A DNA stretch of 44,347 nucleotides, the filler included, from Bdellovibrionota bacterium (GTDB taxonomy: Bacteria > Bdellovibrionota > Bdellovibrionia > Bdellovibrionales > JAEYZS01), in NCBI GenBank assembly GCA_963169515.1. It is 3 parts of 3 records of this genome, joined end to end, with 100 filler letters (N's around TTAATTAATTAA, not from the genome) between each part and the next. Parts side by side here need not be neighbours in the genome. Positions count along the whole stretch, not along the records: positions 1 to 20,887 come from CAUJEF010000168.1; 2 more parts are not named here. One strand, written 5' to 3'. This document shows, piece by piece, positions 1 to 44,347 of this stretch; position 1 is the stretch's first letter; each line of letters starts with the position of its first letter. The translations under genes were made by a program, and so were the position numbers. The notes under the pieces were generated by a model that saw only the letters and a list, made by a program, of their open reading frames with translations, did no database searches and was not told the DNA's origin.

Positions 1-198
1 GAATCCATCGCAATTGACGATAATATTAAAATCACAGTTGTCCAAATCAAGGGCAAACAGGTGCGTTTAGGGATTCAGGCGCCAAAAGACACCAAAATCC
101 ATAGGGAAGAAGTTTACTTGGCCATCCAGGAGCAAAATAAAGAAGCTGTTACCAGCTCTGATAACGCGCATCGCGTTGCCAAACTTTTGAAGCCTTAA
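1..198 (+). CDS. csrA: Carbon storage regulator CsrA (5'-truncated by window edge)
   Basis: Frame 1 translates as [39 protein letters not shown]..., carrying the CsrA signature VRLGIxAP...IHREE; directly upstream of fliW. Absent from the ORF track. Confidence 0.95.
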
Positions 199-283
199 AA
201 TTCTTTGCGTTCAATCTGAAATTTTGACCTAATGTAATAGTAGGGGTGTCCTAGCTATAAGGATAGTCATAACCGGGGGTATT

Positions 284-814
284 ATGCTCATTCAAACGTC
301 ACGTTTCGGGCAAATTGAGATTCAAAAGGAAGATTTGCTTTCATTTTCCGAAGGGCTTTTGGGATTTGCGACCCTTCGCAATTTTGTGTTAGTTGAGGAC
401 CCACAAGATGAGATTTTCGTTTGGTTGCAAAGTTGTGAACTGCCTGAAGTTGCGTTTCCAGTTTTGGAGCCAGAATTTTTCTCTGTCGCTTATAAAGCAC
501 CATTGGCAAAGAACGATCTCGATAGTCTTCAGATGTCGAGCCAAGAAAAGCCTCGATTCTTTTCAATCGTGACAATCCCTGAAGATCCACAAAAAATGAC
601 TGCCAATTTGAAAGCTCCGATTGTTATCAATGTTACTAAGCGTCTTGCTCGACAATGCGTGCTTCAAGACAACAACCTTGCAATTCGAGAACCGATCTTT
701 TCACTGTTGCAACAACGAATCGTCCAAACGGGTCCGCATATCCGTCAGCCGGATGCTCTGAAAAATGTTGCGATCACTTTACCATTAAGCCCAGACAGGG
801 AGCTTGTACAATAA
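284..814 (+). CDS. fliW: Flagellar assembly factor FliW (CsrA antagonist)
   Basis: Motifs TSRFG, FSEGLLGF, WLQS, MTANLKAPIVIN; adjacent to csrA. Confidence 0.95.
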   Translation: MLIQTSRFGQIEIQKEDLLSFSEGLLGFATLRNFVLVEDPQDEIFVWLQSCELPEVAFPVLEPEFFSVAYKAPLAKNDLDSLQMSSQEKPRFFSIVTIPEDPQKMTANLKAPIVINVTKRLARQCVLQDNNLAIREPIFSLLQQRIVQTGPHIRQPDALKNVAITLPLSPDRELVQ

Positions 815-851
815 GTTGCTGTTCTGACTAACAGTTTTTGTGAGCTAAAAA

Positions 852-1640
852 TTGTATTCATCTAAAGCACTATTTTTGGGAATTTTTTTTGGTCTCATTT
901 TTTTATTTAAATTTATTCTTGTACTTCAAACTAAACAAACGCGGGCCTTGCTGAGAAGGCCCATTTTGTTTTTTTTGTACCAGTTCACATGGCTTGGAAC
1001 CTATCCTGAAAATTTTTTGAAAAAGCATAAGTTTACACAAAAAGATGCATTCTTAATGGTTCAAGGAGCTTCTTCCATTGTCTTTGGGTTGGTTATTCAA
1101 TGGTCAGTTCGTAGGTATTTTTTGGAGCTTGATAATCTTGCGAGCTATCTTTCAATATTTTCGTTAATTTATATTTGGGGCTTTGGTTATTCCAACTTAA
1201 TGTGCGGTCTTTATCGACTATTTGAAATTGGGGTTGAGCCTATTTTTCAGAATCCCCTTGAAAGCACGTCCTTGCAGGATTTTTGGGGTAAGAGGTGGAA
1301 TACAGCGCTTATAAATCTGTCGCAGCGATTATTGTATAACCCTTTGAAAAATATTTTTTCCCCTGGATGGCTTCAAATATTCGTATTTTTAATTTTTGGC
1401 TTAATTCACGATTTGATTTTTAGTTTCCCGATTGACGCCGGGTATGGGAAGTGCACGGCGTATTTTGCAATTCAAGGTCTGGCTCTTGTTTCTGAAAATA
1501 AATTTCTATCAAAGTTTTTTAATAAGCATCCTGATCTTGGAAACATTTGGACGTTCCTGGTCTTGCTGATTCCGCTCCCTCTGTTGTTTCATTGGGACTT
1601 CAGAGAATTCATTCTGAGCAGGTTTGTTTTCCATATCTAA
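852..1640 (+). CDS. Membrane-bound O-acyltransferase (MBOAT / wax-synthase-like)
   Basis: Hydrophobic protein with PLESTSLQDFWGKRWN motif and a GLIHD putative catalytic His. TTG start uncertain. Confidence 0.7.
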   Translation: MYSSKALFLGIFFGLIFLFKFILVLQTKQTRALLRRPILFFLYQFTWLGTYPENFLKKHKFTQKDAFLMVQGASSIVFGLVIQWSVRRYFLELDNLASYLSIFSLIYIWGFGYSNLMCGLYRLFEIGVEPIFQNPLESTSLQDFWGKRWNTALINLSQRLLYNPLKNIFSPGWLQIFVFLIFGLIHDLIFSFPIDAGYGKCTAYFAIQGLALVSENKFLSKFFNKHPDLGNIWTFLVLLIPLPLLFHWDFREFILSRFVFHI

Positions 1641-1660
1641 GTCGAGTTTTATGCCTAGAC

Positions 1661-1687
1661 TCAACTGTTTCAAAATTAGACCGATAG
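1661..1687 (+). promoter_or_regulatory. Sigma28 (FliA)-type promoter
   Basis: TCAA-N15-ACCGATAG compared with consensus TAAA-N15-GCCGATAA. Confidence 0.7.
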
Positions 1688-1692
1688 ATTAA

Positions 1693-1746
1693 GTAGCCAC
1701 GGAAGGTTACATAACGCTAAGGAAGGTGTGATACCAGGGAGAGGTA
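1693..1746 (+). promoter_or_regulatory. Three tandem CsrA-type ANGGA hairpins in a 5' UTR
   Basis: GTAGCC-ACGGAA-GGTTAC, ACGCT-AAGGAA-GGTGT and ATACC-AGGGAGA-GGTAT; the last overlaps the Shine-Dalgarno sequence. Confidence 0.7.
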
Positions 1747-1747
1747 T

Positions 1748-2371
1748 ATGGATGGTGTCATCACTGGAAGAATATTTTTTATCATTGGTATTATTAATTT
1801 CTTACTGCTTTTCGCAAGCCAAGTGTTCGGCGCGGAAATACAAATTGTAGAAACCAGAAAAAATTTGCAATTGCGAGATAATGAAAAAGTCTACCGCGAC
1901 TATTATATTAATGCGGGGACGGACAATGGGTTGAAGCCAAATCTGACCTTTCAAGTTTATCGAAAAGTTGCAGTAAATGACTTATATCAATCCAACAGTA
2001 GCGGAGGAACAATCTTGCTTCCTGTTGGGAAGATAAAAATCGTCTATTCACAAACAAAACTGAGCATTGGCCGCCTATTTTCGTTAAATAAACCGGCAGA
2101 GGGACCAATTGTTGATGTGCCGGCCTTTATGGTTGGGGATTCAATCGACGTGGGGTCCGTTGAGATGCTGCAGGATAAAAAAGCTCCGAAAAAGAAGGTG
2201 GTTAAATCAAAAAAGCAACTAGAAGCGGCCGAAGTTCAGGAAAAGCCAATCATAACTTCTCCGCCAGCTACAATCGAGATTTCTAGATCCGTACCGGTTG
2301 AAATTTTACAAAATCAGAATCGGGCTCCGGCAAGTGTAAATAATCCCGTTCCTATTAAAATTTCTCGCTAA
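1748..2371 (+). CDS. Exported hypothetical protein, possible FlgT C-terminal-like domain
   Basis: N-terminal signal/TM segment; YINAGTDNGLK...FQVYR...VGKIKIV resembles the FlgT_C pattern by eye; Lys/Pro-rich tail. Confidence 0.55.
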   Translation: MDGVITGRIFFIIGIINFLLLFASQVFGAEIQIVETRKNLQLRDNEKVYRDYYINAGTDNGLKPNLTFQVYRKVAVNDLYQSNSSGGTILLPVGKIKIVYSQTKLSIGRLFSLNKPAEGPIVDVPAFMVGDSIDVGSVEMLQDKKAPKKKVVKSKKQLEAAEVQEKPIITSPPATIEISRSVPVEILQNQNRAPASVNNPVPIKISR

Positions 2372-2418
2372 AAAGGTTGAAAAAATCTATCTGGGGTGTC
2401 AAAAGTTTCTGACGCCCT

Positions 2419-3294
2419 ATGGATACTTATTACCGTCTTCAATTGTTGCAAATCCCCCCCGCTCTCGAAGAGCGATTAAATGATATTTGCTTTGGGTTCA
2501 AGGCATTGGGTATTTCTGAAAATATTCCCCTGGACCCCAAAACTCTGGATGAACCCATTTTTCAAAAAGCTACGACCAAATCCTTGGATGTTTTTTTTGA
2601 AAAACAACCAGAACCAGATTTTTTCAACGAAATTTTAAAAATTCTTTCGCCACATCAGGTGCGCGGGGGATCGGAAGAAAATAAAGACTGGCTTTCCGAG
2701 TGGAAAAAGGGGTACCACGCGTTTAAATTGATCGGGGAATATTGGATTGTGCCTTCGTGGGAGATGGCGCCAGTCGGGGTTAAGCCAATTTATATTGATC
2801 CAGGCATGGCGTTTGGAACTGGGACCCACCAAACGACACAGCTCTGCGCAGAGCTTATTTATCAGACCTTGCATACTCGTGATGCCAGGTCGTTGATTGA
2901 TGTTGGAACCGGGACAGCAATTCTTTCTATGCTTGCTAGGAACTTGGGGGTGAAGTCTGTTTTGGGCACAGAGATCGATGCTGAATCTGTTGTCACGGCA
3001 AATGAGAACCTAAAAATTAATAAAATTGATGGCGTTATTGTACGAGAGATAAATTTGAATAAAATTGATGAATATTTTGATGTTGTTGTTGCAAATATTA
3101 TTGATGGGGTATTGTTGGATTTAAAATCAGATTTGCTGCGGATACTGAACTCAAAGGGGCGAATGATCTTATCGGGAATATTAGAGGAACGAGACACGCA
3201 ATTTATTGCCGAGTTTTTAAAAGATACAAATCTTAAAGTGATTCAAAGGATCCACCAAGACGAATGGGTAGCCTATTTGTTAGGAGTGGAATGA
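2419..3294 (+). CDS. prmA: Ribosomal protein L11 methyltransferase
   Basis: IDPGMAFGTGTHQTT, DVGTGTAIL, VVANI, ILSGIL. Confidence 0.95.
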   Translation: MDTYYRLQLLQIPPALEERLNDICFGFKALGISENIPLDPKTLDEPIFQKATTKSLDVFFEKQPEPDFFNEILKILSPHQVRGGSEENKDWLSEWKKGYHAFKLIGEYWIVPSWEMAPVGVKPIYIDPGMAFGTGTHQTTQLCAELIYQTLHTRDARSLIDVGTGTAILSMLARNLGVKSVLGTEIDAESVVTANENLKINKIDGVIVREINLNKIDEYFDVVVANIIDGVLLDLKSDLLRILNSKGRMILSGILEERDTQFIAEFLKDTNLKVIQRIHQDEWVAYLLGVE

Positions 3295-4037
3295 GACGCT
3301 ATTGGATTTCCAAAGAAAACTTTTCCAAAGATGAAATCATAATTTCGGGTGATGAATTTCATCATATTTGCGGAGTCTGCAGACAGGCACAAGGTGATCG
3401 CTTCGAAGTTTTAAATGGTGAAGGCTTTGCGTTTCTAGTTGAAATCACTAAGTGTGGGAAAAAAGATGCTATCGCTCGAATTCTTGAGAAACGTGATCTG
3501 CCGCCGATTCCCCCCCCCTTTATACACCTGTTGCTTTCTATCCCAAAGTTTGCAACCTTTGACACCATATTGGAAAAGGCTGTTGAGCTCGGGGTACGAG
3601 AACTAACCCCTGTAGTTTCGGATTTCAGTTTTGTCCGTGAAGTTGACTCCAACAAAGTATCTGGCAAGCAGCCCCGTTGGGAAAAGATTATTAAATCAGC
3701 AACGGAGCAGTCGGGAAGGGGGGATATTCTTAAGCTGAATCCCGTAATAGAACTTAAAGATGCGTTAGAAAAGTTTAACCGAACGCCCAACGCAGCGGGT
3801 CTGTTCCCTTATGAGGGGAGCTCTGCTTACAGTATGAAGCAAGCGGTCCAAGATTTACTTCAAAAAAAGCCAGAAACTATATGGGTCTTTATAGGAAGCG
3901 AAGGTGGATTTAGCGCTGGCGAAGTAGAGTTATTTCAGTCATTTAGCTTAAAGCCATCAACCCTCGGAGATCAGGTTTTAAGGGTAGAAACGGCTTGCCT
4001 GACAGTAGCCGGCATTTTAAGGTATGAGATAGGGTAA
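3291..4037 (+). CDS. rsmE: 16S rRNA m3U1498 methyltransferase
   Basis: EKAVELGV, ATEQSGR, IGSEGGF, LGDQVLRVETA; start at 3291 overlaps the prmA stop (ATGA). Confidence 0.95.
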   Translation: MRRYWISKENFSKDEIIISGDEFHHICGVCRQAQGDRFEVLNGEGFAFLVEITKCGKKDAIARILEKRDLPPIPPPFIHLLLSIPKFATFDTILEKAVELGVRELTPVVSDFSFVREVDSNKVSGKQPRWEKIIKSATEQSGRGDILKLNPVIELKDALEKFNRTPNAAGLFPYEGSSAYSMKQAVQDLLQKKPETIWVFIGSEGGFSAGEVELFQSFSLKPSTLGDQVLRVETACLTVAGILRYEIG

Positions 4038-4047
4038 TGGGGTAATT

Positions 4048-4878
4048 ATGGATAACATGGATGAATTCGAGTTTAAGCCGTTAACCGAGGGACTTGGTTT
4101 TCACAAAAAACAAACAAAGGCCAATAACCTAGCTTCGTACGATTTCAAAGAAGATAAGCGTGAAATCAGTCAAATTGACACAAAAGATATCGCGTCGTTA
4201 GGTGTGGTTACTGAGCCGAAACAAGAACGTGCAAATCCTTTTTTAAATTCTCCACTTCCACGAGAGAATAAATTTTCGGTCCCAAAGTTTGAATCAAGAA
4301 AGTTCGCAGCCTCTCCGCAACCGATGCCACTTCGTCGTGAGCCCCCAGTTCCATCAATTCCCATTTCTCGGACTCCGTTTAAGAAAGATCTTGTCGAGAC
4401 GAAAACCGCTGATCTTCCATTAATGACAAAGAAACCATTCGATTTTGATTCCGTACAGTTTATACCTACGGTAGGCCATATTGGGGCCTACTTTTTTGAC
4501 CTGATTGTAACAGTGGGTGTTGCTTGTCTCTTTGCAATGTCTTTGATGATTTTTGGTGATATCGATATTTTCAAGGTTCTAAGCACCATCACATTTGACA
4601 TCGGTATGCAGCTGGGAACAGGACTGCTTATAGCGTCCGTGTTGGTGTTGTACCTTGTACTTTCGCGCAGCTTCTTTGGCAGTACACTGGGTGAATGGGT
4701 GTTCGATATGCAGCTTGGAAAACCGCAAAATCAAAACAAAATAGCGTATCCGATTCGCGTATTTTGGCGATCACTTATTGTGCTCTTAACTGGTGTTGTC
4801 ACAATTCCTCTTTTGTCCCTCATCGCACGCAAAGACCTTGCAGCGAGCTTCAGTGGGCTAGAACTGTACAAGCGTTAA
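4048..4878 (+). CDS. RDD family membrane protein with disordered N-terminus
   Basis: GAYFFDL, TM helices, GSTLGEWVFDMQL; operonic with rsmE. Confidence 0.7.
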   Translation: MDNMDEFEFKPLTEGLGFHKKQTKANNLASYDFKEDKREISQIDTKDIASLGVVTEPKQERANPFLNSPLPRENKFSVPKFESRKFAASPQPMPLRREPPVPSIPISRTPFKKDLVETKTADLPLMTKKPFDFDSVQFIPTVGHIGAYFFDLIVTVGVACLFAMSLMIFGDIDIFKVLSTITFDIGMQLGTGLLIASVLVLYLVLSRSFFGSTLGEWVFDMQLGKPQNQNKIAYPIRVFWRSLIVLLTGVVTIPLLSLIARKDLAASFSGLELYKR

Positions 4879-5337
4879 GTGGAAAAAAATTTAGATCAAA
4901 AGAAATTGATACAAATTTTAGATAAAGTTCGTAAAAATCAAAAAGTCGTTTTTACGAAAGGATGTTTTGATATCCTGCATGTCGGACACATTCGATATCT
5001 TCAGCAGGCAAGAGCATTGGGAGATTTGCTGATCGTTGCCGTAAATACAGATGCATCTGTTAGAAAACTGAAAGGTGAAAAGCGTCCCGTACAGAATGAA
5101 AAAGATCGGGCAGAAATTATTGCGGCGCTGGAATGTGTAAGTTTTGTCACATTATTTTCGGAAGACACTCCAGAAGTTTTAATTCACACCGTGAGGCCTG
5201 ATATTTTGGTTAAGGGTGGCGATTGGAAGGAAGATCAAATTGTTGGGTCTAAGTTTGTAAAATCCTATGGCGGGTCTGTAAAATCCCTTCCGTTTGTTGA
5301 AGGGAAATCTACAACGAATATTCTTAAAAAAATTTAG
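4879..5337 (+). CDS. rfaE2: D-glycero-beta-D-manno-heptose 1-phosphate adenylyltransferase
   Basis: [35 protein letters not shown]. Confidence 0.92.
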
Positions 5338-6062
5338 TTCCGATAGCCCAGTTTTACGCTAAATGTGGGTTGCGCGTATTGGTCAACTTGAGCTGCAATA
5401 AAAAATTCATCAAAGTGCACAGTGCCGCCAAGAACAGAATGAAAAGTGCTGATAATATTGATTTTGTTTGATTGTGATCCATTTTCAATGGCAACAATGC
5501 CACCAGGACCGCCGATAAATTCGCCACGTGAGCGTAACTGACCCGCGCCCAAATAGACCGAAAAGTTACGAACATTAATTCCGGCCACAAGATCATAACC
5601 AACCGATTGGTTGATGATTTGATTATTAATGTTGCATGTATTCATGTGAACGACAGCTGAAAAATTGGCTGGGAAATATTTAGTTTGGTAAAATCCGTAT
5701 CGAAGAAGTGCTCCGTAAACGCTTAGGCCTGTTCCTTCATTAAAGGGCATAAAGTTTAGAAACGAATCAAAATTGTTAAACAAACCTTTGCCAATTGAAA
5801 TAATTGGGTAGGTGAATTGATCCTGTTCTTCGGTGGTGGCGCCCAGGTGCGCGATTTCGTCAATTGCGATGGATTCGACTGACAAGCCAACTTCAAACCC
5901 TGCGTATCCGCCGAGGGGATAGGGGTCTGTTAAAAGCTTTGTGCTTGTACCATGTCCTAAAACTTCGAGTGCTTTATTTCGGTCTGTTGAAGTCAGATTT
6001 GTAGGTAAATTAACTTTCGAAAAAGAGGATGATACCAGTAAAGATAACAGAACAAGCCACAT
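5334..6062 (-). CDS. Exported protein, probable outer-membrane beta-barrel
   Basis: Signal peptide, amphipathic beta-strand pattern, C-terminal KLGYRN. Confidence 0.55.
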
Positions 6063-6112
6063 ATCTTATCGTGCCATGGTGGCCGATGTGGTTGCAAGTA
6101 ATTGCGTCTGCA

Positions 6113-7156
6113 TTAAGATTTTAACAACTGTTCTAAGATTTGAATTGTTTCTTGGAATATGGCTTGATTCGATGTACGTCCGCTCGCCAAAATGGATTGT
6201 ATCGCTGTAAAGGATTGTTCGTAGACTCGAAGATTGCGGGATGAAATGGCTCGGATCGGTGTCTGCGATGGACCCGGGGATGGTTGCGGAGCATTGGGGT
6301 CCTGTTGTGGTTTTAATTTCAACATATCCAAAGCTGATTCCCGAATCAGCTTCACTGCTTGAAATTGAATTCCAGCGTCTATGGAATAGATTTGATTGTT
6401 TAGCACATGAACGAGTTCGATTTTTTTATATGACATAATTACATCTCGAGCGTTGTCGGCATTCGTGTTATTCGAAGATTCGCGCTCGATAAATTTAACC
6501 GTTCTATCAAAACTCTGCGGGCTTGGGGTGGCATTCAATGCAATTAAACCAAGCTCTTGCACTTTCATTTCATCACTTTTTATAAGCTCATCAACGACAG
6601 CATAAAAAAGCTCTCCCGTGATAAGACCGGATTGGAAGCTCAAAATCAAATTATCCAGAGCTTCCTTGTTTACAGGATTTGTTAAACGCTTCATCCATCC
6701 TTCAACATCAGTTGGTGTTTCGTTTTGTGATTCTGTTGAAGCTACATAGGGAACTGGGTATGTCGCTTCAGCAATACGGGTGCCATTTGTATTGGCTGAA
6801 TGAGGTCGACCATTGTTGTTCACGATTTGAACATCAAAGCCCTTTCGTTTTAATTTTCGCGCAATTTTTTTCTTTTTCTTTTTAAGATCTTCTTTTTTCT
6901 TTGCGGCGGTTACAGCGGGTTTCGTTGGAACAATTTGGCCTGGCGATTGAAGGTTCTTACGATCCGATTCAGCCATTGCATGCCCCTTCCATGTTGACGT
7001 GTAGGCGTCGCGCAGACGCTGCAATTCTTGACTGACGGGTTCGATTTCGCTTATTTTTTTCACTTTGCGATTATTCGTCGCCACTGGTTCCCTTGATGAG
7101 TTCAAGTATCCGATGACCAGCAATCCTACTGCTATAAAAAATAGTCCTTTTTTCAT
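6113..7156 (-). CDS. Membrane-anchored hypothetical protein (Lys-rich linker, helical C-domain)
   Basis: Long ORF with N-terminal TM (MKKGLFFIAVGLLVIGYL) and a poly-K tract. Confidence 0.65.
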   Translation of the reverse strand: MKKGLFFIAVGLLVIGYLNSSREPVATNNRKVKKISEIEPVSQELQRLRDAYTSTWKGHAMAESDRKNLQSPGQIVPTKPAVTAAKKKEDLKKKKKKIARKLKRKGFDVQIVNNNGRPHSANTNGTRIAEATYPVPYVASTESQNETPTDVEGWMKRLTNPVNKEALDNLILSFQSGLITGELFYAVVDELIKSDEMKVQELGLIALNATPSPQSFDRTVKFIERESSNNTNADNARDVIMSYKKIELVHVLNNQIYSIDAGIQFQAVKLIRESALDMLKLKPQQDPNAPQPSPGPSQTPIRAISSRNLRVYEQSFTAIQSILASGRTSNQAIFQETIQILEQLLKS

Positions 7157-7368
7157 GCTTCGCAATCGTTGATCTGCTTAGAGTAAGACCAACTACTTCC
7201 TCTCTATCTGGTGGTATACGCAAAGGTAAGACCACTCTAAGTCCTTGAATTTACATAAATTTTGAATTGCCCCCAAATTTTCACTTGTTGAATGGGTGCA
7301 CACATGACATCATGAAACGAAAATATCATAGAGATTTTAGGTGTTTACATCCTTATGGGCAGGAAAAG

Positions 7369-8241
7369 GTGACTGACAAAATTGGGTCCTTATTAAAATC
7401 TAAAAAATATGATGATTATCAGGCGTTTGCACAGCTTTTAACGGAAATCGATCGGGCTGGGATTCAGACATTGAAATACAAAGACCTCATAAATCCAAAA
7501 AGGCTTGCTTTTAGAATTGGGATTACGGGTCCGCCCGGAGCTGGAAAATCCACTTTGATTTCAGCTCTGATTCAGGAGTTCAGAAAACAAAATTTGAAAG
7601 TTGGCGTTTTGGCCGTGGACCCCAGCAGCCCCTTTTCACAAGGCGCTTTATTGGGCGATCGAATTCGATATGCTGAGGCTTTGAACGATCCTGAGGTCTT
7701 TGTTCGTTCGATCGGTTCAAGGGGAAGTCCCGGCGGGTTAAGTGCATCAAGCTACCTGTTATTAAAGGGTTTTGATGCTTGGGGCTTTGATATTGTGATT
7801 ATTGAAACGGTGGGCGTGGGGCAGACAGAGCTTGAGGTCGTAAATGTAGCCGATCACGTTGCCGTTGTGCTCGTTCCTGAAAGTGGCGATGGAATACAGT
7901 TAATGAAGGCCGGACTTATGGAAATTGCAAACACATTTATTGTGAATAAGTCAGACCGACCGGGAGCTGATAGTCTTGTGAATGAACTCAATCATTCGAT
8001 AAAAATGGACGAAAAAAAAACGCCTGTGTTTCAGACTGTGGCAATAGATAAAAAAGGTGTTGAAAACGTCGCACAATATTTTATCAAAATGAAGAAATCA
8101 GATTACCAAAAGCACAGGTACGCGATCGGAAAAATTAAGTCCGAGGGACAGGCGTTGCTTCGCTTCAAGCACGAAAAGAAGATTCAAGAAGCCACACGTC
8201 AAATCAGATCCGTTAATGATCTTGCCAAGCTCTTTATTTAG
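7369..8241 (+). CDS. meaB: MeaB/ArgK-family GTPase (methylmalonyl-CoA mutase chaperone)
   Basis: GITGPPGAGKST, AVDPSSPFSQGALLGDRIR, IETVGVGQ, VNKSD; GTG start at 7369 inferred from AGGA RBS. Confidence 0.9.
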   Translation: MTDKIGSLLKSKKYDDYQAFAQLLTEIDRAGIQTLKYKDLINPKRLAFRIGITGPPGAGKSTLISALIQEFRKQNLKVGVLAVDPSSPFSQGALLGDRIRYAEALNDPEVFVRSIGSRGSPGGLSASSYLLLKGFDAWGFDIVIIETVGVGQTELEVVNVADHVAVVLVPESGDGIQLMKAGLMEIANTFIVNKSDRPGADSLVNELNHSIKMDEKKTPVFQTVAIDKKGVENVAQYFIKMKKSDYQKHRYAIGKIKSEGQALLRFKHEKKIQEATRQIRSVNDLAKLFI

Positions 8242-8270
8242 CTGTCTAATTTTCTGATTTGGAGGAATCT

Positions 8271-8822
8271 ATGAAAAAAATGATGCTTGCGTTCGTTTTA
8301 CTTTTTGGAATCAGTGCCAATGCAGCTCAGATGTCGGTATCTGGGGCGATTGGATTTTTTAGTGTTGGAAATTCATTTGTGAATGACAACAATGCACAAA
8401 CTGCAATGGCAGGGCTTTCTGGCCTTGTAACATTAGGTGCTGATTTTGAGTATGCTCCAGATAAAGATTACTCTTACGGTGCGTATCTTAGATACCATGG
8501 CACGGGTGATGATTATGGTACGACAGATTTGTCGTTTTCAAATTTAGCACTTGGAGCAATGGCAAAAGGTTATTTGAATTCACGCAATTGGAATTTCTAT
8601 TACGGAGCAGGGATTGGAATTGTATCGGTTTCGTATGAAGCAGGAACTGCGGAGTTTACCCCTGGAATGACATTTGGTCCGATGCTAGTAATTGGCGGCT
8701 TGTATCCATTGAGCGATCGTTTGTCTATGGGTATCGAGAACTTGCGGTTGTACGCTCTTGGAGAAGATACCAACGGCGAGATTGTGTCTGATTGGGCAAT
8801 CAAAGCAAAATATGATTTTTAA
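8271..8822 (+). CDS. Small outer-membrane beta-barrel protein
   Basis: GGAGG RBS, signal peptide ending ANA, beta-strand pattern, terminal aromatic motif AKYDF. Confidence 0.8.
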   Translation: MKKMMLAFVLLFGISANAAQMSVSGAIGFFSVGNSFVNDNNAQTAMAGLSGLVTLGADFEYAPDKDYSYGAYLRYHGTGDDYGTTDLSFSNLALGAMAKGYLNSRNWNFYYGAGIGIVSVSYEAGTAEFTPGMTFGPMLVIGGLYPLSDRLSMGIENLRLYALGEDTNGEIVSDWAIKAKYDF

Positions 8823-8832
8823 GCTAGGAACT

Positions 8833-9543
8833 TTAGCGGGCTCCAATTTTAAATGTTGAAAACATATCGCGATGGATTTCCATCGCGATTTTCATAAATG
8901 CTTCTTTGTCCTGAGCAGACATGTTTATGAATTCCACTCCCAAACGGGTAAGGCCGCTTCCTTTGGATCCGTAGCTTGCAATATGACGAACAATTGCTTC
9001 ATACGACTTGTTGAATGTATTGCCCACCATAATTACCCCGCGAATGATGTCACCTTTGGTTAGCTTAATATCCAAATGTGCAGTAGATTCAAATGCGAAC
9101 CCACCCGAGCTTAAATCAGCCAGGGGTAACTTCAGAATTGCTGCATTATCACCAATTTCTGAAATTGTTACGCGTGCGCCGTACCCAACGGGAATTGAAA
9201 CGCGGAAGCTATTCCGTCGCTGTAGTTTATAAAGAATATTATTCGTATCGATATAGTAAAAGTCATGGCCCTGGCGATGCAGGGTTGTTTTTAAAAAATA
9301 TTTTTCCTGTCCAATTTCAAAGGTGACTATGACCTCTTCCTTGTTGCTCATTATGGGTTGGATTATCGGTGTTAAAATTAGACGTGAATCTTTTAGTAGC
9401 ATCGGTCTGCATCGGACAAGTTCTTTGTTCAATAATTGAACTTGGACTTCTTCTCTGGCCTCAATGATAAGTGTATATGCGCGCTGACGTTCTGAGCGTG
9501 TATCAACTTTTGAAAATATGTTTTGGCCACCAAGGTTTTCCAT
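8833..9543 (-). CDS. PilZ-domain c-di-GMP receptor / YcgR-like flagellar brake
   Basis: QRRNSFR (RxxxR) and DLSSGG (DxSxxG) motifs. Start uncertain (9543 or 9582). Confidence 0.85.
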   Translation of the reverse strand: MENLGGQNIFSKVDTRSERQRAYTLIIEAREEVQVQLLNKELVRCRPMLLKDSRLILTPIIQPIMSNKEEVIVTFEIGQEKYFLKTTLHRQGHDFYYIDTNNILYKLQRRNSFRVSIPVGYGARVTISEIGDNAAILKLPLADLSSGGFAFESTAHLDIKLTKGDIIRGVIMVGNTFNKSYEAIVRHIASYGSKGSGLTRLGVEFINMSAQDKEAFMKIAMEIHRDMFSTFKIGAR

Positions 9544-9551
9544 AAAGGGTT

Positions 9552-10118
9552 TTATGCCTCTCGTTTTAGAAACGTGAGCCACTCGTCTGGAGCATCAATG
9601 GGTGAAATTGACAAGCGTAGCGAAGGCAACCATTTGGGCTCAAAAGGAAGCCGACGTAAATTGATTTGGGCTTCGTCAAGAGTTTGATTTGCTTTTTCTT
9701 GGTTACATGGACGGCATGCGGTAACGATATTTGTCCAATCTTTGCAGCCCCCCCTGGATGCTGGTACGACATGATCGAGGGTTAAATCTTTTGGATGAAA
9801 TTTTCTCATACAGTATTGGCACCTATGGCCGTCTCGGATATAAACATTTTCTCGCGAAAATCTTATTTTAGGATGCTCGCGTATTCGAACATACTTTTTT
9901 AATCGGATCACGCTTGGCAGTTGAAATCTATTATATACACTCCTTGCAAACGCATCATGAACTTCGATAATTTCGACTTTGTCTTGAAACCACAAAATAA
10001 GAGCTTTCTGCCAATTGACAACCTTGAGCGGTTCGTAACTTGAATTTAGAACTAAAGCCCTGGCTTGAATTTCGTTGAAGGCTTTCCCCCTCTCACTTGA
10101 CTCGCACCCCATCCCCAT
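9552..10118 (-). CDS. HNH endonuclease (McrA-like)
   Basis: LVLNSSYEPL, PSVIRL, RDGHRCQYC, TLDHVVPASRGG...WTNIVTACRPCN. Confidence 0.9.
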   Translation of the reverse strand: MGMGCESSERGKAFNEIQARALVLNSSYEPLKVVNWQKALILWFQDKVEIIEVHDAFARSVYNRFQLPSVIRLKKYVRIREHPKIRFSRENVYIRDGHRCQYCMRKFHPKDLTLDHVVPASRGGCKDWTNIVTACRPCNQEKANQTLDEAQINLRRLPFEPKWLPSLRLSISPIDAPDEWLTFLKREA

Positions 10119-10163
10119 TATCCGAAAACAGTGGGTACTTCAGCAAGTCCAGGCACATATTAA

Positions 10164-10190
10164 TAATCGGTTTTTGCTGCTTAGTTTTTA
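10164..10190 (-). promoter_or_regulatory. Sigma28-type promoter for the HNH-PilZ operon
   Basis: Minus strand TAAA-N15-ACCGATTA. Confidence 0.7.
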
Positions 10191-10235
10191 TCAAATTTTT
10201 CCCCTTATCCTTTTAAAAACAATCCGTTAAAAGAA

Positions 10236-10568
10236 CTAGACCTCACGATTTAATTTTGTCCCTTTCTGATTCATTTTTGGAGGTTCGGCTTTGTAAGCCC
10301 TTCTGCCATTACTCAGCTTATGGTGATTTGTGTAATCTTTCTTCTTCTGGCGCTCCCGTTTTTTCTGCAAAAGATCAATGACATAGTGGGAAGGTTCTGT
10401 TTGGAAAGAATGGTGGTCTCCATTTTTCACGGCTTCACCCTCGACACCAATGACCGGTGAGACACCTTTTGATTTTTTGAATTCTACTCGCTCGAAGTTA
10501 TTAACAGGTTGAAAGCTATCTGGTGTTAGCCCTATGACCTTCATTAGATCGCCCCCGGCGATTAGCAT
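10236..10568 (-). CDS. Small basic hypothetical protein
   Basis: ORF downstream of a near-consensus sigma28 promoter; true start may be the internal Met at 10544. Confidence 0.55.
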   Translation of the reverse strand: MLIAGGDLMKVIGLTPDSFQPVNNFERVEFKKSKGVSPVIGVEGEAVKNGDHHSFQTEPSHYVIDLLQKKRERQKKKDYTNHHKLSNGRRAYKAEPPKMNQKGTKLNREV

Positions 10569-10606
10569 TGTTAAGTTCTAAGACCCTTTTTAAAGGGTCA
10601 TTGCAC

Positions 10607-10633
10607 TTATCGGCATTATAATGCAATACGTTA
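10607..10633 (-). promoter_or_regulatory. Sigma28-type promoter (leftward)
   Basis: Minus strand TAAC-N15-GCCGATAA. Confidence 0.8.
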
Positions 10634-10669
10634 AGTATTTGTATTAATTTGATATTACTTTGAAAAGAC

Positions 10670-10696
10670 TAAAGTATTAACGCTATGCGCCGAAAA
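10670..10696 (+). promoter_or_regulatory. Sigma28-type promoter of flagellin-1
   Basis: TAAA-N15-GCCGAAAA. Confidence 0.85.
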
Positions 10697-10793
10697 GTTC
10701 AATGACTGCTAAATGAACCATGTCTGTGAGCCTCATACATGTCTATTTTGACCTCAAGTGGGATTGAGGCCTTGAAGGAACGTAGGAGGATCT

Positions 10794-11630
10794 ATGGCTC
10801 TCAGGATTAATACCAACGTGGCGGCACTGTCCGCTATGAGACACTTATCAAAACAAGAGGACCAGGTGCAACACGCCTTAGGCGCGTTGGCTTCGGGGTC
10901 TCGAATTGTTCGTCCGGGCGATGATGCTGCGGGATTGGCAATTAGTGAGAATTTGCGGGGTCAAATCGCTGGCTTAAAGCAAGGGGGCCGAAACGCTGAA
11001 AATGCGATTTCATTGGTCCAAGTTGCTGAAGGCGGCCTCAACGAACAAAATAACATTTTAATTAGATTAAGAGAACTTGGTGTTCAAGCGGCGAGCGATA
11101 CTGTATCTGATGTCGAGCGGGAATTTTTAAATGAGGAGTTTGCGCAGCTTACTCAAGAGTTTGACCGTATCGCACGTTCAACGACATTCGGAAATAAAAA
11201 ACTTCTCGAGGGGAGTGGCGGGGATTTCGTATTCCATGTTGGCCCTAATGCGGGAGAAGATAATCAAATTTCCTATACACTCGATGCGGATGCCACAGCG
11301 TCTACAATGGGCGTTGATGGAATGGATATAGCAGACAAAGATGGGGCAAATGATGCATTGGAATCCATTGATTCTGCGCTAGAAAAGCTAGCTGGTATTC
11401 GAGCAAATTTTGGTGCGATCCAAAGTCGATTATCGACAGCTGCAAGTAATACTGCAATTCAGGTGGAAAATGTATCGGCGGCGAAATCTCGCTTGTCTGA
11501 TGCAGATGTTGCAGAAGAAGCTGCGAAGTTTGCGCAAGGGCAAGTGTTGCAAGATGCAGGTGTGGCTGTTCTTGCGCAAAGCTCAGTATTGCCAGCGCGA
11601 GCAAGTAAATTAATCAGTTCAGTATTCTAA
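10794..11630 (+). CDS. fliC: Flagellin (copy 1 in window)
   Basis: MALRINTN...SGSRI...DDAAGLAISE and RANFGAIQSRL...SRLSDAD; short flagellin with almost no variable domain. Confidence 0.97.
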   Translation: MALRINTNVAALSAMRHLSKQEDQVQHALGALASGSRIVRPGDDAAGLAISENLRGQIAGLKQGGRNAENAISLVQVAEGGLNEQNNILIRLRELGVQAASDTVSDVEREFLNEEFAQLTQEFDRIARSTTFGNKKLLEGSGGDFVFHVGPNAGEDNQISYTLDADATASTMGVDGMDIADKDGANDALESIDSALEKLAGIRANFGAIQSRLSTAASNTAIQVENVSAAKSRLSDADVAEEAAKFAQGQVLQDAGVAVLAQSSVLPARASKLISSVF

Positions 11631-11643
11631 CCGGGGCGGGCGT

Positions 11644-11739
11644 AAAAGGTACGCCGTTCCCTTTCAGGAGACTATGCATTATTTTCCTGAAATACAGATC
11701 ACAATGCGCCGTTTCCTGAAAGGGAACGGCGTACCTTTT
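11644..11739. repeat. 26-bp perfect inverted repeat (terminator / REP-like element)
   Basis: AAAAGGTACGCCGTTCCCTTTCAGGA (11644-11669) and TCCTGAAAGGGAACGGCGTACCTTTT (11714-11739), 44-nt spacer. Confidence 0.85.
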
Positions 11740-11839
11740 TAAGACTGACCTAGACCTAGGTCGAAAAAACTTTCAAAGTAAAAAACAAGTATTTTTAAAC
11801 ACAAGACGCAACGCGTTTTATAATTACTCGACTAAGGTA

Positions 11840-11866
11840 TTAAGTTTTCTAGACCAAGGACGAGAA
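11840..11866 (+). promoter_or_regulatory. Probable sigma28-type promoter of flagellin-2
   Basis: TTAA-N15-GACGAGAA (degenerate match). Confidence 0.5.
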
Positions 11867-12047
11867 GTTAAGCGAACACGTTGGAGCAAAGACGATGGTT
11901 CATTTAGCAGTCACTGAATGTACCGTTGTTGTTCCTAAAAGAACCTCCAGCACAGCAAAACGTTAACAATTGCCACAGTTGTGGCTAAGGCACAAGTGCG
12001 CTTAGAGGAGCGAACTCTTGTTGTCAAAAAGATCTAGGAGGTCTTTT

Positions 12048-12875
12048 ATGGGCTTAAGAATTAATACAAATATCGCCTCGATAAATGCTCAACGTCAGTT
12101 GGGTAAGCAGTCAGCACGAACTAACCATGCTCTTGCTGCAATGTCTTCCGGTAGCCGCATCGTAACAGCAGCTGATGATGCTGCTGGATTGTCTATCTCG
12201 GAAAATATTAAAGGACAAACACGCGGTTTAAAAATGGCAAAATACAATGCCGAAAACGCAGTGTCGTTAATCCAAGTGTCTGAAGGTGGATTAAACGAAA
12301 TCAGTAACATCTTAATTCGTTTGCGCGAATTGGGTGTGCAAGCAGCTTCTGATACCGTGTCAGATGTAGAGCGAGGCTTCCTGAACCTAGAAGCTACGCA
12401 ACTCGTTGAAGAGGCAGATCGAATTGCGAAAACCACACGATTCGGTAACAAAACGCTGCTCGATGGAGCTGGCGAAGAATTAGAGTTCCATGTTGGACCG
12501 TTCGGTGGTGCAGAAAATATTGTTTCTTACAAAATAACTGCCGATGCAACTGGTTCAACTCTAGGTTACGATGGAATCCAAGTTGATTCCAAAGACTCAG
12601 CCCGGGACACTCTTCAAAAAGTTGACGATGCCATCAACCAAATCGGAGCTCTTCGAGCGGATTTCGGCGCAGTACAAAGTCGTATGAATTCGACATCAAG
12701 CAACCTTGATATTCAATACGAAAACTTGGCTGCAGCCAATTCCCGACTTCGTGATGCTGATATTGCTTACGAATCTGCGGAGCTTGCTTCATCGCAAGTT
12801 CTCAACAATGCAGCGGTAGGTGTATTAGCGCAAGCGAATACAGTCGGAAATCAAGCGTTGCGTTTGCTTAACTAA
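12048..12875 (+). CDS. fliC: Flagellin (copy 2)
   Basis: AGGAGG RBS; MGLRINTNIASINAQR...; flagellin N- and C-terminal motifs. Confidence 0.97.
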   Translation: MGLRINTNIASINAQRQLGKQSARTNHALAAMSSGSRIVTAADDAAGLSISENIKGQTRGLKMAKYNAENAVSLIQVSEGGLNEISNILIRLRELGVQAASDTVSDVERGFLNLEATQLVEEADRIAKTTRFGNKTLLDGAGEELEFHVGPFGGAENIVSYKITADATGSTLGYDGIQVDSKDSARDTLQKVDDAINQIGALRADFGAVQSRMNSTSSNLDIQYENLAAANSRLRDADIAYESAELASSQVLNNAAVGVLAQANTVGNQALRLLN

Positions 12876-12886
12876 TAACAAATTAG

Positions 12887-12921
12887 CTTTTCGAAGGGTA
12901 TAAACCCTTCGAAAAATTTTT
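12887..12921 (+). terminator. Hairpin after flagellin-2
   Basis: TTTTCGAAGGG-TATAAA-CCCTTCGAAAA followed by A/T run. Confidence 0.65.
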
Positions 12922-12929
12922 ACAAATTT

Positions 12930-13020
12930 GAGAACGACGGCTCACAGACACTTAAAGTGAAGACATGGCTGACGTTCTTAAGCCCGCCCTGGGTAACCCC
13001 ACATTACCCAGGGTTTTTTT
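12930..13020 (+). ncRNA. Candidate structured sRNA or extended 3' UTR ending in an intrinsic terminator
   Basis: Stem AGAACGACGGC/GCTGACGTTCT, then CCCTGGGTAA-N7-TTACCCAGGG plus T-run; contains complements of the flagellin-1 UTRs. Confidence 0.45.
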
Positions 13021-13119
13021 CATGTCGATAAGTTCGACGAAACAGTCATTATAAATTCACCTAAATGTTCTGAAAGTGTGCACAGGAATTGCTTTAATCG
13101 CTCGCATTAAAGGGAATTT

Positions 13120-15687
13120 ATGACGACAATCAACCTGGAACGGAAAGCGCGCCAATTTTTGTTCCTTAAGACATTTACTGTACCAATTATTTTGCTGACG
13201 ATTTTACTGATATCGCTGCTAGTTCAGACGGTAAGCGCGGAGCAAATTAAGCCGGCACGATTTGATAGGCCACCGCACGTGGTGTTTTTGATTCACGGCC
13301 TTTTAGGTGATCCGACGACGTTTGGTGATATGGAGGCTCTCTTACGGGAACGATATCAGTCGGAAAATGTTCGTATAAAGACGTTGTTTTATCCGTCAAT
13401 CCCAGGGCAAGGTGATACAGAAAAGATCAATGCATTTACCCCTCTGGATTTTGCAAAGATTATAAATTCACAAATGATTAGTTACTTGATCGAAGAGGGT
13501 GTCAAAGATAAACAACAAAATCGTCCATACCCAATTGACATAAATACGCCCATTTCCTTCATCGTCCACAGTCAGGGTGGTGCGGTCGTATTGCACTATC
13601 TGAACTCGTGTTACAGGAAGAATCTACAACAGCCACGCTGTTTTTACGACGAAGGCGTTCAGCTGATGGCAGACGCAGGCTGGTTTAAGTCTGGTGGTCC
13701 ACAGTGGCTCTCCCAAGCGTGGCCTAATTTACAAAAAGAGTTAAATTCAAATTTGGTTCTTAAAAATGTTGATCCACCATCAAATATTCATACCTTTGTT
13801 AGCTTGGCTTCTCCATTCTGGGGATCTGCCGCTGCAAATAAATTAGTTGCCATCAATAACAACAATAAACTTCACAAATTGACAATTGGTGATTTTGTAC
13901 CAGGAAATGGCAACGACATAATTGAAAAACTTAACCTTCCGCTCGGCCAAATCAAAAACCTGTCCATGGGCAGCGAGTCTGTTGCGTGGGCACGTAGTCT
14001 TATGTTGGATCGAAATGCTGTGGATACTGAAGAGCATTGGACATCCAATACTCGATGGAGGAGCCGTTATCCTAAAACCTTAAAAGTATACAATGTAGCG
14101 GGGGTTATCACTGGCTTGCATAAGAGCATAAAAAATGCTGTTCAACGCCAGATTTTAAAGTTTGAAGAAATGGAAACAGACGTTGTTGTCAGTGCGCCAG
14201 AAGCCCGTCTTGATTTCATATACTACATCGAAAACTCAGACCCAAAGAAGAGTCCATTGAGCGGACGTACAAACTTGGGCAAAGGATATTATCCGGTTGC
14301 AAGTGCACATTTGCCTGGTTTAGAAATGGCAGCAATTGATATTCAGGGAATTGCCACTGTAACACGAGCGAATCAAAGCAATCATTTGGGGTTTACAGTG
14401 ACAAAGAGAGCATTGGATTTTGAGTTTGGTTTGGCACAAAGTGCTGATCTAACGCAAGAGGAAAAGGATAAGTTCTTACTGCCAAAGCTTCAAAATTTTA
14501 CAGTCGATTTGAAATTATTAACTCCACCTGGATATTTTCGACAATTTGGCATTATGGAAAGCAATGTTAGAATTACCCCAGAAAAAAATGTGTTTGAAAG
14601 CATAAAAGTAGGTGGAACATTAGTGTTGGATACAAATGGTCAAAACTTTGATGGTGTTAAAGCCAAGAGCAATTATTATCAAACCTATTACCATGTCGGT
14701 CGCTTTGATGAAAAGCATGCATACCTTCCGAGAAAAGAAAGTTTAGAAAGTGCGATTCAAAGAGAGGGTTTGGTAAGGCTTGATTATAAATTCGATCTTT
14801 TGGGTTTTGAGCTTAAAAGTCCAGATAAAATATTTCGCATAGATGTATTTCCGACATTAAGTTCGTACGGTGAATTTTACATTCAACCGTATCAACCAAT
14901 AAAACCAGCGAGACTCCAGGATGAGGACGGCAATGTATATTTGGCGCGTGTCGCAGGCGATGCAAAAAACGATGTTATTTTATATATGGATGTAAATAAT
15001 AATTTGCACCGCGATGTTTTTCCAAAGGGAAAGGTTGCGACAAATTTGTTGCCAGCCTGCAGAGTTGCATTGCTGGGAAAAAAATCTCCCGGCTTCCATC
15101 GTCAGAAGAAACTAAATTATTTTCAATGGATAAGGCTTGCGAATAACACAGGATTTTTGCAGCCCACATTTTCGGCAGATGACCAGTTTCGAGATACTCT
15201 GCTGGAGAGTTTTGCGGAAGAAAACGGTGAAAAAATAGACTATGCAATGCCATTGGAAATCATTGGCCGTTATAAAACGACAATTGTAGATAGATATTTG
15301 CGTGATTATATACAGCAAGAGAGAAAGAAATTTGAGAAAATGTCTGATTTTGAACAAAATATTTATCTTGCAGAACATCCGGACATTGATTTGAATTCTG
15401 ATGGATCACGAATATTCGATAGATATTTAGTAACGGCTCCAATCATTCGACGATTCGATTCCTCGAAAAGTATGAGCCAAATAAAAATGAATGACCTGGG
15501 TCCTAATAATCAAGGTTTGCGTTGGGTGAACGTAGTGGATGTTGACGTTTTGAAATATGTGCACGTAATACACCCTGACACGGGTGGATTGATCAGCGCG
15601 CCAATCGATAATCATTGTTTAGGTGATAGTTCTCCGTTTCAATACGCACCAAAATCAAAGTTTCGAAAGCTTTATTACGCAGAGTAA
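13120..15687 (+). CDS. Secreted alpha/beta-hydrolase (lipase-like) with large unassigned C-terminal region
   Basis: Signal peptide; FLIHGLLG, IVHSQGG (nucleophile elbow), SLASPFWGS, DVVV. Confidence 0.75.
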   Translation: MTTINLERKARQFLFLKTFTVPIILLTILLISLLVQTVSAEQIKPARFDRPPHVVFLIHGLLGDPTTFGDMEALLRERYQSENVRIKTLFYPSIPGQGDTEKINAFTPLDFAKIINSQMISYLIEEGVKDKQQNRPYPIDINTPISFIVHSQGGAVVLHYLNSCYRKNLQQPRCFYDEGVQLMADAGWFKSGGPQWLSQAWPNLQKELNSNLVLKNVDPPSNIHTFVSLASPFWGSAAANKLVAINNNNKLHKLTIGDFVPGNGNDIIEKLNLPLGQIKNLSMGSESVAWARSLMLDRNAVDTEEHWTSNTRWRSRYPKTLKVYNVAGVITGLHKSIKNAVQRQILKFEEMETDVVVSAPEARLDFIYYIENSDPKKSPLSGRTNLGKGYYPVASAHLPGLEMAAIDIQGIATVTRANQSNHLGFTVTKRALDFEFGLAQSADLTQEEKDKFLLPKLQNFTVDLKLLTPPGYFRQFGIMESNVRITPEKNVFESIKVGGTLVLDTNGQNFDGVKAKSNYYQTYYHVGRFDEKHAYLPRKESLESAIQREGLVRLDYKFDLLGFELKSPDKIFRIDVFPTLSSYGEFYIQPYQPIKPARLQDEDGNVYLARVAGDAKNDVILYMDVNNNLHRDVFPKGKVATNLLPACRVALLGKKSPGFHRQKKLNYFQWIRLANNTGFLQPTFSADDQFRDTLLESFAEENGEKIDYAMPLEIIGRYKTTIVDRYLRDYIQQERKKFEKMSDFEQNIYLAEHPDIDLNSDGSRIFDRYLVTAPIIRRFDSSKSMSQIKMNDLGPNNQGLRWVNVVDVDVLKYVHVIHPDTGGLISAPIDNHCLGDSSPFQYAPKSKFRKLYYAE

Positions 15688-15856
15688 GTGTTTCCTCGCC
15701 CCCCGTCCCTTGTCCTGGCTATCTTAGTCGAGTATGACCTTCTTCTCGGCTAGGAATTTCTGCTCCTATTTAAGAAATCTTTAGACCAACGTACCTGGAA
15801 CTCAAAACCTTGGTCCAGTTTTCCTATGACATTGGTCCAGTTCTGCTCGACGCGAC

Positions 15857-15883
15857 TTCAGTCGCCTAGACACTGGCCGAAAG
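15857..15883 (+). promoter_or_regulatory. Sigma28-type promoter of flagellin-3
   Basis: TTCA-N15-GCCGAAAG. Confidence 0.6.
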
Positions 15884-16098
15884 GTTAATCGTGAATGCGA
15901 TCGAAATTGAGAGAGTGATCAGCTTCCTTCGAGTGACTGCGAGGGGTAGTAAGTAAACGAAGCTCTTGAGATTGAAAATCAAATTTGCAAAACCAATGTG
16001 TTCAACCCCGGCAATGATTGCCAGGCTTGCCAAGGCTTATATGGGTAAGATCCTTGGCAGGCTCGAGAATTGATTCTCAAAATTTATAGGAGGCCATC

Positions 16099-16932
16099 AT
16101 GGGTCTTAGAATTTCCACAAACCTTCCGTCCATTAATGCTCAAAGGCATTTGGCGGGAAACCAAATCAATATCAGTAAAGCGTCTGCTCAACTTGCTTCA
16201 GGCAGTCGTATTACAAAGGCTGCAGACGATGCAGCTGGATTATCCATCAGCGAAGGATTCAAATCTCAAATCCGCAGCTATAAAGCAGCGTCACGAAACG
16301 CAGAAGATGCAGTGAGTTTGTTGCAAGTAGCAGAGGGTGGTTTATCTGAAACTGCAAACATCATGACTCGTATGAGAGAGTTAGCAATCCAAGCTGCCTC
16401 TGATACAGTGAGCGATGTTGAGCGTGGCTACATTAACTACGAGGTAAAACAACTTGTGGCTGAAGCGGACCGCATTGCTCAAAGTACGCGTTTTGGCCAT
16501 TCAAATCTATTAGATGGTACAGCTCAGGTATTCGATTTCCAAGTAGACACAGGTGACGATGATTTCAAAGACAGAATTTCTTTTGACGGTGGTCAATTGA
16601 ATGCAACTGTTTCTAACCTTGGTGTTGATGGTGTTGATTTCACATCTAAAGGTGGTGCGCGTGATGCACTGGTAAAATTAGATAGTGCTACAAATCAAAT
16701 CAATGGTTTTAGGGCAACAATCGGTGCAGTCCAAAATAGATTGCAATCGACCCAAGCAAACCTTGCCACGGCCCATGAAAGTTTGTCGGCAGCAAATTCA
16801 CGGTTACGTGATGCGGACATTGCGGACTCTTCTGCGGAGCTAACCAAAAGCGGTATTTTATTGAATGCTTCAACAATGGTTCTTGCGCAAGCAAATCAAC
16901 ATCCAGCTTTAGCACTTAAGCTAGTTGGATAA
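16099..16932 (+). CDS. fliC: Flagellin (copy 3)
   Basis: AGGAGG RBS; MGLRISTN...SGSRITKAADDAAGL...RATIGAVQNRL. Confidence 0.97.
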   Translation: MGLRISTNLPSINAQRHLAGNQINISKASAQLASGSRITKAADDAAGLSISEGFKSQIRSYKAASRNAEDAVSLLQVAEGGLSETANIMTRMRELAIQAASDTVSDVERGYINYEVKQLVAEADRIAQSTRFGHSNLLDGTAQVFDFQVDTGDDDFKDRISFDGGQLNATVSNLGVDGVDFTSKGGARDALVKLDSATNQINGFRATIGAVQNRLQSTQANLATAHESLSAANSRLRDADIADSSAELTKSGILLNASTMVLAQANQHPALALKLVG

Positions 16933-16946
16933 ACTTAGAAATCTGT

Positions 16947-17011
16947 AAAAAAGGGGAGCGGCCTCCGTTCCCTTGGTACCTTACCCATCCGGAGGGGGGT
17001 GACCTCTCCGG
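16947..17011. terminator. Two GC-rich hairpins between convergent genes
   Basis: AGGGGAGCGG-CCT-CCGTTCCCTT preceded by an A-run; CCGGAGGGG...CCTCTCCGG. Confidence 0.55.
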
Positions 17012-17040
17012 TGGTATTTCGCTGGCCATACGGTGTTATG

Positions 17041-17931
17041 TTATGGCTGAAAGAATTCGTGGGAATAACGGCCGGCTTGGTGCTCTTGTGTTATGTATTC
17101 GTTTATTGATAGCCTTGCATTTGAAAGCGTTCTTAAGAAAAAAGTCTTATAGGTTGGTTCAATATCTCGTGCTTTTTTGACCTGTTTAATTGCAGCAGCG
17201 ATTTCATGGTCCGAAATTCCCTGTAAAAAAGTCCACTCTGCCGTCATGGCCCCCATTTCGCCGATATACTTTAGCTCATTTGAGGCTCGATCAGAAATTT
17301 TTACGTCATGATTATCGAAGGCCGTGGAAAGTCGAATATGCTGAATGGCGTGTTCCATTTCGTGGGCAAACAAATACGCATGGAGAAGTGTGCCTTTATA
17401 TTGGTTTGGCATTTCAAAATAAATAATTTGATCTTTGGGTAAATACGCTGCTGTTAGATCATCGGCATCGTCTTCTTTTCCTAGGATTGGGCTATTGACC
17501 CAGTTTACGGACATGAATATTTTCTCTAAGGCTTTTCTCTGGATATCACTAAGCATTGTAATTCGAGCTTTCAAATACATTTCAAATGCAACATCAAGAT
17601 TTCGCTTGGATTGAGTGTATCCGCCCATTCCAGTTCGGACTTGTCCAATGGTCGTCTTATAATTTAAAAGTATTTTTTCAAGCGTAGGATATTTTGTTAC
17701 AAAGGTTTTCGAGTCTTTTTTGCGTGATTTGGATTCAAAGCTTTTAACCAGCTTTACTTGCTCAGAAACAGTTACAATTGAAATATTTGAAAAAACACTT
17801 TGGCAGACCAATGCATGAGCATGGCTTGAAAACAAAAATAAAATCCCCCAGACTAACCAGCGCAACCCTATACCCCAATTTCCTAAAGATCCAGGAACAG
17901 TCATAGCAGAGGATACGTCTGAAATAATCAT
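17041..17931 (-). CDS. Secreted hypothetical protein with HExxH zinc-peptidase motif
   Basis: Signal-like segment ending AHA; FAHEMEHAIQ with downstream E (GEMGAM). Start uncertain. Confidence 0.55.
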   Translation of the reverse strand: MIISDVSSAMTVPGSLGNWGIGLRWLVWGILFLFSSHAHALVCQSVFSNISIVTVSEQVKLVKSFESKSRKKDSKTFVTKYPTLEKILLNYKTTIGQVRTGMGGYTQSKRNLDVAFEMYLKARITMLSDIQRKALEKIFMSVNWVNSPILGKEDDADDLTAAYLPKDQIIYFEMPNQYKGTLLHAYLFAHEMEHAIQHIRLSTAFDNHDVKISDRASNELKYIGEMGAMTAEWTFLQGISDHEIAAAIKQVKKARDIEPTYKTFFLRTLSNARLSINEYITQEHQAGRYSHEFFQP

Positions 17932-18053
17932 TTTAGTTCGAATTTGCAGGTTTTATAAGTAGTTACAATGATGTTCAAAATAAGCATTAATGACCCGTAT
18001 ATGAATTACTTATAATTCATCCGAACTTTGGTCTAAAAGTCTTGTAGAGTATT

Positions 18054-18080
18054 TAAACATTTCAAGTGAAATCCCGATTG
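18054..18080 (+). promoter_or_regulatory. Probable sigma28-type promoter of flaG-fliD-fliS
   Basis: TAAA-N15-CCCGATTG. Confidence 0.55.
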
Positions 18081-18089
18081 CTATTACGA

Positions 18090-18464
18090 ATGAATATCAG
18101 ATCAGTGGGGCCGAATTTGACCCCGTTAGAGATTAAAAAACCAGAAGTGTCTAAAGAGACAAAATTAGACAGTTCCCAAGAGCGTGATGCCCAAGTATTT
18201 TATCAAAATGGAAAAGAGCAAGAGAGGCGAAAGCTGACCGAAGAAGAGCTTCAAGAAGCGATGAAGCATTTGCAAGGGTTGCCATTTGTTAAGGATAACA
18301 ATTGGGCCATTCGTCTTGAACGAGTCGGCGAAATAGTCACAGTTTTTGTTGAAGATAACACTGGAAAAATAATTCGAAGGATACCAGAACAAGACCTTTG
18401 GGGGCTTATTTCTCAGCAAAATAATGACCAAAACAAGGGTAACCTTTTTAACAAGGCTATTTAG
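18090..18464 (+). CDS. flaG: Flagellar protein FlaG
   Basis: VFVEDNTGKIIRRIPEQ motif; located before fliD. Confidence 0.8.
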   Translation: MNIRSVGPNLTPLEIKKPEVSKETKLDSSQERDAQVFYQNGKEQERRKLTEEELQEAMKHLQGLPFVKDNNWAIRLERVGEIVTVFVEDNTGKIIRRIPEQDLWGLISQQNNDQNKGNLFNKAI

Positions 18465-18532
18465 GCTCACCCTAAGACCAATGCCATATATTTGACTCAC
18501 AAAAATTCATTAAAATCATTGAAAATAAGTAT

Positions 18533-19930
18533 ATGGCGATATCATTTGGCGGCATCAATACGGGCCTACCTCCGAATCTGGTCGATCAGTTGATCGATGC
18601 GGAACGCTTGCCAATTAAAACTCTCGAAGCAAAAAAGACTAAAATTGAATCGAAGCTAAAACATGTAAACGATCTCGAAGAGAAAATTCGTGGAATCGGT
18701 GGGTCGCTAAAGGAACTTGCGGGTACTAAGGGATTCACGGATATGAAAGTGTTTTCAGGGGATCCCAACATTGTTTCTGGAGCGGCAGACCCTAATATTG
18801 TTCGAAATGGCAGTTGGAATATCGAAGTAATGCAACTTGCGAACAAGGCGTCTGCGATCACCAATGGGTTTCCGGATAAAGACACGGCAGAAATAGGAGT
18901 GGGGTACTTTTCATTTGAAACACCAAGCGGAACAAAAGAAGTTTATATTGATGGTGAGAATAATACTCTTGAAAAGGCTGCAGCTAAAATAAACAATTCA
19001 GGCCTGGGTTTGCAGGCTACAGTAATCAAAGATAGCACGGAAAAGGATGCCCCCTGGCGCCTGATGATCTCTGGCGTATCTGTGGGAGAAGGCAACGAGG
19101 TAAAATATCCGACGTTATATTTTCTGGATGGGGATCAAGATATTTATTTCGATAAACAGCGTGATGCTCAAAATGGGAAAATAAAACTCGACGGATTTGA
19201 AATTGAAGTCGACAAAAATAAGCTCGACGATTTGATTCCTGGGGTGTCGCTTGATATTAAGCAAGCTGCGCCGGGAAAAGAAATTAATATTAGTGTTGGT
19301 GAGGATACGCAAATCGTTGGTGGCAAGATCAAGTCATTCGTTGAAGCAATGAACAACGTCTTAAGCTACATCCAATCGCAGAGTCGCCTAACGGAAAAGT
19401 CAGACACAAGCGGGAATTTGATGGGCGATGGAATTATACGTCGTTTGCAAAATGACATCCGTAACTTGATTCAAAGTCCGCAGTATTCTGTAAAAGGAAA
19501 CATCAAGTCGCTAAATCAACTTGGCATTCAGTTCAACAGAGCCGGTACGCTAGATTTTAATGAGGAAAACTTTAACAAGATTCTCACTGGTCAGGTCGAC
19601 GACGTGCGTGCGTTTTTTGTGGGCGATGGTTATGGCACAGGATTTATCGATGCCATAAAGGGATTTGTAGACCGCACGGTGTCCAATGCATTTAGCCCTA
19701 TTGCAAACAAAAGGAGTGGTTTGCAACAAGAGATTCGTACAGCCGATCAAAAAATAGAAAACTTAGAGAGAAATCTTCAAATCAAAGAAAAAAATTTAAG
19801 AAGGAAGTTTGCAAACCTTGAAGAAACAATGTCCAAACTGAAAACTCAGGGCGATCAGATGGCTGCGCGGTTAGGCGGAGGGGGAGCGGGGGCATTAAAT
19901 CTGGGTGGCGCAAGCATGACATCAACATAA
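18533..19930 (+). CDS. fliD: Flagellar filament cap FliD
   Basis: ISFGGINTGL...LIDAER, IEVMQLA, LRRKFANLE. Confidence 0.95.
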   Translation: MAISFGGINTGLPPNLVDQLIDAERLPIKTLEAKKTKIESKLKHVNDLEEKIRGIGGSLKELAGTKGFTDMKVFSGDPNIVSGAADPNIVRNGSWNIEVMQLANKASAITNGFPDKDTAEIGVGYFSFETPSGTKEVYIDGENNTLEKAAAKINNSGLGLQATVIKDSTEKDAPWRLMISGVSVGEGNEVKYPTLYFLDGDQDIYFDKQRDAQNGKIKLDGFEIEVDKNKLDDLIPGVSLDIKQAAPGKEINISVGEDTQIVGGKIKSFVEAMNNVLSYIQSQSRLTEKSDTSGNLMGDGIIRRLQNDIRNLIQSPQYSVKGNIKSLNQLGIQFNRAGTLDFNEENFNKILTGQVDDVRAFFVGDGYGTGFIDAIKGFVDRTVSNAFSPIANKRSGLQQEIRTADQKIENLERNLQIKEKNLRRKFANLEETMSKLKTQGDQMAARLGGGGAGALNLGGASMTST

Positions 19931-19946
19931 AAAGTAGAGGAAAAAA

Positions 19947-20345
19947 TTGAGCAAACATGCGTATCAAAAATACAAAGAGTCCCAGGTGCTCAGCGCGAGC
20001 AAAGAGACTCTGCTTTTGATGTTGTATGAGGCGGCTATCAAATTTACAAAAAAGGCGATCATTGCAATCGAAAAAAAGGATATTGCCGGTCGAGGTGAAA
20101 ATGTTGGAAAGGCTTATGACATCATAATGGAGCTCAATAATACCCTAGATCACAAAGTTGGTGGAGAAATTGCAGCAAATTTAGAGCGTCTGTATAATTT
20201 TATTACTGAACAACTTGTAAAAGCGAACATCAAAGGTGATCCAGAACCTTTACATTCGAGCGTTAAAATTTTAGAGAACTTATATGAAGGATGGAAGGGC
20301 GCAGTTGAGAAACTTAAAACGGAATCGAGGGGGAAAAGTGGATAA
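19947..20345 (+). CDS. fliS: Flagellin export chaperone FliS
   Basis: LLMLYEAAI, ELNNTLD, GGEIAANLERLY, LYEGW; TTG start after GAGGA. Confidence 0.95.
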   Translation: MSKHAYQKYKESQVLSASKETLLLMLYEAAIKFTKKAIIAIEKKDIAGRGENVGKAYDIIMELNNTLDHKVGGEIAANLERLYNFITEQLVKANIKGDPEPLHSSVKILENLYEGWKGAVEKLKTESRGKSG

Positions 20346-20787
20346 TGCAGCTACTTTAAACGACGAAATTCTACATCTGTTGCAAGAGCGCAACAGATAC
20401 TTGATTAAGTTTTCAGTTCTTAATAAGTCGGAATTGAAAAAGTTCAGGGAAGGTAATTACGAAGAGTTAGACGTATTTTATAATACTCGTGAAAATATTT
20501 TAGGGATGGTTTCTAAAATTGAACTTCTGATATCCCGAAGAATTGAGGCGCTCAAAGAGGACGCTGTGTTTACAAGTTCCGAGTTTAAAAATACGATCAA
20601 TGAAATTTTACGAATGAAAGATAAGATTATTAAAGAGATTTTGGATTTAGACTTGGATATTCTGTCGACAATTGATCGTGAGAAATCAAAAATTTTTAAT
20701 GAGATGAATTCGATTAAGAAAAGTAAAAAAGTTATTTCTGCATATAAAAGTGGATCTCCCCCCCCCAAACTAAACGAAGAAATATAA
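20338..20787 (+). CDS. Helical flagellar chaperone-like protein (FliT/FlgN position)
   Basis: GTG start overlapping fliS end; helical protein ending AYKSG; called from synteny only. Confidence 0.55.
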   Translation: MDNAATLNDEILHLLQERNRYLIKFSVLNKSELKKFREGNYEELDVFYNTRENILGMVSKIELLISRRIEALKEDAVFTSSEFKNTINEILRMKDKIIKEILDLDLDILSTIDREKSKIFNEMNSIKKSKKVISAYKSGSPPPKLNEEI

Positions 20788-20857
20788 AAGGTACCCACTC
20801 ACTTTTGGCGTGACGGCGGCTCATATGGTGGGCCGTAACGCCAAAATGGAGTGGGTA
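20787..20857. repeat. Long imperfect inverted repeat near contig end
   Basis: TACCCACTC-AC-TTTTGGCGT-G-ACGGC (20792-20817) and GCCGT-A-ACGCCAAAA-TG-GAGTGGGTA (20832-20857). Confidence 0.75.
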
Positions 20858-20887
20858 ACATTTGACGGAGTCTGGTGTGAAGGTTTT

Positions 20888-20987
20888 NNNNNNNNNNNNN
20901 NNNNNNNNNNNNNNNNNNNNNNNNNNNNNNNTTAATTAATTAANNNNNNNNNNNNNNNNNNNNNNNNNNNNNNNNNNNNNNNNNNNN
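20888..20987. other. Artificial contig linker
   Basis: N-run flanking TTAATTAATTAA (stops in all six frames), 100 bp total. Confidence 0.98.
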
Positions 20988-21656
20988 AACGACAGTGGCG
21001 GCGAAAACACCGGATACTCTAAAGAAAGCCTACAGAAAGCAGAAGAAATTATTGCAGTGATCGAACATGCAACTGATATGATAGATATGCGAATCCAGGC
21101 TGGCAAAACAGATGAAGAGATTATTGCAATGCTACAACCCTGCACAATCATAACGACTGATACAATGCAGGCGCTGGGCGGCAGTAATTGCCCGATGACC
21201 TATACAAATAATTATCTGAGCGCTGATAACACATGGTCGCAATCGTTGGAAGTTCTAAACGAAAATTTGGCAAACTTGCTAATGCTTACGCACTTTGATA
21301 CCCATGGAACTTTTTCTGGTTCAGGCAGCGACAGTAACTTTCAATTTACCCTTGATCAAACAAGTACGGTTGCTACGCTTAAATATGGTACAACAAATAT
21401 AGCCCTTCATATTGGCATAGCTGTACAGGGCGATATCATGGATTCCGACCTTTTAGGAACCTTTGTTTTTTCTGCTGTTGAGCAAATAAAACTGCAGAGA
21501 GTCGCAAAAGAACAAATAATTAGTGATACCGAGTCCATTGTTCTTTTTGAGTCTTGTAAAATAAATGATCAACCCGTCAGTTGTGACCAACTTGGAACAT
21601 TGAAAAGCGATTCAGCAAAAAGAGTTCATCAAATATTAAGCCTGTCTAAAAAGTAA
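20988..21656 (+). CDS. Hypothetical protein, 5'-truncated at contig start
   Basis: Frame open from the first base (NDSGGENTGYSKESL...) into the 21057 ORF. Confidence 0.6.
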   Translation, partial: NDSGGENTGYSKESLQKAEEIIAVIEHATDMIDMRIQAGKTDEEIIAMLQPCTIITTDTMQALGGSNCPMTYTNNYLSADNTWSQSLEVLNENLANLLMLTHFDTHGTFSGSGSDSNFQFTLDQTSTVATLKYGTTNIALHIGIAVQGDIMDSDLLGTFVFSAVEQIKLQRVAKEQIISDTESIVLFESCKINDQPVSCDQLGTLKSDSAKRVHQILSLSKK

Positions 21657-21662
21657 ATTTTT

Positions 21663-22076
21663 TTATTTTGATAGAAGCCGTCTGAAGTCTTTGACCTTTT
21701 TAATCAGGTCAGAGACTTCGGCCTCGGATACTACATTAACAAAATCATAATCGACCTTATGTCGCTTACGTCGGCATAAATCAAAATAACCAATTAGGCT
21801 TTCGACTGACTCGTCCAATAATTCTCCCGCGATTTCAAAAGTAATTTGATGATGTCCAGTTTTTGATTTCACTCGATACCCCTGCTTTCGAATTACATAC
21901 GTAGCCAAGCTAAGGGCGGCGCTGTATGCAGTGGCAAATTTTCGATCGCTAGACAAACCCTCTAACTGGGAATCTATCAAGTCACGTTCTGCGAGCAGCA
22001 GGAGACCGCTCAATGTTTCAGGGTCAACTTCAACTTTTTGAATTAGGCCCTTTTTAAGCCAGCGATCTAAGCCCAT
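21663..22076 (-). CDS. HEPN-domain protein (toxin of HEPN/MNT pair)
   Basis: AERDL...AYSAAL...GYRVKSKTGHHQ...RRKRHKVDY; overlaps the MNT gene. Confidence 0.8.
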   Translation of the reverse strand: MGLDRWLKKGLIQKVEVDPETLSGLLLLAERDLIDSQLEGLSSDRKFATAYSAALSLATYVIRKQGYRVKSKTGHHQITFEIAGELLDESVESLIGYFDLCRRKRHKVDYDFVNVVSEAEVSDLIKKVKDFRRLLSK

Positions 22077-22641
22077 CTTCTGAACCCTTTAAGAAAATTT
22101 TTTTATCTTTTAAAACAGTAAGTAAAAAGGAGTTTTTTGCCTTCACCTTGCTAACAACTTCTTCTCTGGAAAAAATCATTAGATTCAATTCGCGCTGCAA
22201 CTTTTTTTCTGCTTTACGAATCGCTGGCGCAAGCTTTTCCAAACTAAGATCTCCAATAATAAAAATATCAACATCACTTTCAGAGACATCCCCCCCGGTC
22301 GCCATTGAACCAAAAATAAAAGCTAATTCAATTTCCTCTAATGTAACAACTGCCCTCACCACATCAACAATTCCAGACGTTTTAATAAGCAAAGATTGAA
22401 GATCGCTATAAATGGAACAGTTTTTATCTGGGCGATAATATGTCCGATTACCGTCTTTTCGTGTTTCAAGCACGCCAAATCCGGACAGAGAAGCCAGTTC
22501 TTTTTGAATGCTCGATGGCGTCACGCCTAAGTGTTTTGCCAGATCTGAAAGGTACCACCATTTCTCGGGAAAAAGCATAAAGGCACCAAGCACATCCTGA
22601 CGAATTTTTGAAAAAAGGGCGTCTAAAACAGACTTGCGCAT
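22054..22641 (-). CDS. ArsR-type HTH plus minimal nucleotidyltransferase (MNT antitoxin)
   Basis: N-terminal wHTH (YLSDLAKHLGVTPSSIQKEL); FIFGSMATG...SDVDIFIIG (GS..DxD). Confidence 0.85.
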   Translation of the reverse strand: MRKSVLDALFSKIRQDVLGAFMLFPEKWWYLSDLAKHLGVTPSSIQKELASLSGFGVLETRKDGNRTYYRPDKNCSIYSDLQSLLIKTSGIVDVVRAVVTLEEIELAFIFGSMATGGDVSESDVDIFIIGDLSLEKLAPAIRKAEKKLQRELNLMIFSREEVVSKVKAKNSFLLTVLKDKKIFLKGSEDGLRSLA

Positions 22642-22652
22642 ATAGGCATAGT

Positions 22653-22694
22653 ATATACGTATTTTACGTATGATCATACGTAAAATACGTATAT
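22653..22694. promoter_or_regulatory. Perfect 42-bp palindrome, putative operator of the MNT-HEPN operon
   Basis: ATATACGTATTTTACGTATGATCATACGTAAAATACGTATAT; 12 bp upstream of the ATG; overlaps a minus-strand TATACT -10 box. Confidence 0.75.
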
Positions 22695-22726
22695 TTATTC
22701 TAACCCACTGTAATTACATAAAAAAA

Positions 22727-23410
22727 CTAGACCGTATCTAAAAATTTTTCGGCAGATTCGATGACGGGATATGGAATTTCGTGGGCACCACTGAAGAGCT
22801 GCAGCTTCCCTTTAAGGCCATTACCACGCAATAAATTTTCTAGTCGCATTGCGATTTCTACTCGTAATAGTGGATCATTTTGGCCGTGACTCTGAAAAAA
22901 CGGTAATCCTTTTTTTTGGGGTAAAAGCTGCTTCCATTCCTTTTCATTTACCAAGCTTGATGAAAATAGCAACAGCCCTTTCGGCATTTCATTTAAATGC
23001 AAAACAACATCTGTTGCAACCATGGCGCCCTGGCTGAACCCACCAAAAACAGTTTTTGAGATATCTAATCCTGAGGCATCTATAAATCCAAGCACCATTT
23101 CTCGCACGTGTTCGAGCCCCTTTGGGATAGCTTGGGTGAATTGCTCAAAATTTCCCCGTTGCATAACTAAACTCAGTTCCAAAATATCAATTGCAAACCA
23201 CGCTCGGCCCGTCATGTGCGTATCAATAATCACAGTTTGCGGAGCGTTTAAAAAGATATACCGAATTTTACGTTTTGTAGTGAACTCGCCGGCCAATCCC
23301 GATAAATCGTAAGCATCGGCGCCATAGCCGTGCAACATCACCACCGTCAGATCCGGATTGGCGACAGGAAAATCAAGATATTCTATGCCTGCAGTTTTTT
23401 GTAGTTTCAT
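22727..23410 (-). CDS. Phospholipase/carboxylesterase (alpha/beta hydrolase)
   Basis: MLHGYGA, GRAWF, GGFSQGAM, HGQNDP, GAHEI. Confidence 0.9.
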   Translation of the reverse strand: MKLQKTAGIEYLDFPVANPDLTVVMLHGYGADAYDLSGLAGEFTTKRKIRYIFLNAPQTVIIDTHMTGRAWFAIDILELSLVMQRGNFEQFTQAIPKGLEHVREMVLGFIDASGLDISKTVFGGFSQGAMVATDVVLHLNEMPKGLLLFSSSLVNEKEWKQLLPQKKGLPFFQSHGQNDPLLRVEIAMRLENLLRGNGLKGKLQLFSGAHEIPYPVIESAEKFLDTV

Positions 23411-23468
23411 GCAACAAGAGTTATGCAAATTCGACAAGTCCGTCAAACGGATTTAGACCTCGCACTTT

Positions 23469-24425
23469 CTATTTTGTAAAATTAAAGGTTGCTGCGCGAG
23501 TAAGACGGTCCCATATCGCATCCCACAATTGATCGCTTTGTGCGCTTGAGCGAAACGCACGAATGTAATCGCACCCGGAATGGGAACATTTACGTAAATT
23601 CGAGTATAGTTCGCGTGCAGCCAGAACTGGGTTCGCGTTCAGCTCTAGGTCCACAAAACTTTTAAAAGGAATTTGCTTTAAAACAAGTGGATCTTCAGCC
23701 TGTGCCAAATCTTTAAAAATAATTAATGGAATTTTTGGCATATAATGATGAGCTAATTGTCCAGGTGAAGCCGCACTGGTTTTTTGTGAAATTTTAAGCA
23801 CTGGGTACTCGCTTAAACAGTTTCGAATATCATTTTCAGTGACCGCACCTAAGCGATAAACTTCGATTTCCAGGTTGCCCCCAGATTCATTCACACCAAT
23901 AACTGTAGATTCTAACCCCACATCAGAGGGTCCACCGTCTAAAACAGGTAAATCTGTATCAGCAAATTCTTCTAATACGTGTTCCGGCCGCGTGGGGCTG
24001 TTTTTTTTAAATTGATTTGCGCTTGGCGCTGCTAGCGGTTTTCCGAATTTTTGAATCAGGTCCAGCGCCATCGGGTGCTTGGGCATACGCACACCAACAG
24101 ATGGCAGTCCTGACGTTACAAGATCACTGATTTGATTTGATTTCGCCAATACCATAGTAAGCGGCCCAGGCCAAAACGCCCGCGCCAATACGTCGGCGGG
24201 CCGCGGCCAGTGGCTCACAACGCTTTTTGCTTGTTCTATTGAAGACACATGCACAATCAGGGGATCAAAAAAAGGACGTCTTTTCATGGCAAAAATAGAT
24301 TCAACGGCAATGTCGTTAAACGCATCCCCGGCAAGGCCATAAACGGTTTCCGTTGGAATGGCGACCACGCCTCCCCTTTTTAGGGCATCGACGCAGCTTT
24401 GAATGGAGTGAGTGATTATTGCCAT
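23469..24425 (-). CDS. sua5: L-threonylcarbamoyladenylate synthase (Sua5-type)
   Basis: PTETVYGLA, PLIVH, FWPGPLT, AAPSAN, GLESTV, SPGQ..HY and Sua5 C-terminal domain. Confidence 0.92.
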   Translation of the reverse strand: MAIITHSIQSCVDALKRGGVVAIPTETVYGLAGDAFNDIAVESIFAMKRRPFFDPLIVHVSSIEQAKSVVSHWPRPADVLARAFWPGPLTMVLAKSNQISDLVTSGLPSVGVRMPKHPMALDLIQKFGKPLAAPSANQFKKNSPTRPEHVLEEFADTDLPVLDGGPSDVGLESTVIGVNESGGNLEIEVYRLGAVTENDIRNCLSEYPVLKISQKTSAASPGQLAHHYMPKIPLIIFKDLAQAEDPLVLKQIPFKSFVDLELNANPVLAARELYSNLRKCSHSGCDYIRAFRSSAQSDQLWDAIWDRLTRAATFNFTK

Positions 24426-24448
24426 GGCTTTTTATAATCTTTGAATTT

Positions 24449-25363
24449 TTATGGGACGTCGAAGGATTTTTCAAGGTAAATATTGCCCCCCAGGACGTGT
24501 TTGATCACGTAGGTGCCGGCAACTAGTACAATTTGTACGTTATCTTGGACATATTCTTCAGAATGGCCATCAGGGTAAACGATCGTCCATTGTCGTAACA
24601 ATTTTTCATTAGGATCTTCTTGTTCAGTGAGCGTGCTTTCAATTGTAATTTGCGAACCAACCACAATTTCGCCTGAAAGACTCAAACTGGCCTTGCCGCG
24701 CAAGTCTGCCAAAATTCCAGCTTTCATTTCTTTTTTTGGCAAAAGAACTGAACCAAAAAATTCTTCAGCCAAAGTTTCATGGCGCCAGTCACAGTGAACA
24801 TGGTTTTTATAAAGCTGCGTAAATGTAGCACCCTCTTCCAGGCAAACATTCGCCAGGCCATCCAACGCAATTCCTGGCGAAACTATATCAACAGCGTCAC
24901 CATACATATGTCGTGACCATTTGGCAGCACCTGGAAGGCCCTCGTTATAGCTGGGTGGACGATAGCCGCTGTTTACCTGTAACGCCTGATCGATGATATC
25001 TCGAATTGTTTGCAAGTGACCCACCACTAAGCTTGAAAAAATTCCGATGGGCCCCTTTTCAGGGCTCATCAATTCAATCGCACGGAAATTAGGAGCTAGT
25101 TTTACGGACAAATCGACATCGATTAGCTTAATAGCTCGAACAGGTTTGCGATACTGTGTCGGATCCAAATTTCCAGCAGGTTTTTCGTACCCAAATTCGT
25201 CGGCATTTATGGTTCTTAAACCAAAACAGGTTTCAGAGCTATCTGTATAACAAATCTTCTCTGTGGTCTCACCGAAGCTATGATCAGAAAAACCGGAGGG
25301 GCCAGAAGCCCCTCCGCAGGACATTAAGAAAGGGAGAAAAACCATGAAAAGACGATTCATCAT
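24449..25363 (-). CDS. Lipoprotein with peptidase M15A (Zn D-Ala-D-Ala peptidase-like) domain
   Basis: Lipobox-like LMSC; LAPNF, VNSGYR, SRHMYGDAVD, HVHCD. Confidence 0.85.
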   Translation of the reverse strand: MMNRLFMVFLPFLMSCGGASGPSGFSDHSFGETTEKICYTDSSETCFGLRTINADEFGYEKPAGNLDPTQYRKPVRAIKLIDVDLSVKLAPNFRAIELMSPEKGPIGIFSSLVVGHLQTIRDIIDQALQVNSGYRPPSYNEGLPGAAKWSRHMYGDAVDIVSPGIALDGLANVCLEEGATFTQLYKNHVHCDWRHETLAEEFFGSVLLPKKEMKAGILADLRGKASLSLSGEIVVGSQITIESTLTEQEDPNEKLLRQWTIVYPDGHSEEYVQDNVQIVLVAGTYVIKHVLGGNIYLEKSFDVP

Positions 25364-25439
25364 GGGAACTATCATCTCTAGAAATGACAGTGCTTAGGTA
25401 AAAGTGGGGCAATTTATTGGTCAAAACTAGACCTAGGGT

Positions 25440-25865
25440 TTAGTTCTTAGTTATGGAACCGACTGCACGGCCATCCTTTTGTCTAGACGCCGATTTTTTG
25501 CCGCGCTTTTTTGTAGTGATAACCATGGGCGCACCATCTTCAGCGCTTTTGAATCTTTTTTGCAGTTTTTTACTTTGCTCAATAACTTTAGCGGTCTCAC
25601 GATTAGCTCCCTTGGGAACCAAATAGGCGTCAAACTGATCTGGATTTTCCCACCCCTTCAATGGATCAGCTTCAGCAGAGGCTGGAGGTCCAACCTTGAT
25701 TATTTCGGCTTGTGAGTCTGCTGGTGCTACTGGTGGCATCGTTTTTTCAGCGAGCTGTTTATCTTCATTATCGGCAACGTAAGCAAATGGTTCTTCCGCA
25801 TGGCTAACACAGTTGAAAACTATCAAGGCAACTGTCATCCCAATTTGATACTGTATCCGTAACAT
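25440..25865 (-). CDS. Small exported hypothetical protein
   Basis: GGGGA RBS; signal peptide ending SHA. Confidence 0.6.
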   Translation of the reverse strand: MLRIQYQIGMTVALIVFNCVSHAEEPFAYVADNEDKQLAEKTMPPVAPADSQAEIIKVGPPASAEADPLKGWENPDQFDAYLVPKGANRETAKVIEQSKKLQKRFKSAEDGAPMVITTKKRGKKSASRQKDGRAVGSITKN

Positions 25866-26137
25866 ACATCCCCCGCGTATTAGACCCTCTATAGGGCACT
25901 GACGATTAATATATGGATCTATATTTCAATAAATATGCCCGCCCTCTGTAACAGACGTCCAAGATATGCTGTAACGGTATGTACCAAAAAAAGAATTCTC
26001 AGAATGAGGTGTCAAACCCGCTGAAGCGGCCTAGTTATTTAACACTGCTGCATCACTACGAGACATCGCGCTATTAGAATCTATTGCACTTTAGAAGCGC
26101 TGAAATACAATGGGCCTCATATACATCAGGGGGCATC

Positions 26138-27007
26138 ATGTTTATTTTATCACTTTTGCTCTCGTTCGTACCGACGAACGCAGAAACTCTATATTCAAGC
26201 CTTACAACAAGCTTAGGGGAAACAAGAAATTGTTATTCTGACACCTATGAAAACCGCAGTTGGAAATACTGTATTACTGAAACCAACGGCAGCAAAAGCG
26301 CCGATGTGCTTTATGATTTTCACGGCCTTGGTGGTAGCGAAAATGACTGGCTAGACAAAGAAAGAAATATCCAAATCCGCAATTACTGGAAAAACCACAG
26401 CCTGAACGCACCTGTCGTTGCATCATTGTCGTTCGGACCTGTTTGGATTTTGGCCGAAAAAAATCCGTCAAGTTTTAGCGGTTTATATGAGCTTTTCACT
26501 CAACATATTATTGACCAAATTGAAACCAAGCTAAAATCATACACTGGCCGCCGCCTTTTAATTGGCGCTTCAATGGGTGGATTTAATGCGTCTCAAATTT
26601 TTCTGAAAAACCCAGGGCTATTTGATAAATATGTAATGTCTTGTCCAATTATTGCAAATATCTCGCTGTATGCATCAAACGCTGAAATCCTAGCGTACCA
26701 ACAGGAAAATCATGCGAATTGGTTAAAAGTGAGGACAATGTTTGGAATTGGACGCCAGTACTTCCCAGACACGACGAGTTGGAATACTGCTTGGGCAATC
26801 AAATTAGCCGAAAAAAATCTAAATGAAAATTTTCCGCCAATTCACATGTCTTGTGGAACTGCGGATGAATATGGAATCTATAAAAGCGTTGTTGAATTTA
26901 AAAATCTCGCAGTTGAAAGAGGCGTCAATGTCACTTGGGAAAGCATCTCTGGTGGCGCCCATTGCTCAACAAGCCCAACCACAATTGCAAAGTTCTTAAT
27001 TGAATAA
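26138..27007 (+). CDS. Secreted alpha/beta-hydrolase (esterase)
   Basis: FHGLGG, IGASMGG, CGTADE, GGAHC; signal peptide. Confidence 0.85.
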   Translation: MFILSLLLSFVPTNAETLYSSLTTSLGETRNCYSDTYENRSWKYCITETNGSKSADVLYDFHGLGGSENDWLDKERNIQIRNYWKNHSLNAPVVASLSFGPVWILAEKNPSSFSGLYELFTQHIIDQIETKLKSYTGRRLLIGASMGGFNASQIFLKNPGLFDKYVMSCPIIANISLYASNAEILAYQQENHANWLKVRTMFGIGRQYFPDTTSWNTAWAIKLAEKNLNENFPPIHMSCGTADEYGIYKSVVEFKNLAVERGVNVTWESISGGAHCSTSPTTIAKFLIE

Positions 27008-27032
27008 AAAATAGCATCTGGGGTAAAGCCTG

Positions 27033-28481
27033 CTACAAATTCATTTGTAACACGATTTGAGTTAGTAGGTTTATACCCATTTCTACATTGTTAATGGTTA
27101 TGTATTCGTCCGTCCCGTGAAGCAAAGACACTTCTTCGAGTGAAATCAGAATAGGAATAATTCCATAACATATAAAGCCTTTTTCTCTAAAAAAGCGGCT
27201 GTCAGTTGCTCCAGGGGACAAATATGGAGCCACTCGAGAATTGGGTATAGATGCATGGACCACACCTTTGATGGTTTTAAATAATGGTGTGTTCGCAGTT
27301 GTTTCTGTCGGTTCAGAGTCTGATATACGTTTTGCCTCAATATTATAATATCGACCCATTTTTCGAATATCTTCGAAGATGGCTTGTGAGTTTTCCCCCG
27401 GTAGCAACCGAATATCTAAAATGGCCGAGGCATGGTCTGGTATTACGTTCACGCCATTGGCAGGCGTGCTCAAGGCCGTAACAGCAACCGTGTTTTTTAA
27501 CATCGCATTCATCGTATTGCGCTCAGTAAGTTTATTAATAATAAATTGCTTAAAAACAGGATTGCGCAATCGGCGCAGTAAAAATGAGTTGGGGAAATTA
27601 AAAGACATCGATAATTCATTAAAAAATGGCAGAACCTGGTCAGTAACTTTTACGAAGTTATACTCGCTCATCACTTTTTGAATAAAAGCCATCAAAGAGA
27701 CTGTCGAATAGTGTTTGGGCGGCATACTCGCGTGGCCGCTACTGCCGCTGGCAGTTATTTCAAGGCCCAAAACTCCCTTTTCGGCCACCTGCACATTAAA
27801 GAAACTTTGGCCCTTTGATGGAAAGTTTTGAATCCCGAATCCACCCTCATTAATTACATATTTATAGCCGTTAAAAAGCTCTGGATATTTATCCAATAAA
27901 TATTGAACACCGTACACTCCTCCGCTTTCTTCATCGGGCGCAGCTAAAAACATGATTTTATTTTTCAGTGGAAAATTTTGTCGATTGAGCGCCACCAGTG
28001 TCATCATTTCCATGGCAAGCATACCCTTCATATCTAGCGAACCGCGACCGTAGATACGGCCGTCAACGACTTTTGGATTAAAGGGTGGGTACATCCACGA
28101 ATCAGACGCCTCGACGACGTCCGTGTGCCCCATCAGAATAATTCCCTCTTTGGAATTAACGGGCCCAATCTCAGCGATCAAAGATACTTTGTCCTTGCGC
28201 TCTGGATGAACCACTAAACGAGTTTTTATTTTTTCTTTAGTGAATACGGAATTTAAATAATCGACAACCTTGTTTTCATCTTTGCGGACGGTCGGAATTG
28301 CAAGCAATTTCAATAAATGTGCAACACCCTCTTTATAAAGCGACACAAAATCAATGGTTATGCCGGGGTCTCGAACAGGGTTTGCTTGAATTGTTTCTAC
28401 GTAGGACGGCTTTAAAATCCATCTTGCAACAATGACAAGCGCTAAAAAAAGGTAAATGTGATGTCTTTGTATCTTAGCCAT
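27033..28481 (-). CDS. M20 family metallopeptidase / aminoacylase
   Basis: GHTDVV, YGRGSLDMKG, DEE, NEGG, GATDSRF, HGTDE. Confidence 0.92.
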   Translation of the reverse strand: MAKIQRHHIYLFLALVIVARWILKPSYVETIQANPVRDPGITIDFVSLYKEGVAHLLKLLAIPTVRKDENKVVDYLNSVFTKEKIKTRLVVHPERKDKVSLIAEIGPVNSKEGIILMGHTDVVEASDSWMYPPFNPKVVDGRIYGRGSLDMKGMLAMEMMTLVALNRQNFPLKNKIMFLAAPDEESGGVYGVQYLLDKYPELFNGYKYVINEGGFGIQNFPSKGQSFFNVQVAEKGVLGLEITASGSSGHASMPPKHYSTVSLMAFIQKVMSEYNFVKVTDQVLPFFNELSMSFNFPNSFLLRRLRNPVFKQFIINKLTERNTMNAMLKNTVAVTALSTPANGVNVIPDHASAILDIRLLPGENSQAIFEDIRKMGRYYNIEAKRISDSEPTETTANTPLFKTIKGVVHASIPNSRVAPYLSPGATDSRFFREKGFICYGIIPILISLEEVSLLHGTDEYITINNVEMGINLLTQIVLQMNL

Positions 28482-28487
28482 TAAAAT

Positions 28488-29228
28488 CTAACCCTGGTGG
28501 ATGGATTTTTCTGCAGCTTCTTTGATCAAATGTTCGGCTTCAGACCTACCGAGGAATTCATCAATCACATTGTGTAGGAAATAAATAACCGGGGTCATGC
28601 CGATTGCGATCAAAAGCTTATATGAATAATTCGTCGAAGACACACTGATAAATTCAGTAGTTTGAATTTTTCCAGGTAACCAAAATGCAATGCCCACGAC
28701 ACAAAACGTATCGATCAATTGCGATACAACAGTCGAACCTGTTGCGCGAAGCCACAGCATTTTTCCTTTTGTTTTGTTGCGGAAAAACCAAAATACGGCA
28801 ACGTCAATCAACTGCGACAAACCGAAAGCAACAATACTACCAATAATAATCCACATGGATTGCCCAAATACCAGATTAAAAGTCTCATCGTTTACTGGCG
28901 AAAATGGAGCCGCAGGAACTTTTAACGCCACCCCAATTAAGACGAAAGCGTAAGAAATCATCGCGATTGTGACCAGAGTTAAACGCTTTACACCGTCGCG
29001 GCCAAAGTATTCGTTAATCAAATCTGTCGCAATAAAAACGACGGGCCATGGAATCACGCCGATACTGGCGCCCGGCTGCCCAACACCGGGAAGATTAATT
29101 GGAAGCAAAATTAATTTTACTCCAATAATTTCAGCTAAAATGGCATTTGTAATAAAGAATCCTGACAAAACTAAGAACACGATATCGCGACGAGTTTGAG
29201 ATGCCATAGCGTAAGCGTATTCTGCCAT
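28488..29228 (-). CDS. yhhQ: Queuosine precursor transporter (VUT/YhhQ family)
   Basis: FIATDLINEYFG, SQLIDV, LWLRATGSTVVSQLIDT. Confidence 0.9.
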   Translation of the reverse strand: MAEYAYAMASQTRRDIVFLVLSGFFITNAILAEIIGVKLILLPINLPGVGQPGASIGVIPWPVVFIATDLINEYFGRDGVKRLTLVTIAMISYAFVLIGVALKVPAAPFSPVNDETFNLVFGQSMWIIIGSIVAFGLSQLIDVAVFWFFRNKTKGKMLWLRATGSTVVSQLIDTFCVVGIAFWLPGKIQTTEFISVSSTNYSYKLLIAIGMTPVIYFLHNVIDEFLGRSEAEHLIKEAAEKSIHQG

Positions 29229-29337
29229 TAAAGATTAGGCAACAGGCATCCCTGATGGTCACCATCTGCTTAAAAATTAGATAGAGAGAGGGTCTAAAGT
29301 GTGCTAGGATTTGCGAGCTTTAAACTTATACGAAACT

Positions 29338-29688
29338 GGGGGTGTTCTGGTTTCGACGTGGGTTGAGAAGCTTAAGGAGCATGCCGGGGAGTATGGCCTC
29401 GATAAAAAAATGCAAACTTGTAATTGGCAACGATTACGCACTAGCAGCTTAATTTATTAAGCAGCCGATCCTAAGTTCTGTGATGGCGGGAATTTAAAGG
29501 TCGACATTTAGTCATCTCGGTTGTGTAGGATAACTGATCCAGCAACACAGCTTAAATTTACTGGATGAGTGCTGTTAAGATAGTTTGTTTGTGGACAGTC
29601 TTAACTTCTAACAAACACAAACTAAGCGTGTAGCCCGTCTTAAGTGGACATCTTGCGGACGGGGGTTCGATTCCCCCCACCTCCACCA
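29338..29688 (+). ncRNA. ssrA: tmRNA; tag reading frame GNDYALAA* at 29426-29452
   Basis: 5' GGGGGTG..GGTTTCGAC; 3' GGGGGTTCGATTCCCCC-CACCTCC-ACCA with G3:U acceptor pair; tag ends YALAA. Confidence 0.97.
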
Positions 29689-29721
29689 AATTTCTCGCAC
29701 TTATATTTGAGATGAGATGAC

Positions 29722-29753
29722 CTCCCAAGAAATGAAGCTTGGGAGGCTATTTT
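29722..29753 (+). terminator. Hairpin after tmRNA
   Basis: CCTCCCAAG-N8-CTTGGGAGG followed by T-rich tail. Confidence 0.6.
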
Positions 29754-29937
29754 ATAAAAATCGAGTACTTTTAATGATTTAAACCAATATAAGACCATCC
29801 CACAGGCCTAAGTCCCCCATTACAAAAATATCTTTTAATGCCCATTTAATTCCCATTGGGCATCAGAGACTACATCCTAAGTAAGTATGTAGCGTTTTTT
29901 GTGGACAATCAGATATCTGCGCGTTAGCTCTCAACTT

Positions 29938-30288
29938 ATGAGCAAGCGAACAGAAAAAGTCATTATCAGTCCAGAAGGAAGAATTCTAAAAAAATTGAGA
30001 GAGAAGCATGGCCTATCGATGAAAGAGGCTGGAAAGGCCCTCGGTGTTAGCGACTCTTACATATCTCAGATTGAAAATGGTCGCGCAAACTGTCCAACAG
30101 GCGACCGATTAAAACAGTTCTTGGAATTGTACGGAAAAATTGGAGTCAAATATTTTAATGAGCTTTGTCGAGACTGGGAAAAAGAAAGCACTGACGAAGA
30201 CTTCATAAGGGATAATGTCAGCAAGCTCTCAAGAGATAATCAAAAGCTTTTGAAGGCTATGATGGAAACTATGCTAGCGAGAAAATAG
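29938..30288 (+). CDS. XRE-family HTH transcriptional regulator
   Basis: LKKLREKHGLSMKEAGKALGVSDSYISQIENG. Confidence 0.9.
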   Translation: MSKRTEKVIISPEGRILKKLREKHGLSMKEAGKALGVSDSYISQIENGRANCPTGDRLKQFLELYGKIGVKYFNELCRDWEKESTDEDFIRDNVSKLSRDNQKLLKAMMETMLARK

Positions 30289-30383
30289 GACCATTGTCTA
30301 ACTGTCAATTTTTTCTCTCCTATTTAAGCCACTAAACCTTAATTTTACTCGGCTTTTTTACGATAAGCGATATGTGAGGCACT

Positions 30384-31628
30384 ATGAGTGAGAACCAAAA
30401 TTTTAAAAGCAAAAACCCTAAAAGGAAACTTGCTTACAACGAAGAAAACACAGATGGATGGAAAAAAGAAAAGGATGGCATATTCAAACATCCCACTCAA
30501 AGCATCTATGATGTGAGGGTATATCGCAGAATTAAGGTTGATGCTAACAAACCAGCAAAGCAAATTTTTAAGCGAGCGCGGAACATCCCTAGCCTCTTAC
30601 AAGCTATCCAAAAAAGAAATGAATTATTAGAAGAATTGGCTCAACTAGCTGTCAAATATGAAGGTAAAGTTTTAACTTGGGAAAGAGCGTGTGAAGAATA
30701 TTTTTTGAGGCTTGAAACAAGATACAAGGACAAAAAAATTTCTTTTAATACAATGGACACAACCATCAGCACTCTAAAAAAACATACCGCTATCTGGAAT
30801 AAAAAATGGTTAAGTGATTTCACCAGTGAACAAATAGAAAACTTCATAAATAGTGAAGACTTGAAGAAGAATGAAGAGCAGAAAGTAAAGGCTGCCACCA
30901 GAGCTAATATATTAAAATTTATTAGAGGTGTTTTCAAATTCATGGTTGATAAGGGAAGAATAAAACACAATCCAGCCATGGGTATTTATATTAGAGGAAA
31001 GAAGAAATTAAGCTATCCCATTGTGATGAAGCACAATGAAATGATAAGTCTGATTGAATACACCAAAACAGTAAGTCCAGACTGGTCTGATATATACACG
31101 GTCGCCTACCTAACGGGATGTCGCTCGGGGGAACTGTTTTCAATGAAGTGGGAAAATGTCGATTGGGACAATCGCCTACTTTTTATTAGAGAAAACTATG
31201 ATTGGAAGACAGAAACACATCAACCGACAAAAGGGAAAAAAGATAGGACAATTCCTATTAATTTAGACCTTCTTGAGTGTCTTTTAAGGCTAAGAGGAAA
31301 AAATGGCGAATATATTTTACCAAGACTTAAAGATTGGAAAAATGGCAAAGCCGCCCAAATCATTCGCCAATTTCAAAAAGCGATAAAAATAAGACAAACT
31401 AAGTTTCATGGAATTCGAGGGACTTTTATTACCAATTTATTACTTCAAGGCGTACCCGTAATAAAAGTTCAAGCCATAGCCGGCCATGACGACCTCCATA
31501 CGTCCCTCATGTACGTAGGAATGCTAGCTGAGGAAACTAAGGGTGCTACTGATGCGCTTACTCTTCAACCCCAAGAAAATATTGTTCATCTCAGCGTTGC
31601 TGAAAAAAGAAGAATACCATCTAGATAG
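30384..31628 (+). CDS. Tyrosine recombinase / integrase
   Basis: Catalytic residues in TGCRSGE (R), TKGK (K), HGIR (HxxR), AGH (H) and MYV (Y); HNPA linker. Confidence 0.95.
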   Translation: MSENQNFKSKNPKRKLAYNEENTDGWKKEKDGIFKHPTQSIYDVRVYRRIKVDANKPAKQIFKRARNIPSLLQAIQKRNELLEELAQLAVKYEGKVLTWERACEEYFLRLETRYKDKKISFNTMDTTISTLKKHTAIWNKKWLSDFTSEQIENFINSEDLKKNEEQKVKAATRANILKFIRGVFKFMVDKGRIKHNPAMGIYIRGKKKLSYPIVMKHNEMISLIEYTKTVSPDWSDIYTVAYLTGCRSGELFSMKWENVDWDNRLLFIRENYDWKTETHQPTKGKKDRTIPINLDLLECLLRLRGKNGEYILPRLKDWKNGKAAQIIRQFQKAIKIRQTKFHGIRGTFITNLLLQGVPVIKVQAIAGHDDLHTSLMYVGMLAEETKGATDALTLQPQENIVHLSVAEKRRIPSR

Positions 31629-31629
31629 A

Positions 31630-31908
31630 TTAGACTTCGCCAAATTCGCTCTTAGCAATCTCATCGAAGTTTACTCGATGAAGTGAGCCAATATCAGAAA
31701 ACATTCGAATTATCTTTAGTGGCGGATTGTTCTCAAGGTCTCCATGTAAACTTAAAACAAAATCTTTCAGGGCATCACTATACTCAATCCAACTTTTAGC
31801 TGACTTTCTTAATACCTCCTTAGCTCGATAAAGTGGCTCGTCGTTGTTTAACCACATTTGACAAACCCAAGTTTCTCTATTTTCCCAACCATTATATTTC
31901 GTTTCCAT
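31630..31908 (-). CDS. Small phage-type hypothetical protein
   Basis: AAGGAG RBS; YNGWENRETW...WLNNDEPLY...VNFDEIA resembles a small-protein family I associate with phages. Confidence 0.7.
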   Translation of the reverse strand: METKYNGWENRETWVCQMWLNNDEPLYRAKEVLRKSAKSWIEYSDALKDFVLSLHGDLENNPPLKIIRMFSDIGSLHRVNFDEIAKSEFGEV

Positions 31909-32022
31909 ACTTAACTCCTTCGCCCAAAGGGCATTTTGTTATTGAAGGCCTCGCAAAATGAGCCTTCATTAACTAAATAGGAGTTTTAAGAATGAGTTTT
32001 AAAAAAATATTTTTGATATTTT

Positions 32023-32121
32023 CTATTCAAACTCAATTTTATCAAAAAACTCAGGATAGAGCGCTTCTATTCTTTCAAACTCTTCATCTTGGATAATATT
32101 CTTGTAGTAAATCGCATCCAT
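32023..32121 (-). CDS. 32-aa acidic microprotein (MDAIYYKNIIQDEEFERIEALYPEFFDKIEFE)
   Basis: ATG overlaps the upstream stop (TGATG coupling); below the ORF-track cut-off. Confidence 0.45.
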   Translation of the reverse strand: MDAIYYKNIIQDEEFERIEALYPEFFDKIEFE

Positions 32122-32417
32122 CAATTGTTCATCAACTTTCTTGAGCAGCCTTTGGGGTATTGCTCCTTTAGCAAGGGATAATGAAAAAAATAATAGATAG
32201 GAGTCGGCTTACTATAAGTCCAATATCCATTATTAACGCCAACTTTAGTGAGATAAATTGTATTAACTTCTGAGCCAAAGTAATCTTCTTTGTGTAGTGA
32301 TATACAATATGAACCCCTAACGCTAAAATCAGCAATTTCAGCCTGAGCAAAGCTCTTAAGGAAAAAATCTTTTTTGCTGATTTCATTACACCTATCTAAT
32401 GTATTTATCATCTCCAT
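32121..32417 (-). CDS. Hypothetical protein
   Basis: Start inferred at 32417, 1 nt after the upstream stop, with GGGGT RBS. Confidence 0.55.
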   Translation of the reverse strand: MEMINTLDRCNEISKKDFFLKSFAQAEIADFSVRGSYCISLHKEDYFGSEVNTIYLTKVGVNNGYWTYSKPTPIYYFFHYPLLKEQYPKGCSRKLMNN

Positions 32418-32418
32418 A

Positions 32419-32652
32419 CTACTTACCCCGAACCTTTTTCCTAATTTCTTTAATGTATCCATTAAAGGCTGTGGGTGAATGCTCTAAAATATGGTGTCCA
32501 ATAATTGAGAAGAGCAGATAATCAACATAAGCATCACAGATTTTTTGCTTTCTAGTATTCCTAATTAAGCTCATAAACTGTCGAGCTATAAACTCTTGTG
32601 TGCTGGTATCATTTAACTTAGTTCGTTTTTGTTTTGTTTTAAGTCTATTCAT
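32419..32652 (-). CDS. Small basic hypothetical protein
   Basis: Strong AAAGGAGG RBS before ATG at 32652. Confidence 0.65.
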   Translation of the reverse strand: MNRLKTKQKRTKLNDTSTQEFIARQFMSLIRNTRKQKICDAYVDYLLFSIIGHHILEHSPTAFNGYIKEIRKKVRGK

Positions 32653-33067
32653 ATTTCCTCCTTTACATATTTTAGTTATTGGAAAAATCATTCGCAAATT
32701 TCTAATATATTAAGAATGAACATAAGCGAGCTGATAAAATTTATTTTTATGATTGAGATTTTTTTTAGATAATTAATATTAATTACTATTAAGTTAATAA
32801 TTTTATTGGATTGCGAGGCAAGCTGTAGCCCGCAGAGGCGGAGGCGAAGCCTCGCCATCGCATTATTCTATAAGCGATGGCAATAATAGCATTCATCGCT
32901 AAATATCAATAAAATAAGCAATATATTGATTATTTCCCCTTTCTCTAAATTTTTTTAAAAAAAATGAAAAAGTACTAAAAATTTCTCCATTTACATTTTT
33001 GAGCAAGATTTTTGATTGGCAAAAATCACTCATAACTAAAACGCCCATAGGGCAAAGGAGAAATAGT

Positions 33068-33346
33068 ATGAAGCATTTTATATTAACAAAAGTCCACTCA
33101 TCATCAGTGGCAACCGAACCAAAGGATTTAGAAAAGGGTTTAGGTTTTATCGCTATCTTGGAGTCAGTAAAACGCATAGGAGACAGTGTTGTTCCAGACT
33201 TCATAAAGTGTAAATCAGCTGTCAAATTAGAGGCTGGTGAGCATCTGTTGGAAATAGAGATATTTAATATTGGAAGTCCAAATGGTGGCAAAGTTCAAAC
33301 CTACTACCGCATCCTTCGCAAAGCTGATTTAGGAGGGAAAAAGTAA
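33068..33346 (+). CDS. Small beta-rich protein, possible OB-fold ssDNA-binding accessory
   Basis: AAGGAG RBS; 92 aa; coupled (TAATG) to the FtsK-like gene; function inferred from position and size. Confidence 0.55.
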   Translation: MKHFILTKVHSSSVATEPKDLEKGLGFIAILESVKRIGDSVVPDFIKCKSAVKLEAGEHLLEIEIFNIGSPNGGKVQTYYRILRKADLGGKK

Positions 33347-34623
33347 TGGACCCACTAATCAGTGAACTATTGAAGCACAAGGAAGCCCTTATCGCTGTCA
33401 TTTCAGCGATAGGGGTAACCCTTTTCTACTTCACCTACCAGCTGTATAAATCTCGCAAATATCATCTAAAAGAACTTAAAGCTCTTGGTCTTTATCAAGA
33501 CGAAATGAAAGAGGTGATGAATGAAAAATTAGGAATAAAGGAAAAGCGCATAAGCTCTAAAATAAAAGTCTATTGGAAAGGCAATAAACTTATTTTCTCA
33601 AAGTATAATCGTGCGTTTGGTATCAAAAATTTTGAAAATCTGAAACAGAACTTAGAAACTCTGTTTGGAAAAAAAATAGAACTCATCACGCACGAGAAAC
33701 AGTGGTTTTCCTCGCAGCCTAAGATTATTCTCCATACCGAGGCGTTTCCAGAAACCTTCTTGTTGTCCCAAAGACCTAAGTTAAGTGTTGGCCAGTTGTT
33801 CCTTGGTATAGATGCCTTAAATCGTCCTGTTATTCTTGAGAGTATAAAAGATTTCACCTCAGCATTGCTTATATTAGCTCCTCGCGGTTCTGGCAAATCA
33901 GTGCTTATTAATGGAATGCTTATTTCATTTTTTGAAACTTTAAATGAGCAAGGTCGGAGCGATGAGTATGAGCTGATTATAGCTGATAACAAGGGAACTG
34001 ATTTTATTGATGTCGCAGACAGGTTCAGAGGTGCCTATTACCAACCATTTAACTTGAAGGACCTTCGAGAATTAGTTGGAAGACTGCGACAGCATAAGGC
34101 AGAGGTCGAAGCCACCTTGGAATACCTAAAGGCGCATCGCATTTCTCCGAGGCACTGGGATGAACTTCGCACAAAGAAGACACAATTCCATGTTCCCAAG
34201 AAACTCTTTCTTGTGCTTGATGAAATGAAACAGTATTTCGGCTCGGGAAAACAAGCGCCCAGACTTTCGAAAGAACCTACAGCCGATGAGTTAGAACTAA
34301 AAGAGCGATTTGATTTAACTCGAGAGTTTGGACAAATTGTAAATTGGCTTGTTGAGCAAACAAGGTCGGTAGGCAGCGTAATCTGTGGTGCCTCTCAAAG
34401 TCCTAACAAGAGCGATTACGACTACCCTGATTTTGTCAATTTTCCTGTCATGGTCCTCGGACAATGTAATGCCCAACAAAGCATCCAGCTAATAGGCGAC
34501 GCAAGTCTAAATGATAACACCCTTACTAGGGGTAAGTTCGTAATAAGAGATGAGTTCGGAACACGCAGGTTCCTTGCTCCACTTTCCATCAAAATCAAAG
34601 GGGATGGAAATGGTGTTAGATAA
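33346..34623 (+). CDS. FtsK/SpoIIIE (TcpA-like) membrane-anchored ATPase
   Basis: One N-terminal TM; Walker A APRGSGKS, IIADNKG, Walker B LFLVLDE, R..G...ASQSP, RGKF. Confidence 0.8.
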   Translation: MDPLISELLKHKEALIAVISAIGVTLFYFTYQLYKSRKYHLKELKALGLYQDEMKEVMNEKLGIKEKRISSKIKVYWKGNKLIFSKYNRAFGIKNFENLKQNLETLFGKKIELITHEKQWFSSQPKIILHTEAFPETFLLSQRPKLSVGQLFLGIDALNRPVILESIKDFTSALLILAPRGSGKSVLINGMLISFFETLNEQGRSDEYELIIADNKGTDFIDVADRFRGAYYQPFNLKDLRELVGRLRQHKAEVEATLEYLKAHRISPRHWDELRTKKTQFHVPKKLFLVLDEMKQYFGSGKQAPRLSKEPTADELELKERFDLTREFGQIVNWLVEQTRSVGSVICGASQSPNKSDYDYPDFVNFPVMVLGQCNAQQSIQLIGDASLNDNTLTRGKFVIRDEFGTRRFLAPLSIKIKGDGNGVR

Positions 34624-35482
34624 AGTATTCTGTGGCCTTGATACCATCCATATAACCATAACAAGACCAAGAAGTGTAATTTCATTCTTAGGTGAAAATG
34701 CCGAGCCTGCTGATAAGCTATTTTATGGAATTCTGGATATACTGCTTGGTCGAAACTTCGTTGTCCAAGGTGGTTCAAAGCAATTTGTGAACAATGGGAG
34801 CGAGTATATCCAGAGCAACTCTAGGGAAATATTGGTTCAACTTCGCTCTACTCACCTAATGAGATATGGTAGAGAAAAAGTTGGCGCCATTCTTAAATTT
34901 TTAATCTATATTGGAGTCAATCCAAAATCCAAACGCACCAGAATGATAGGTGCGAATACTGAACGGCAAGATAACTTTTATAAAATCACACGACTCGACT
35001 TCGCAGTAGATTATGAAACACGAATTGACCTAATAAAAATTTTGAATGAGCGAGTTGGATACACCCATTTTTTCAAGGGCATCCATAAGGACTACTTTTA
35101 TCGAGTTATTCACGACAATAAGAGAGCTAGTAAGGATAAAAGAGAACATCGATTTAAAGAATTAAAAATTTTCAATTCTGGATTTGAACTCTCGATATAC
35201 AATAAAAAGGTAGAAATTGCCGAACAAGCCACTGGAGAAAAACTCCAGCTATATCCTCCTGTGTATCGGGACATTCTCATTGAACCACAAAGAAAACTTT
35301 TTAGGGTTGAGTTGCGCTTTTTTCGCTCTCGTAGCATTGCCTTTAATCACCTTAGTGCCGATGAACTTTTTGATTTGCCCGCTAAAGAGTTAAACAAATT
35401 CGGCCAATCCACACAGTTATTAAAAAGAAAAAATCAAAAACATTTTGCCAGCACTCTTTTTTGGCGACTTTTCGCCATTTAA
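34610..35482 (+). CDS. Rep_trans (PF02486)-like rolling-circle initiator / MOB_T-like relaxase
   Basis: GLDTIHIT, ITRLDFAVD, IYNKK (putative catalytic Tyr), FRVELRF; overlaps the ATPase gene end. Confidence 0.75.
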   Translation: MVLDKVFCGLDTIHITITRPRSVISFLGENAEPADKLFYGILDILLGRNFVVQGGSKQFVNNGSEYIQSNSREILVQLRSTHLMRYGREKVGAILKFLIYIGVNPKSKRTRMIGANTERQDNFYKITRLDFAVDYETRIDLIKILNERVGYTHFFKGIHKDYFYRVIHDNKRASKDKREHRFKELKIFNSGFELSIYNKKVEIAEQATGEKLQLYPPVYRDILIEPQRKLFRVELRFFRSRSIAFNHLSADELFDLPAKELNKFGQSTQLLKRKNQKHFASTLFWRLFAI

Positions 35483-35511
35483 ATTTCCATTTAAAAAATG
35501 GAGGAAAATTT

Positions 35512-35742
35512 ATGGACACAAATTTTAGAAGCATTCAGCAAATTGGAGAAAAATCAGTGGCTCATCTTAACGAGCAAATAAAAAACATTGATTGGAACAA
35601 GAAGTGGCAAACAGATTACCAAAAAACTAACAGGACAAAGCAGGAATTAGAGGCGCTCAGCAAACCAGAGGTTAAAGAAGCATTGAAAGAGGTCTTCAGC
35701 GAGCAATCACTGGTGATAACCAGACTTGGTGAGGTGTTTTAA
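35512..35742 (+). CDS. Small hypothetical protein
   Basis: GGAGG RBS; coupled to the next ORF. Confidence 0.6.
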   Translation: MDTNFRSIQQIGEKSVAHLNEQIKNIDWNKKWQTDYQKTNRTKQELEALSKPEVKEALKEVFSEQSLVITRLGEVF

Positions 35743-36272
35743 TGAAAGCTGTTAGGATTACTGAATTGGACCAGGTTAAGGAGTTTCCAGTAGGATACAT
35801 AGTCAAAGCAGATGGAAGTGATGAGATGGTAGGATGTTGCCCAAAATCGTTTTTTAACTTTTTTTCCCTTCTTAATGCGATAGATGAACAGAATTCCTCT
35901 TTTTTGTTTTGGCTAAAGGCTGAACTCCAAGAAGATGATAAGACATTGATAACACCATTCCAAGGCATAGAGGCATTTCTTAAAAATCCAATATTTGAAA
36001 AATTGGAATGTAATGGAGGTTTAGTCTACGACCATAATTTGCCCACATTTCTTTTTATGTTGGCTGATGGATGGGTTTTGCTCCCATTCCTTGTAAGCAA
36101 TGGCAAGGGTCAGCCACTCCATTGTGAAGTTTACTATGTGCGTGAAGGCAAATTATTTTGTAATGGCGTGGAAATATCCACGCAAGCATTCGCGCAAAAA
36201 CTTTTTTGTGATGAACAAAATCGCTTCATCATAGGTAAAGTAAAAAGGGGTGAGGATTACTCCTCACCCTGA
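35742..36272 (+). CDS. Hypothetical protein
   Basis: GAGGTG RBS, TAATG overlap, 176 aa. Confidence 0.65.
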   Translation: MKAVRITELDQVKEFPVGYIVKADGSDEMVGCCPKSFFNFFSLLNAIDEQNSSFLFWLKAELQEDDKTLITPFQGIEAFLKNPIFEKLECNGGLVYDHNLPTFLFMLADGWVLLPFLVSNGKGQPLHCEVYYVREGKLFCNGVEISTQAFAQKLFCDEQNRFIIGKVKRGEDYSSP

Positions 36273-36442
36273 TTTTCAAGTACTTTTAGTAAATACTTGA
36301 TTGAGATTGAAATAGCAGAGCCTGAATTGAGATAAACCAAAATGTTTGTACCATTTTTAGTTTTTCTCACCTTGTGAAAAGGCACGAAGGCCAAACCGCG
36401 GTTCATTTTCTCGTTCTGAATTTCTTGTTTTACTTTTGCCAT
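36257..36442 (-). CDS. Small basic hypothetical protein (61 aa)
   Basis: AAAGGA RBS upstream of ATG. Confidence 0.55.
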   Translation of the reverse strand: MAKVKQEIQNEKMNRGLAFVPFHKVRKTKNGTNILVYLNSGSAISISIKYLLKVLENQGEE

Positions 36443-36846
36443 AAAATTTCCTTTCGTTTTATTGTTTCAACCCACTTTGGGGTTTTCACAAATTGCTGAA
36501 ACCCAAGTGGCGTTAGAAACTAGGGGCAATCAGCCGAAAAATCCTTTTAGAATTGAAAAGGGCGACTGGCATAACCGATGACAACAAGTTGGCGGTGGTT
36601 AGTGAATAAGGATGTCCCCAATCGGTCGGCTGATTGACACGGCAGAAAGGGCGCTATGGCAAATGAAACGACTTATGACTACTTACTAGATGTGGGTATG
36701 TTCTTTTTTTCAGGGCTTAGAAGTCGACTAAGCATTTTAGCTATTGGGATTAAGACCTAAGGCTTGGCGATTATAGTCTTAACTTTTGTCATTAACTTAC
36801 CGAAGAGTCGAGCATCCTAGATTGTTTCTAGTTTGGTGTGGGTATA

Positions 36847-37740
36847 ATGGCAAAGATTGAAAAAAAAGAGTTTCGGTTTCATTCAAAGGCATCTGAAAAG
36901 TATGTTGATATTGTATTCCACTATCAAAATAGCAGAGCGTACGCCACTTCTGTGCCTATTATTTACCGTCGAACAGGCACAGAGATTGAAGACGAAGCTG
37001 TGGATGAATACTTAGATAAAGTTTGGGAGGAAGTTAACCCACAGAACTGGGACAATTGGAGAGCTGAACAAGTTTCTTTTTGGAGTGGTAAGCCCAATGC
37101 TTCAACTACCAAAGGTTTCTTTGATGCTCTAGCACAAAACTTTAATTGGTGTTGTGTTTCTTGCGACCTACCACAAAACCCCAACTGGGCAAGAAGGGTT
37201 CAGGATTTGAAGGAGTTTGGCTACACACTTGCTACAAATACGAGAAGACACTGCTCTAAGTGCGAAGGTAATTCAACGCAATTGATTTTGGTTCCTCTAA
37301 AGCGAGGAGGCATCACAGGTTATGAAACTTGGAGTCCAGAACTAAGGTCAAAGATTGTGTCCCTCCTGAACGAATTTGATGCCTACGAAGCAAAGGTTGG
37401 CAGAAAAGAAGGGTTATTGCCTGACCATAAGTTTCCAGAAATTAGATGGGATGCTGAGACTCGAAGGCATTCACTAGAACATTTATCAGATGAAGAGCTT
37501 AAAAAGGATTTTCAACTTCTTTCAAACCAACGAAACCAGCAAAAGCGAGAGGTCTGTCGTAAGTGCTTCCAGACGGGCAACAGAGGAACAGTTTATGGTA
37601 TACCGTTCTTTTATGAAGGGTCCGAAGTTTGGGACGCCAGCATTCCGAAAATCGGAAAAAAGGCCGAACAGGGATGTGTAGGTTGTGGTTGGTACGATAT
37701 AAACAAATGGCGAACCGAGTTGGCTAAAAAGTTGAAATAG
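36847..37740 (+). CDS. Putative restriction endonuclease (HNH-like, four CxxC)
   Basis: CVSC, CSKC, PDHKFP...QLLSNQRNQQK, CRKC, CVGC; precedes a C5 methyltransferase. Confidence 0.7.
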   Translation: MAKIEKKEFRFHSKASEKYVDIVFHYQNSRAYATSVPIIYRRTGTEIEDEAVDEYLDKVWEEVNPQNWDNWRAEQVSFWSGKPNASTTKGFFDALAQNFNWCCVSCDLPQNPNWARRVQDLKEFGYTLATNTRRHCSKCEGNSTQLILVPLKRGGITGYETWSPELRSKIVSLLNEFDAYEAKVGRKEGLLPDHKFPEIRWDAETRRHSLEHLSDEELKKDFQLLSNQRNQQKREVCRKCFQTGNRGTVYGIPFFYEGSEVWDASIPKIGKKAEQGCVGCGWYDINKWRTELAKKLK

Positions 37741-37879
37741 CTCTCCGCATAAGTTGAAAATCTCCAGACATAATGAATTGAAACTATTGGTTTTTTTACG
37801 CTATACTTTTGTCTAGCAAAGACAAAATTTAAATGCTTAAATTTTCCGCACACGTTCTTGCCTCTGGGGATAACAATTG

Positions 37880-38257
37880 ATGAGTAGAAAAATTCTAGTT
37901 GGAAGTATATGTTCTGGTATTGAAGCAGCGTCAGTTGCTTGGAAAAATCTTGATTTCGAGTTCTCTTGGTTTTCAGAGATTGCTGATTTTCCCTCAAGAT
38001 TTTTAGCGTTGAAATATCCTGAAGTGAAAAATCTTGGCGATATGTGTGAGATACCATCTAGACTTGAAAACAAAGAGATTGTGGCGCCTGACCTAATTTG
38101 TGGAGGCACTCCCTGCCAAGCTTTTTCACTTGCTGGTTGGAAAAAAGGTCTAGAAGACACGCGAGGTAATCTAACTCTAAAGTTTGTGGACATTATTGAA
38201 ACTAACGACATCGTTCGAAAGGCCAATAAGAAAAAGCCAACTGTAGTATTTTGGGAA
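37880..38257 (+). CDS. DNA (cytosine-5)-methyltransferase, truncated at contig end
   Basis: SICSGIEA (motif I), [12 protein letters not shown] (motif IV), start of motif VI (VFWE). Confidence 0.92.
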
Positions 38258-38357
38258 NNNNNNNNNNNNNNNNNNNNNNNNNNNNNNNNNNNNNNNNNNN
38301 NTTAATTAATTAANNNNNNNNNNNNNNNNNNNNNNNNNNNNNNNNNNNNNNNNNNNN
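38258..38357. other. Artificial contig linker
   Basis: N-run flanking TTAATTAATTAA. Confidence 0.98.
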
Positions 38358-39957
38358 TGTCAAAGCGAATAAAGTGAACACCAAGTGCCTTAGCTAATTG
38401 CTTTGAAATTTCTGTCTTACCAACTCCTGTTGGACCGGAAAAAAGAAAGTTACCGACAGGTTTGTCGTCGCGACCAAGCCCTGAGCGAGCCACTTTGATA
38501 GCCGTTGTCAGGGCATCTACCGCTTTATCCTGCCCATAAATAACCAGTTTTAAATTTTTGTCCAAGGTTTGAAGCTTTTCTTTTTCGTCGCTTCGGACGG
38601 TTTGCGGTGGCAACCCTGACAGATCCGCTACGACTTCTTCGATATCTTTGACTTGGATCGTAGAATTGTTCTTCCCTTTTAATTTCTTTTGTAGTTTTTT
38701 ACGTGAACCAGCTTCATCTATCACGTCAATGGATTTGTCTGGTTGAGCCTTTCCTGTGATATGAAGGTCAGACAATTCTGCCGCAGCCCGAATTGCGTCT
38801 TGGTGATACTGAACGGCATGAAAATCCTCATAGGTCTTTTTCAAGCCTTCGAGAATTTTAATCGTTTCATCTCGAGAGGGCTCGTTTACATCGATTTTTT
38901 GAAAGCGGCGGACCAGGGCACGATCTTTTTCAAAATGCTGGCGATAATCTTTAAAAGTTGTGGAGCCAATGAAACGAATGGTTCCTTGGGTAAGAACTGG
39001 CTTTAATAAATTCGAGGCATCCATTGAGCCACCTTGTGTGCCGCCAGCGCCGATAATGGTGTGGACCTCATCAATAAATAAAATCGAATTAGGCTTGTCC
39101 TCTAAGGATTTTAAAACGAGCTTTAATCTTTCTTCAAAGTCCCCGCGAAATTTTGTTCCAGCAAGTAAAGAACCCATATCTAACGAATAGACGACGGCGT
39201 CCTTTAGTTGTTCCGGGACATCGCCTTCAACTATTTTTTTGGCAAATCCTTCGACAATAGCTGTCTTACCAACTCCAGGATCACCAATCAGGATTGGATT
39301 ATTCTTTGTTTTCCGACACAAGGTGCGAACCATTTTTTTTAGAATGTCTTCGCGTCCGATCAAGGGATCGATGCGCCCTAATTTCGCTTTTTCATTTAAA
39401 TTAATTGCAAAATTTTGGATTTGAGTTTGAACATTTTCTTGGGCGCCTCGTATGTCGCCGAAGGGACTGATCGGAGCGCGTGAAACGCCATGGGACATAA
39501 AATTAATGACATCAAAGCGAGTCGCCCCATGATTTTTTAATAGGTAAAGCGCATAAGATTCCTTTTCATCAAAGATTGCGACAAGCAAATGTTCGGGTTC
39601 CACAAGGGGTATTCCTGAGCTCTGAACCTGAATAATTGCTCTTTGCAAAACGCGTTGTATGACCAACGTAATTTGTGGCGGATCTTTAACGCGTCCGGCA
39701 GGGGACAGGCCGCCTGGGGTTGCTGGCGGATTGAGTTGTTGGACTTTGGGGTTTTGTGGATTTTGCTTTTTTAAATACTCGATAAGGTCATGCTCAAGGT
39801 TTGCGATGTTAACAGAGCATGCGCTTAAAACTTGCTGAATTTTTGGATCGGAAGTTAGGGCATAAAGTATATGTTCAAGTGTTACAAACTCGTGAGAGTT
39901 TTTTGCGGCATATTCAATCGCGGTTTCTAAAATCCTTTGTGAGCGAGGGGACAACAT
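38358..39957 (-). CDS. clpA: ATP-dependent Clp protease ATPase ClpA (3'-truncated)
   Basis: [39 protein letters not shown]; follows clpS. Confidence 0.95.
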
Positions 39958-39980
39958 CTTTTATCCTCCTAAGGCACAGG

Positions 39981-40292
39981 TTAGCCTTCTTTTTCAATCA
40001 CGCTTTTTAACGGATGCTCGTTTTTGCGTGAGTACATATTCACTTGGGCAGATTTCATCTCGGCGATTTCGAAGGAAAACACACCCGCGACGCCTGACCC
40101 TTGAGTATGTACTGCCATCATTATATCATAAGCTTCGGTTTCAGTCTTATTAAAAAATTTTTTTAAAACATGAATCACAAAATCCATAGGCGTGTAGTCA
40201 TCATTTAATAAGATAACTTTATATAGGGACGGAGGCTGTAATTTTTCCTTTACCTCAATACCTGTCTGCTCTTGCGTTTCATTCTGTGCCAT
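39981..40292 (-). CDS. clpS: Clp adaptor ClpS
   Basis: YKVILLNDDYTPMDFV...VHTQG...HPL. Confidence 0.97.
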   Translation of the reverse strand: MAQNETQEQTGIEVKEKLQPPSLYKVILLNDDYTPMDFVIHVLKKFFNKTETEAYDIMMAVHTQGSGVAGVFSFEIAEMKSAQVNMYSRKNEHPLKSVIEKEG

Positions 40293-43043
40293 CTAAAAAG
40301 TTCCAAAGGATACGTGAATCCTATATTCATCTTCGTTCTTTGACCGGTCGCGGTCTAACTTATATCCGTACTCTAGCCTAAACGGGCCTGCAGGTGTTAC
40401 ATATCTGATACCAAGACCTGCGCTATCCCTAAATTCGTCTTTTAGGTCAAAACCAGTCACATTTACCGCGCCGCCATCATAAAATAGCACGCTCTCAAAT
40501 TGGCCAAAGACCGGAATGCGTAACTCGCTTTTTAAAAGATAATAATGACTGTCGTCAGCCACGCGGATTGTTTTTCCCGACCGATCAAGTTCGCCAGGAA
40601 TTTCAAGCGGTTTAAACCCACGAATGGTATCTCGGCCGCCCAGCTTGAAAATTTCTATATCAGGGACGGCGCTTCCGGAAACGTCGCTCAAGTTTTTGAG
40701 ATAACCGCCACTTACAGAATTTGCCCAAACGGTGCCCAAGACCTTTGTCGGTTTGTACCAGTTGACGTTTCCAGTCACTTGTAGAAATCGGACATCTTTT
40801 GATGACGCAAATGAAGGATCGGCGTATTCCATATCAAATTTGGAATATGTGCCGTCTGTCGTGACAAAGGGGTTGTTCCGATAATCTAATTCAAGTGTTG
40901 GTCCAACGGTACCAATCACCACGTTTTCTGTAACTTGTTTTGATGGAATGAGGAATTCGCGGTTGCCAGATAATGACCAAAGGTTCCATGTAAATTTTAA
41001 ATGTCGGGTAAGTTCGCGCTCTAGTAAGAATTGAATCTTATTGCTTTCAACTGCTTTTGCGTCTTCTGTAGGGTTACTTTCAACATCACGGGATAAAAGT
41101 TCGCGTGCCCGAATAAGATTAATACGCCCGCGTGTTTTTGAGCCAAATACAAACGGTTCGAAGTATCCAACTGTTAATCTGTGATCAATAATTTCAAGAT
41201 CGGTAACTCGTTTGACCTCAAGCTGATTTTTGATACTGCGGCCGGTACCAGCCAGATTTTTGTAAGACAGCCCGAGGTATCCGCGGACAGTCAAACCGAA
41301 CTCAGTATTCACACCGACGCCAAAATTAAAAAGGCCAGGGTCACTTTCTGCTACTTTAACAATAATATTTCTTTTTGAAACTTTTGTACCAATCTCAAGT
41401 TGTGTAATCGATACTTGTGAAAATAACCCCGTTTTTTGCAAGCTGGATTCTGAATATCCAACATTTTCAGGTGTTAACACATCGCCGACCTCAAATTCTA
41501 ATTCTTTGATGATGACATAATCTTTGGTGAGGGTATTTCCTTCAACGATGATGCCGCCGACGATGACTTGGGGGCCTTCATAAAGCGACAGTTCGACGTC
41601 GGCGACCGTATGGCTAGCATTATATTTAATCATGTCGGCGCTTTGGCTTTCTACGCGCATGTCCATGTAACCTCTTGATTTATAAAATTGAGTGAGGCGC
41701 TGAATGCTATTTTCAATCGCGTTTAACTGAAGTGGTGCATTTTCAGTTAGACCAATAACCTTCAGTAGCTGTTCTTTTGAAAATGCATCGATCCCTGCAA
41801 TATTTATTTTACCAATTCTTGTTAGGGGGCCTTCATCCATCAAGACAGTAATGGTTACTTGCTCTCGATTGCTTGAAAAGCTAGCTTGGACAGAAAGAAT
41901 CTTTGATTGCAAAAATCCTTGGTTTTGAAGTTCTGATATTAAATTGTCCGTCCCTTGCTTGATGTGTTCTTGATTATAATATCGGTTTTTGACGAGCTGA
42001 CTTGAATGTTTTAAAATAAATTTTTCATAGTATTTAGGATCTCGGGAAAAATTCCCGCGGATTTGTATTTCCTTTATTTTTGTGCGCGGCCCCTCCTCTA
42101 TTTTAAAAAATACTTTTCTTGAAAAGGTCTTCGGGTGAATTTTTTCTGTCGTTGCAACTTTGATATGAGGGTATCCGGATTCCTCATAAAGATTTTTAAT
42201 TCGGTTTGCGATCTCGGCTGTTGGATTGGATCCAAACTGGCTATCAGAATTTACTTTTATTTTATTTAAAATATCATTCGAAGAAATTTCTTTTTCGCCA
42301 TCGAGGAAGATGACGTAACTGTATGGGTTTTCAATAATATAGTTCACGGAAACCTCAGTTTTATTCTCATTGTAAATAAAGGTTGGGCCTTTGAGTACGG
42401 CACTTAAAAGTCGATCCTCTACAAATTTATCTCGAAGTTCATTTTCAATTTCTAAAATAGCCTCTTCGCTGAGCGGTTTACCAGTGTATTTTTTCAAAAT
42501 CTTTGAAAGTGATTCTTTCAGGAGCTCGTTTTCCGTAACAAAATTTATCTCTTTGATCTGTGTAGGGATATTTTCTTGTATTTGAATTTGAATGTGGACT
42601 TGACCATCGTTCATGGCCTCAGGCGAAATGGAAACGATTGTGTTAAAATATCCAGCCTTTCCATAGAGCTCTTTTATGGCTTCTGCGCCATCCACCAGCT
42701 TTTGTTGCATATAGCGATCGTCGGCTGTGGCGTTAAAAGCTTCCAAAACATCGGAATTACTGAAATGCGAAGCTCCGGTCACAGTGATGTCAGATATTTT
42801 TCGAAGTGGGGTTCCTTCGAAAACAAGCACAGTGCCCTTGTAATAGGCACGAACTTTTTCAAACCTTTCTGACTGATACAGTAATTTTAAGACATCGTCG
42901 ATTTCGGTCGGACTTAAATTTTTTATTTGATAGCCGGGTCGGTCCTTTTGGATGCTTTGGACGAGGGAGTTTGGAACACCCTCAAAGTGCATATTTGCAA
43001 ATGCATCAATAGAAAATAGAATAGTTAAAAACAAATATCTCAT
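40293..43043 (-). CDS. Omp85-family (BamA/TamA-like) protein with multiple POTRA domains
   Basis: Repeated POTRA motifs (YGKAGY, YEESGY, YKSRGY, EGP), GGRDTIRGF, GLGIRYVTPAGPFRLEYG, terminal F. Confidence 0.9.
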   Translation of the reverse strand: MRYLFLTILFSIDAFANMHFEGVPNSLVQSIQKDRPGYQIKNLSPTEIDDVLKLLYQSERFEKVRAYYKGTVLVFEGTPLRKISDITVTGASHFSNSDVLEAFNATADDRYMQQKLVDGAEAIKELYGKAGYFNTIVSISPEAMNDGQVHIQIQIQENIPTQIKEINFVTENELLKESLSKILKKYTGKPLSEEAILEIENELRDKFVEDRLLSAVLKGPTFIYNENKTEVSVNYIIENPYSYVIFLDGEKEISSNDILNKIKVNSDSQFGSNPTAEIANRIKNLYEESGYPHIKVATTEKIHPKTFSRKVFFKIEEGPRTKIKEIQIRGNFSRDPKYYEKFILKHSSQLVKNRYYNQEHIKQGTDNLISELQNQGFLQSKILSVQASFSSNREQVTITVLMDEGPLTRIGKINIAGIDAFSKEQLLKVIGLTENAPLQLNAIENSIQRLTQFYKSRGYMDMRVESQSADMIKYNASHTVADVELSLYEGPQVIVGGIIVEGNTLTKDYVIIKELEFEVGDVLTPENVGYSESSLQKTGLFSQVSITQLEIGTKVSKRNIIVKVAESDPGLFNFGVGVNTEFGLTVRGYLGLSYKNLAGTGRSIKNQLEVKRVTDLEIIDHRLTVGYFEPFVFGSKTRGRINLIRARELLSRDVESNPTEDAKAVESNKIQFLLERELTRHLKFTWNLWSLSGNREFLIPSKQVTENVVIGTVGPTLELDYRNNPFVTTDGTYSKFDMEYADPSFASSKDVRFLQVTGNVNWYKPTKVLGTVWANSVSGGYLKNLSDVSGSAVPDIEIFKLGGRDTIRGFKPLEIPGELDRSGKTIRVADDSHYYLLKSELRIPVFGQFESVLFYDGGAVNVTGFDLKDEFRDSAGLGIRYVTPAGPFRLEYGYKLDRDRSKNEDEYRIHVSFGTF

Positions 43044-44347
43044 TTAAACTCGATCTTGTATTCTAAATCTAAACCCAAAATGCTATCGTTTTTCTGATCT
43101 TTCTGCTGAATGACCCCAGTGGCGGTGGGTACATTTTCTTTTCCTTCCCAGCTTCCAATCAGGGAAACGTGCTTATTCAGTTGATACTCTACCTTTACGT
43201 CTTGTGTGACAAAATCTCCAAATGTGCGACTTGCACTTGTGCCCACGCGAGGTGTCCATTGGCGGGACACTGTAACTTTTGGAACGGGGGAGTTGTTTGA
43301 TTCGTCCATACCAGAGGATAGTTTTACATTGAACCCAGTGCGATTTTTGATTTCTTTCCCCAGTGGATTTGCCGACAGAATTGCCGTTCCAATCTCTGCC
43401 GATTGGCGGTAAAACTCTGAATTTTTTTCTTCCCCAATATTTTCGGAAGAGACCCCGAGCGCAAGCAATGTAACGATGTCTTTTTCATTTCTGGGCGGAT
43501 TACTCGATAAATTTATAACTGGATTTTCAGCGGTTCCTTGTATCAAAAGATTTATGTCATAGTTTTGTGTGCGATTTCCGATCTTTTCGCTGACGGTTGT
43601 CATGGCTTCAATATAGAGCGCGGGGTTAAGGCGAGTGGGGTTGTTAAATTTTAAATCGGCGGTTGTAATCTGGAACGGAGTTTCGCGGAAGAACATCTGT
43701 GGGCCTTTGGGGCCACTTAAAGTGCCTTTTGCAATTGAAAGTTGGCCTGCCAAAATGGGATTTTCTGGCGTGCCAGTGATCGTTAAGTTTCCTAACATTT
43801 TTGCATCGATCAAATCGTTGGTGATCTGTACGCCGCGACTGATATTGGTTGCAACATTTAGCTCTAGCACTTGTGAACCTTTTTTTCTTAAAAATTCTGG
43901 CAAAAGATTACTGCGCTTGACTGTGCTGTTCGAAAGATAGTTTTCAAATTTCTTCGTTATTAGGCCATTTGAAATCACATAGCTTGATTTTAGCATAAAC
44001 GGAAACCAAGATCCTGTTATTAAAAAATCCCCGGACCCTTCAGTGCTAAATCCTTCTGGAATTTTAAATTTGACATTGTCGTAACTGCCTTGAATGCGTG
44101 TCGGGAAATTTTTGAAATCTTTTATCTCGACTTGGCCTGTTGCGTTCACGCGTCCGTTTGCAAAAAGACTTGTGAACCGATTAATAAGAATTTTATCAGA
44201 ACTAAATAACAGGTCTAAGTTGAAGTTTTCAAAAGCGTGGGGGAGTGTCGTTACTTTGATGTAGCCATCTTCAATAAATGCAGAGCCAAGTATGGCGAGA
44301 TCGTTTGGATTAATTTTACTTTGAGACGAAATAGCCATCACGCCCTT
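43040..44347 (-). CDS. tamB: Translocation/assembly module TamB C-terminal region (5'-truncated)
   Basis: GNLTITGTPENPIL, LSSNPP...DIVTLLALG, terminal LEYKIEFK; ATGA overlap with the Omp85 gene. Confidence 0.85.
   Translation of the reverse strand, partial: KGVMAISSQSKINPNDLAILGSAFIEDGYIKVTTLPHAFENFNLDLLFSSDKILINRFTSLFANGRVNATGQVEIKDFKNFPTRIQGSYDNVKFKIPEGFSTEGSGDFLITGSWFPFMLKSSYVISNGLITKKFENYLSNSTVKRSNLLPEFLRKKGSQVLELNVATNISRGVQITNDLIDAKMLGNLTITGTPENPILAGQLSIAKGTLSGPKGPQMFFRETPFQITTADLKFNNPTRLNPALYIEAMTTVSEKIGNRTQNYDINLLIQGTAENPVINLSSNPPRNEKDIVTLLALGVSSENIGEEKNSEFYRQSAEIGTAILSANPLGKEIKNRTGFNVKLSSGMDESNNSPVPKVTVSRQWTPRVGTSASRTFGDFVTQDVKVEYQLNKHVSLIGSWEGKENVPTATGVIQQKDQKNDSILGLDLEYKIEFK

Follow-up and report, generated by a model that had tools for sequence, protein, structure and literature searches.

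Evidence for pairing among the untranslated regions of three flagellin transcripts in a Bdellovibrio-like predatory bacterium

The flagellin locus and its transcripts

The analysed window, a 44,347-nt stretch of DNA (filler between its joined parts included), comes from the 2.38-Mb, 96% complete genome of a Bdellovibrio-like predatory bacterium, labelled G000 in the comparisons. It contains three neighbouring flagellin genes on one strand, fla1 (10794–11630, 278 aa), fla2 (12048–12875, 275 aa from the ATG at 12048) and fla3 (16099–16932, 277 aa); these and all features described below are on the + strand. Genes fla1 and fla2 are tandem paralogues with 57% protein identity, and fla2 is the best-conserved paralogue. 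The same contig encodes CsrA (1–132) and FliW (284–814), and a profile search for Hfq (PF17209) found none in the genome at its 96% completeness.

The sigma-28 boxes that an initial annotation of this DNA had placed before the flagellin genes are real and conserved across orthologues. The fla1 promoter (10670–10696; TAAAGT ... GCCGAAAA) is kept in orthologues as TAAAGTTATAACGC-N-CCGATAA, that of fla2 (11840–11866; TTAAGTTT ... GACGAGAA) aligns with TAAAGTTTnCTnGACCnnnGnCGAnAA of the fla2 orthologues, and that of fla3 (15853–15884), with the -10 box GCCGAAAG at 15877–15884 and a predicted +1 at ~15892, is conserved as CGACTAAAG-N-GACCTCGCCGAAAG. In this organism the start sites are predicted from the promoter boxes; for the fla3 orthologue Bd0606 a start site is reported 8 nt past the -10 box (Karunker et al. 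2013, PMC3627812).

All three genes are expressed. Contigs from two metatranscriptome runs, both from one study and of a kind that cannot show transcript levels or ends, cover fla1, fla2 (11893–12967, crossing the stop codon and the first hairpin of the downstream element) and fla3 from 15923 or 15927. No RNA contig of either run bridges 11632–11892, and cover is zero over 13088–15775, the gene between fla2 and fla3 included; a DNA run covers the whole region at ~12x. A long palindromic hairpin with 37-nt arms and a T-run (11644–11739) follows fla1 and is likely its terminator, and two further terminator-like hairpins follow fla2. The post-fla1 hairpin is a repeated genomic element with copies on five other contigs (C155, C48, C123, C31 and C119; identity 78–88%) at which the DNA assembly breaks, and it is outside the pairing network described below. 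At Rfam gathering scores a tmRNA is the sole match in the window, and with E up to 1 over 10560–17100 the search gives only sub-threshold microRNA-precursor matches, on the repeat hairpin (11643–11740).

The fla1 leader contains a predicted hairpin, CCTCAA-GTGGGA-TTGAGG (10752–10769), with GGA in its loop, followed by AGGA and then the ribosome-binding site AGGAGG (10784–10789). The fla2 leader starts with the 5′ motif GAACACGUUGGAG (11874–11886), continues with a predicted hairpin (11893–11928) and has an internal AAAGAACCUCCAGC (11938–11951), the local form of a conserved CUCCAAC. This last is a candidate anti-Shine-Dalgarno element: it pairs with GGAGGUCUUUU at 12036–12046 in the minimum-energy fold, and relatives show extended complementarity to the ribosome-binding site (for instance 15 nt in G022 and 14 nt in G001). 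The 5′ motif is a possible partner of the internal CCUCCAGC of the same leader. The fla3 leader has a predicted hairpin (15922–15949) with the loop AGUGACUG, and both hairpin and loop are kept in fla3 orthologues.

Downstream of fla2 is a further element (12920–13021) composed of a hairpin carrying GGCUCACAGACA (12939–12950), the invariant UUAAGCCCGCC (12978–12988), and an intrinsic terminator (12986–13014 plus a T-run). An alignment of 26 such sequences, the window and the genome G049 included, has 10 invariant columns, and seven of the nine pairs of the terminator helix have changed on both sides.

Complementary contacts among the untranslated regions

The initial annotation had proposed five contacts between flagellin untranslated regions: (a) the fla1 5′ end with the fla2 leader hairpin, (b) the fla2 loop with the fla3 loop, (c) the fla2 5′ end with the fla3 leader, and the post-fla2 element with (d) the fla1 leader and (e) the fla1 3′ UTR. 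Each of the five complementarities was located at or close to its proposed place; contacts (a) to (d) are upheld and (e) is not. Order-wide conservation and compensatory change for these four of the five contacts support the central claim, that the untranslated regions of the three transcripts pair. Comparative data from the Bdellovibrionales support (b), (c) and (d) despite their chance or near-chance length in the window.

Contact (a) joins the predicted 5′ end of the fla1 mRNA (10698–10721; +1 at ~10703–10704) to the hairpin of the fla2 leader, on its 5′ arm and loop (11895–11918). The 19-nt perfect match reported for it was recovered (10703–10721 with 11895–11913), and the whole arms match at 23 of 24 positions. 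This complementarity lies far beyond chance: neither its score nor its run was matched in any of 300 dinucleotide shuffles, in which the longest run was 13, and the 19-mer has only its two sites in the 2.38-Mb genome with up to 3 mismatches allowed. The contact is at the same relative places in 21 of the 22 genomes having both predicted leaders. Cognate leaders score a mean of 15.70 and non-cognate leaders 9.04, the top score of a row belongs to the cognate partner in 16 of the 22 genomes, and no permutation of labels among 10000 reached the observed mean, although this and the permutation counts below overstate independence because the compared genomes are related. A helix table anchored on 18 genomes shows pairing in 15–18 of them at offsets -2 to +13, with changes on both sides (at least two Watson-Crick pair types) at 18 of 20 positions; the covarying positions include loop positions without any partner in cis. 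The helix differs in length and sequence between genomes (11 to 24 nt), and in 18 of 21 genomes of relatives its site spans a local hairpin's 5′ arm and loop. The one genome without the contact, G032, has neither the hairpin nor the fla1 motif. Co-folding of the fla1 and fla2 leaders gives a predicted energy gain of -28.1 kcal/mol, and in the predicted co-fold this pairing leaves the fla2 ribosome-binding site unfreed, so that a translational switch is only weakly grounded.

Immediately downstream on the fla1 leader is the first side of contact (d), TGTCTGTGAGCC (10721–10732), the local form of a CUGUGGG motif conserved in fla1 leaders, which matches the seed of the post-fla2 element (12939–12950) perfectly over 12 nt. 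One of 300 shuffles reached this match, which is marginal after ten region pairs tested. The cognate comparison bears the contact out, with 12.50 for cognate and 8.68 for non-cognate pairs and 0 of 10000 permutations. Tested against the leader of its own gene, fla2 (657 of 10000 permutations), or that of fla3 (2131 of 10000), the same element gives no cognate signal. Five genomes of the same family in which fla1 is not adjacent (G001, G002, G003, G004 and G006) have lost the CCCACAG seed and retain the hairpin, UUAAGCCC and the terminator. The predicted gain on co-folding the fla1 leader with the post-fla2 element is -7.5 kcal/mol.

Contact (c) joins 11874–11884, within the fla2 5′ motif, to CCAAUGUGUUC in the fla3 leader (15993–16003), the local form of a conserved CUCCAACGUGUUC, over 11 nt with one G.U. 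Inside the window alone this is of chance length, and the G000 form is weak. Among 30 genomes, cognate pairs score 13.58 and others 10.85 (0 of 10000 permutations), 27 of the 30 have the fla3 site ~100 nt before the ATG, and lineage-specific pairs include GTAAGTTGGAG/CTCCAACTTAC, GAACAAAACGGGG/CCTCGTTTTGTTC, GTACATGTTGGAG/CTCCAACATGTAC and GAATACGTTGGAG/TTCAACGTATTC, so the fla2-to-fla3 contact stands. Of 384 genomes of the order, 106 contain the exact 13-mer of the fla2 motif, and ~18 genomes have it in both orientations on a single contig, separated by a few kb. Co-folding of the fla2 and fla3 leaders gives -12.7 kcal/mol. The best match between the regions upstream of fla2 and fla3 is another 12-mer (11825–11836 with 15723–15734; 3 of 300 shuffles), which lies before both predicted promoters and probably arose by chance.

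The placing of contacts (a) and (c) at transcript 5′ ends, also part of the initial annotation, agrees with the conserved promoters and the Bd0606 start 8 nt after its -10 box; both contacts begin within 1–4 nt of the predicted +1.

In contact (b) the fla2 loop CAGUCAC (11908–11914) is complementary to the fla3 loop GUGACUG (15933–15939), and these 7 nt are within chance length in the window alone by the shuffle test. Both motifs are in hairpin loops and their variants change together in at least four lineages: CAAUCAC/GUGAUUG in G001, G003, G004, G006 and G049, CGUCAC/GUGACG in L054 and G016, UAGUCA/UGACUA in G020, and CCGUCA/UGACGG in G018. A generic cognate test is negative (8.46 for cognate and 8.74 for non-cognate pairs; 8704 of 10000 permutations reached the observed value), and it is these motif variants in a few lineages that point to a loop-loop contact.

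Contact (e), 11628–11645 with 12978–12995, matches at 15 of 18 positions, which is no more than chance gives (154 of 300 shuffles reached 9, the best score of the region pair). It is kept in only 4 of 28 genomes and was dropped.

Mismatches within the helices are more often G.U than A.C (28 vs 14, p=0.044), a direction that favours + strand RNA. By contact the counts are 10 vs 1 for (c) and, more modestly, 11 vs 8 for (a) and 7 vs 5 for (d). A complement of the fla3 5′ end was sought in the other three flagellin leaders of the genome and none was found, so a relay from leader to leader would not continue past fla3.

Known small RNAs and comparable systems

Two attack-phase small RNAs of B. bacteriovorus HD100, APsRNA3 (128 nt, FliA promoter) and APsRNA4 (98 nt), are reported with neither targets nor homologues outside B. 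bacteriovorus, and the main text of that report makes no flagellin link for them, with 'flagellin' and 'fliC' having 0 occurrences (PMC3627812). The G049 flagellin genes lie at the coordinates given for Bd0604 and Bd0606 in its supplement. On G049, the published coordinates of APsRNA3 (561,854–561,981) place it on the leader of the fla2 orthologue, at the 5′ module, where the RNA starts at ACGUUGGG, 12 nt past a sigma-28 box homologous to that of fla2, has the hairpin loop CCAAUCAC, and ends after CUCCAAC. Those of APsRNA4 (562,984–563,081) coincide with the element after the fla2 orthologue, a hairpin with CGCCCACAUAU followed by CUUAAGCCCACC. Small RNA starts in that report were set from start-site data, as far as its text describes, so that APsRNA4 would have its own start. 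The window contains corresponding parts in its fla2 leader, namely a 5′ ACGUUGG(A/G)G (11878–11886), a hairpin with a CA(G/A)UCAC loop (11893–11928) and CUCCA(A/G)C (11944–11951), all three of which are also found in G049 by eye and by motif; its post-fla2 element is directly after a Bd0604-type gene and has UUAAGCCCNCC and a terminator. The leader module of fla2 and the element after this gene match APsRNA3 and APsRNA4 in position and motifs. In G049 no fla1 gene adjoins fla2.

The start of APsRNA3 in G049 is at the position homologous to the fla2 5′ motif, and the mapped site (561,854) leaves only ACGUUG of the 12-nt complement of contact (c) within the RNA. Were starts elsewhere placed as in G049, (c) would in part fall outside the transcript; a start set by the 8-nt spacing of Bd0606 would keep the full complement inside.

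The Escherichia coli small RNAs MotR, FliX, UhpU and FlgO are reportedly sigma-28-dependent products of flagellar mRNA UTRs, including the fliC 3′ UTR, and are said to come on with the late flagellar genes and to tune flagellar synthesis in an Hfq-dependent manner. They act on mRNAs of ribosomal and flagellar operons, whereas the complementary sites here are in paralogous flagellin leaders. OxyS and fhlA form a two-site kissing antisense pair, and FasX with ska and RoxS with yflS are cases in which pairing at the 5′ end stabilises an mRNA. Loop-loop initiation, two contacts per RNA pair and pairing at the extreme 5′ end would be features in common with these, but OxyS, FasX and RoxS are dedicated small RNAs, whereas the elements here belong to the leaders and tails of mRNAs from a single gene family. 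Flagellin translation is under CsrA-FliW control in Bacillus subtilis. Such control also operates in Campylobacter jejuni, where the flaA mRNA itself is described as a regulator (Dugar et al. 2016, PMC4894983). Post-transcriptional control around a flagellin leader and a flagellin mRNA with a regulatory role would be shared with these systems, whose mechanism is protein titration in contrast to RNA-RNA pairing between paralogous mRNAs. FlaX of Vibrio cholerae is described as a ProQ-associated RNA from the flaA 3′ UTR that pairs with flaB mRNA, blocks 30S binding at several flaB sites and alters filament composition (Ghandour et al. 2024, PMC11879080). In its complementarity the post-fla2 element is similar, being 3′ of one flagellin gene and matching the leader of a paralogue, fla1; it differs from FlaX as described there in having no sequence likeness, and the network adds leader contacts at extreme 5′ ends and a loop-loop contact. 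A literature search found no description of pairing between flagellin mRNA leaders.

Alternative readings and a proposed pairing network

The pattern probably reflects three separate sigma-28 flagellin transcripts whose untranslated regions pair in trans, with fla2 as the hub. The genes adjoin on one strand, and (a) and (d) are side by side on the fla1 leader (10698–10732) with their partners flanking fla2, so that one long fla1-fla2(-fla3) transcript folded by its complementary segments, for instance with the fla1 leader brought to the 3′ end of fla2, would fit too. Such intramolecular pairing is improbable given that each gene has its own conserved promoter, which puts the starts of (a) and (c) at +1, that terminator-like hairpins follow fla1 and fla2, and that the RNA contigs bridge neither intervening gap. 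Moreover, the partners in G040 stay complementary 3 to 11 kb apart (its fla1-fla2 gap is 2970 nt, and its fla2 and fla3 sites are 11 kb apart), and in G016 fla1 is 7 kb from fla2 yet retains the (d) motif GTCTGTGGC. The resemblance of fla1 and fla2 as tandem paralogues, and of the fla1 segment CTGAAATG... to the 3′ arm of the fla2 hairpin in many genomes, might instead make contact (a) a by-product, with the fla1 segment a copy of that arm kept alike by gene conversion. We consider this improbable: the loop part stands in inverted form, not as a copy (TGACTG in fla1, CAGTCA in the fla2 loop), and changes on both sides (offsets -2 to +3 in the 18-genome table), the 5′ arm in G000 has a perfect complement in the fla1 segment but a mismatched one in the 3′ arm of its own hairpin, and (c), (d) and the parallel change of the fla3 loop would be left unexplained.

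A role of the complementary sites as DNA has little probability, whether as an invertase-type phase switch at repeats flanking fla1 or as inverted operator copies of a drifting DNA-binding regulator. The 24-nt near-perfect inverted repeat (10698–10721 and 11895–11918) does bracket a promoterless fla1 and the fla2 promoter, a layout like that of the Salmonella hix sites, and in G049 some of (c) may precede the mapped start. Against this, no recombinase family is represented among 20 ORF translations (contig 284–20787), where just an HNH endonuclease is nearby, and the DNA contigs of one run (X1, which may be the source of the window) are in reference order with no strand-changing joint, although contigs drop rare forms. 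The variation of the helix in length and sequence is unlike a fixed operator or recombination core, the excess of G.U over A.C and the siting of partners in predicted hairpin loops and arms speak for RNA, and the modules coincide with RNAs detected in HD100 as published. Equally improbable is that the sites are real RNA elements whose main partner is a protein such as CsrA, or a third RNA, with the leader complementarity secondary. Here the contig also carries the CsrA and FliW genes, GGA occurs in the fla2 5′ motif, the fla1 hairpin loop (GUGGGA) and the ribosome-binding sites, and the GGA of that loop, AGGA and AGGAGG are candidate CsrA sites, as in CsrA-FliW-type leaders; the invariant UUAAGCCCNCC, for which no complementary target was found in the genome, also suggests a protein site. 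A single RNA-binding protein would not, however, recognise a motif and the reverse complement of that motif equally, and segments that vary yet keep their complementarity are typical of a helix, not of a protein site. Pairing and control by CsrA could coexist, and the latter would not replace the former.

Pairing among the flagellin untranslated regions is thus well supported by comparative sequence, and from it we infer pairing in the cell, its sign and its purpose. Under the preferred reading of trans pairing on fla2, the fla2 mRNA would contribute two modules: a 5′ leader module (~11874–11951) of 5′ motif, CAGUCA-loop hairpin and an internal CCUCCAGC able to cover the ribosome-binding site, and a 3′ module (12920–13021) of seed-displaying hairpin, UUAAGCCCGCC and terminator. 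The first ~20 nt of the fla1 mRNA would pair with the fla2 hairpin, using the loop as a toehold before strand invasion of the 5′ arm, and the next ~12 nt with the seed of the 3′ module, while the fla2 5′ motif and hairpin loop would pair with two fla3 leader sites, CCAAUGUGUUC and the loop GUGACUG. A covered 5′ end may protect or expose a flagellin mRNA, and an occupied fla2 5′ motif may shift the balance between 5′-motif/anti-Shine-Dalgarno and anti-Shine-Dalgarno/Shine-Dalgarno pairing, with possible effects on translation, stability or order of synthesis; the roles that the initial annotation had suggested were in order, stoichiometry or co-localisation. Post-transcriptional coupling of the three flagellins in amount, and perhaps in order, would follow, and the fla2 modules may act within the mRNA or as released small RNAs, like APsRNA3 and APsRNA4 in HD100. 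A bolder and rather unlikely version is a purely RNA-encoded relay, in which each flagellin mRNA 5′ end remodels the next leader from fla1 to fla2 to fla3 and the fla2 tail feeds back on fla1.

That the fit between these leaders and tails has been kept by matching mutations points to an undescribed RNA-to-RNA control of filament building. If the relay were true, flagellin mRNAs would time and proportion each other's translation, all from the same type of sigma-28 promoter, and the ordered segments of the Bdellovibrio filament would be laid down without a dedicated regulator gene.

Flagellin locus, promoters and RNA cover

The flagellin cluster lies on a single contig (window 1–20887, and only there) of a 2.38-Mb, 96%-complete metagenome-assembled genome; filler N runs occupy 20888–20987 and 38258–38357, and a tmRNA gene (29338–29688) is on a different piece. 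The contig encodes CsrA (1–132, cut at the contig end), FliW (284–814), the flagellins fla1 (10794–11630), fla2 (12048–12875) and fla3 (16099–16932), FlaG (18066–18464), FliD (18533–19930) and FliS (19947–20345). An 855-aa DUF676-type protein with an N-terminal DUF676 serine-esterase-like domain is encoded between fla2 and fla3 (13120–15687). The genome contains six flagellin genes, the three clustered ones and three more on other contigs (C162, C140 and C87), and the named relatives retrieved with the protein sequence of fla2 are Bdellovibrionales, Pseudobdellovibrionaceae and Bdellovibrio metagenome-assembled genomes (MAGs). The CsrA and FliW genes are ~10 kb upstream of the cluster, and both the ribosome-binding site and a hairpin loop of the fla1 leader contain GGA, which makes it probable that CsrA control is superimposed on the proposed RNA pairing described below. 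Hfq was not found in this 96%-complete genome, and none of the network elements matches an Rfam family. A palindromic hairpin of ~96 nt with 37-nt arms follows fla1 (11644–11739); it is a dispersed repeat of the genome with copies on five other contigs (C155, C48, C123, C31 and C119; 78–88% identity), interrupts the assembly of a DNA run, and has sub-threshold matches to microRNA precursors in Rfam.

An alignment of the sequences upstream of orthologues, taken from 40 genomes of Bdellovibrionales and 13 named MAG contigs, shows a separate conserved sigma-28-type promoter for every paralogue: 10670–10696 for fla1 (conserved form TAAAGTTATAACGC-N-CCGATAA), 11840–11866 for fla2 (TAAAGTTTnCTnGACCnnnGnCGAnAA) and 15853–15884 for fla3 (CGACTAAAG-N-GACCTCGCCGAAAG). 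The start of the fla3 orthologue Bd0606, as listed in a published supplement (PMC3627812), is 8 nt past its −10 box, and the same spacing predicts starts at ~10704 (fla1), ~11874 (fla2) and ~15892 (fla3). Contacts a (fla1 5′ end with hairpin 1 of the fla2 leader) and c (fla2 5′ end with the fla3 leader) therefore begin at the first nucleotides of the predicted transcripts, where the initial annotation had put them, in keeping with the conserved promoters and the Bd0606 spacing. A 15-nt match between 11825–11839 and 15720–15734 is upstream of both predicted promoters and was for that reason treated as chance. Candidate transcription-factor sites include ACAAGACGC-N4-GCG, which in many genomes precedes the fla2 −35 box by ~45 nt, and repeated TAGACC / GGTCCAGTT(T/C)T motifs that form a direct repeat upstream of flagellin promoters; conserved DNA motifs upstream of these promoters lie at 11800–11815, 11750–11772 and 15807–15847 in the window.

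RNA cover comes from contigs of two metatranscriptome runs of one study. These lie over fla1 (10726–11049, 10876–11121 and 11405–11631), fla2 (11893–12967 and 11893–12446) and fla3 (from 15923 and 15927 to 16949), starting 22–35 nt past the predicted starts with none reaching upstream of them, and one continues beyond the stop codon of fla2, through the first hairpin, into the 3′ module. This layout agrees with the predicted transcripts and lends them weak support, since such contigs cannot prove ends or single transcripts. Neither run covers 10400–10623 or 13088–15775, a DNA run has ~12x cover throughout, and no RNA contig covers 11632–11892; the gaps at 11632–11892 and 13088–15775 are a weak hint, from one study's contigs, of separate units. 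The 855-aa DUF676-type gene has zero cover in contigs that cover the flagellin genes on either side. In both runs, contigs share the exact start 11893, where fla2 hairpin 1 begins, ~20 nt past the predicted start; assembly could have produced this coincidence, or the RNA could be processed there.

Predicted pairing of the fla1 leader with both ends of the fla2 transcript

Contacts within the window were scored by ungapped local score; RNAduplex on whole intergenic regions gave meaningless full-length 'duplexes'. Contact a is a 24-nt inverted repeat (10698–10721 with 11895–11918) with one mismatch and 19 perfect bases; its score or run was reached in 0/300 dinucleotide-preserving shuffles, and the 19-mer occurs at no other place in the genome at ≤3 mismatches. 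Contact d, between the fla1 leader and an element following fla2 (the 3′ module, 12920–13021), is a perfect 12-mer (10721–10732 with 12939–12950) that 1/300 shuffles reached. The window by itself thus establishes only contact a, and contact d marginally.

Contact a is present in 21 of the 22 genomes in which both leaders could be predicted, always between the first ~20 nt of fla1 and a segment 30–50 nt into the fla2 leader; fla1 is directly upstream of fla2 in 18/26 and 10/14 fetched loci. The sequences vary among genomes and the complementarity is kept (e.g. TGACGGCTGATATG on the fla1 side and CATATCAGCCGTCA on the fla2 side in G018, TGACTATAAACGACC and GGTCGTTTATAGTCA in G020, TGACTGTTAGACGAGATC and GATCTCGTCTAACAGTCA in locus L053). 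Partners from one genome have a mean score of 15.70 versus 9.04 for partners from different genomes, and the observed mean was reached in none of 10000 partner-label permutations. With the conserved AC on the fla1 side as anchor, a helix table retained 18 of 20 genomes (L056 and L060 have a bulge that places the anchor outside the ungapped duplex; G032, lacking the contact, and G030, which nearly duplicates G038, had been excluded earlier). Pairing is present in 15–18 of the 18 genomes over offsets −2 to +13, and at 18 of 20 positions there are at least two Watson-Crick pair types differing on both sides.

In 18 of 21 genomes the fla2 site coincides with a local hairpin's 5′ arm and loop, and the fla1 motif might be viewed as a simple copy of that hairpin's 3′ arm. 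Loop positions have no cis partner and likewise change on both sides, which rules this out. G032, with a fla2 leader of just 67 nt, has neither the hairpin nor the fla1 motif, and six genomes without an adjacent fla1 (G001–G004, G006 and G011) have as their sole hairpin the second, GC-stemmed one; the remaining flagellin genes of these six are without the fla1-type 5′ motif. A fla1-type 5′ motif was not found on other flagellin genes of seven genomes without adjacent fla1, a search in which 13 of 14 upstream regions were from other paralogue types. The fla1 orthologue of G016 keeps the contact d motif and is missing the 5′ motif.

The post-fla2 element is conserved after fla2 orthologues as a hairpin presenting (G)CCCACAGAC, an invariant UUAAGCCCNCC and an intrinsic terminator; an alignment of 26 sequences has 10 invariant columns and two-sided changes in 7/9 terminator pairs. 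fla1 leaders conserve a CUGUGGG to which the element's seed is complementary, and in individual lineages the match extends to 11–14 nt. Defined by motif, the element has a cognate score of 12.50 against fla1 leaders versus 8.68 for non-cognate pairs (0/10000 permutations), and gives no cognate signal with its own fla2 leader (9.00 versus 8.65; 657/10000) or the fla3 leader (9.40 versus 9.19; 2131/10000). The signal is therefore specific to fla1, and the proposed contact d, marginal in the window, holds among relatives. Five same-family genomes without fla1 beside fla2 (G001–G004 and G006; loci L027, L029, L030, L031 and L033) keep the element's hairpin, UUAAGCCC and terminator; fla2 hairpin 1 and the CCCACAG seed are both lost and the rest of both modules is kept, a co-loss that fits fla1 as the partner. 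No complement of UUAAGCCCNCC was found genome-wide in the window's genome. On the fla1 leader, the site of contact a directly adjoins that of contact d in the window and in about half of the relatives, in which case the fla2 transcript would cover the first ~35 nt of the fla1 mRNA with its two ends. A further contact (e) had been proposed between the post-fla2 element and the fla1 3′ UTR, at a site adjoining the repeated palindromic hairpin 11644–11739; it was abandoned, a GGGCGGGC-type complement being present in the fla1 3′ region of only 4/28 genomes and the 15/18 match in the window being at chance level.

Predicted contacts with the fla3 leader

Leaders of fla3 orthologues are 200–250 nt long. 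Most of them have aGUGACUGc as a hairpin loop and, ~100 nt upstream of the ATG, (CU)CCAACGUGUUCAAC, which is the fla2 5′ end in reverse complement. Within the window contact c (11874–11884 with 15993–16003; 11 nt, one G·U) is no longer than expected by chance, but among relatives an altered fla2 5′ end is accompanied by a correspondingly altered fla3 site in several lineages: GTAAGTTGGAG with CTCCAACTTAC (G001/G003), ACAAGTTGGAG with CTCCAACTTGT (G006), GAACAAAACGGGG with CCTCGTTTTGTTC (G020), GTACATGTTGGAG with CTCCAACATGTAC (L058), GAATACGTTGGAG with TTCAACGTATTC (G012) and GAACACATTGGAG with CTCCAATGTGTTT (G011). The mean cognate score is 13.58 versus 10.85 (n=30; 0/10000 permutations). The exact 13-mer GAACACGTTGGAG occurs in 106/384 genomes of the order, ~18 of which carry one forward and one reverse copy separated by 1.4 to 22 kb of the same contig.

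Contact b joins a loop of the fla2 leader to a loop of the fla3 leader, both partners lying within predicted loops. It is represented in the window by two 7-nt loops of chance length and fails the generic cognate score test (8.46 versus 8.74), but the loops change together at the motif level, and this alone supports it. The variants are CAAUCAC/GUGAUUG (G001, G003, G004, G006 and G049), CGUCAC/GUGACG (L054, with 10 nt in all, and G016), UAGUCA/UGACUA (G020) and CCGUCA/UGACGG (G018); in G018 and G020 the same change is also in the fla1 5′ end, so that three RNAs change in step. Several relatives have a second fla3-like paralogue right after fla3 (L048 7524, L066, L068 and L075), which lies outside the network because its 51–64-nt leader has neither the loop nor the CUCCAAC sites.

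Continuation of the proposed fla1>fla2>fla3 relay found no backing: six segments (the fla3, fla1 and fla2 5′ ends, two hairpins and the 3′ module) gave nothing beyond shuffles against the leaders of the other three flagellins (on C162, C140 and C87), the lowest count being 10/200.

As to whether RNA or DNA pairs, mismatches in alignments built blind to mismatch type are G·U in 28 cases versus A·C in 14 (p=0.044), and 10 versus 1 for contact c alone. This excess favours pairing as + strand RNA, for contacts a and d only modestly. Compensatory evolution across the order supports the prediction of conserved intermolecular helices between flagellin mRNAs.

Published small RNAs, possible mechanism and related systems

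Two small RNAs of B. bacteriovorus, APsRNA3 (561,854–561,981; 128 nt; FliA promoter; 191-fold attack-phase enriched) and APsRNA4 (562,984–563,081; 98 nt; 116-fold enriched), are listed in Table 2 of Karunker et al. 2013 (PMC3627812); its methods took sRNA starts from TAP-based 5′-end data and discarded gene-continuous 5′ UTRs, and its main text has 0 occurrences of 'flagellin' and reports no homologues in other genomes. B. bacteriovorus of the G049 type has only the fla2–fla3 pair, and genome G049 (locus L106) carries these two orthologues at exactly the coordinates given in the supplement for flagellins Bd0604 (562,130–562,954) and Bd0606 (564,214–565,047). On it, APsRNA3 coincides with the 5′ module of the fla2-type leader, from ACGUUGGG to CUCCAAC and then a U-rich stretch, and APsRNA4 is the post-fla2 element. 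With a start at 561,854, only 6 of the 12 complementary nt of contact c in G049 would be transcribed (the 8-nt spacing would include 10), which counts against the pairing interpretation. The leader is 276 nt long and continues past APsRNA3 (561,982–562,129); because APsRNA3 stops at a U-rich stretch that follows CUCCAAC, the leader may undergo internal attenuation or processing. Complements of the APsRNA4 seed in G049 are no commoner than a control pattern and not in a flagellin leader.

Predicted co-folding gains are −28.1 kcal/mol for the fla1 and fla2 leaders, −12.7 kcal/mol for the fla2 and fla3 leaders and −7.5 kcal/mol for the fla1 leader with the fla2 3′ module. Folded alone, the fla2 leader is predicted to pair its ribosome-binding site with an internal AAAGAACCUCC; in relatives the internal CUCCAAC has extended complementarity to the ribosome-binding region (e.g. 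15 nt in G022, 14 nt in G001) and is also able to base-pair with GUUGGAG, the 5′ motif. These options suggest that the 5′ motif, anti-SD and SD form a three-part switch, which a trans partner of the 5′ motif could set. In the predicted co-fold, pairing at contact a does not open the ribosome-binding site. Pairing at the extreme 5′ end can stabilise mRNAs.

Many bacteria build a single filament from several flagellins, and to our knowledge control of their proportions and order is largely open where all genes share one promoter class. We know of only a handful of bacterial cases of direct mRNA–mRNA pairing. The closest characterised system is Vibrio cholerae FlaX, an RNA from the flaA 3′ UTR reported to pair with flaB mRNA (PMC11879080); E. 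coli FliX/MotR and the CsrA–FliW circuit are further relatives in logic. Our literature search turned up neither a report of flagellin mRNAs pairing leader to leader nor any targets for APsRNA3 or APsRNA4. Trans base-pairing by UTR-borne RNA modules is of a known kind, and what is unusual is the predicted architecture, in which several helices would join sister mRNAs of one gene family.

A multi-contact network inside one gene family would enlarge the class of mRNA–mRNA pairings and would offer a natural model of how strands invade from a toehold at the 5′ ends of mRNAs. The proposed pairing supplies candidate targets for two abundant attack-phase sRNAs of B. bacteriovorus that have been without a function since 2013, and the locus offers a testable answer to how flagellin proportions and order are set.

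Follow-up and report, generated by a model that had tools for sequence, protein, structure and literature searches.

The window, a stretch of 44,347 nucleotides made up of parts of three records from an uncultured Bdellovibrionales bacterium, contains three flagellin genes on the plus strand, together with csrA and fliW (Table 1). The first two flagellins, fla1 and fla2, are paralogues with 57% identity. A palindromic repeat lies between them, further copies of which are found on at least nine other contigs; a spike in depth and contig breaks are seen at this repeat. RNase III is encoded in the genome as well as CsrA and FliW, and GGA motifs are present in the flagellin leaders.

Table 1 Features of the flagellin region, with positions along the window
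Feature	Position	Strand	Basis and details
csrA, cut by contig end	1–132	+	Gene search
fliW	284–814	+	Gene search
fla1 promoter, FliA (sigma-28) type	10670–10696	+	Read from sequence; −35 TAAAGTAT (10670–10677), −10 GCCGAAAA (10689–10696)
fla1 mRNA 5′ seed, GACUGCUAAAUGAACCAU	10704–10721	+	Start predicted at G10704; complementary to 11895–11912
Flagellin 1, 278 aa	10794–11630	+	Pfam Flagellin_N 3.3e-37, Flagellin_C 6.3e-17
Palindromic multicopy repeat between fla1 and fla2	11644–11739	.	Repeat finder; terminator-like ends on + strand
fla2 promoter, FliA type	11840–11866	+	−35 TTAAGTTT (11840–11847), −10 GACGAGAA (11859–11866); conserved among 12 aligned leaders
Conserved 5′ end of fla2 leader, GAACACGUUGGAGC	11874–11887	+	Conservation in relatives; start predicted at G11874
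fla2 leader hairpin HP1	11892–11929	+	Fold; loop 11908–11913
Predicted docking site for fla1 5′ end (5′ arm of HP1 and CAGUCA loop)	11895–11913	+	Complementarity
AAAAGAACCUCCAGC, predicted partner of fla2 Shine-Dalgarno region (12036–12041)	11937–11951	+	Minimum-free-energy and centroid folds
Flagellin 2, 275 aa from ATG 12048	12048–12875	+	Pfam Flagellin_N 2.5e-32, Flagellin_C 7.3e-22
fla3 leader hairpin, CCUUCG-AGUGACUG-CGAGGG	15926–15945	+	9-nt complementarity between loop and GCAGUCACU in the fla2 hairpin
Flagellin 3, 277 aa	16099–16932	+	Pfam

The promoter of fla1 is found in relatives at a constant distance of 6 nt ahead of the motif NGACTG, and that of fla2 is also recovered through matches to the fla2-leader pattern in relatives. 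The attack-phase promoter consensus published for Bdellovibrio, in the part of the report available to us, is TTAAG-N16-CCGATA (PMC3627812). The mapped start of Bd0606 is, in the accessible part of the supplement to the same report, the eighth nucleotide after its −10 8-mer. By analogy with Bd0606, the fla1 mRNA probably begins at G10704 and the fla2 mRNA at G11874, both predictions resting on this single mapped promoter from another genus. In the 30 syntenic pairs described below, NGACTG begins with T in 25 cases, A in 3 and C in 2, this first position taking no part in the pairing; such variability and the fixed spacing between promoter and motif would be expected of a transcript with the G as its first base.

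In the centroid fold, the first ~48 nt of the fla1 leader are unpaired. The fla2 leader is 174 nt long from its predicted start and has a hairpin, HP1, ~20 nt in. An earlier note on this DNA had proposed this hairpin, and it is recovered in the minimum-free-energy fold of the leader, where it stretches to 11883–11935 with CAGUCA as the loop. Comparisons of leaders among relatives show that the loop is conserved and the stems are variable. Further into the leader lies the predicted partner of the Shine-Dalgarno region (Table 1). The sequence CCUCCAGC is complementary to the 5′ GUUGGAG as well, and most of the 12 aligned leaders carry a CTCCAAC-like motif.

The sequence at 10703–10721 is the exact reverse complement of 11895–11913, at 19 of 19 positions, sequence reading and the repeat finder being in agreement. 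The repeat finder gives arms of 24 nt at 10698–10721 and 11895–11918, which are 96% complementary and separated by a spacer of 1173 nt. Sequence reading adds four pairs, 10722–10725 with 11890–11893, across one bulged base, G11894, and the repeat with this extension appears in a self-comparison as a match of 31–32 nt at 91%; weaker pairing of the seed carries on to 10728. The exact 19-nt match, its extension to 23 of 24 positions and the four further pairs across the bulge, all described in the earlier note, are thus present in the sequence. Its interpretation of the fla1 5′ end as an antisense sequence to the hairpin's loop and 5′ arm in the leader of fla2 is supported by comparative data, with one correction: for a start at G10704, T10703 and 10698–10702 lie upstream of the transcript, leaving 18 of the 19 core bases in the RNA. 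Both sites are on the plus strand, each 3′ of its own plus-strand promoter. At up to 3 mismatches, the 19-mer is found only in the two known places in the window (the shuffle expectation is 0.04, and none of 100 shuffles gave two or more matches). It is restricted to the same two places in the whole 2.38-Mb assembly, where control patterns gave no matches.

The arrangement recurs in many families of Bdellovibrionales. In other families, the upstream flagellin has a FliA promoter followed after 6 nt by NGACTG and the arm, and the downstream flagellin combines its FliA promoter with GAACACGUUGGAGC and a hairpin whose loop is CAGUCA. In an unbiased search of named Bdellovibrionales records, 33 of 78 loci had a fla2-type leader. 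A 16-mer of loop plus arm was used to search for complements with up to 4 mismatches; the best one lay 1.07–2.2 kb upstream on the same strand at 27 of the 33 loci, and all but one of these 27 were found by reading to lie directly behind a FliA-type promoter. The fla2-leader pattern matched 10 of 18 chosen genomes; the pattern matches L065 (in G027), L070 and L072 did not look like leaders and were rejected. An order-wide promoter pattern of the TAART form, which is blind to TAAAGT-type promoters, that of the source genome included, matched 28 of 384, a count which is not a prevalence; 16 of these matches were read as true fla1-type promoters. No seed-type promoter was found in the 13 genomes of the HD100-like genus.

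The two sites vary together. For 16 genomes, pairing over arm positions 7–20 was 11.94 of 14 within the same genome against 9.21 across genomes and, when one genus was collapsed, 11.77 against 8.82; none of 20000 permutations reached the own-genome value in either case. Seven genomes (G015, G027, G158, G159, G184, G185 and G326) with a seed and no fla2 leader in the DNA examined were left out. In the 30 syntenic pairs, positions 2–6 are invariant pairs and the numbers of double-sided changes at positions 7–17 are 6, 4, 13, 7, 3, 13, 13, 13, 8, 14 and 12 of 30. Pairing is 11.27 within genomes against 8.12 across them (again 0 of 20000 permutations, although the genomes are related and the permutation figures overstate independence), and falls to 4.7–7.4 when the partner is slid by 1–3 columns. 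Compensatory substitutions exceed both the shuffled and the slid controls, which at the level of sequence is the behaviour expected of an RNA helix. The source genome has in addition a compensatory indel, its seed being without one G and its arm without the matching C when compared with the common CTGAAATGAAC / GTTCATTTCAG. Some loci pair weakly or with gaps (ungapped helices of 6–10 in L087, L111 and L119). Read in sense/sense orientation, the helix cells of the 30 pairs comprise 420 Watson–Crick, 29 G·U and 6 other combinations and no A·C; the presence of G·U and absence of A·C points to selection on two sense RNAs and not on DNA.

It is probable that the two copies of the repeat are the halves of an RNA–RNA duplex between two separate flagellin mRNAs. 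The covariation and the G·U pattern would suit pairing in cis as well as in trans, and the constant order of the 27 loci, in which the seed without exception precedes the target by 1.07–2.2 kb on the same strand, also fits an intramolecular helix, in which readthrough from fla1 into the fla2 leader would give a panhandle that protects both ends or regulates the co-transcript. Against this, a conserved FliA promoter belonging to fla2 itself lies a short way upstream of the target, and the strong palindromic terminator-like repeat separates the two genes in the source genome. The complementarity also survives intervening genes, over 3.7 kb with a 392-aa ORF, over 2.2 kb with a 165-aa ORF and over 1.6 kb with a 133-aa ORF on the opposite strand. 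We consider pairing within one transcript unlikely.

Explanations in which the two RNAs do not pair at all fare less well. An inverted repeat of 19–24 bp which flanks 1.17 kb holding one flagellin gene and the next promoter could be a DNA site, either a Hin/hix-like invertible fla1 segment or an operator pair for one DNA-binding protein. However, Pfam identified no recombinase family among 16 ORFs between 5334 and 20787, where an HNH endonuclease is the nearest oddity, and in contigs of two DNA runs both copies are spanned in the reference orientation, without any joint that changes strand, although contigs can miss rare forms. The arms diverge between lineages yet stay complementary, unlike a protein-recognised site, their position is fixed relative to the transcription start, and the asymmetry between G·U and A·C is not produced by DNA-level constraints, all of which makes a DNA site extremely improbable. 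The complementarity could instead be a by-product, if the fla1 leader was derived or gene-converted from the 3′ half of the fla2 hairpin, or if the two sites each bind some third RNA or protein without ever meeting. The genes are indeed paralogues, and the 3′ arm of the hairpin resembles the fla1 arm in sense, with 10 of 14 positions identical here. Sense homology cannot, however, place TGACTG opposite CAGTCA and, in line with the rejection of sense paralogy in the earlier note, the fla1 arm is closer to the complement of the fla2 5′ arm than to the fla2 3′ arm in 14 of 16 genomes (with one tie and one worse). In one lineage (G241), the 3′ arm is unrelated, with 1 of 14 positions identical, and the intermolecular complement is kept over 17 positions; moreover, sites sharing one third-RNA partner would be alike rather than complementary. 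A by-product is thus very unlikely. Chance similarity of AT-rich leaders has nothing but the short length of the match in its favour. The earlier note had judged it very unlikely, and we regard it as refuted by the shuffles, by the uniqueness of the repeat in the genome and by its recurrence with covariation in dozens of genomes.

For the duplex between separate mRNAs, we propose the following course. fla1 would be transcribed from its FliA promoter to give a message starting at G10704 with the unstructured GACUGCUAAAUGAACCAU, and fla2 from its own FliA promoter, starting at G11874, to give a leader that presents the hairpin with the CAGUCA loop. The 5′-terminal GACUG of the fla1 mRNA would make the first contact with this loop, and pairing would proceed down the 5′ arm, displacing the less perfect 3′ arm. 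The product would be a perfect duplex of 18 bp, or about 24–30 bp including the imperfect extension. In the source genome, the duplex is calculated at −41.2 kcal/mol, and cofolding gives a net gain, after opening of the hairpin, of −16.8 to −17.1 kcal/mol; shuffled seeds of this genome give −2.2 kcal/mol, with a minimum of −10.0. The mean net gain for the 30 pairs is −15.8 with their own partner against −6.8 across genomes, a value reached in 0 of 20000 permutations; the net gain is −5 or lower in all 30 and −10 or lower in 27. For locus L134, from a culturable isolate with a complete genome that carries both seed and docking hairpin, it is predicted at −14.5 kcal/mol. We infer that in cells the two messages form this duplex in trans and that their fates are coupled by it.

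The RNA evidence consists of metatranscriptome contigs from two runs of one study. Near the 5′ end, fla1 is represented by a single contig, which begins at 10726 and hence downstream of the seed; for fla2 there are two contigs, both beginning at 11893 instead of the predicted 11874. The contigs have no cover at 10704–10725, 11632–11892 and 11874–11892, and missing cover is uninformative either way. We regard 10726 as a coverage or processing end rather than a start, given a depth of about 4 and a distance of 30 nt downstream of the −10 box. The ends at 10726 and 11893 fall at the same end of the predicted duplex, as seen in contigs of depth 4–6.5 from this one study. The predicted duplex would be long enough for RNase III, which makes staggered cuts in both strands of duplexes of about 20 bp or more, and rnc is encoded. 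We suggest, with low confidence, that the duplex may remodel the 5′ fla2 leader or trigger its processing, and/or may protect or trim the fla1 5′ end. The output of fla2 would thereby depend on the level of fla1 mRNA.

A simple model of translational activation, in which docking releases the Shine-Dalgarno region, is not supported. When the docking site was blocked by constrained folding in the 33 fla2-type leaders, the mean unpaired probability of the Shine-Dalgarno region was 0.24 compared with 0.27 for the leaders alone, rising in 3 and falling in 8, so that there is no consistent change in accessibility. A TGTGGG(C) motif is present in 96 of 215 flagellin leaders; pairing of this motif with the start-codon region was rejected for want of covariation (6.94 of 9 within the same leader against 6.96 across leaders, the former value being reached in 3072 of 5000 permutations).

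The region shows no evident small RNA gene. The seed is at the start of a flagellin mRNA, a terminator scan gave no site between 10704 and 10794, and Hfq (PF17209) was not found in the 96.5%-complete assembly, so the pair does not conform to an Hfq-dependent trans-encoded small RNA and its target. Rfam searches of 10300–13200 at E values up to 5 gave no match to either leader, the only hits being sub-threshold microRNA-like ones, five on the palindromic repeat and one at 10603–10700.

The leader of the third flagellin provides a second contact. The CAGUCAC or CAAUCAC loops of fla2-type leaders match GUGACUG or GUGAUUG loops in the leader of the third flagellin, and the two covary: 4 loci combine CAATCA with TGATTG, and 15 combine CAGTCA with TGACTG. 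Two leaders have one hairpin of each kind, and each has its matched partner. In relatives, it is the second hairpin loop of the fla2-type leader that is predicted to pair with the third-flagellin loop; in the source genome, the loop of the single fla2 hairpin matches that of fla3. The motifs are specific to flagellin leaders: of 215 distinct ones, 82 contain TGACTG and 64 contain CAGTCA, only 3 having both. Genome-wide, hairpin loops of CAGTCA and TGACTG are not enriched (22 and 19, compared with 12 and 17 for the reversed controls), and the absence of an excess gives no indication of a further genomic partner. The loop–loop pair joins the counterparts of B. bacteriovorus fliC1 (the fla2-type gene) and fliC2 (the third flagellin). 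Orthology of fla1 with fliC1 (Bd0604) was considered and ruled out by later comparison.

With its predicted pairing to both the 5′ end of fla1 and the loop of the third flagellin, the fla2-type leader has the appearance of a hub at which the mRNAs of other flagellins are read. It is conceivable, and we put it forward only tentatively, that hairpins of this fliC1-like hub dock the 5′ end of the second flagellin message in a long duplex and the fliC2-like loop by a kissing interaction, and in this way set the ratio or order of the flagellins, and hence the composition of the segmented filament, without a dedicated regulatory RNA.

Regulatory base-pairing in bacteria is chiefly the work of small RNAs and, to our knowledge, direct and conserved pairing of one mRNA with another is known from only a few single-species cases. 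The pairing described here links paralogous structural genes of one organelle and is backed by phylogenetic evidence of the type on which RNA helices are ordinarily proved; it suggests that direct pairing of flagellin mRNAs would coordinate filament production. We know of no account of how the order and ratio of flagellins are set in Bdellovibrio. The filament is described, in the part of the source available to us, as having several flagellins whose order is fixed, a small amount of FliC2 coming after FliC1 (PMC2791853). As the loop–loop pair joins the counterparts of these two genes, the question of order and ratio becomes directly testable. Our literature search found no published description of flagellin mRNA pairing, most subscription journals lying outside it.

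The locus resembles several known systems in part. Flagellar phase variation by Hin/hix in Salmonella depends on a recombinase and acts on DNA. Here too, short inverted repeats flank about 1 kb beside a flagellin gene, but there is no recombinase among the ORFs searched and no inverted form in the DNA contigs, and the substitution pattern is that of RNA. The kissing-loop antisense pairs CopA/CopT and RNAI/RNAII are plasmid-borne and cis-encoded; the second contact (CAGUCAC with GUGACUG, 7–9 nt) is, like theirs, a loop–loop complement of two hairpins, with the loops in the leaders of different chromosomal flagellin mRNAs. In Campylobacter, flagellins are reportedly controlled by CsrA-FliW, with flaA mRNA as both target and titrator. 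FliA- and RpoN-linked small RNAs, CJnc230 and CJnc170, are also described there, in the accessible part of the report (PMC11187230). These too act on late flagellar genes that FliA controls and work through the 5′ UTRs of flagellin mRNAs, and csrA and fliW lie in the window; the trans effect of Campylobacter flaA mRNA is, however, protein titration and not base-pairing, and the RNA regulators there are separate small RNAs.

The closest analogue in mechanism is the RNA-IN/RNA-OUT pair of IS10/Tn10. The geometry is the same, a loop meeting a single-stranded 5′ end with the complement continuing down one arm, and the duplex formed by RNA-IN and RNA-OUT serves as a substrate of RNase III according to the part of the source available (PMC4737173). 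RNA-OUT, however, is non-coding and made solely as an antisense RNA, by transcription of the other strand of the DNA that encodes RNA-IN, whose ribosome-binding site becomes part of the duplex. In the flagellin pair, the two RNAs are messages of same-strand paralogues encoded about 1.2 kb apart; their complementarity has evolved in trans, and the duplex takes in neither ribosome-binding site. The pair thus differs from cis-encoded antisense RNAs, whose partners come from opposite strands, and shares with them the geometry of loop and 5′ end, which is conserved in the 30 pairs. Regulation in trans of one mRNA by another is said to occur in Listeria, where the hly 5′ UTR pairs with prsA2 mRNA, and in Streptococcus mutans, where irvA mRNA pairs with gbpC mRNA. 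As in these cases, the untranslated region of a coding mRNA pairs with another mRNA, coupling expression. Both are single-species examples that connect functionally linked but unrelated genes, whereas the flagellin pair involves paralogous structural genes, the extreme 5′ end of one message and a loop in the other, and covariation across an order. Its natural design, strand invasion from a 5′ end at a loop, parallels that of engineered toehold riboregulators.

The 19 nt at 10703–10721, at the predicted 5′ end of the fla1 mRNA, are the exact reverse complement of 11895–11913 in the fla2 leader, as found by reading the sequence and with a repeat finder. Over longer arms (10698–10721 with 11895–11918) 23 of 24 positions are complementary, and beyond the other side of the core 10722–10725 pairs with 11890–11893, leaving G11894 bulged. 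The 19-mer, searched for at up to three mismatches, has two sites only in the window (shuffle expectation 0.04; none of 100 shuffles gave two), and it is confined to those sites in the 2.38-Mb, 173-contig assembly containing the window. We conclude that the repeat is real and no product of chance, and the perfect match, its extension across a 1-nt bulge and its improbability, all claimed in the earlier note, are borne out.

Features of the contig CAUJEF010000168.1 (positions 1–20887)
Feature	Position	Remarks
csrA	1–132	cut by contig start
fliW	284–814	
Family-less or weakly matched ORFs of the flagellin cluster	8259–8822; 10236–10568 (− strand); 13120–15687; 17041–17931	
fla1 promoter	10670–10696	TAAAGTAT-N11-GCCGAAAA; FliA (sigma-28) type
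Seed (predicted fla1 mRNA 5′ end)	10704–10721	
(C)TGTGGGC motif	10724–10732	CTGTGAGCC
Flagellin 1 (fla1)	10794–11630	
Palindromic element	11644–11739	96 nt, near-perfect; arms 37 nt, 89% complementary
fla2 promoter	11840–11866	TTAAGTTT-N11-GACGAGAA; FliA (sigma-28) type
fla2 leader 5′ element	11874–11887	GUUGGAG
fla2 leader extended hairpin	11883–11935	predicted
Docking site (hairpin 5′ arm and loop)	11895–11913	
fla2 leader middle element	11937–11951	CCUCCAGC
fla2 Shine-Dalgarno (SD) region	12036–12041	
Flagellin 2 (fla2)	12048–12875	
fla3 leader hairpin	15926–15945	TGACTG loop
Flagellin 3 (fla3)	16099–16932	
Other genes		PilZ protein, HNH endonuclease, DUF676 protein, flaG, fliD, fliS

Six flagellin genes are present in the genome as a whole, and the metagenome runs holding this stretch come from wastewater, biofilm and sludge. 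csrA and fliW precede the flagellin cluster by ~10 kb. Several ORFs of the cluster have no Pfam or NCBIfam family, including those of 110, 187 and 296 aa; the 110-aa ORF lies directly upstream of fla1, and the only match of the 855-aa protein encoded between fla2 and fla3 is a weak one to DUF676, an esterase family.

Attack-phase promoters of Bdellovibrio bacteriovorus carry TTAAG-N16-CCGATA in 92 of 140 cases (PMC3627812). The supplementary table of that paper holds one flagellin start site, Bd0606 (+1 at the eighth base after the −10 8-mer; 5′ UTR of 164 nt), which served as our reference. By analogy with this single mapped promoter from another genus, the fla1 mRNA would start at G10704 and the fla2 mRNA at G11874, with a UTR of 174 nt. 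These predicted starts are supported by the spacing from the −10 box to NGACTG, the beginning of the seed, which is a constant 6 nt across relatives, and by the first base of NGACTG, which varies (T 25, A 3, C 2 in 30 pairs) and stays unpaired while the next five form invariant pairs.

Blastn against 40 relatives shows conservation upstream of fla2 across families. Twelve aligned leaders show in order a FliA promoter, a conserved 5′ end GAACACGUUGGAGC, the hairpin and, further down, a CUCCAAC-like motif; the hairpin loop CAGUCA(C) is kept and the stems differ. In the same genomes a FliA promoter precedes the upstream flagellin gene; after this promoter come TGACTG and an arm complementary to the 5′ arm of the hairpin of its own genome. 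Examples of seed arm and hairpin arm are CTGATTGAGTTT / AAACTCTGTCAG and, in the same genus, CTGATAGAGAAT / ATTCTCTGTCAG, as well as TTGAAAGGGTT / AACCCTTTCAG and TAAAAGGGATC / GGTCTCTTTTA; relative to the common CTGAAATGAAC / GTTCATTTCAG, the window genome has a matching one-base deletion on both sides. Across the 16 genomes having both elements (seven further seed-bearing genomes were left out), arm positions 7–20 pair at 11.94 of 14 within a genome and at 9.21 between genomes, or 11.77 and 8.82 with one genus collapsed; the own-genome value was reached by none of 20000 permutations in either case.

A wider set of 78 loci was fetched using the fla1 protein from named records, and 33 of these have a fla2-type leader. 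A per-locus search placed the best complement of the loop plus 10 nt of arm 1.07–2.2 kb upstream in 27 of the 33. Thirty syntenic pairs with distinct arms, weak pairs being kept, gave a pairing of 11.27 within and 8.12 across genomes (0/20000 permutations), falling to 4.7–7.4 when the partner was slid by 1–3 positions. Double-sided changes at positions 7–17 number 6, 4, 13, 7, 3, 13, 13, 13, 8, 14 and 12. The helices contain 420 Watson–Crick cells, 29 G·U, 6 other and no A·C, the pattern of selection on pairing between two sense transcripts and not on a DNA inverted repeat.

In the window genome the intermolecular duplex has −41.2 kcal/mol, and the net gain once the hairpin is opened is −16.8 to −17.1 kcal/mol, as against −2.2 for shuffled seeds (best −10.0). 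The mean net gain over the 30 pairs is −15.8 with the own-genome partner and −6.8 across genomes, the former being matched by none of 20000 permutations. The fla1 leader shows no unusual structure (z = +0.73), its first ~48 nt being open in the centroid, whereas the fla2 leader folds at −59.3 kcal/mol (z = −3.44). It is likely that the complementarity is a selected RNA–RNA interaction, and the covariation, the G·U pattern and the energetics support, at the level of sequence, the proposal in the earlier note that the fla1 5′ end is antisense to the loop and 5′ arm of the fla2 hairpin. That note had also held that sense-strand paralogy fails to explain the match. We agree, since in 14 of 16 genomes (one tie, one worse) the fla1 arm is closer to the complement of the 5′ arm than to the 3′ arm of the same hairpin, which rules out sense-strand paralogy as well as gene conversion from that 3′ arm.

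The two copies could instead be sites of DNA inversion, which we consider very unlikely: DNA contigs from two runs span both copies in the reference orientation with no joint that changes strand, although rare forms can be lost from contigs, a scan of 16 ORFs (5334–20787) found no recombinase family, and the excess of G·U over A·C points to RNA. Alternatively, a read-through fla1–fla2 transcript might pair with itself. This is less favoured than pairing in trans, which, given that pairing takes place, we regard as likely, because each gene has its own promoter and the complementarity is kept despite intervening genes, including an opposite-strand ORF, and over a separation of 3.7 kb. The palindrome between fla1 and fla2 is multicopy, with copies 76–88% identical on at least nine other contigs, and it breaks contigs in metagenome assemblies and makes their depth spike; it resembles REP/MITE elements and appears to double as a terminator.

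RNA contigs from two metatranscriptome runs of one study leave the seed itself uncovered. Both fla2 contigs begin exactly at 11893, the base of the hairpin, without loose ends, where DNA contigs continue past; for fla1 one contig begins at 10726 and the rest are fragments (depth ~4). These ends fall 27 and 30 nt past the −10 boxes and so are incompatible with the promoters as primary starts. Both may be coverage limits, and that at 11893 may reflect trimming to the base of a stable hairpin. There is a weak hint that the predicted duplex is cut in staggered fashion at one of its ends: with G10722 paired to C11893, cuts at the two contig starts would, by our count, leave a 3-nt 3′ overhang. Such cuts would suit RNase III, which the genome encodes and which cleaves the analogous IS10 RNA-IN/RNA-OUT duplex (PMC4737173).

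In the predicted fold the fla2 SD region pairs with 11937–11948 and would be sequestered. The 5′ element, the middle element and the SD region are mutually complementary; most aligned relatives have CUCCAAC as the middle element, and several have GUUGGAGG as the SD region. The three elements look like a conserved anti-SD/anti-anti-SD arrangement or a set of CsrA sites. Simple translational activation by SD release is not proposed because blocking the docking site in silico left SD accessibility unchanged in 33 leaders (0.27 vs 0.24 when blocked; 3 up, 8 down). Our confidence in any particular outcome is low. Pairing might cause either message, or both, to be processed or degraded, protect the fla1 5′ end, mask the conserved GUUGGAG element with its GGA motif (the genome encodes CsrA and FliW), or co-localise the two messages. 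A search of the assembly, which is 96.5% complete, found no Hfq; an RNA chaperone would be unnecessary since the duplex is long and perfect.

The fetched loci supply 215 distinct upstream regions of flagellin genes, in which the motifs recur: TGACTG, sixth-ranked of all hexamers, in 82, CAGTCA in 64, both in only 3 and neither in 72. Forty-seven of 88 TGACTG sites are promoter-proximal seeds and the remaining 41 are mostly hairpin loops (consensus gAGUGACUGc), that of the fla3 leader among them. These form a third leader class, whose loops, gAGUGA(C/U)UGc, are complementary over 7–9 nt to those of fla2-type leaders, CA(G/A)UCAC; besides fla3, it is seen at loci L029, L096, L105, L157 and others. 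The loops covary (CAATCA with TGATTG in 4 loci, CAGTCA with TGACTG in 15), and L096 and L105 have two hairpins, the first (CAGTCA) matching the upstream seed and the second (CAATCA) a downstream flagellin loop, TGATTG. Judged from these sequences, a kissing-loop contact between the two classes is likely. A further motif, (C)TGTGGGC, occurs in 96 of the 215 regions, often 20–26 nt past the seed, and in many leaders of L004–L152; its pairing with the start-codon region, suggested by eye, was rejected, own and cross-leader scores being equal (6.94 and 6.96 of 9).

No seed-type promoter was found in 13 genomes of the HD100-like genus. There the first gene of a fliC1/fliC2-like pair has the fla2-type leader, and the second has the matching loop and a promoter one base off the published Bd0606 promoter. 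One species has the loops CAAUCAC and GUGAUUG, another CAGUCAC and GUGACUG. This arrangement of the pair makes fla2 the counterpart of fliC1 and fla3 that of fliC2, and fla1 has none in the searched genomes of that genus. The B. bacteriovorus filament contains FliC1 in large amount, then FliC2 in small amount (PMC2791853).

Rfam has no family for either leader, and a full-text literature search, with most subscription journals outside its scope, gave no account of such pairing. The proposed contact resembles IS10 RNA-IN/RNA-OUT in that a loop meets an unstructured 5′ tail and pairing then extends, whereas the IS10 RNAs are encoded in cis, one of them being a dedicated antisense RNA. Known examples of trans-acting mRNA–mRNA pairs come from Listeria and Streptococcus mutans, and flagellin leaders are known to be controlled by CsrA–FliW or by separate small RNAs, but in none of these cases are paralogous flagellin messages known to pair in a conserved way. 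Base-pairing regulation itself is known; what we rate as new is that it would be exerted by mRNA leaders, between flagellin messages.
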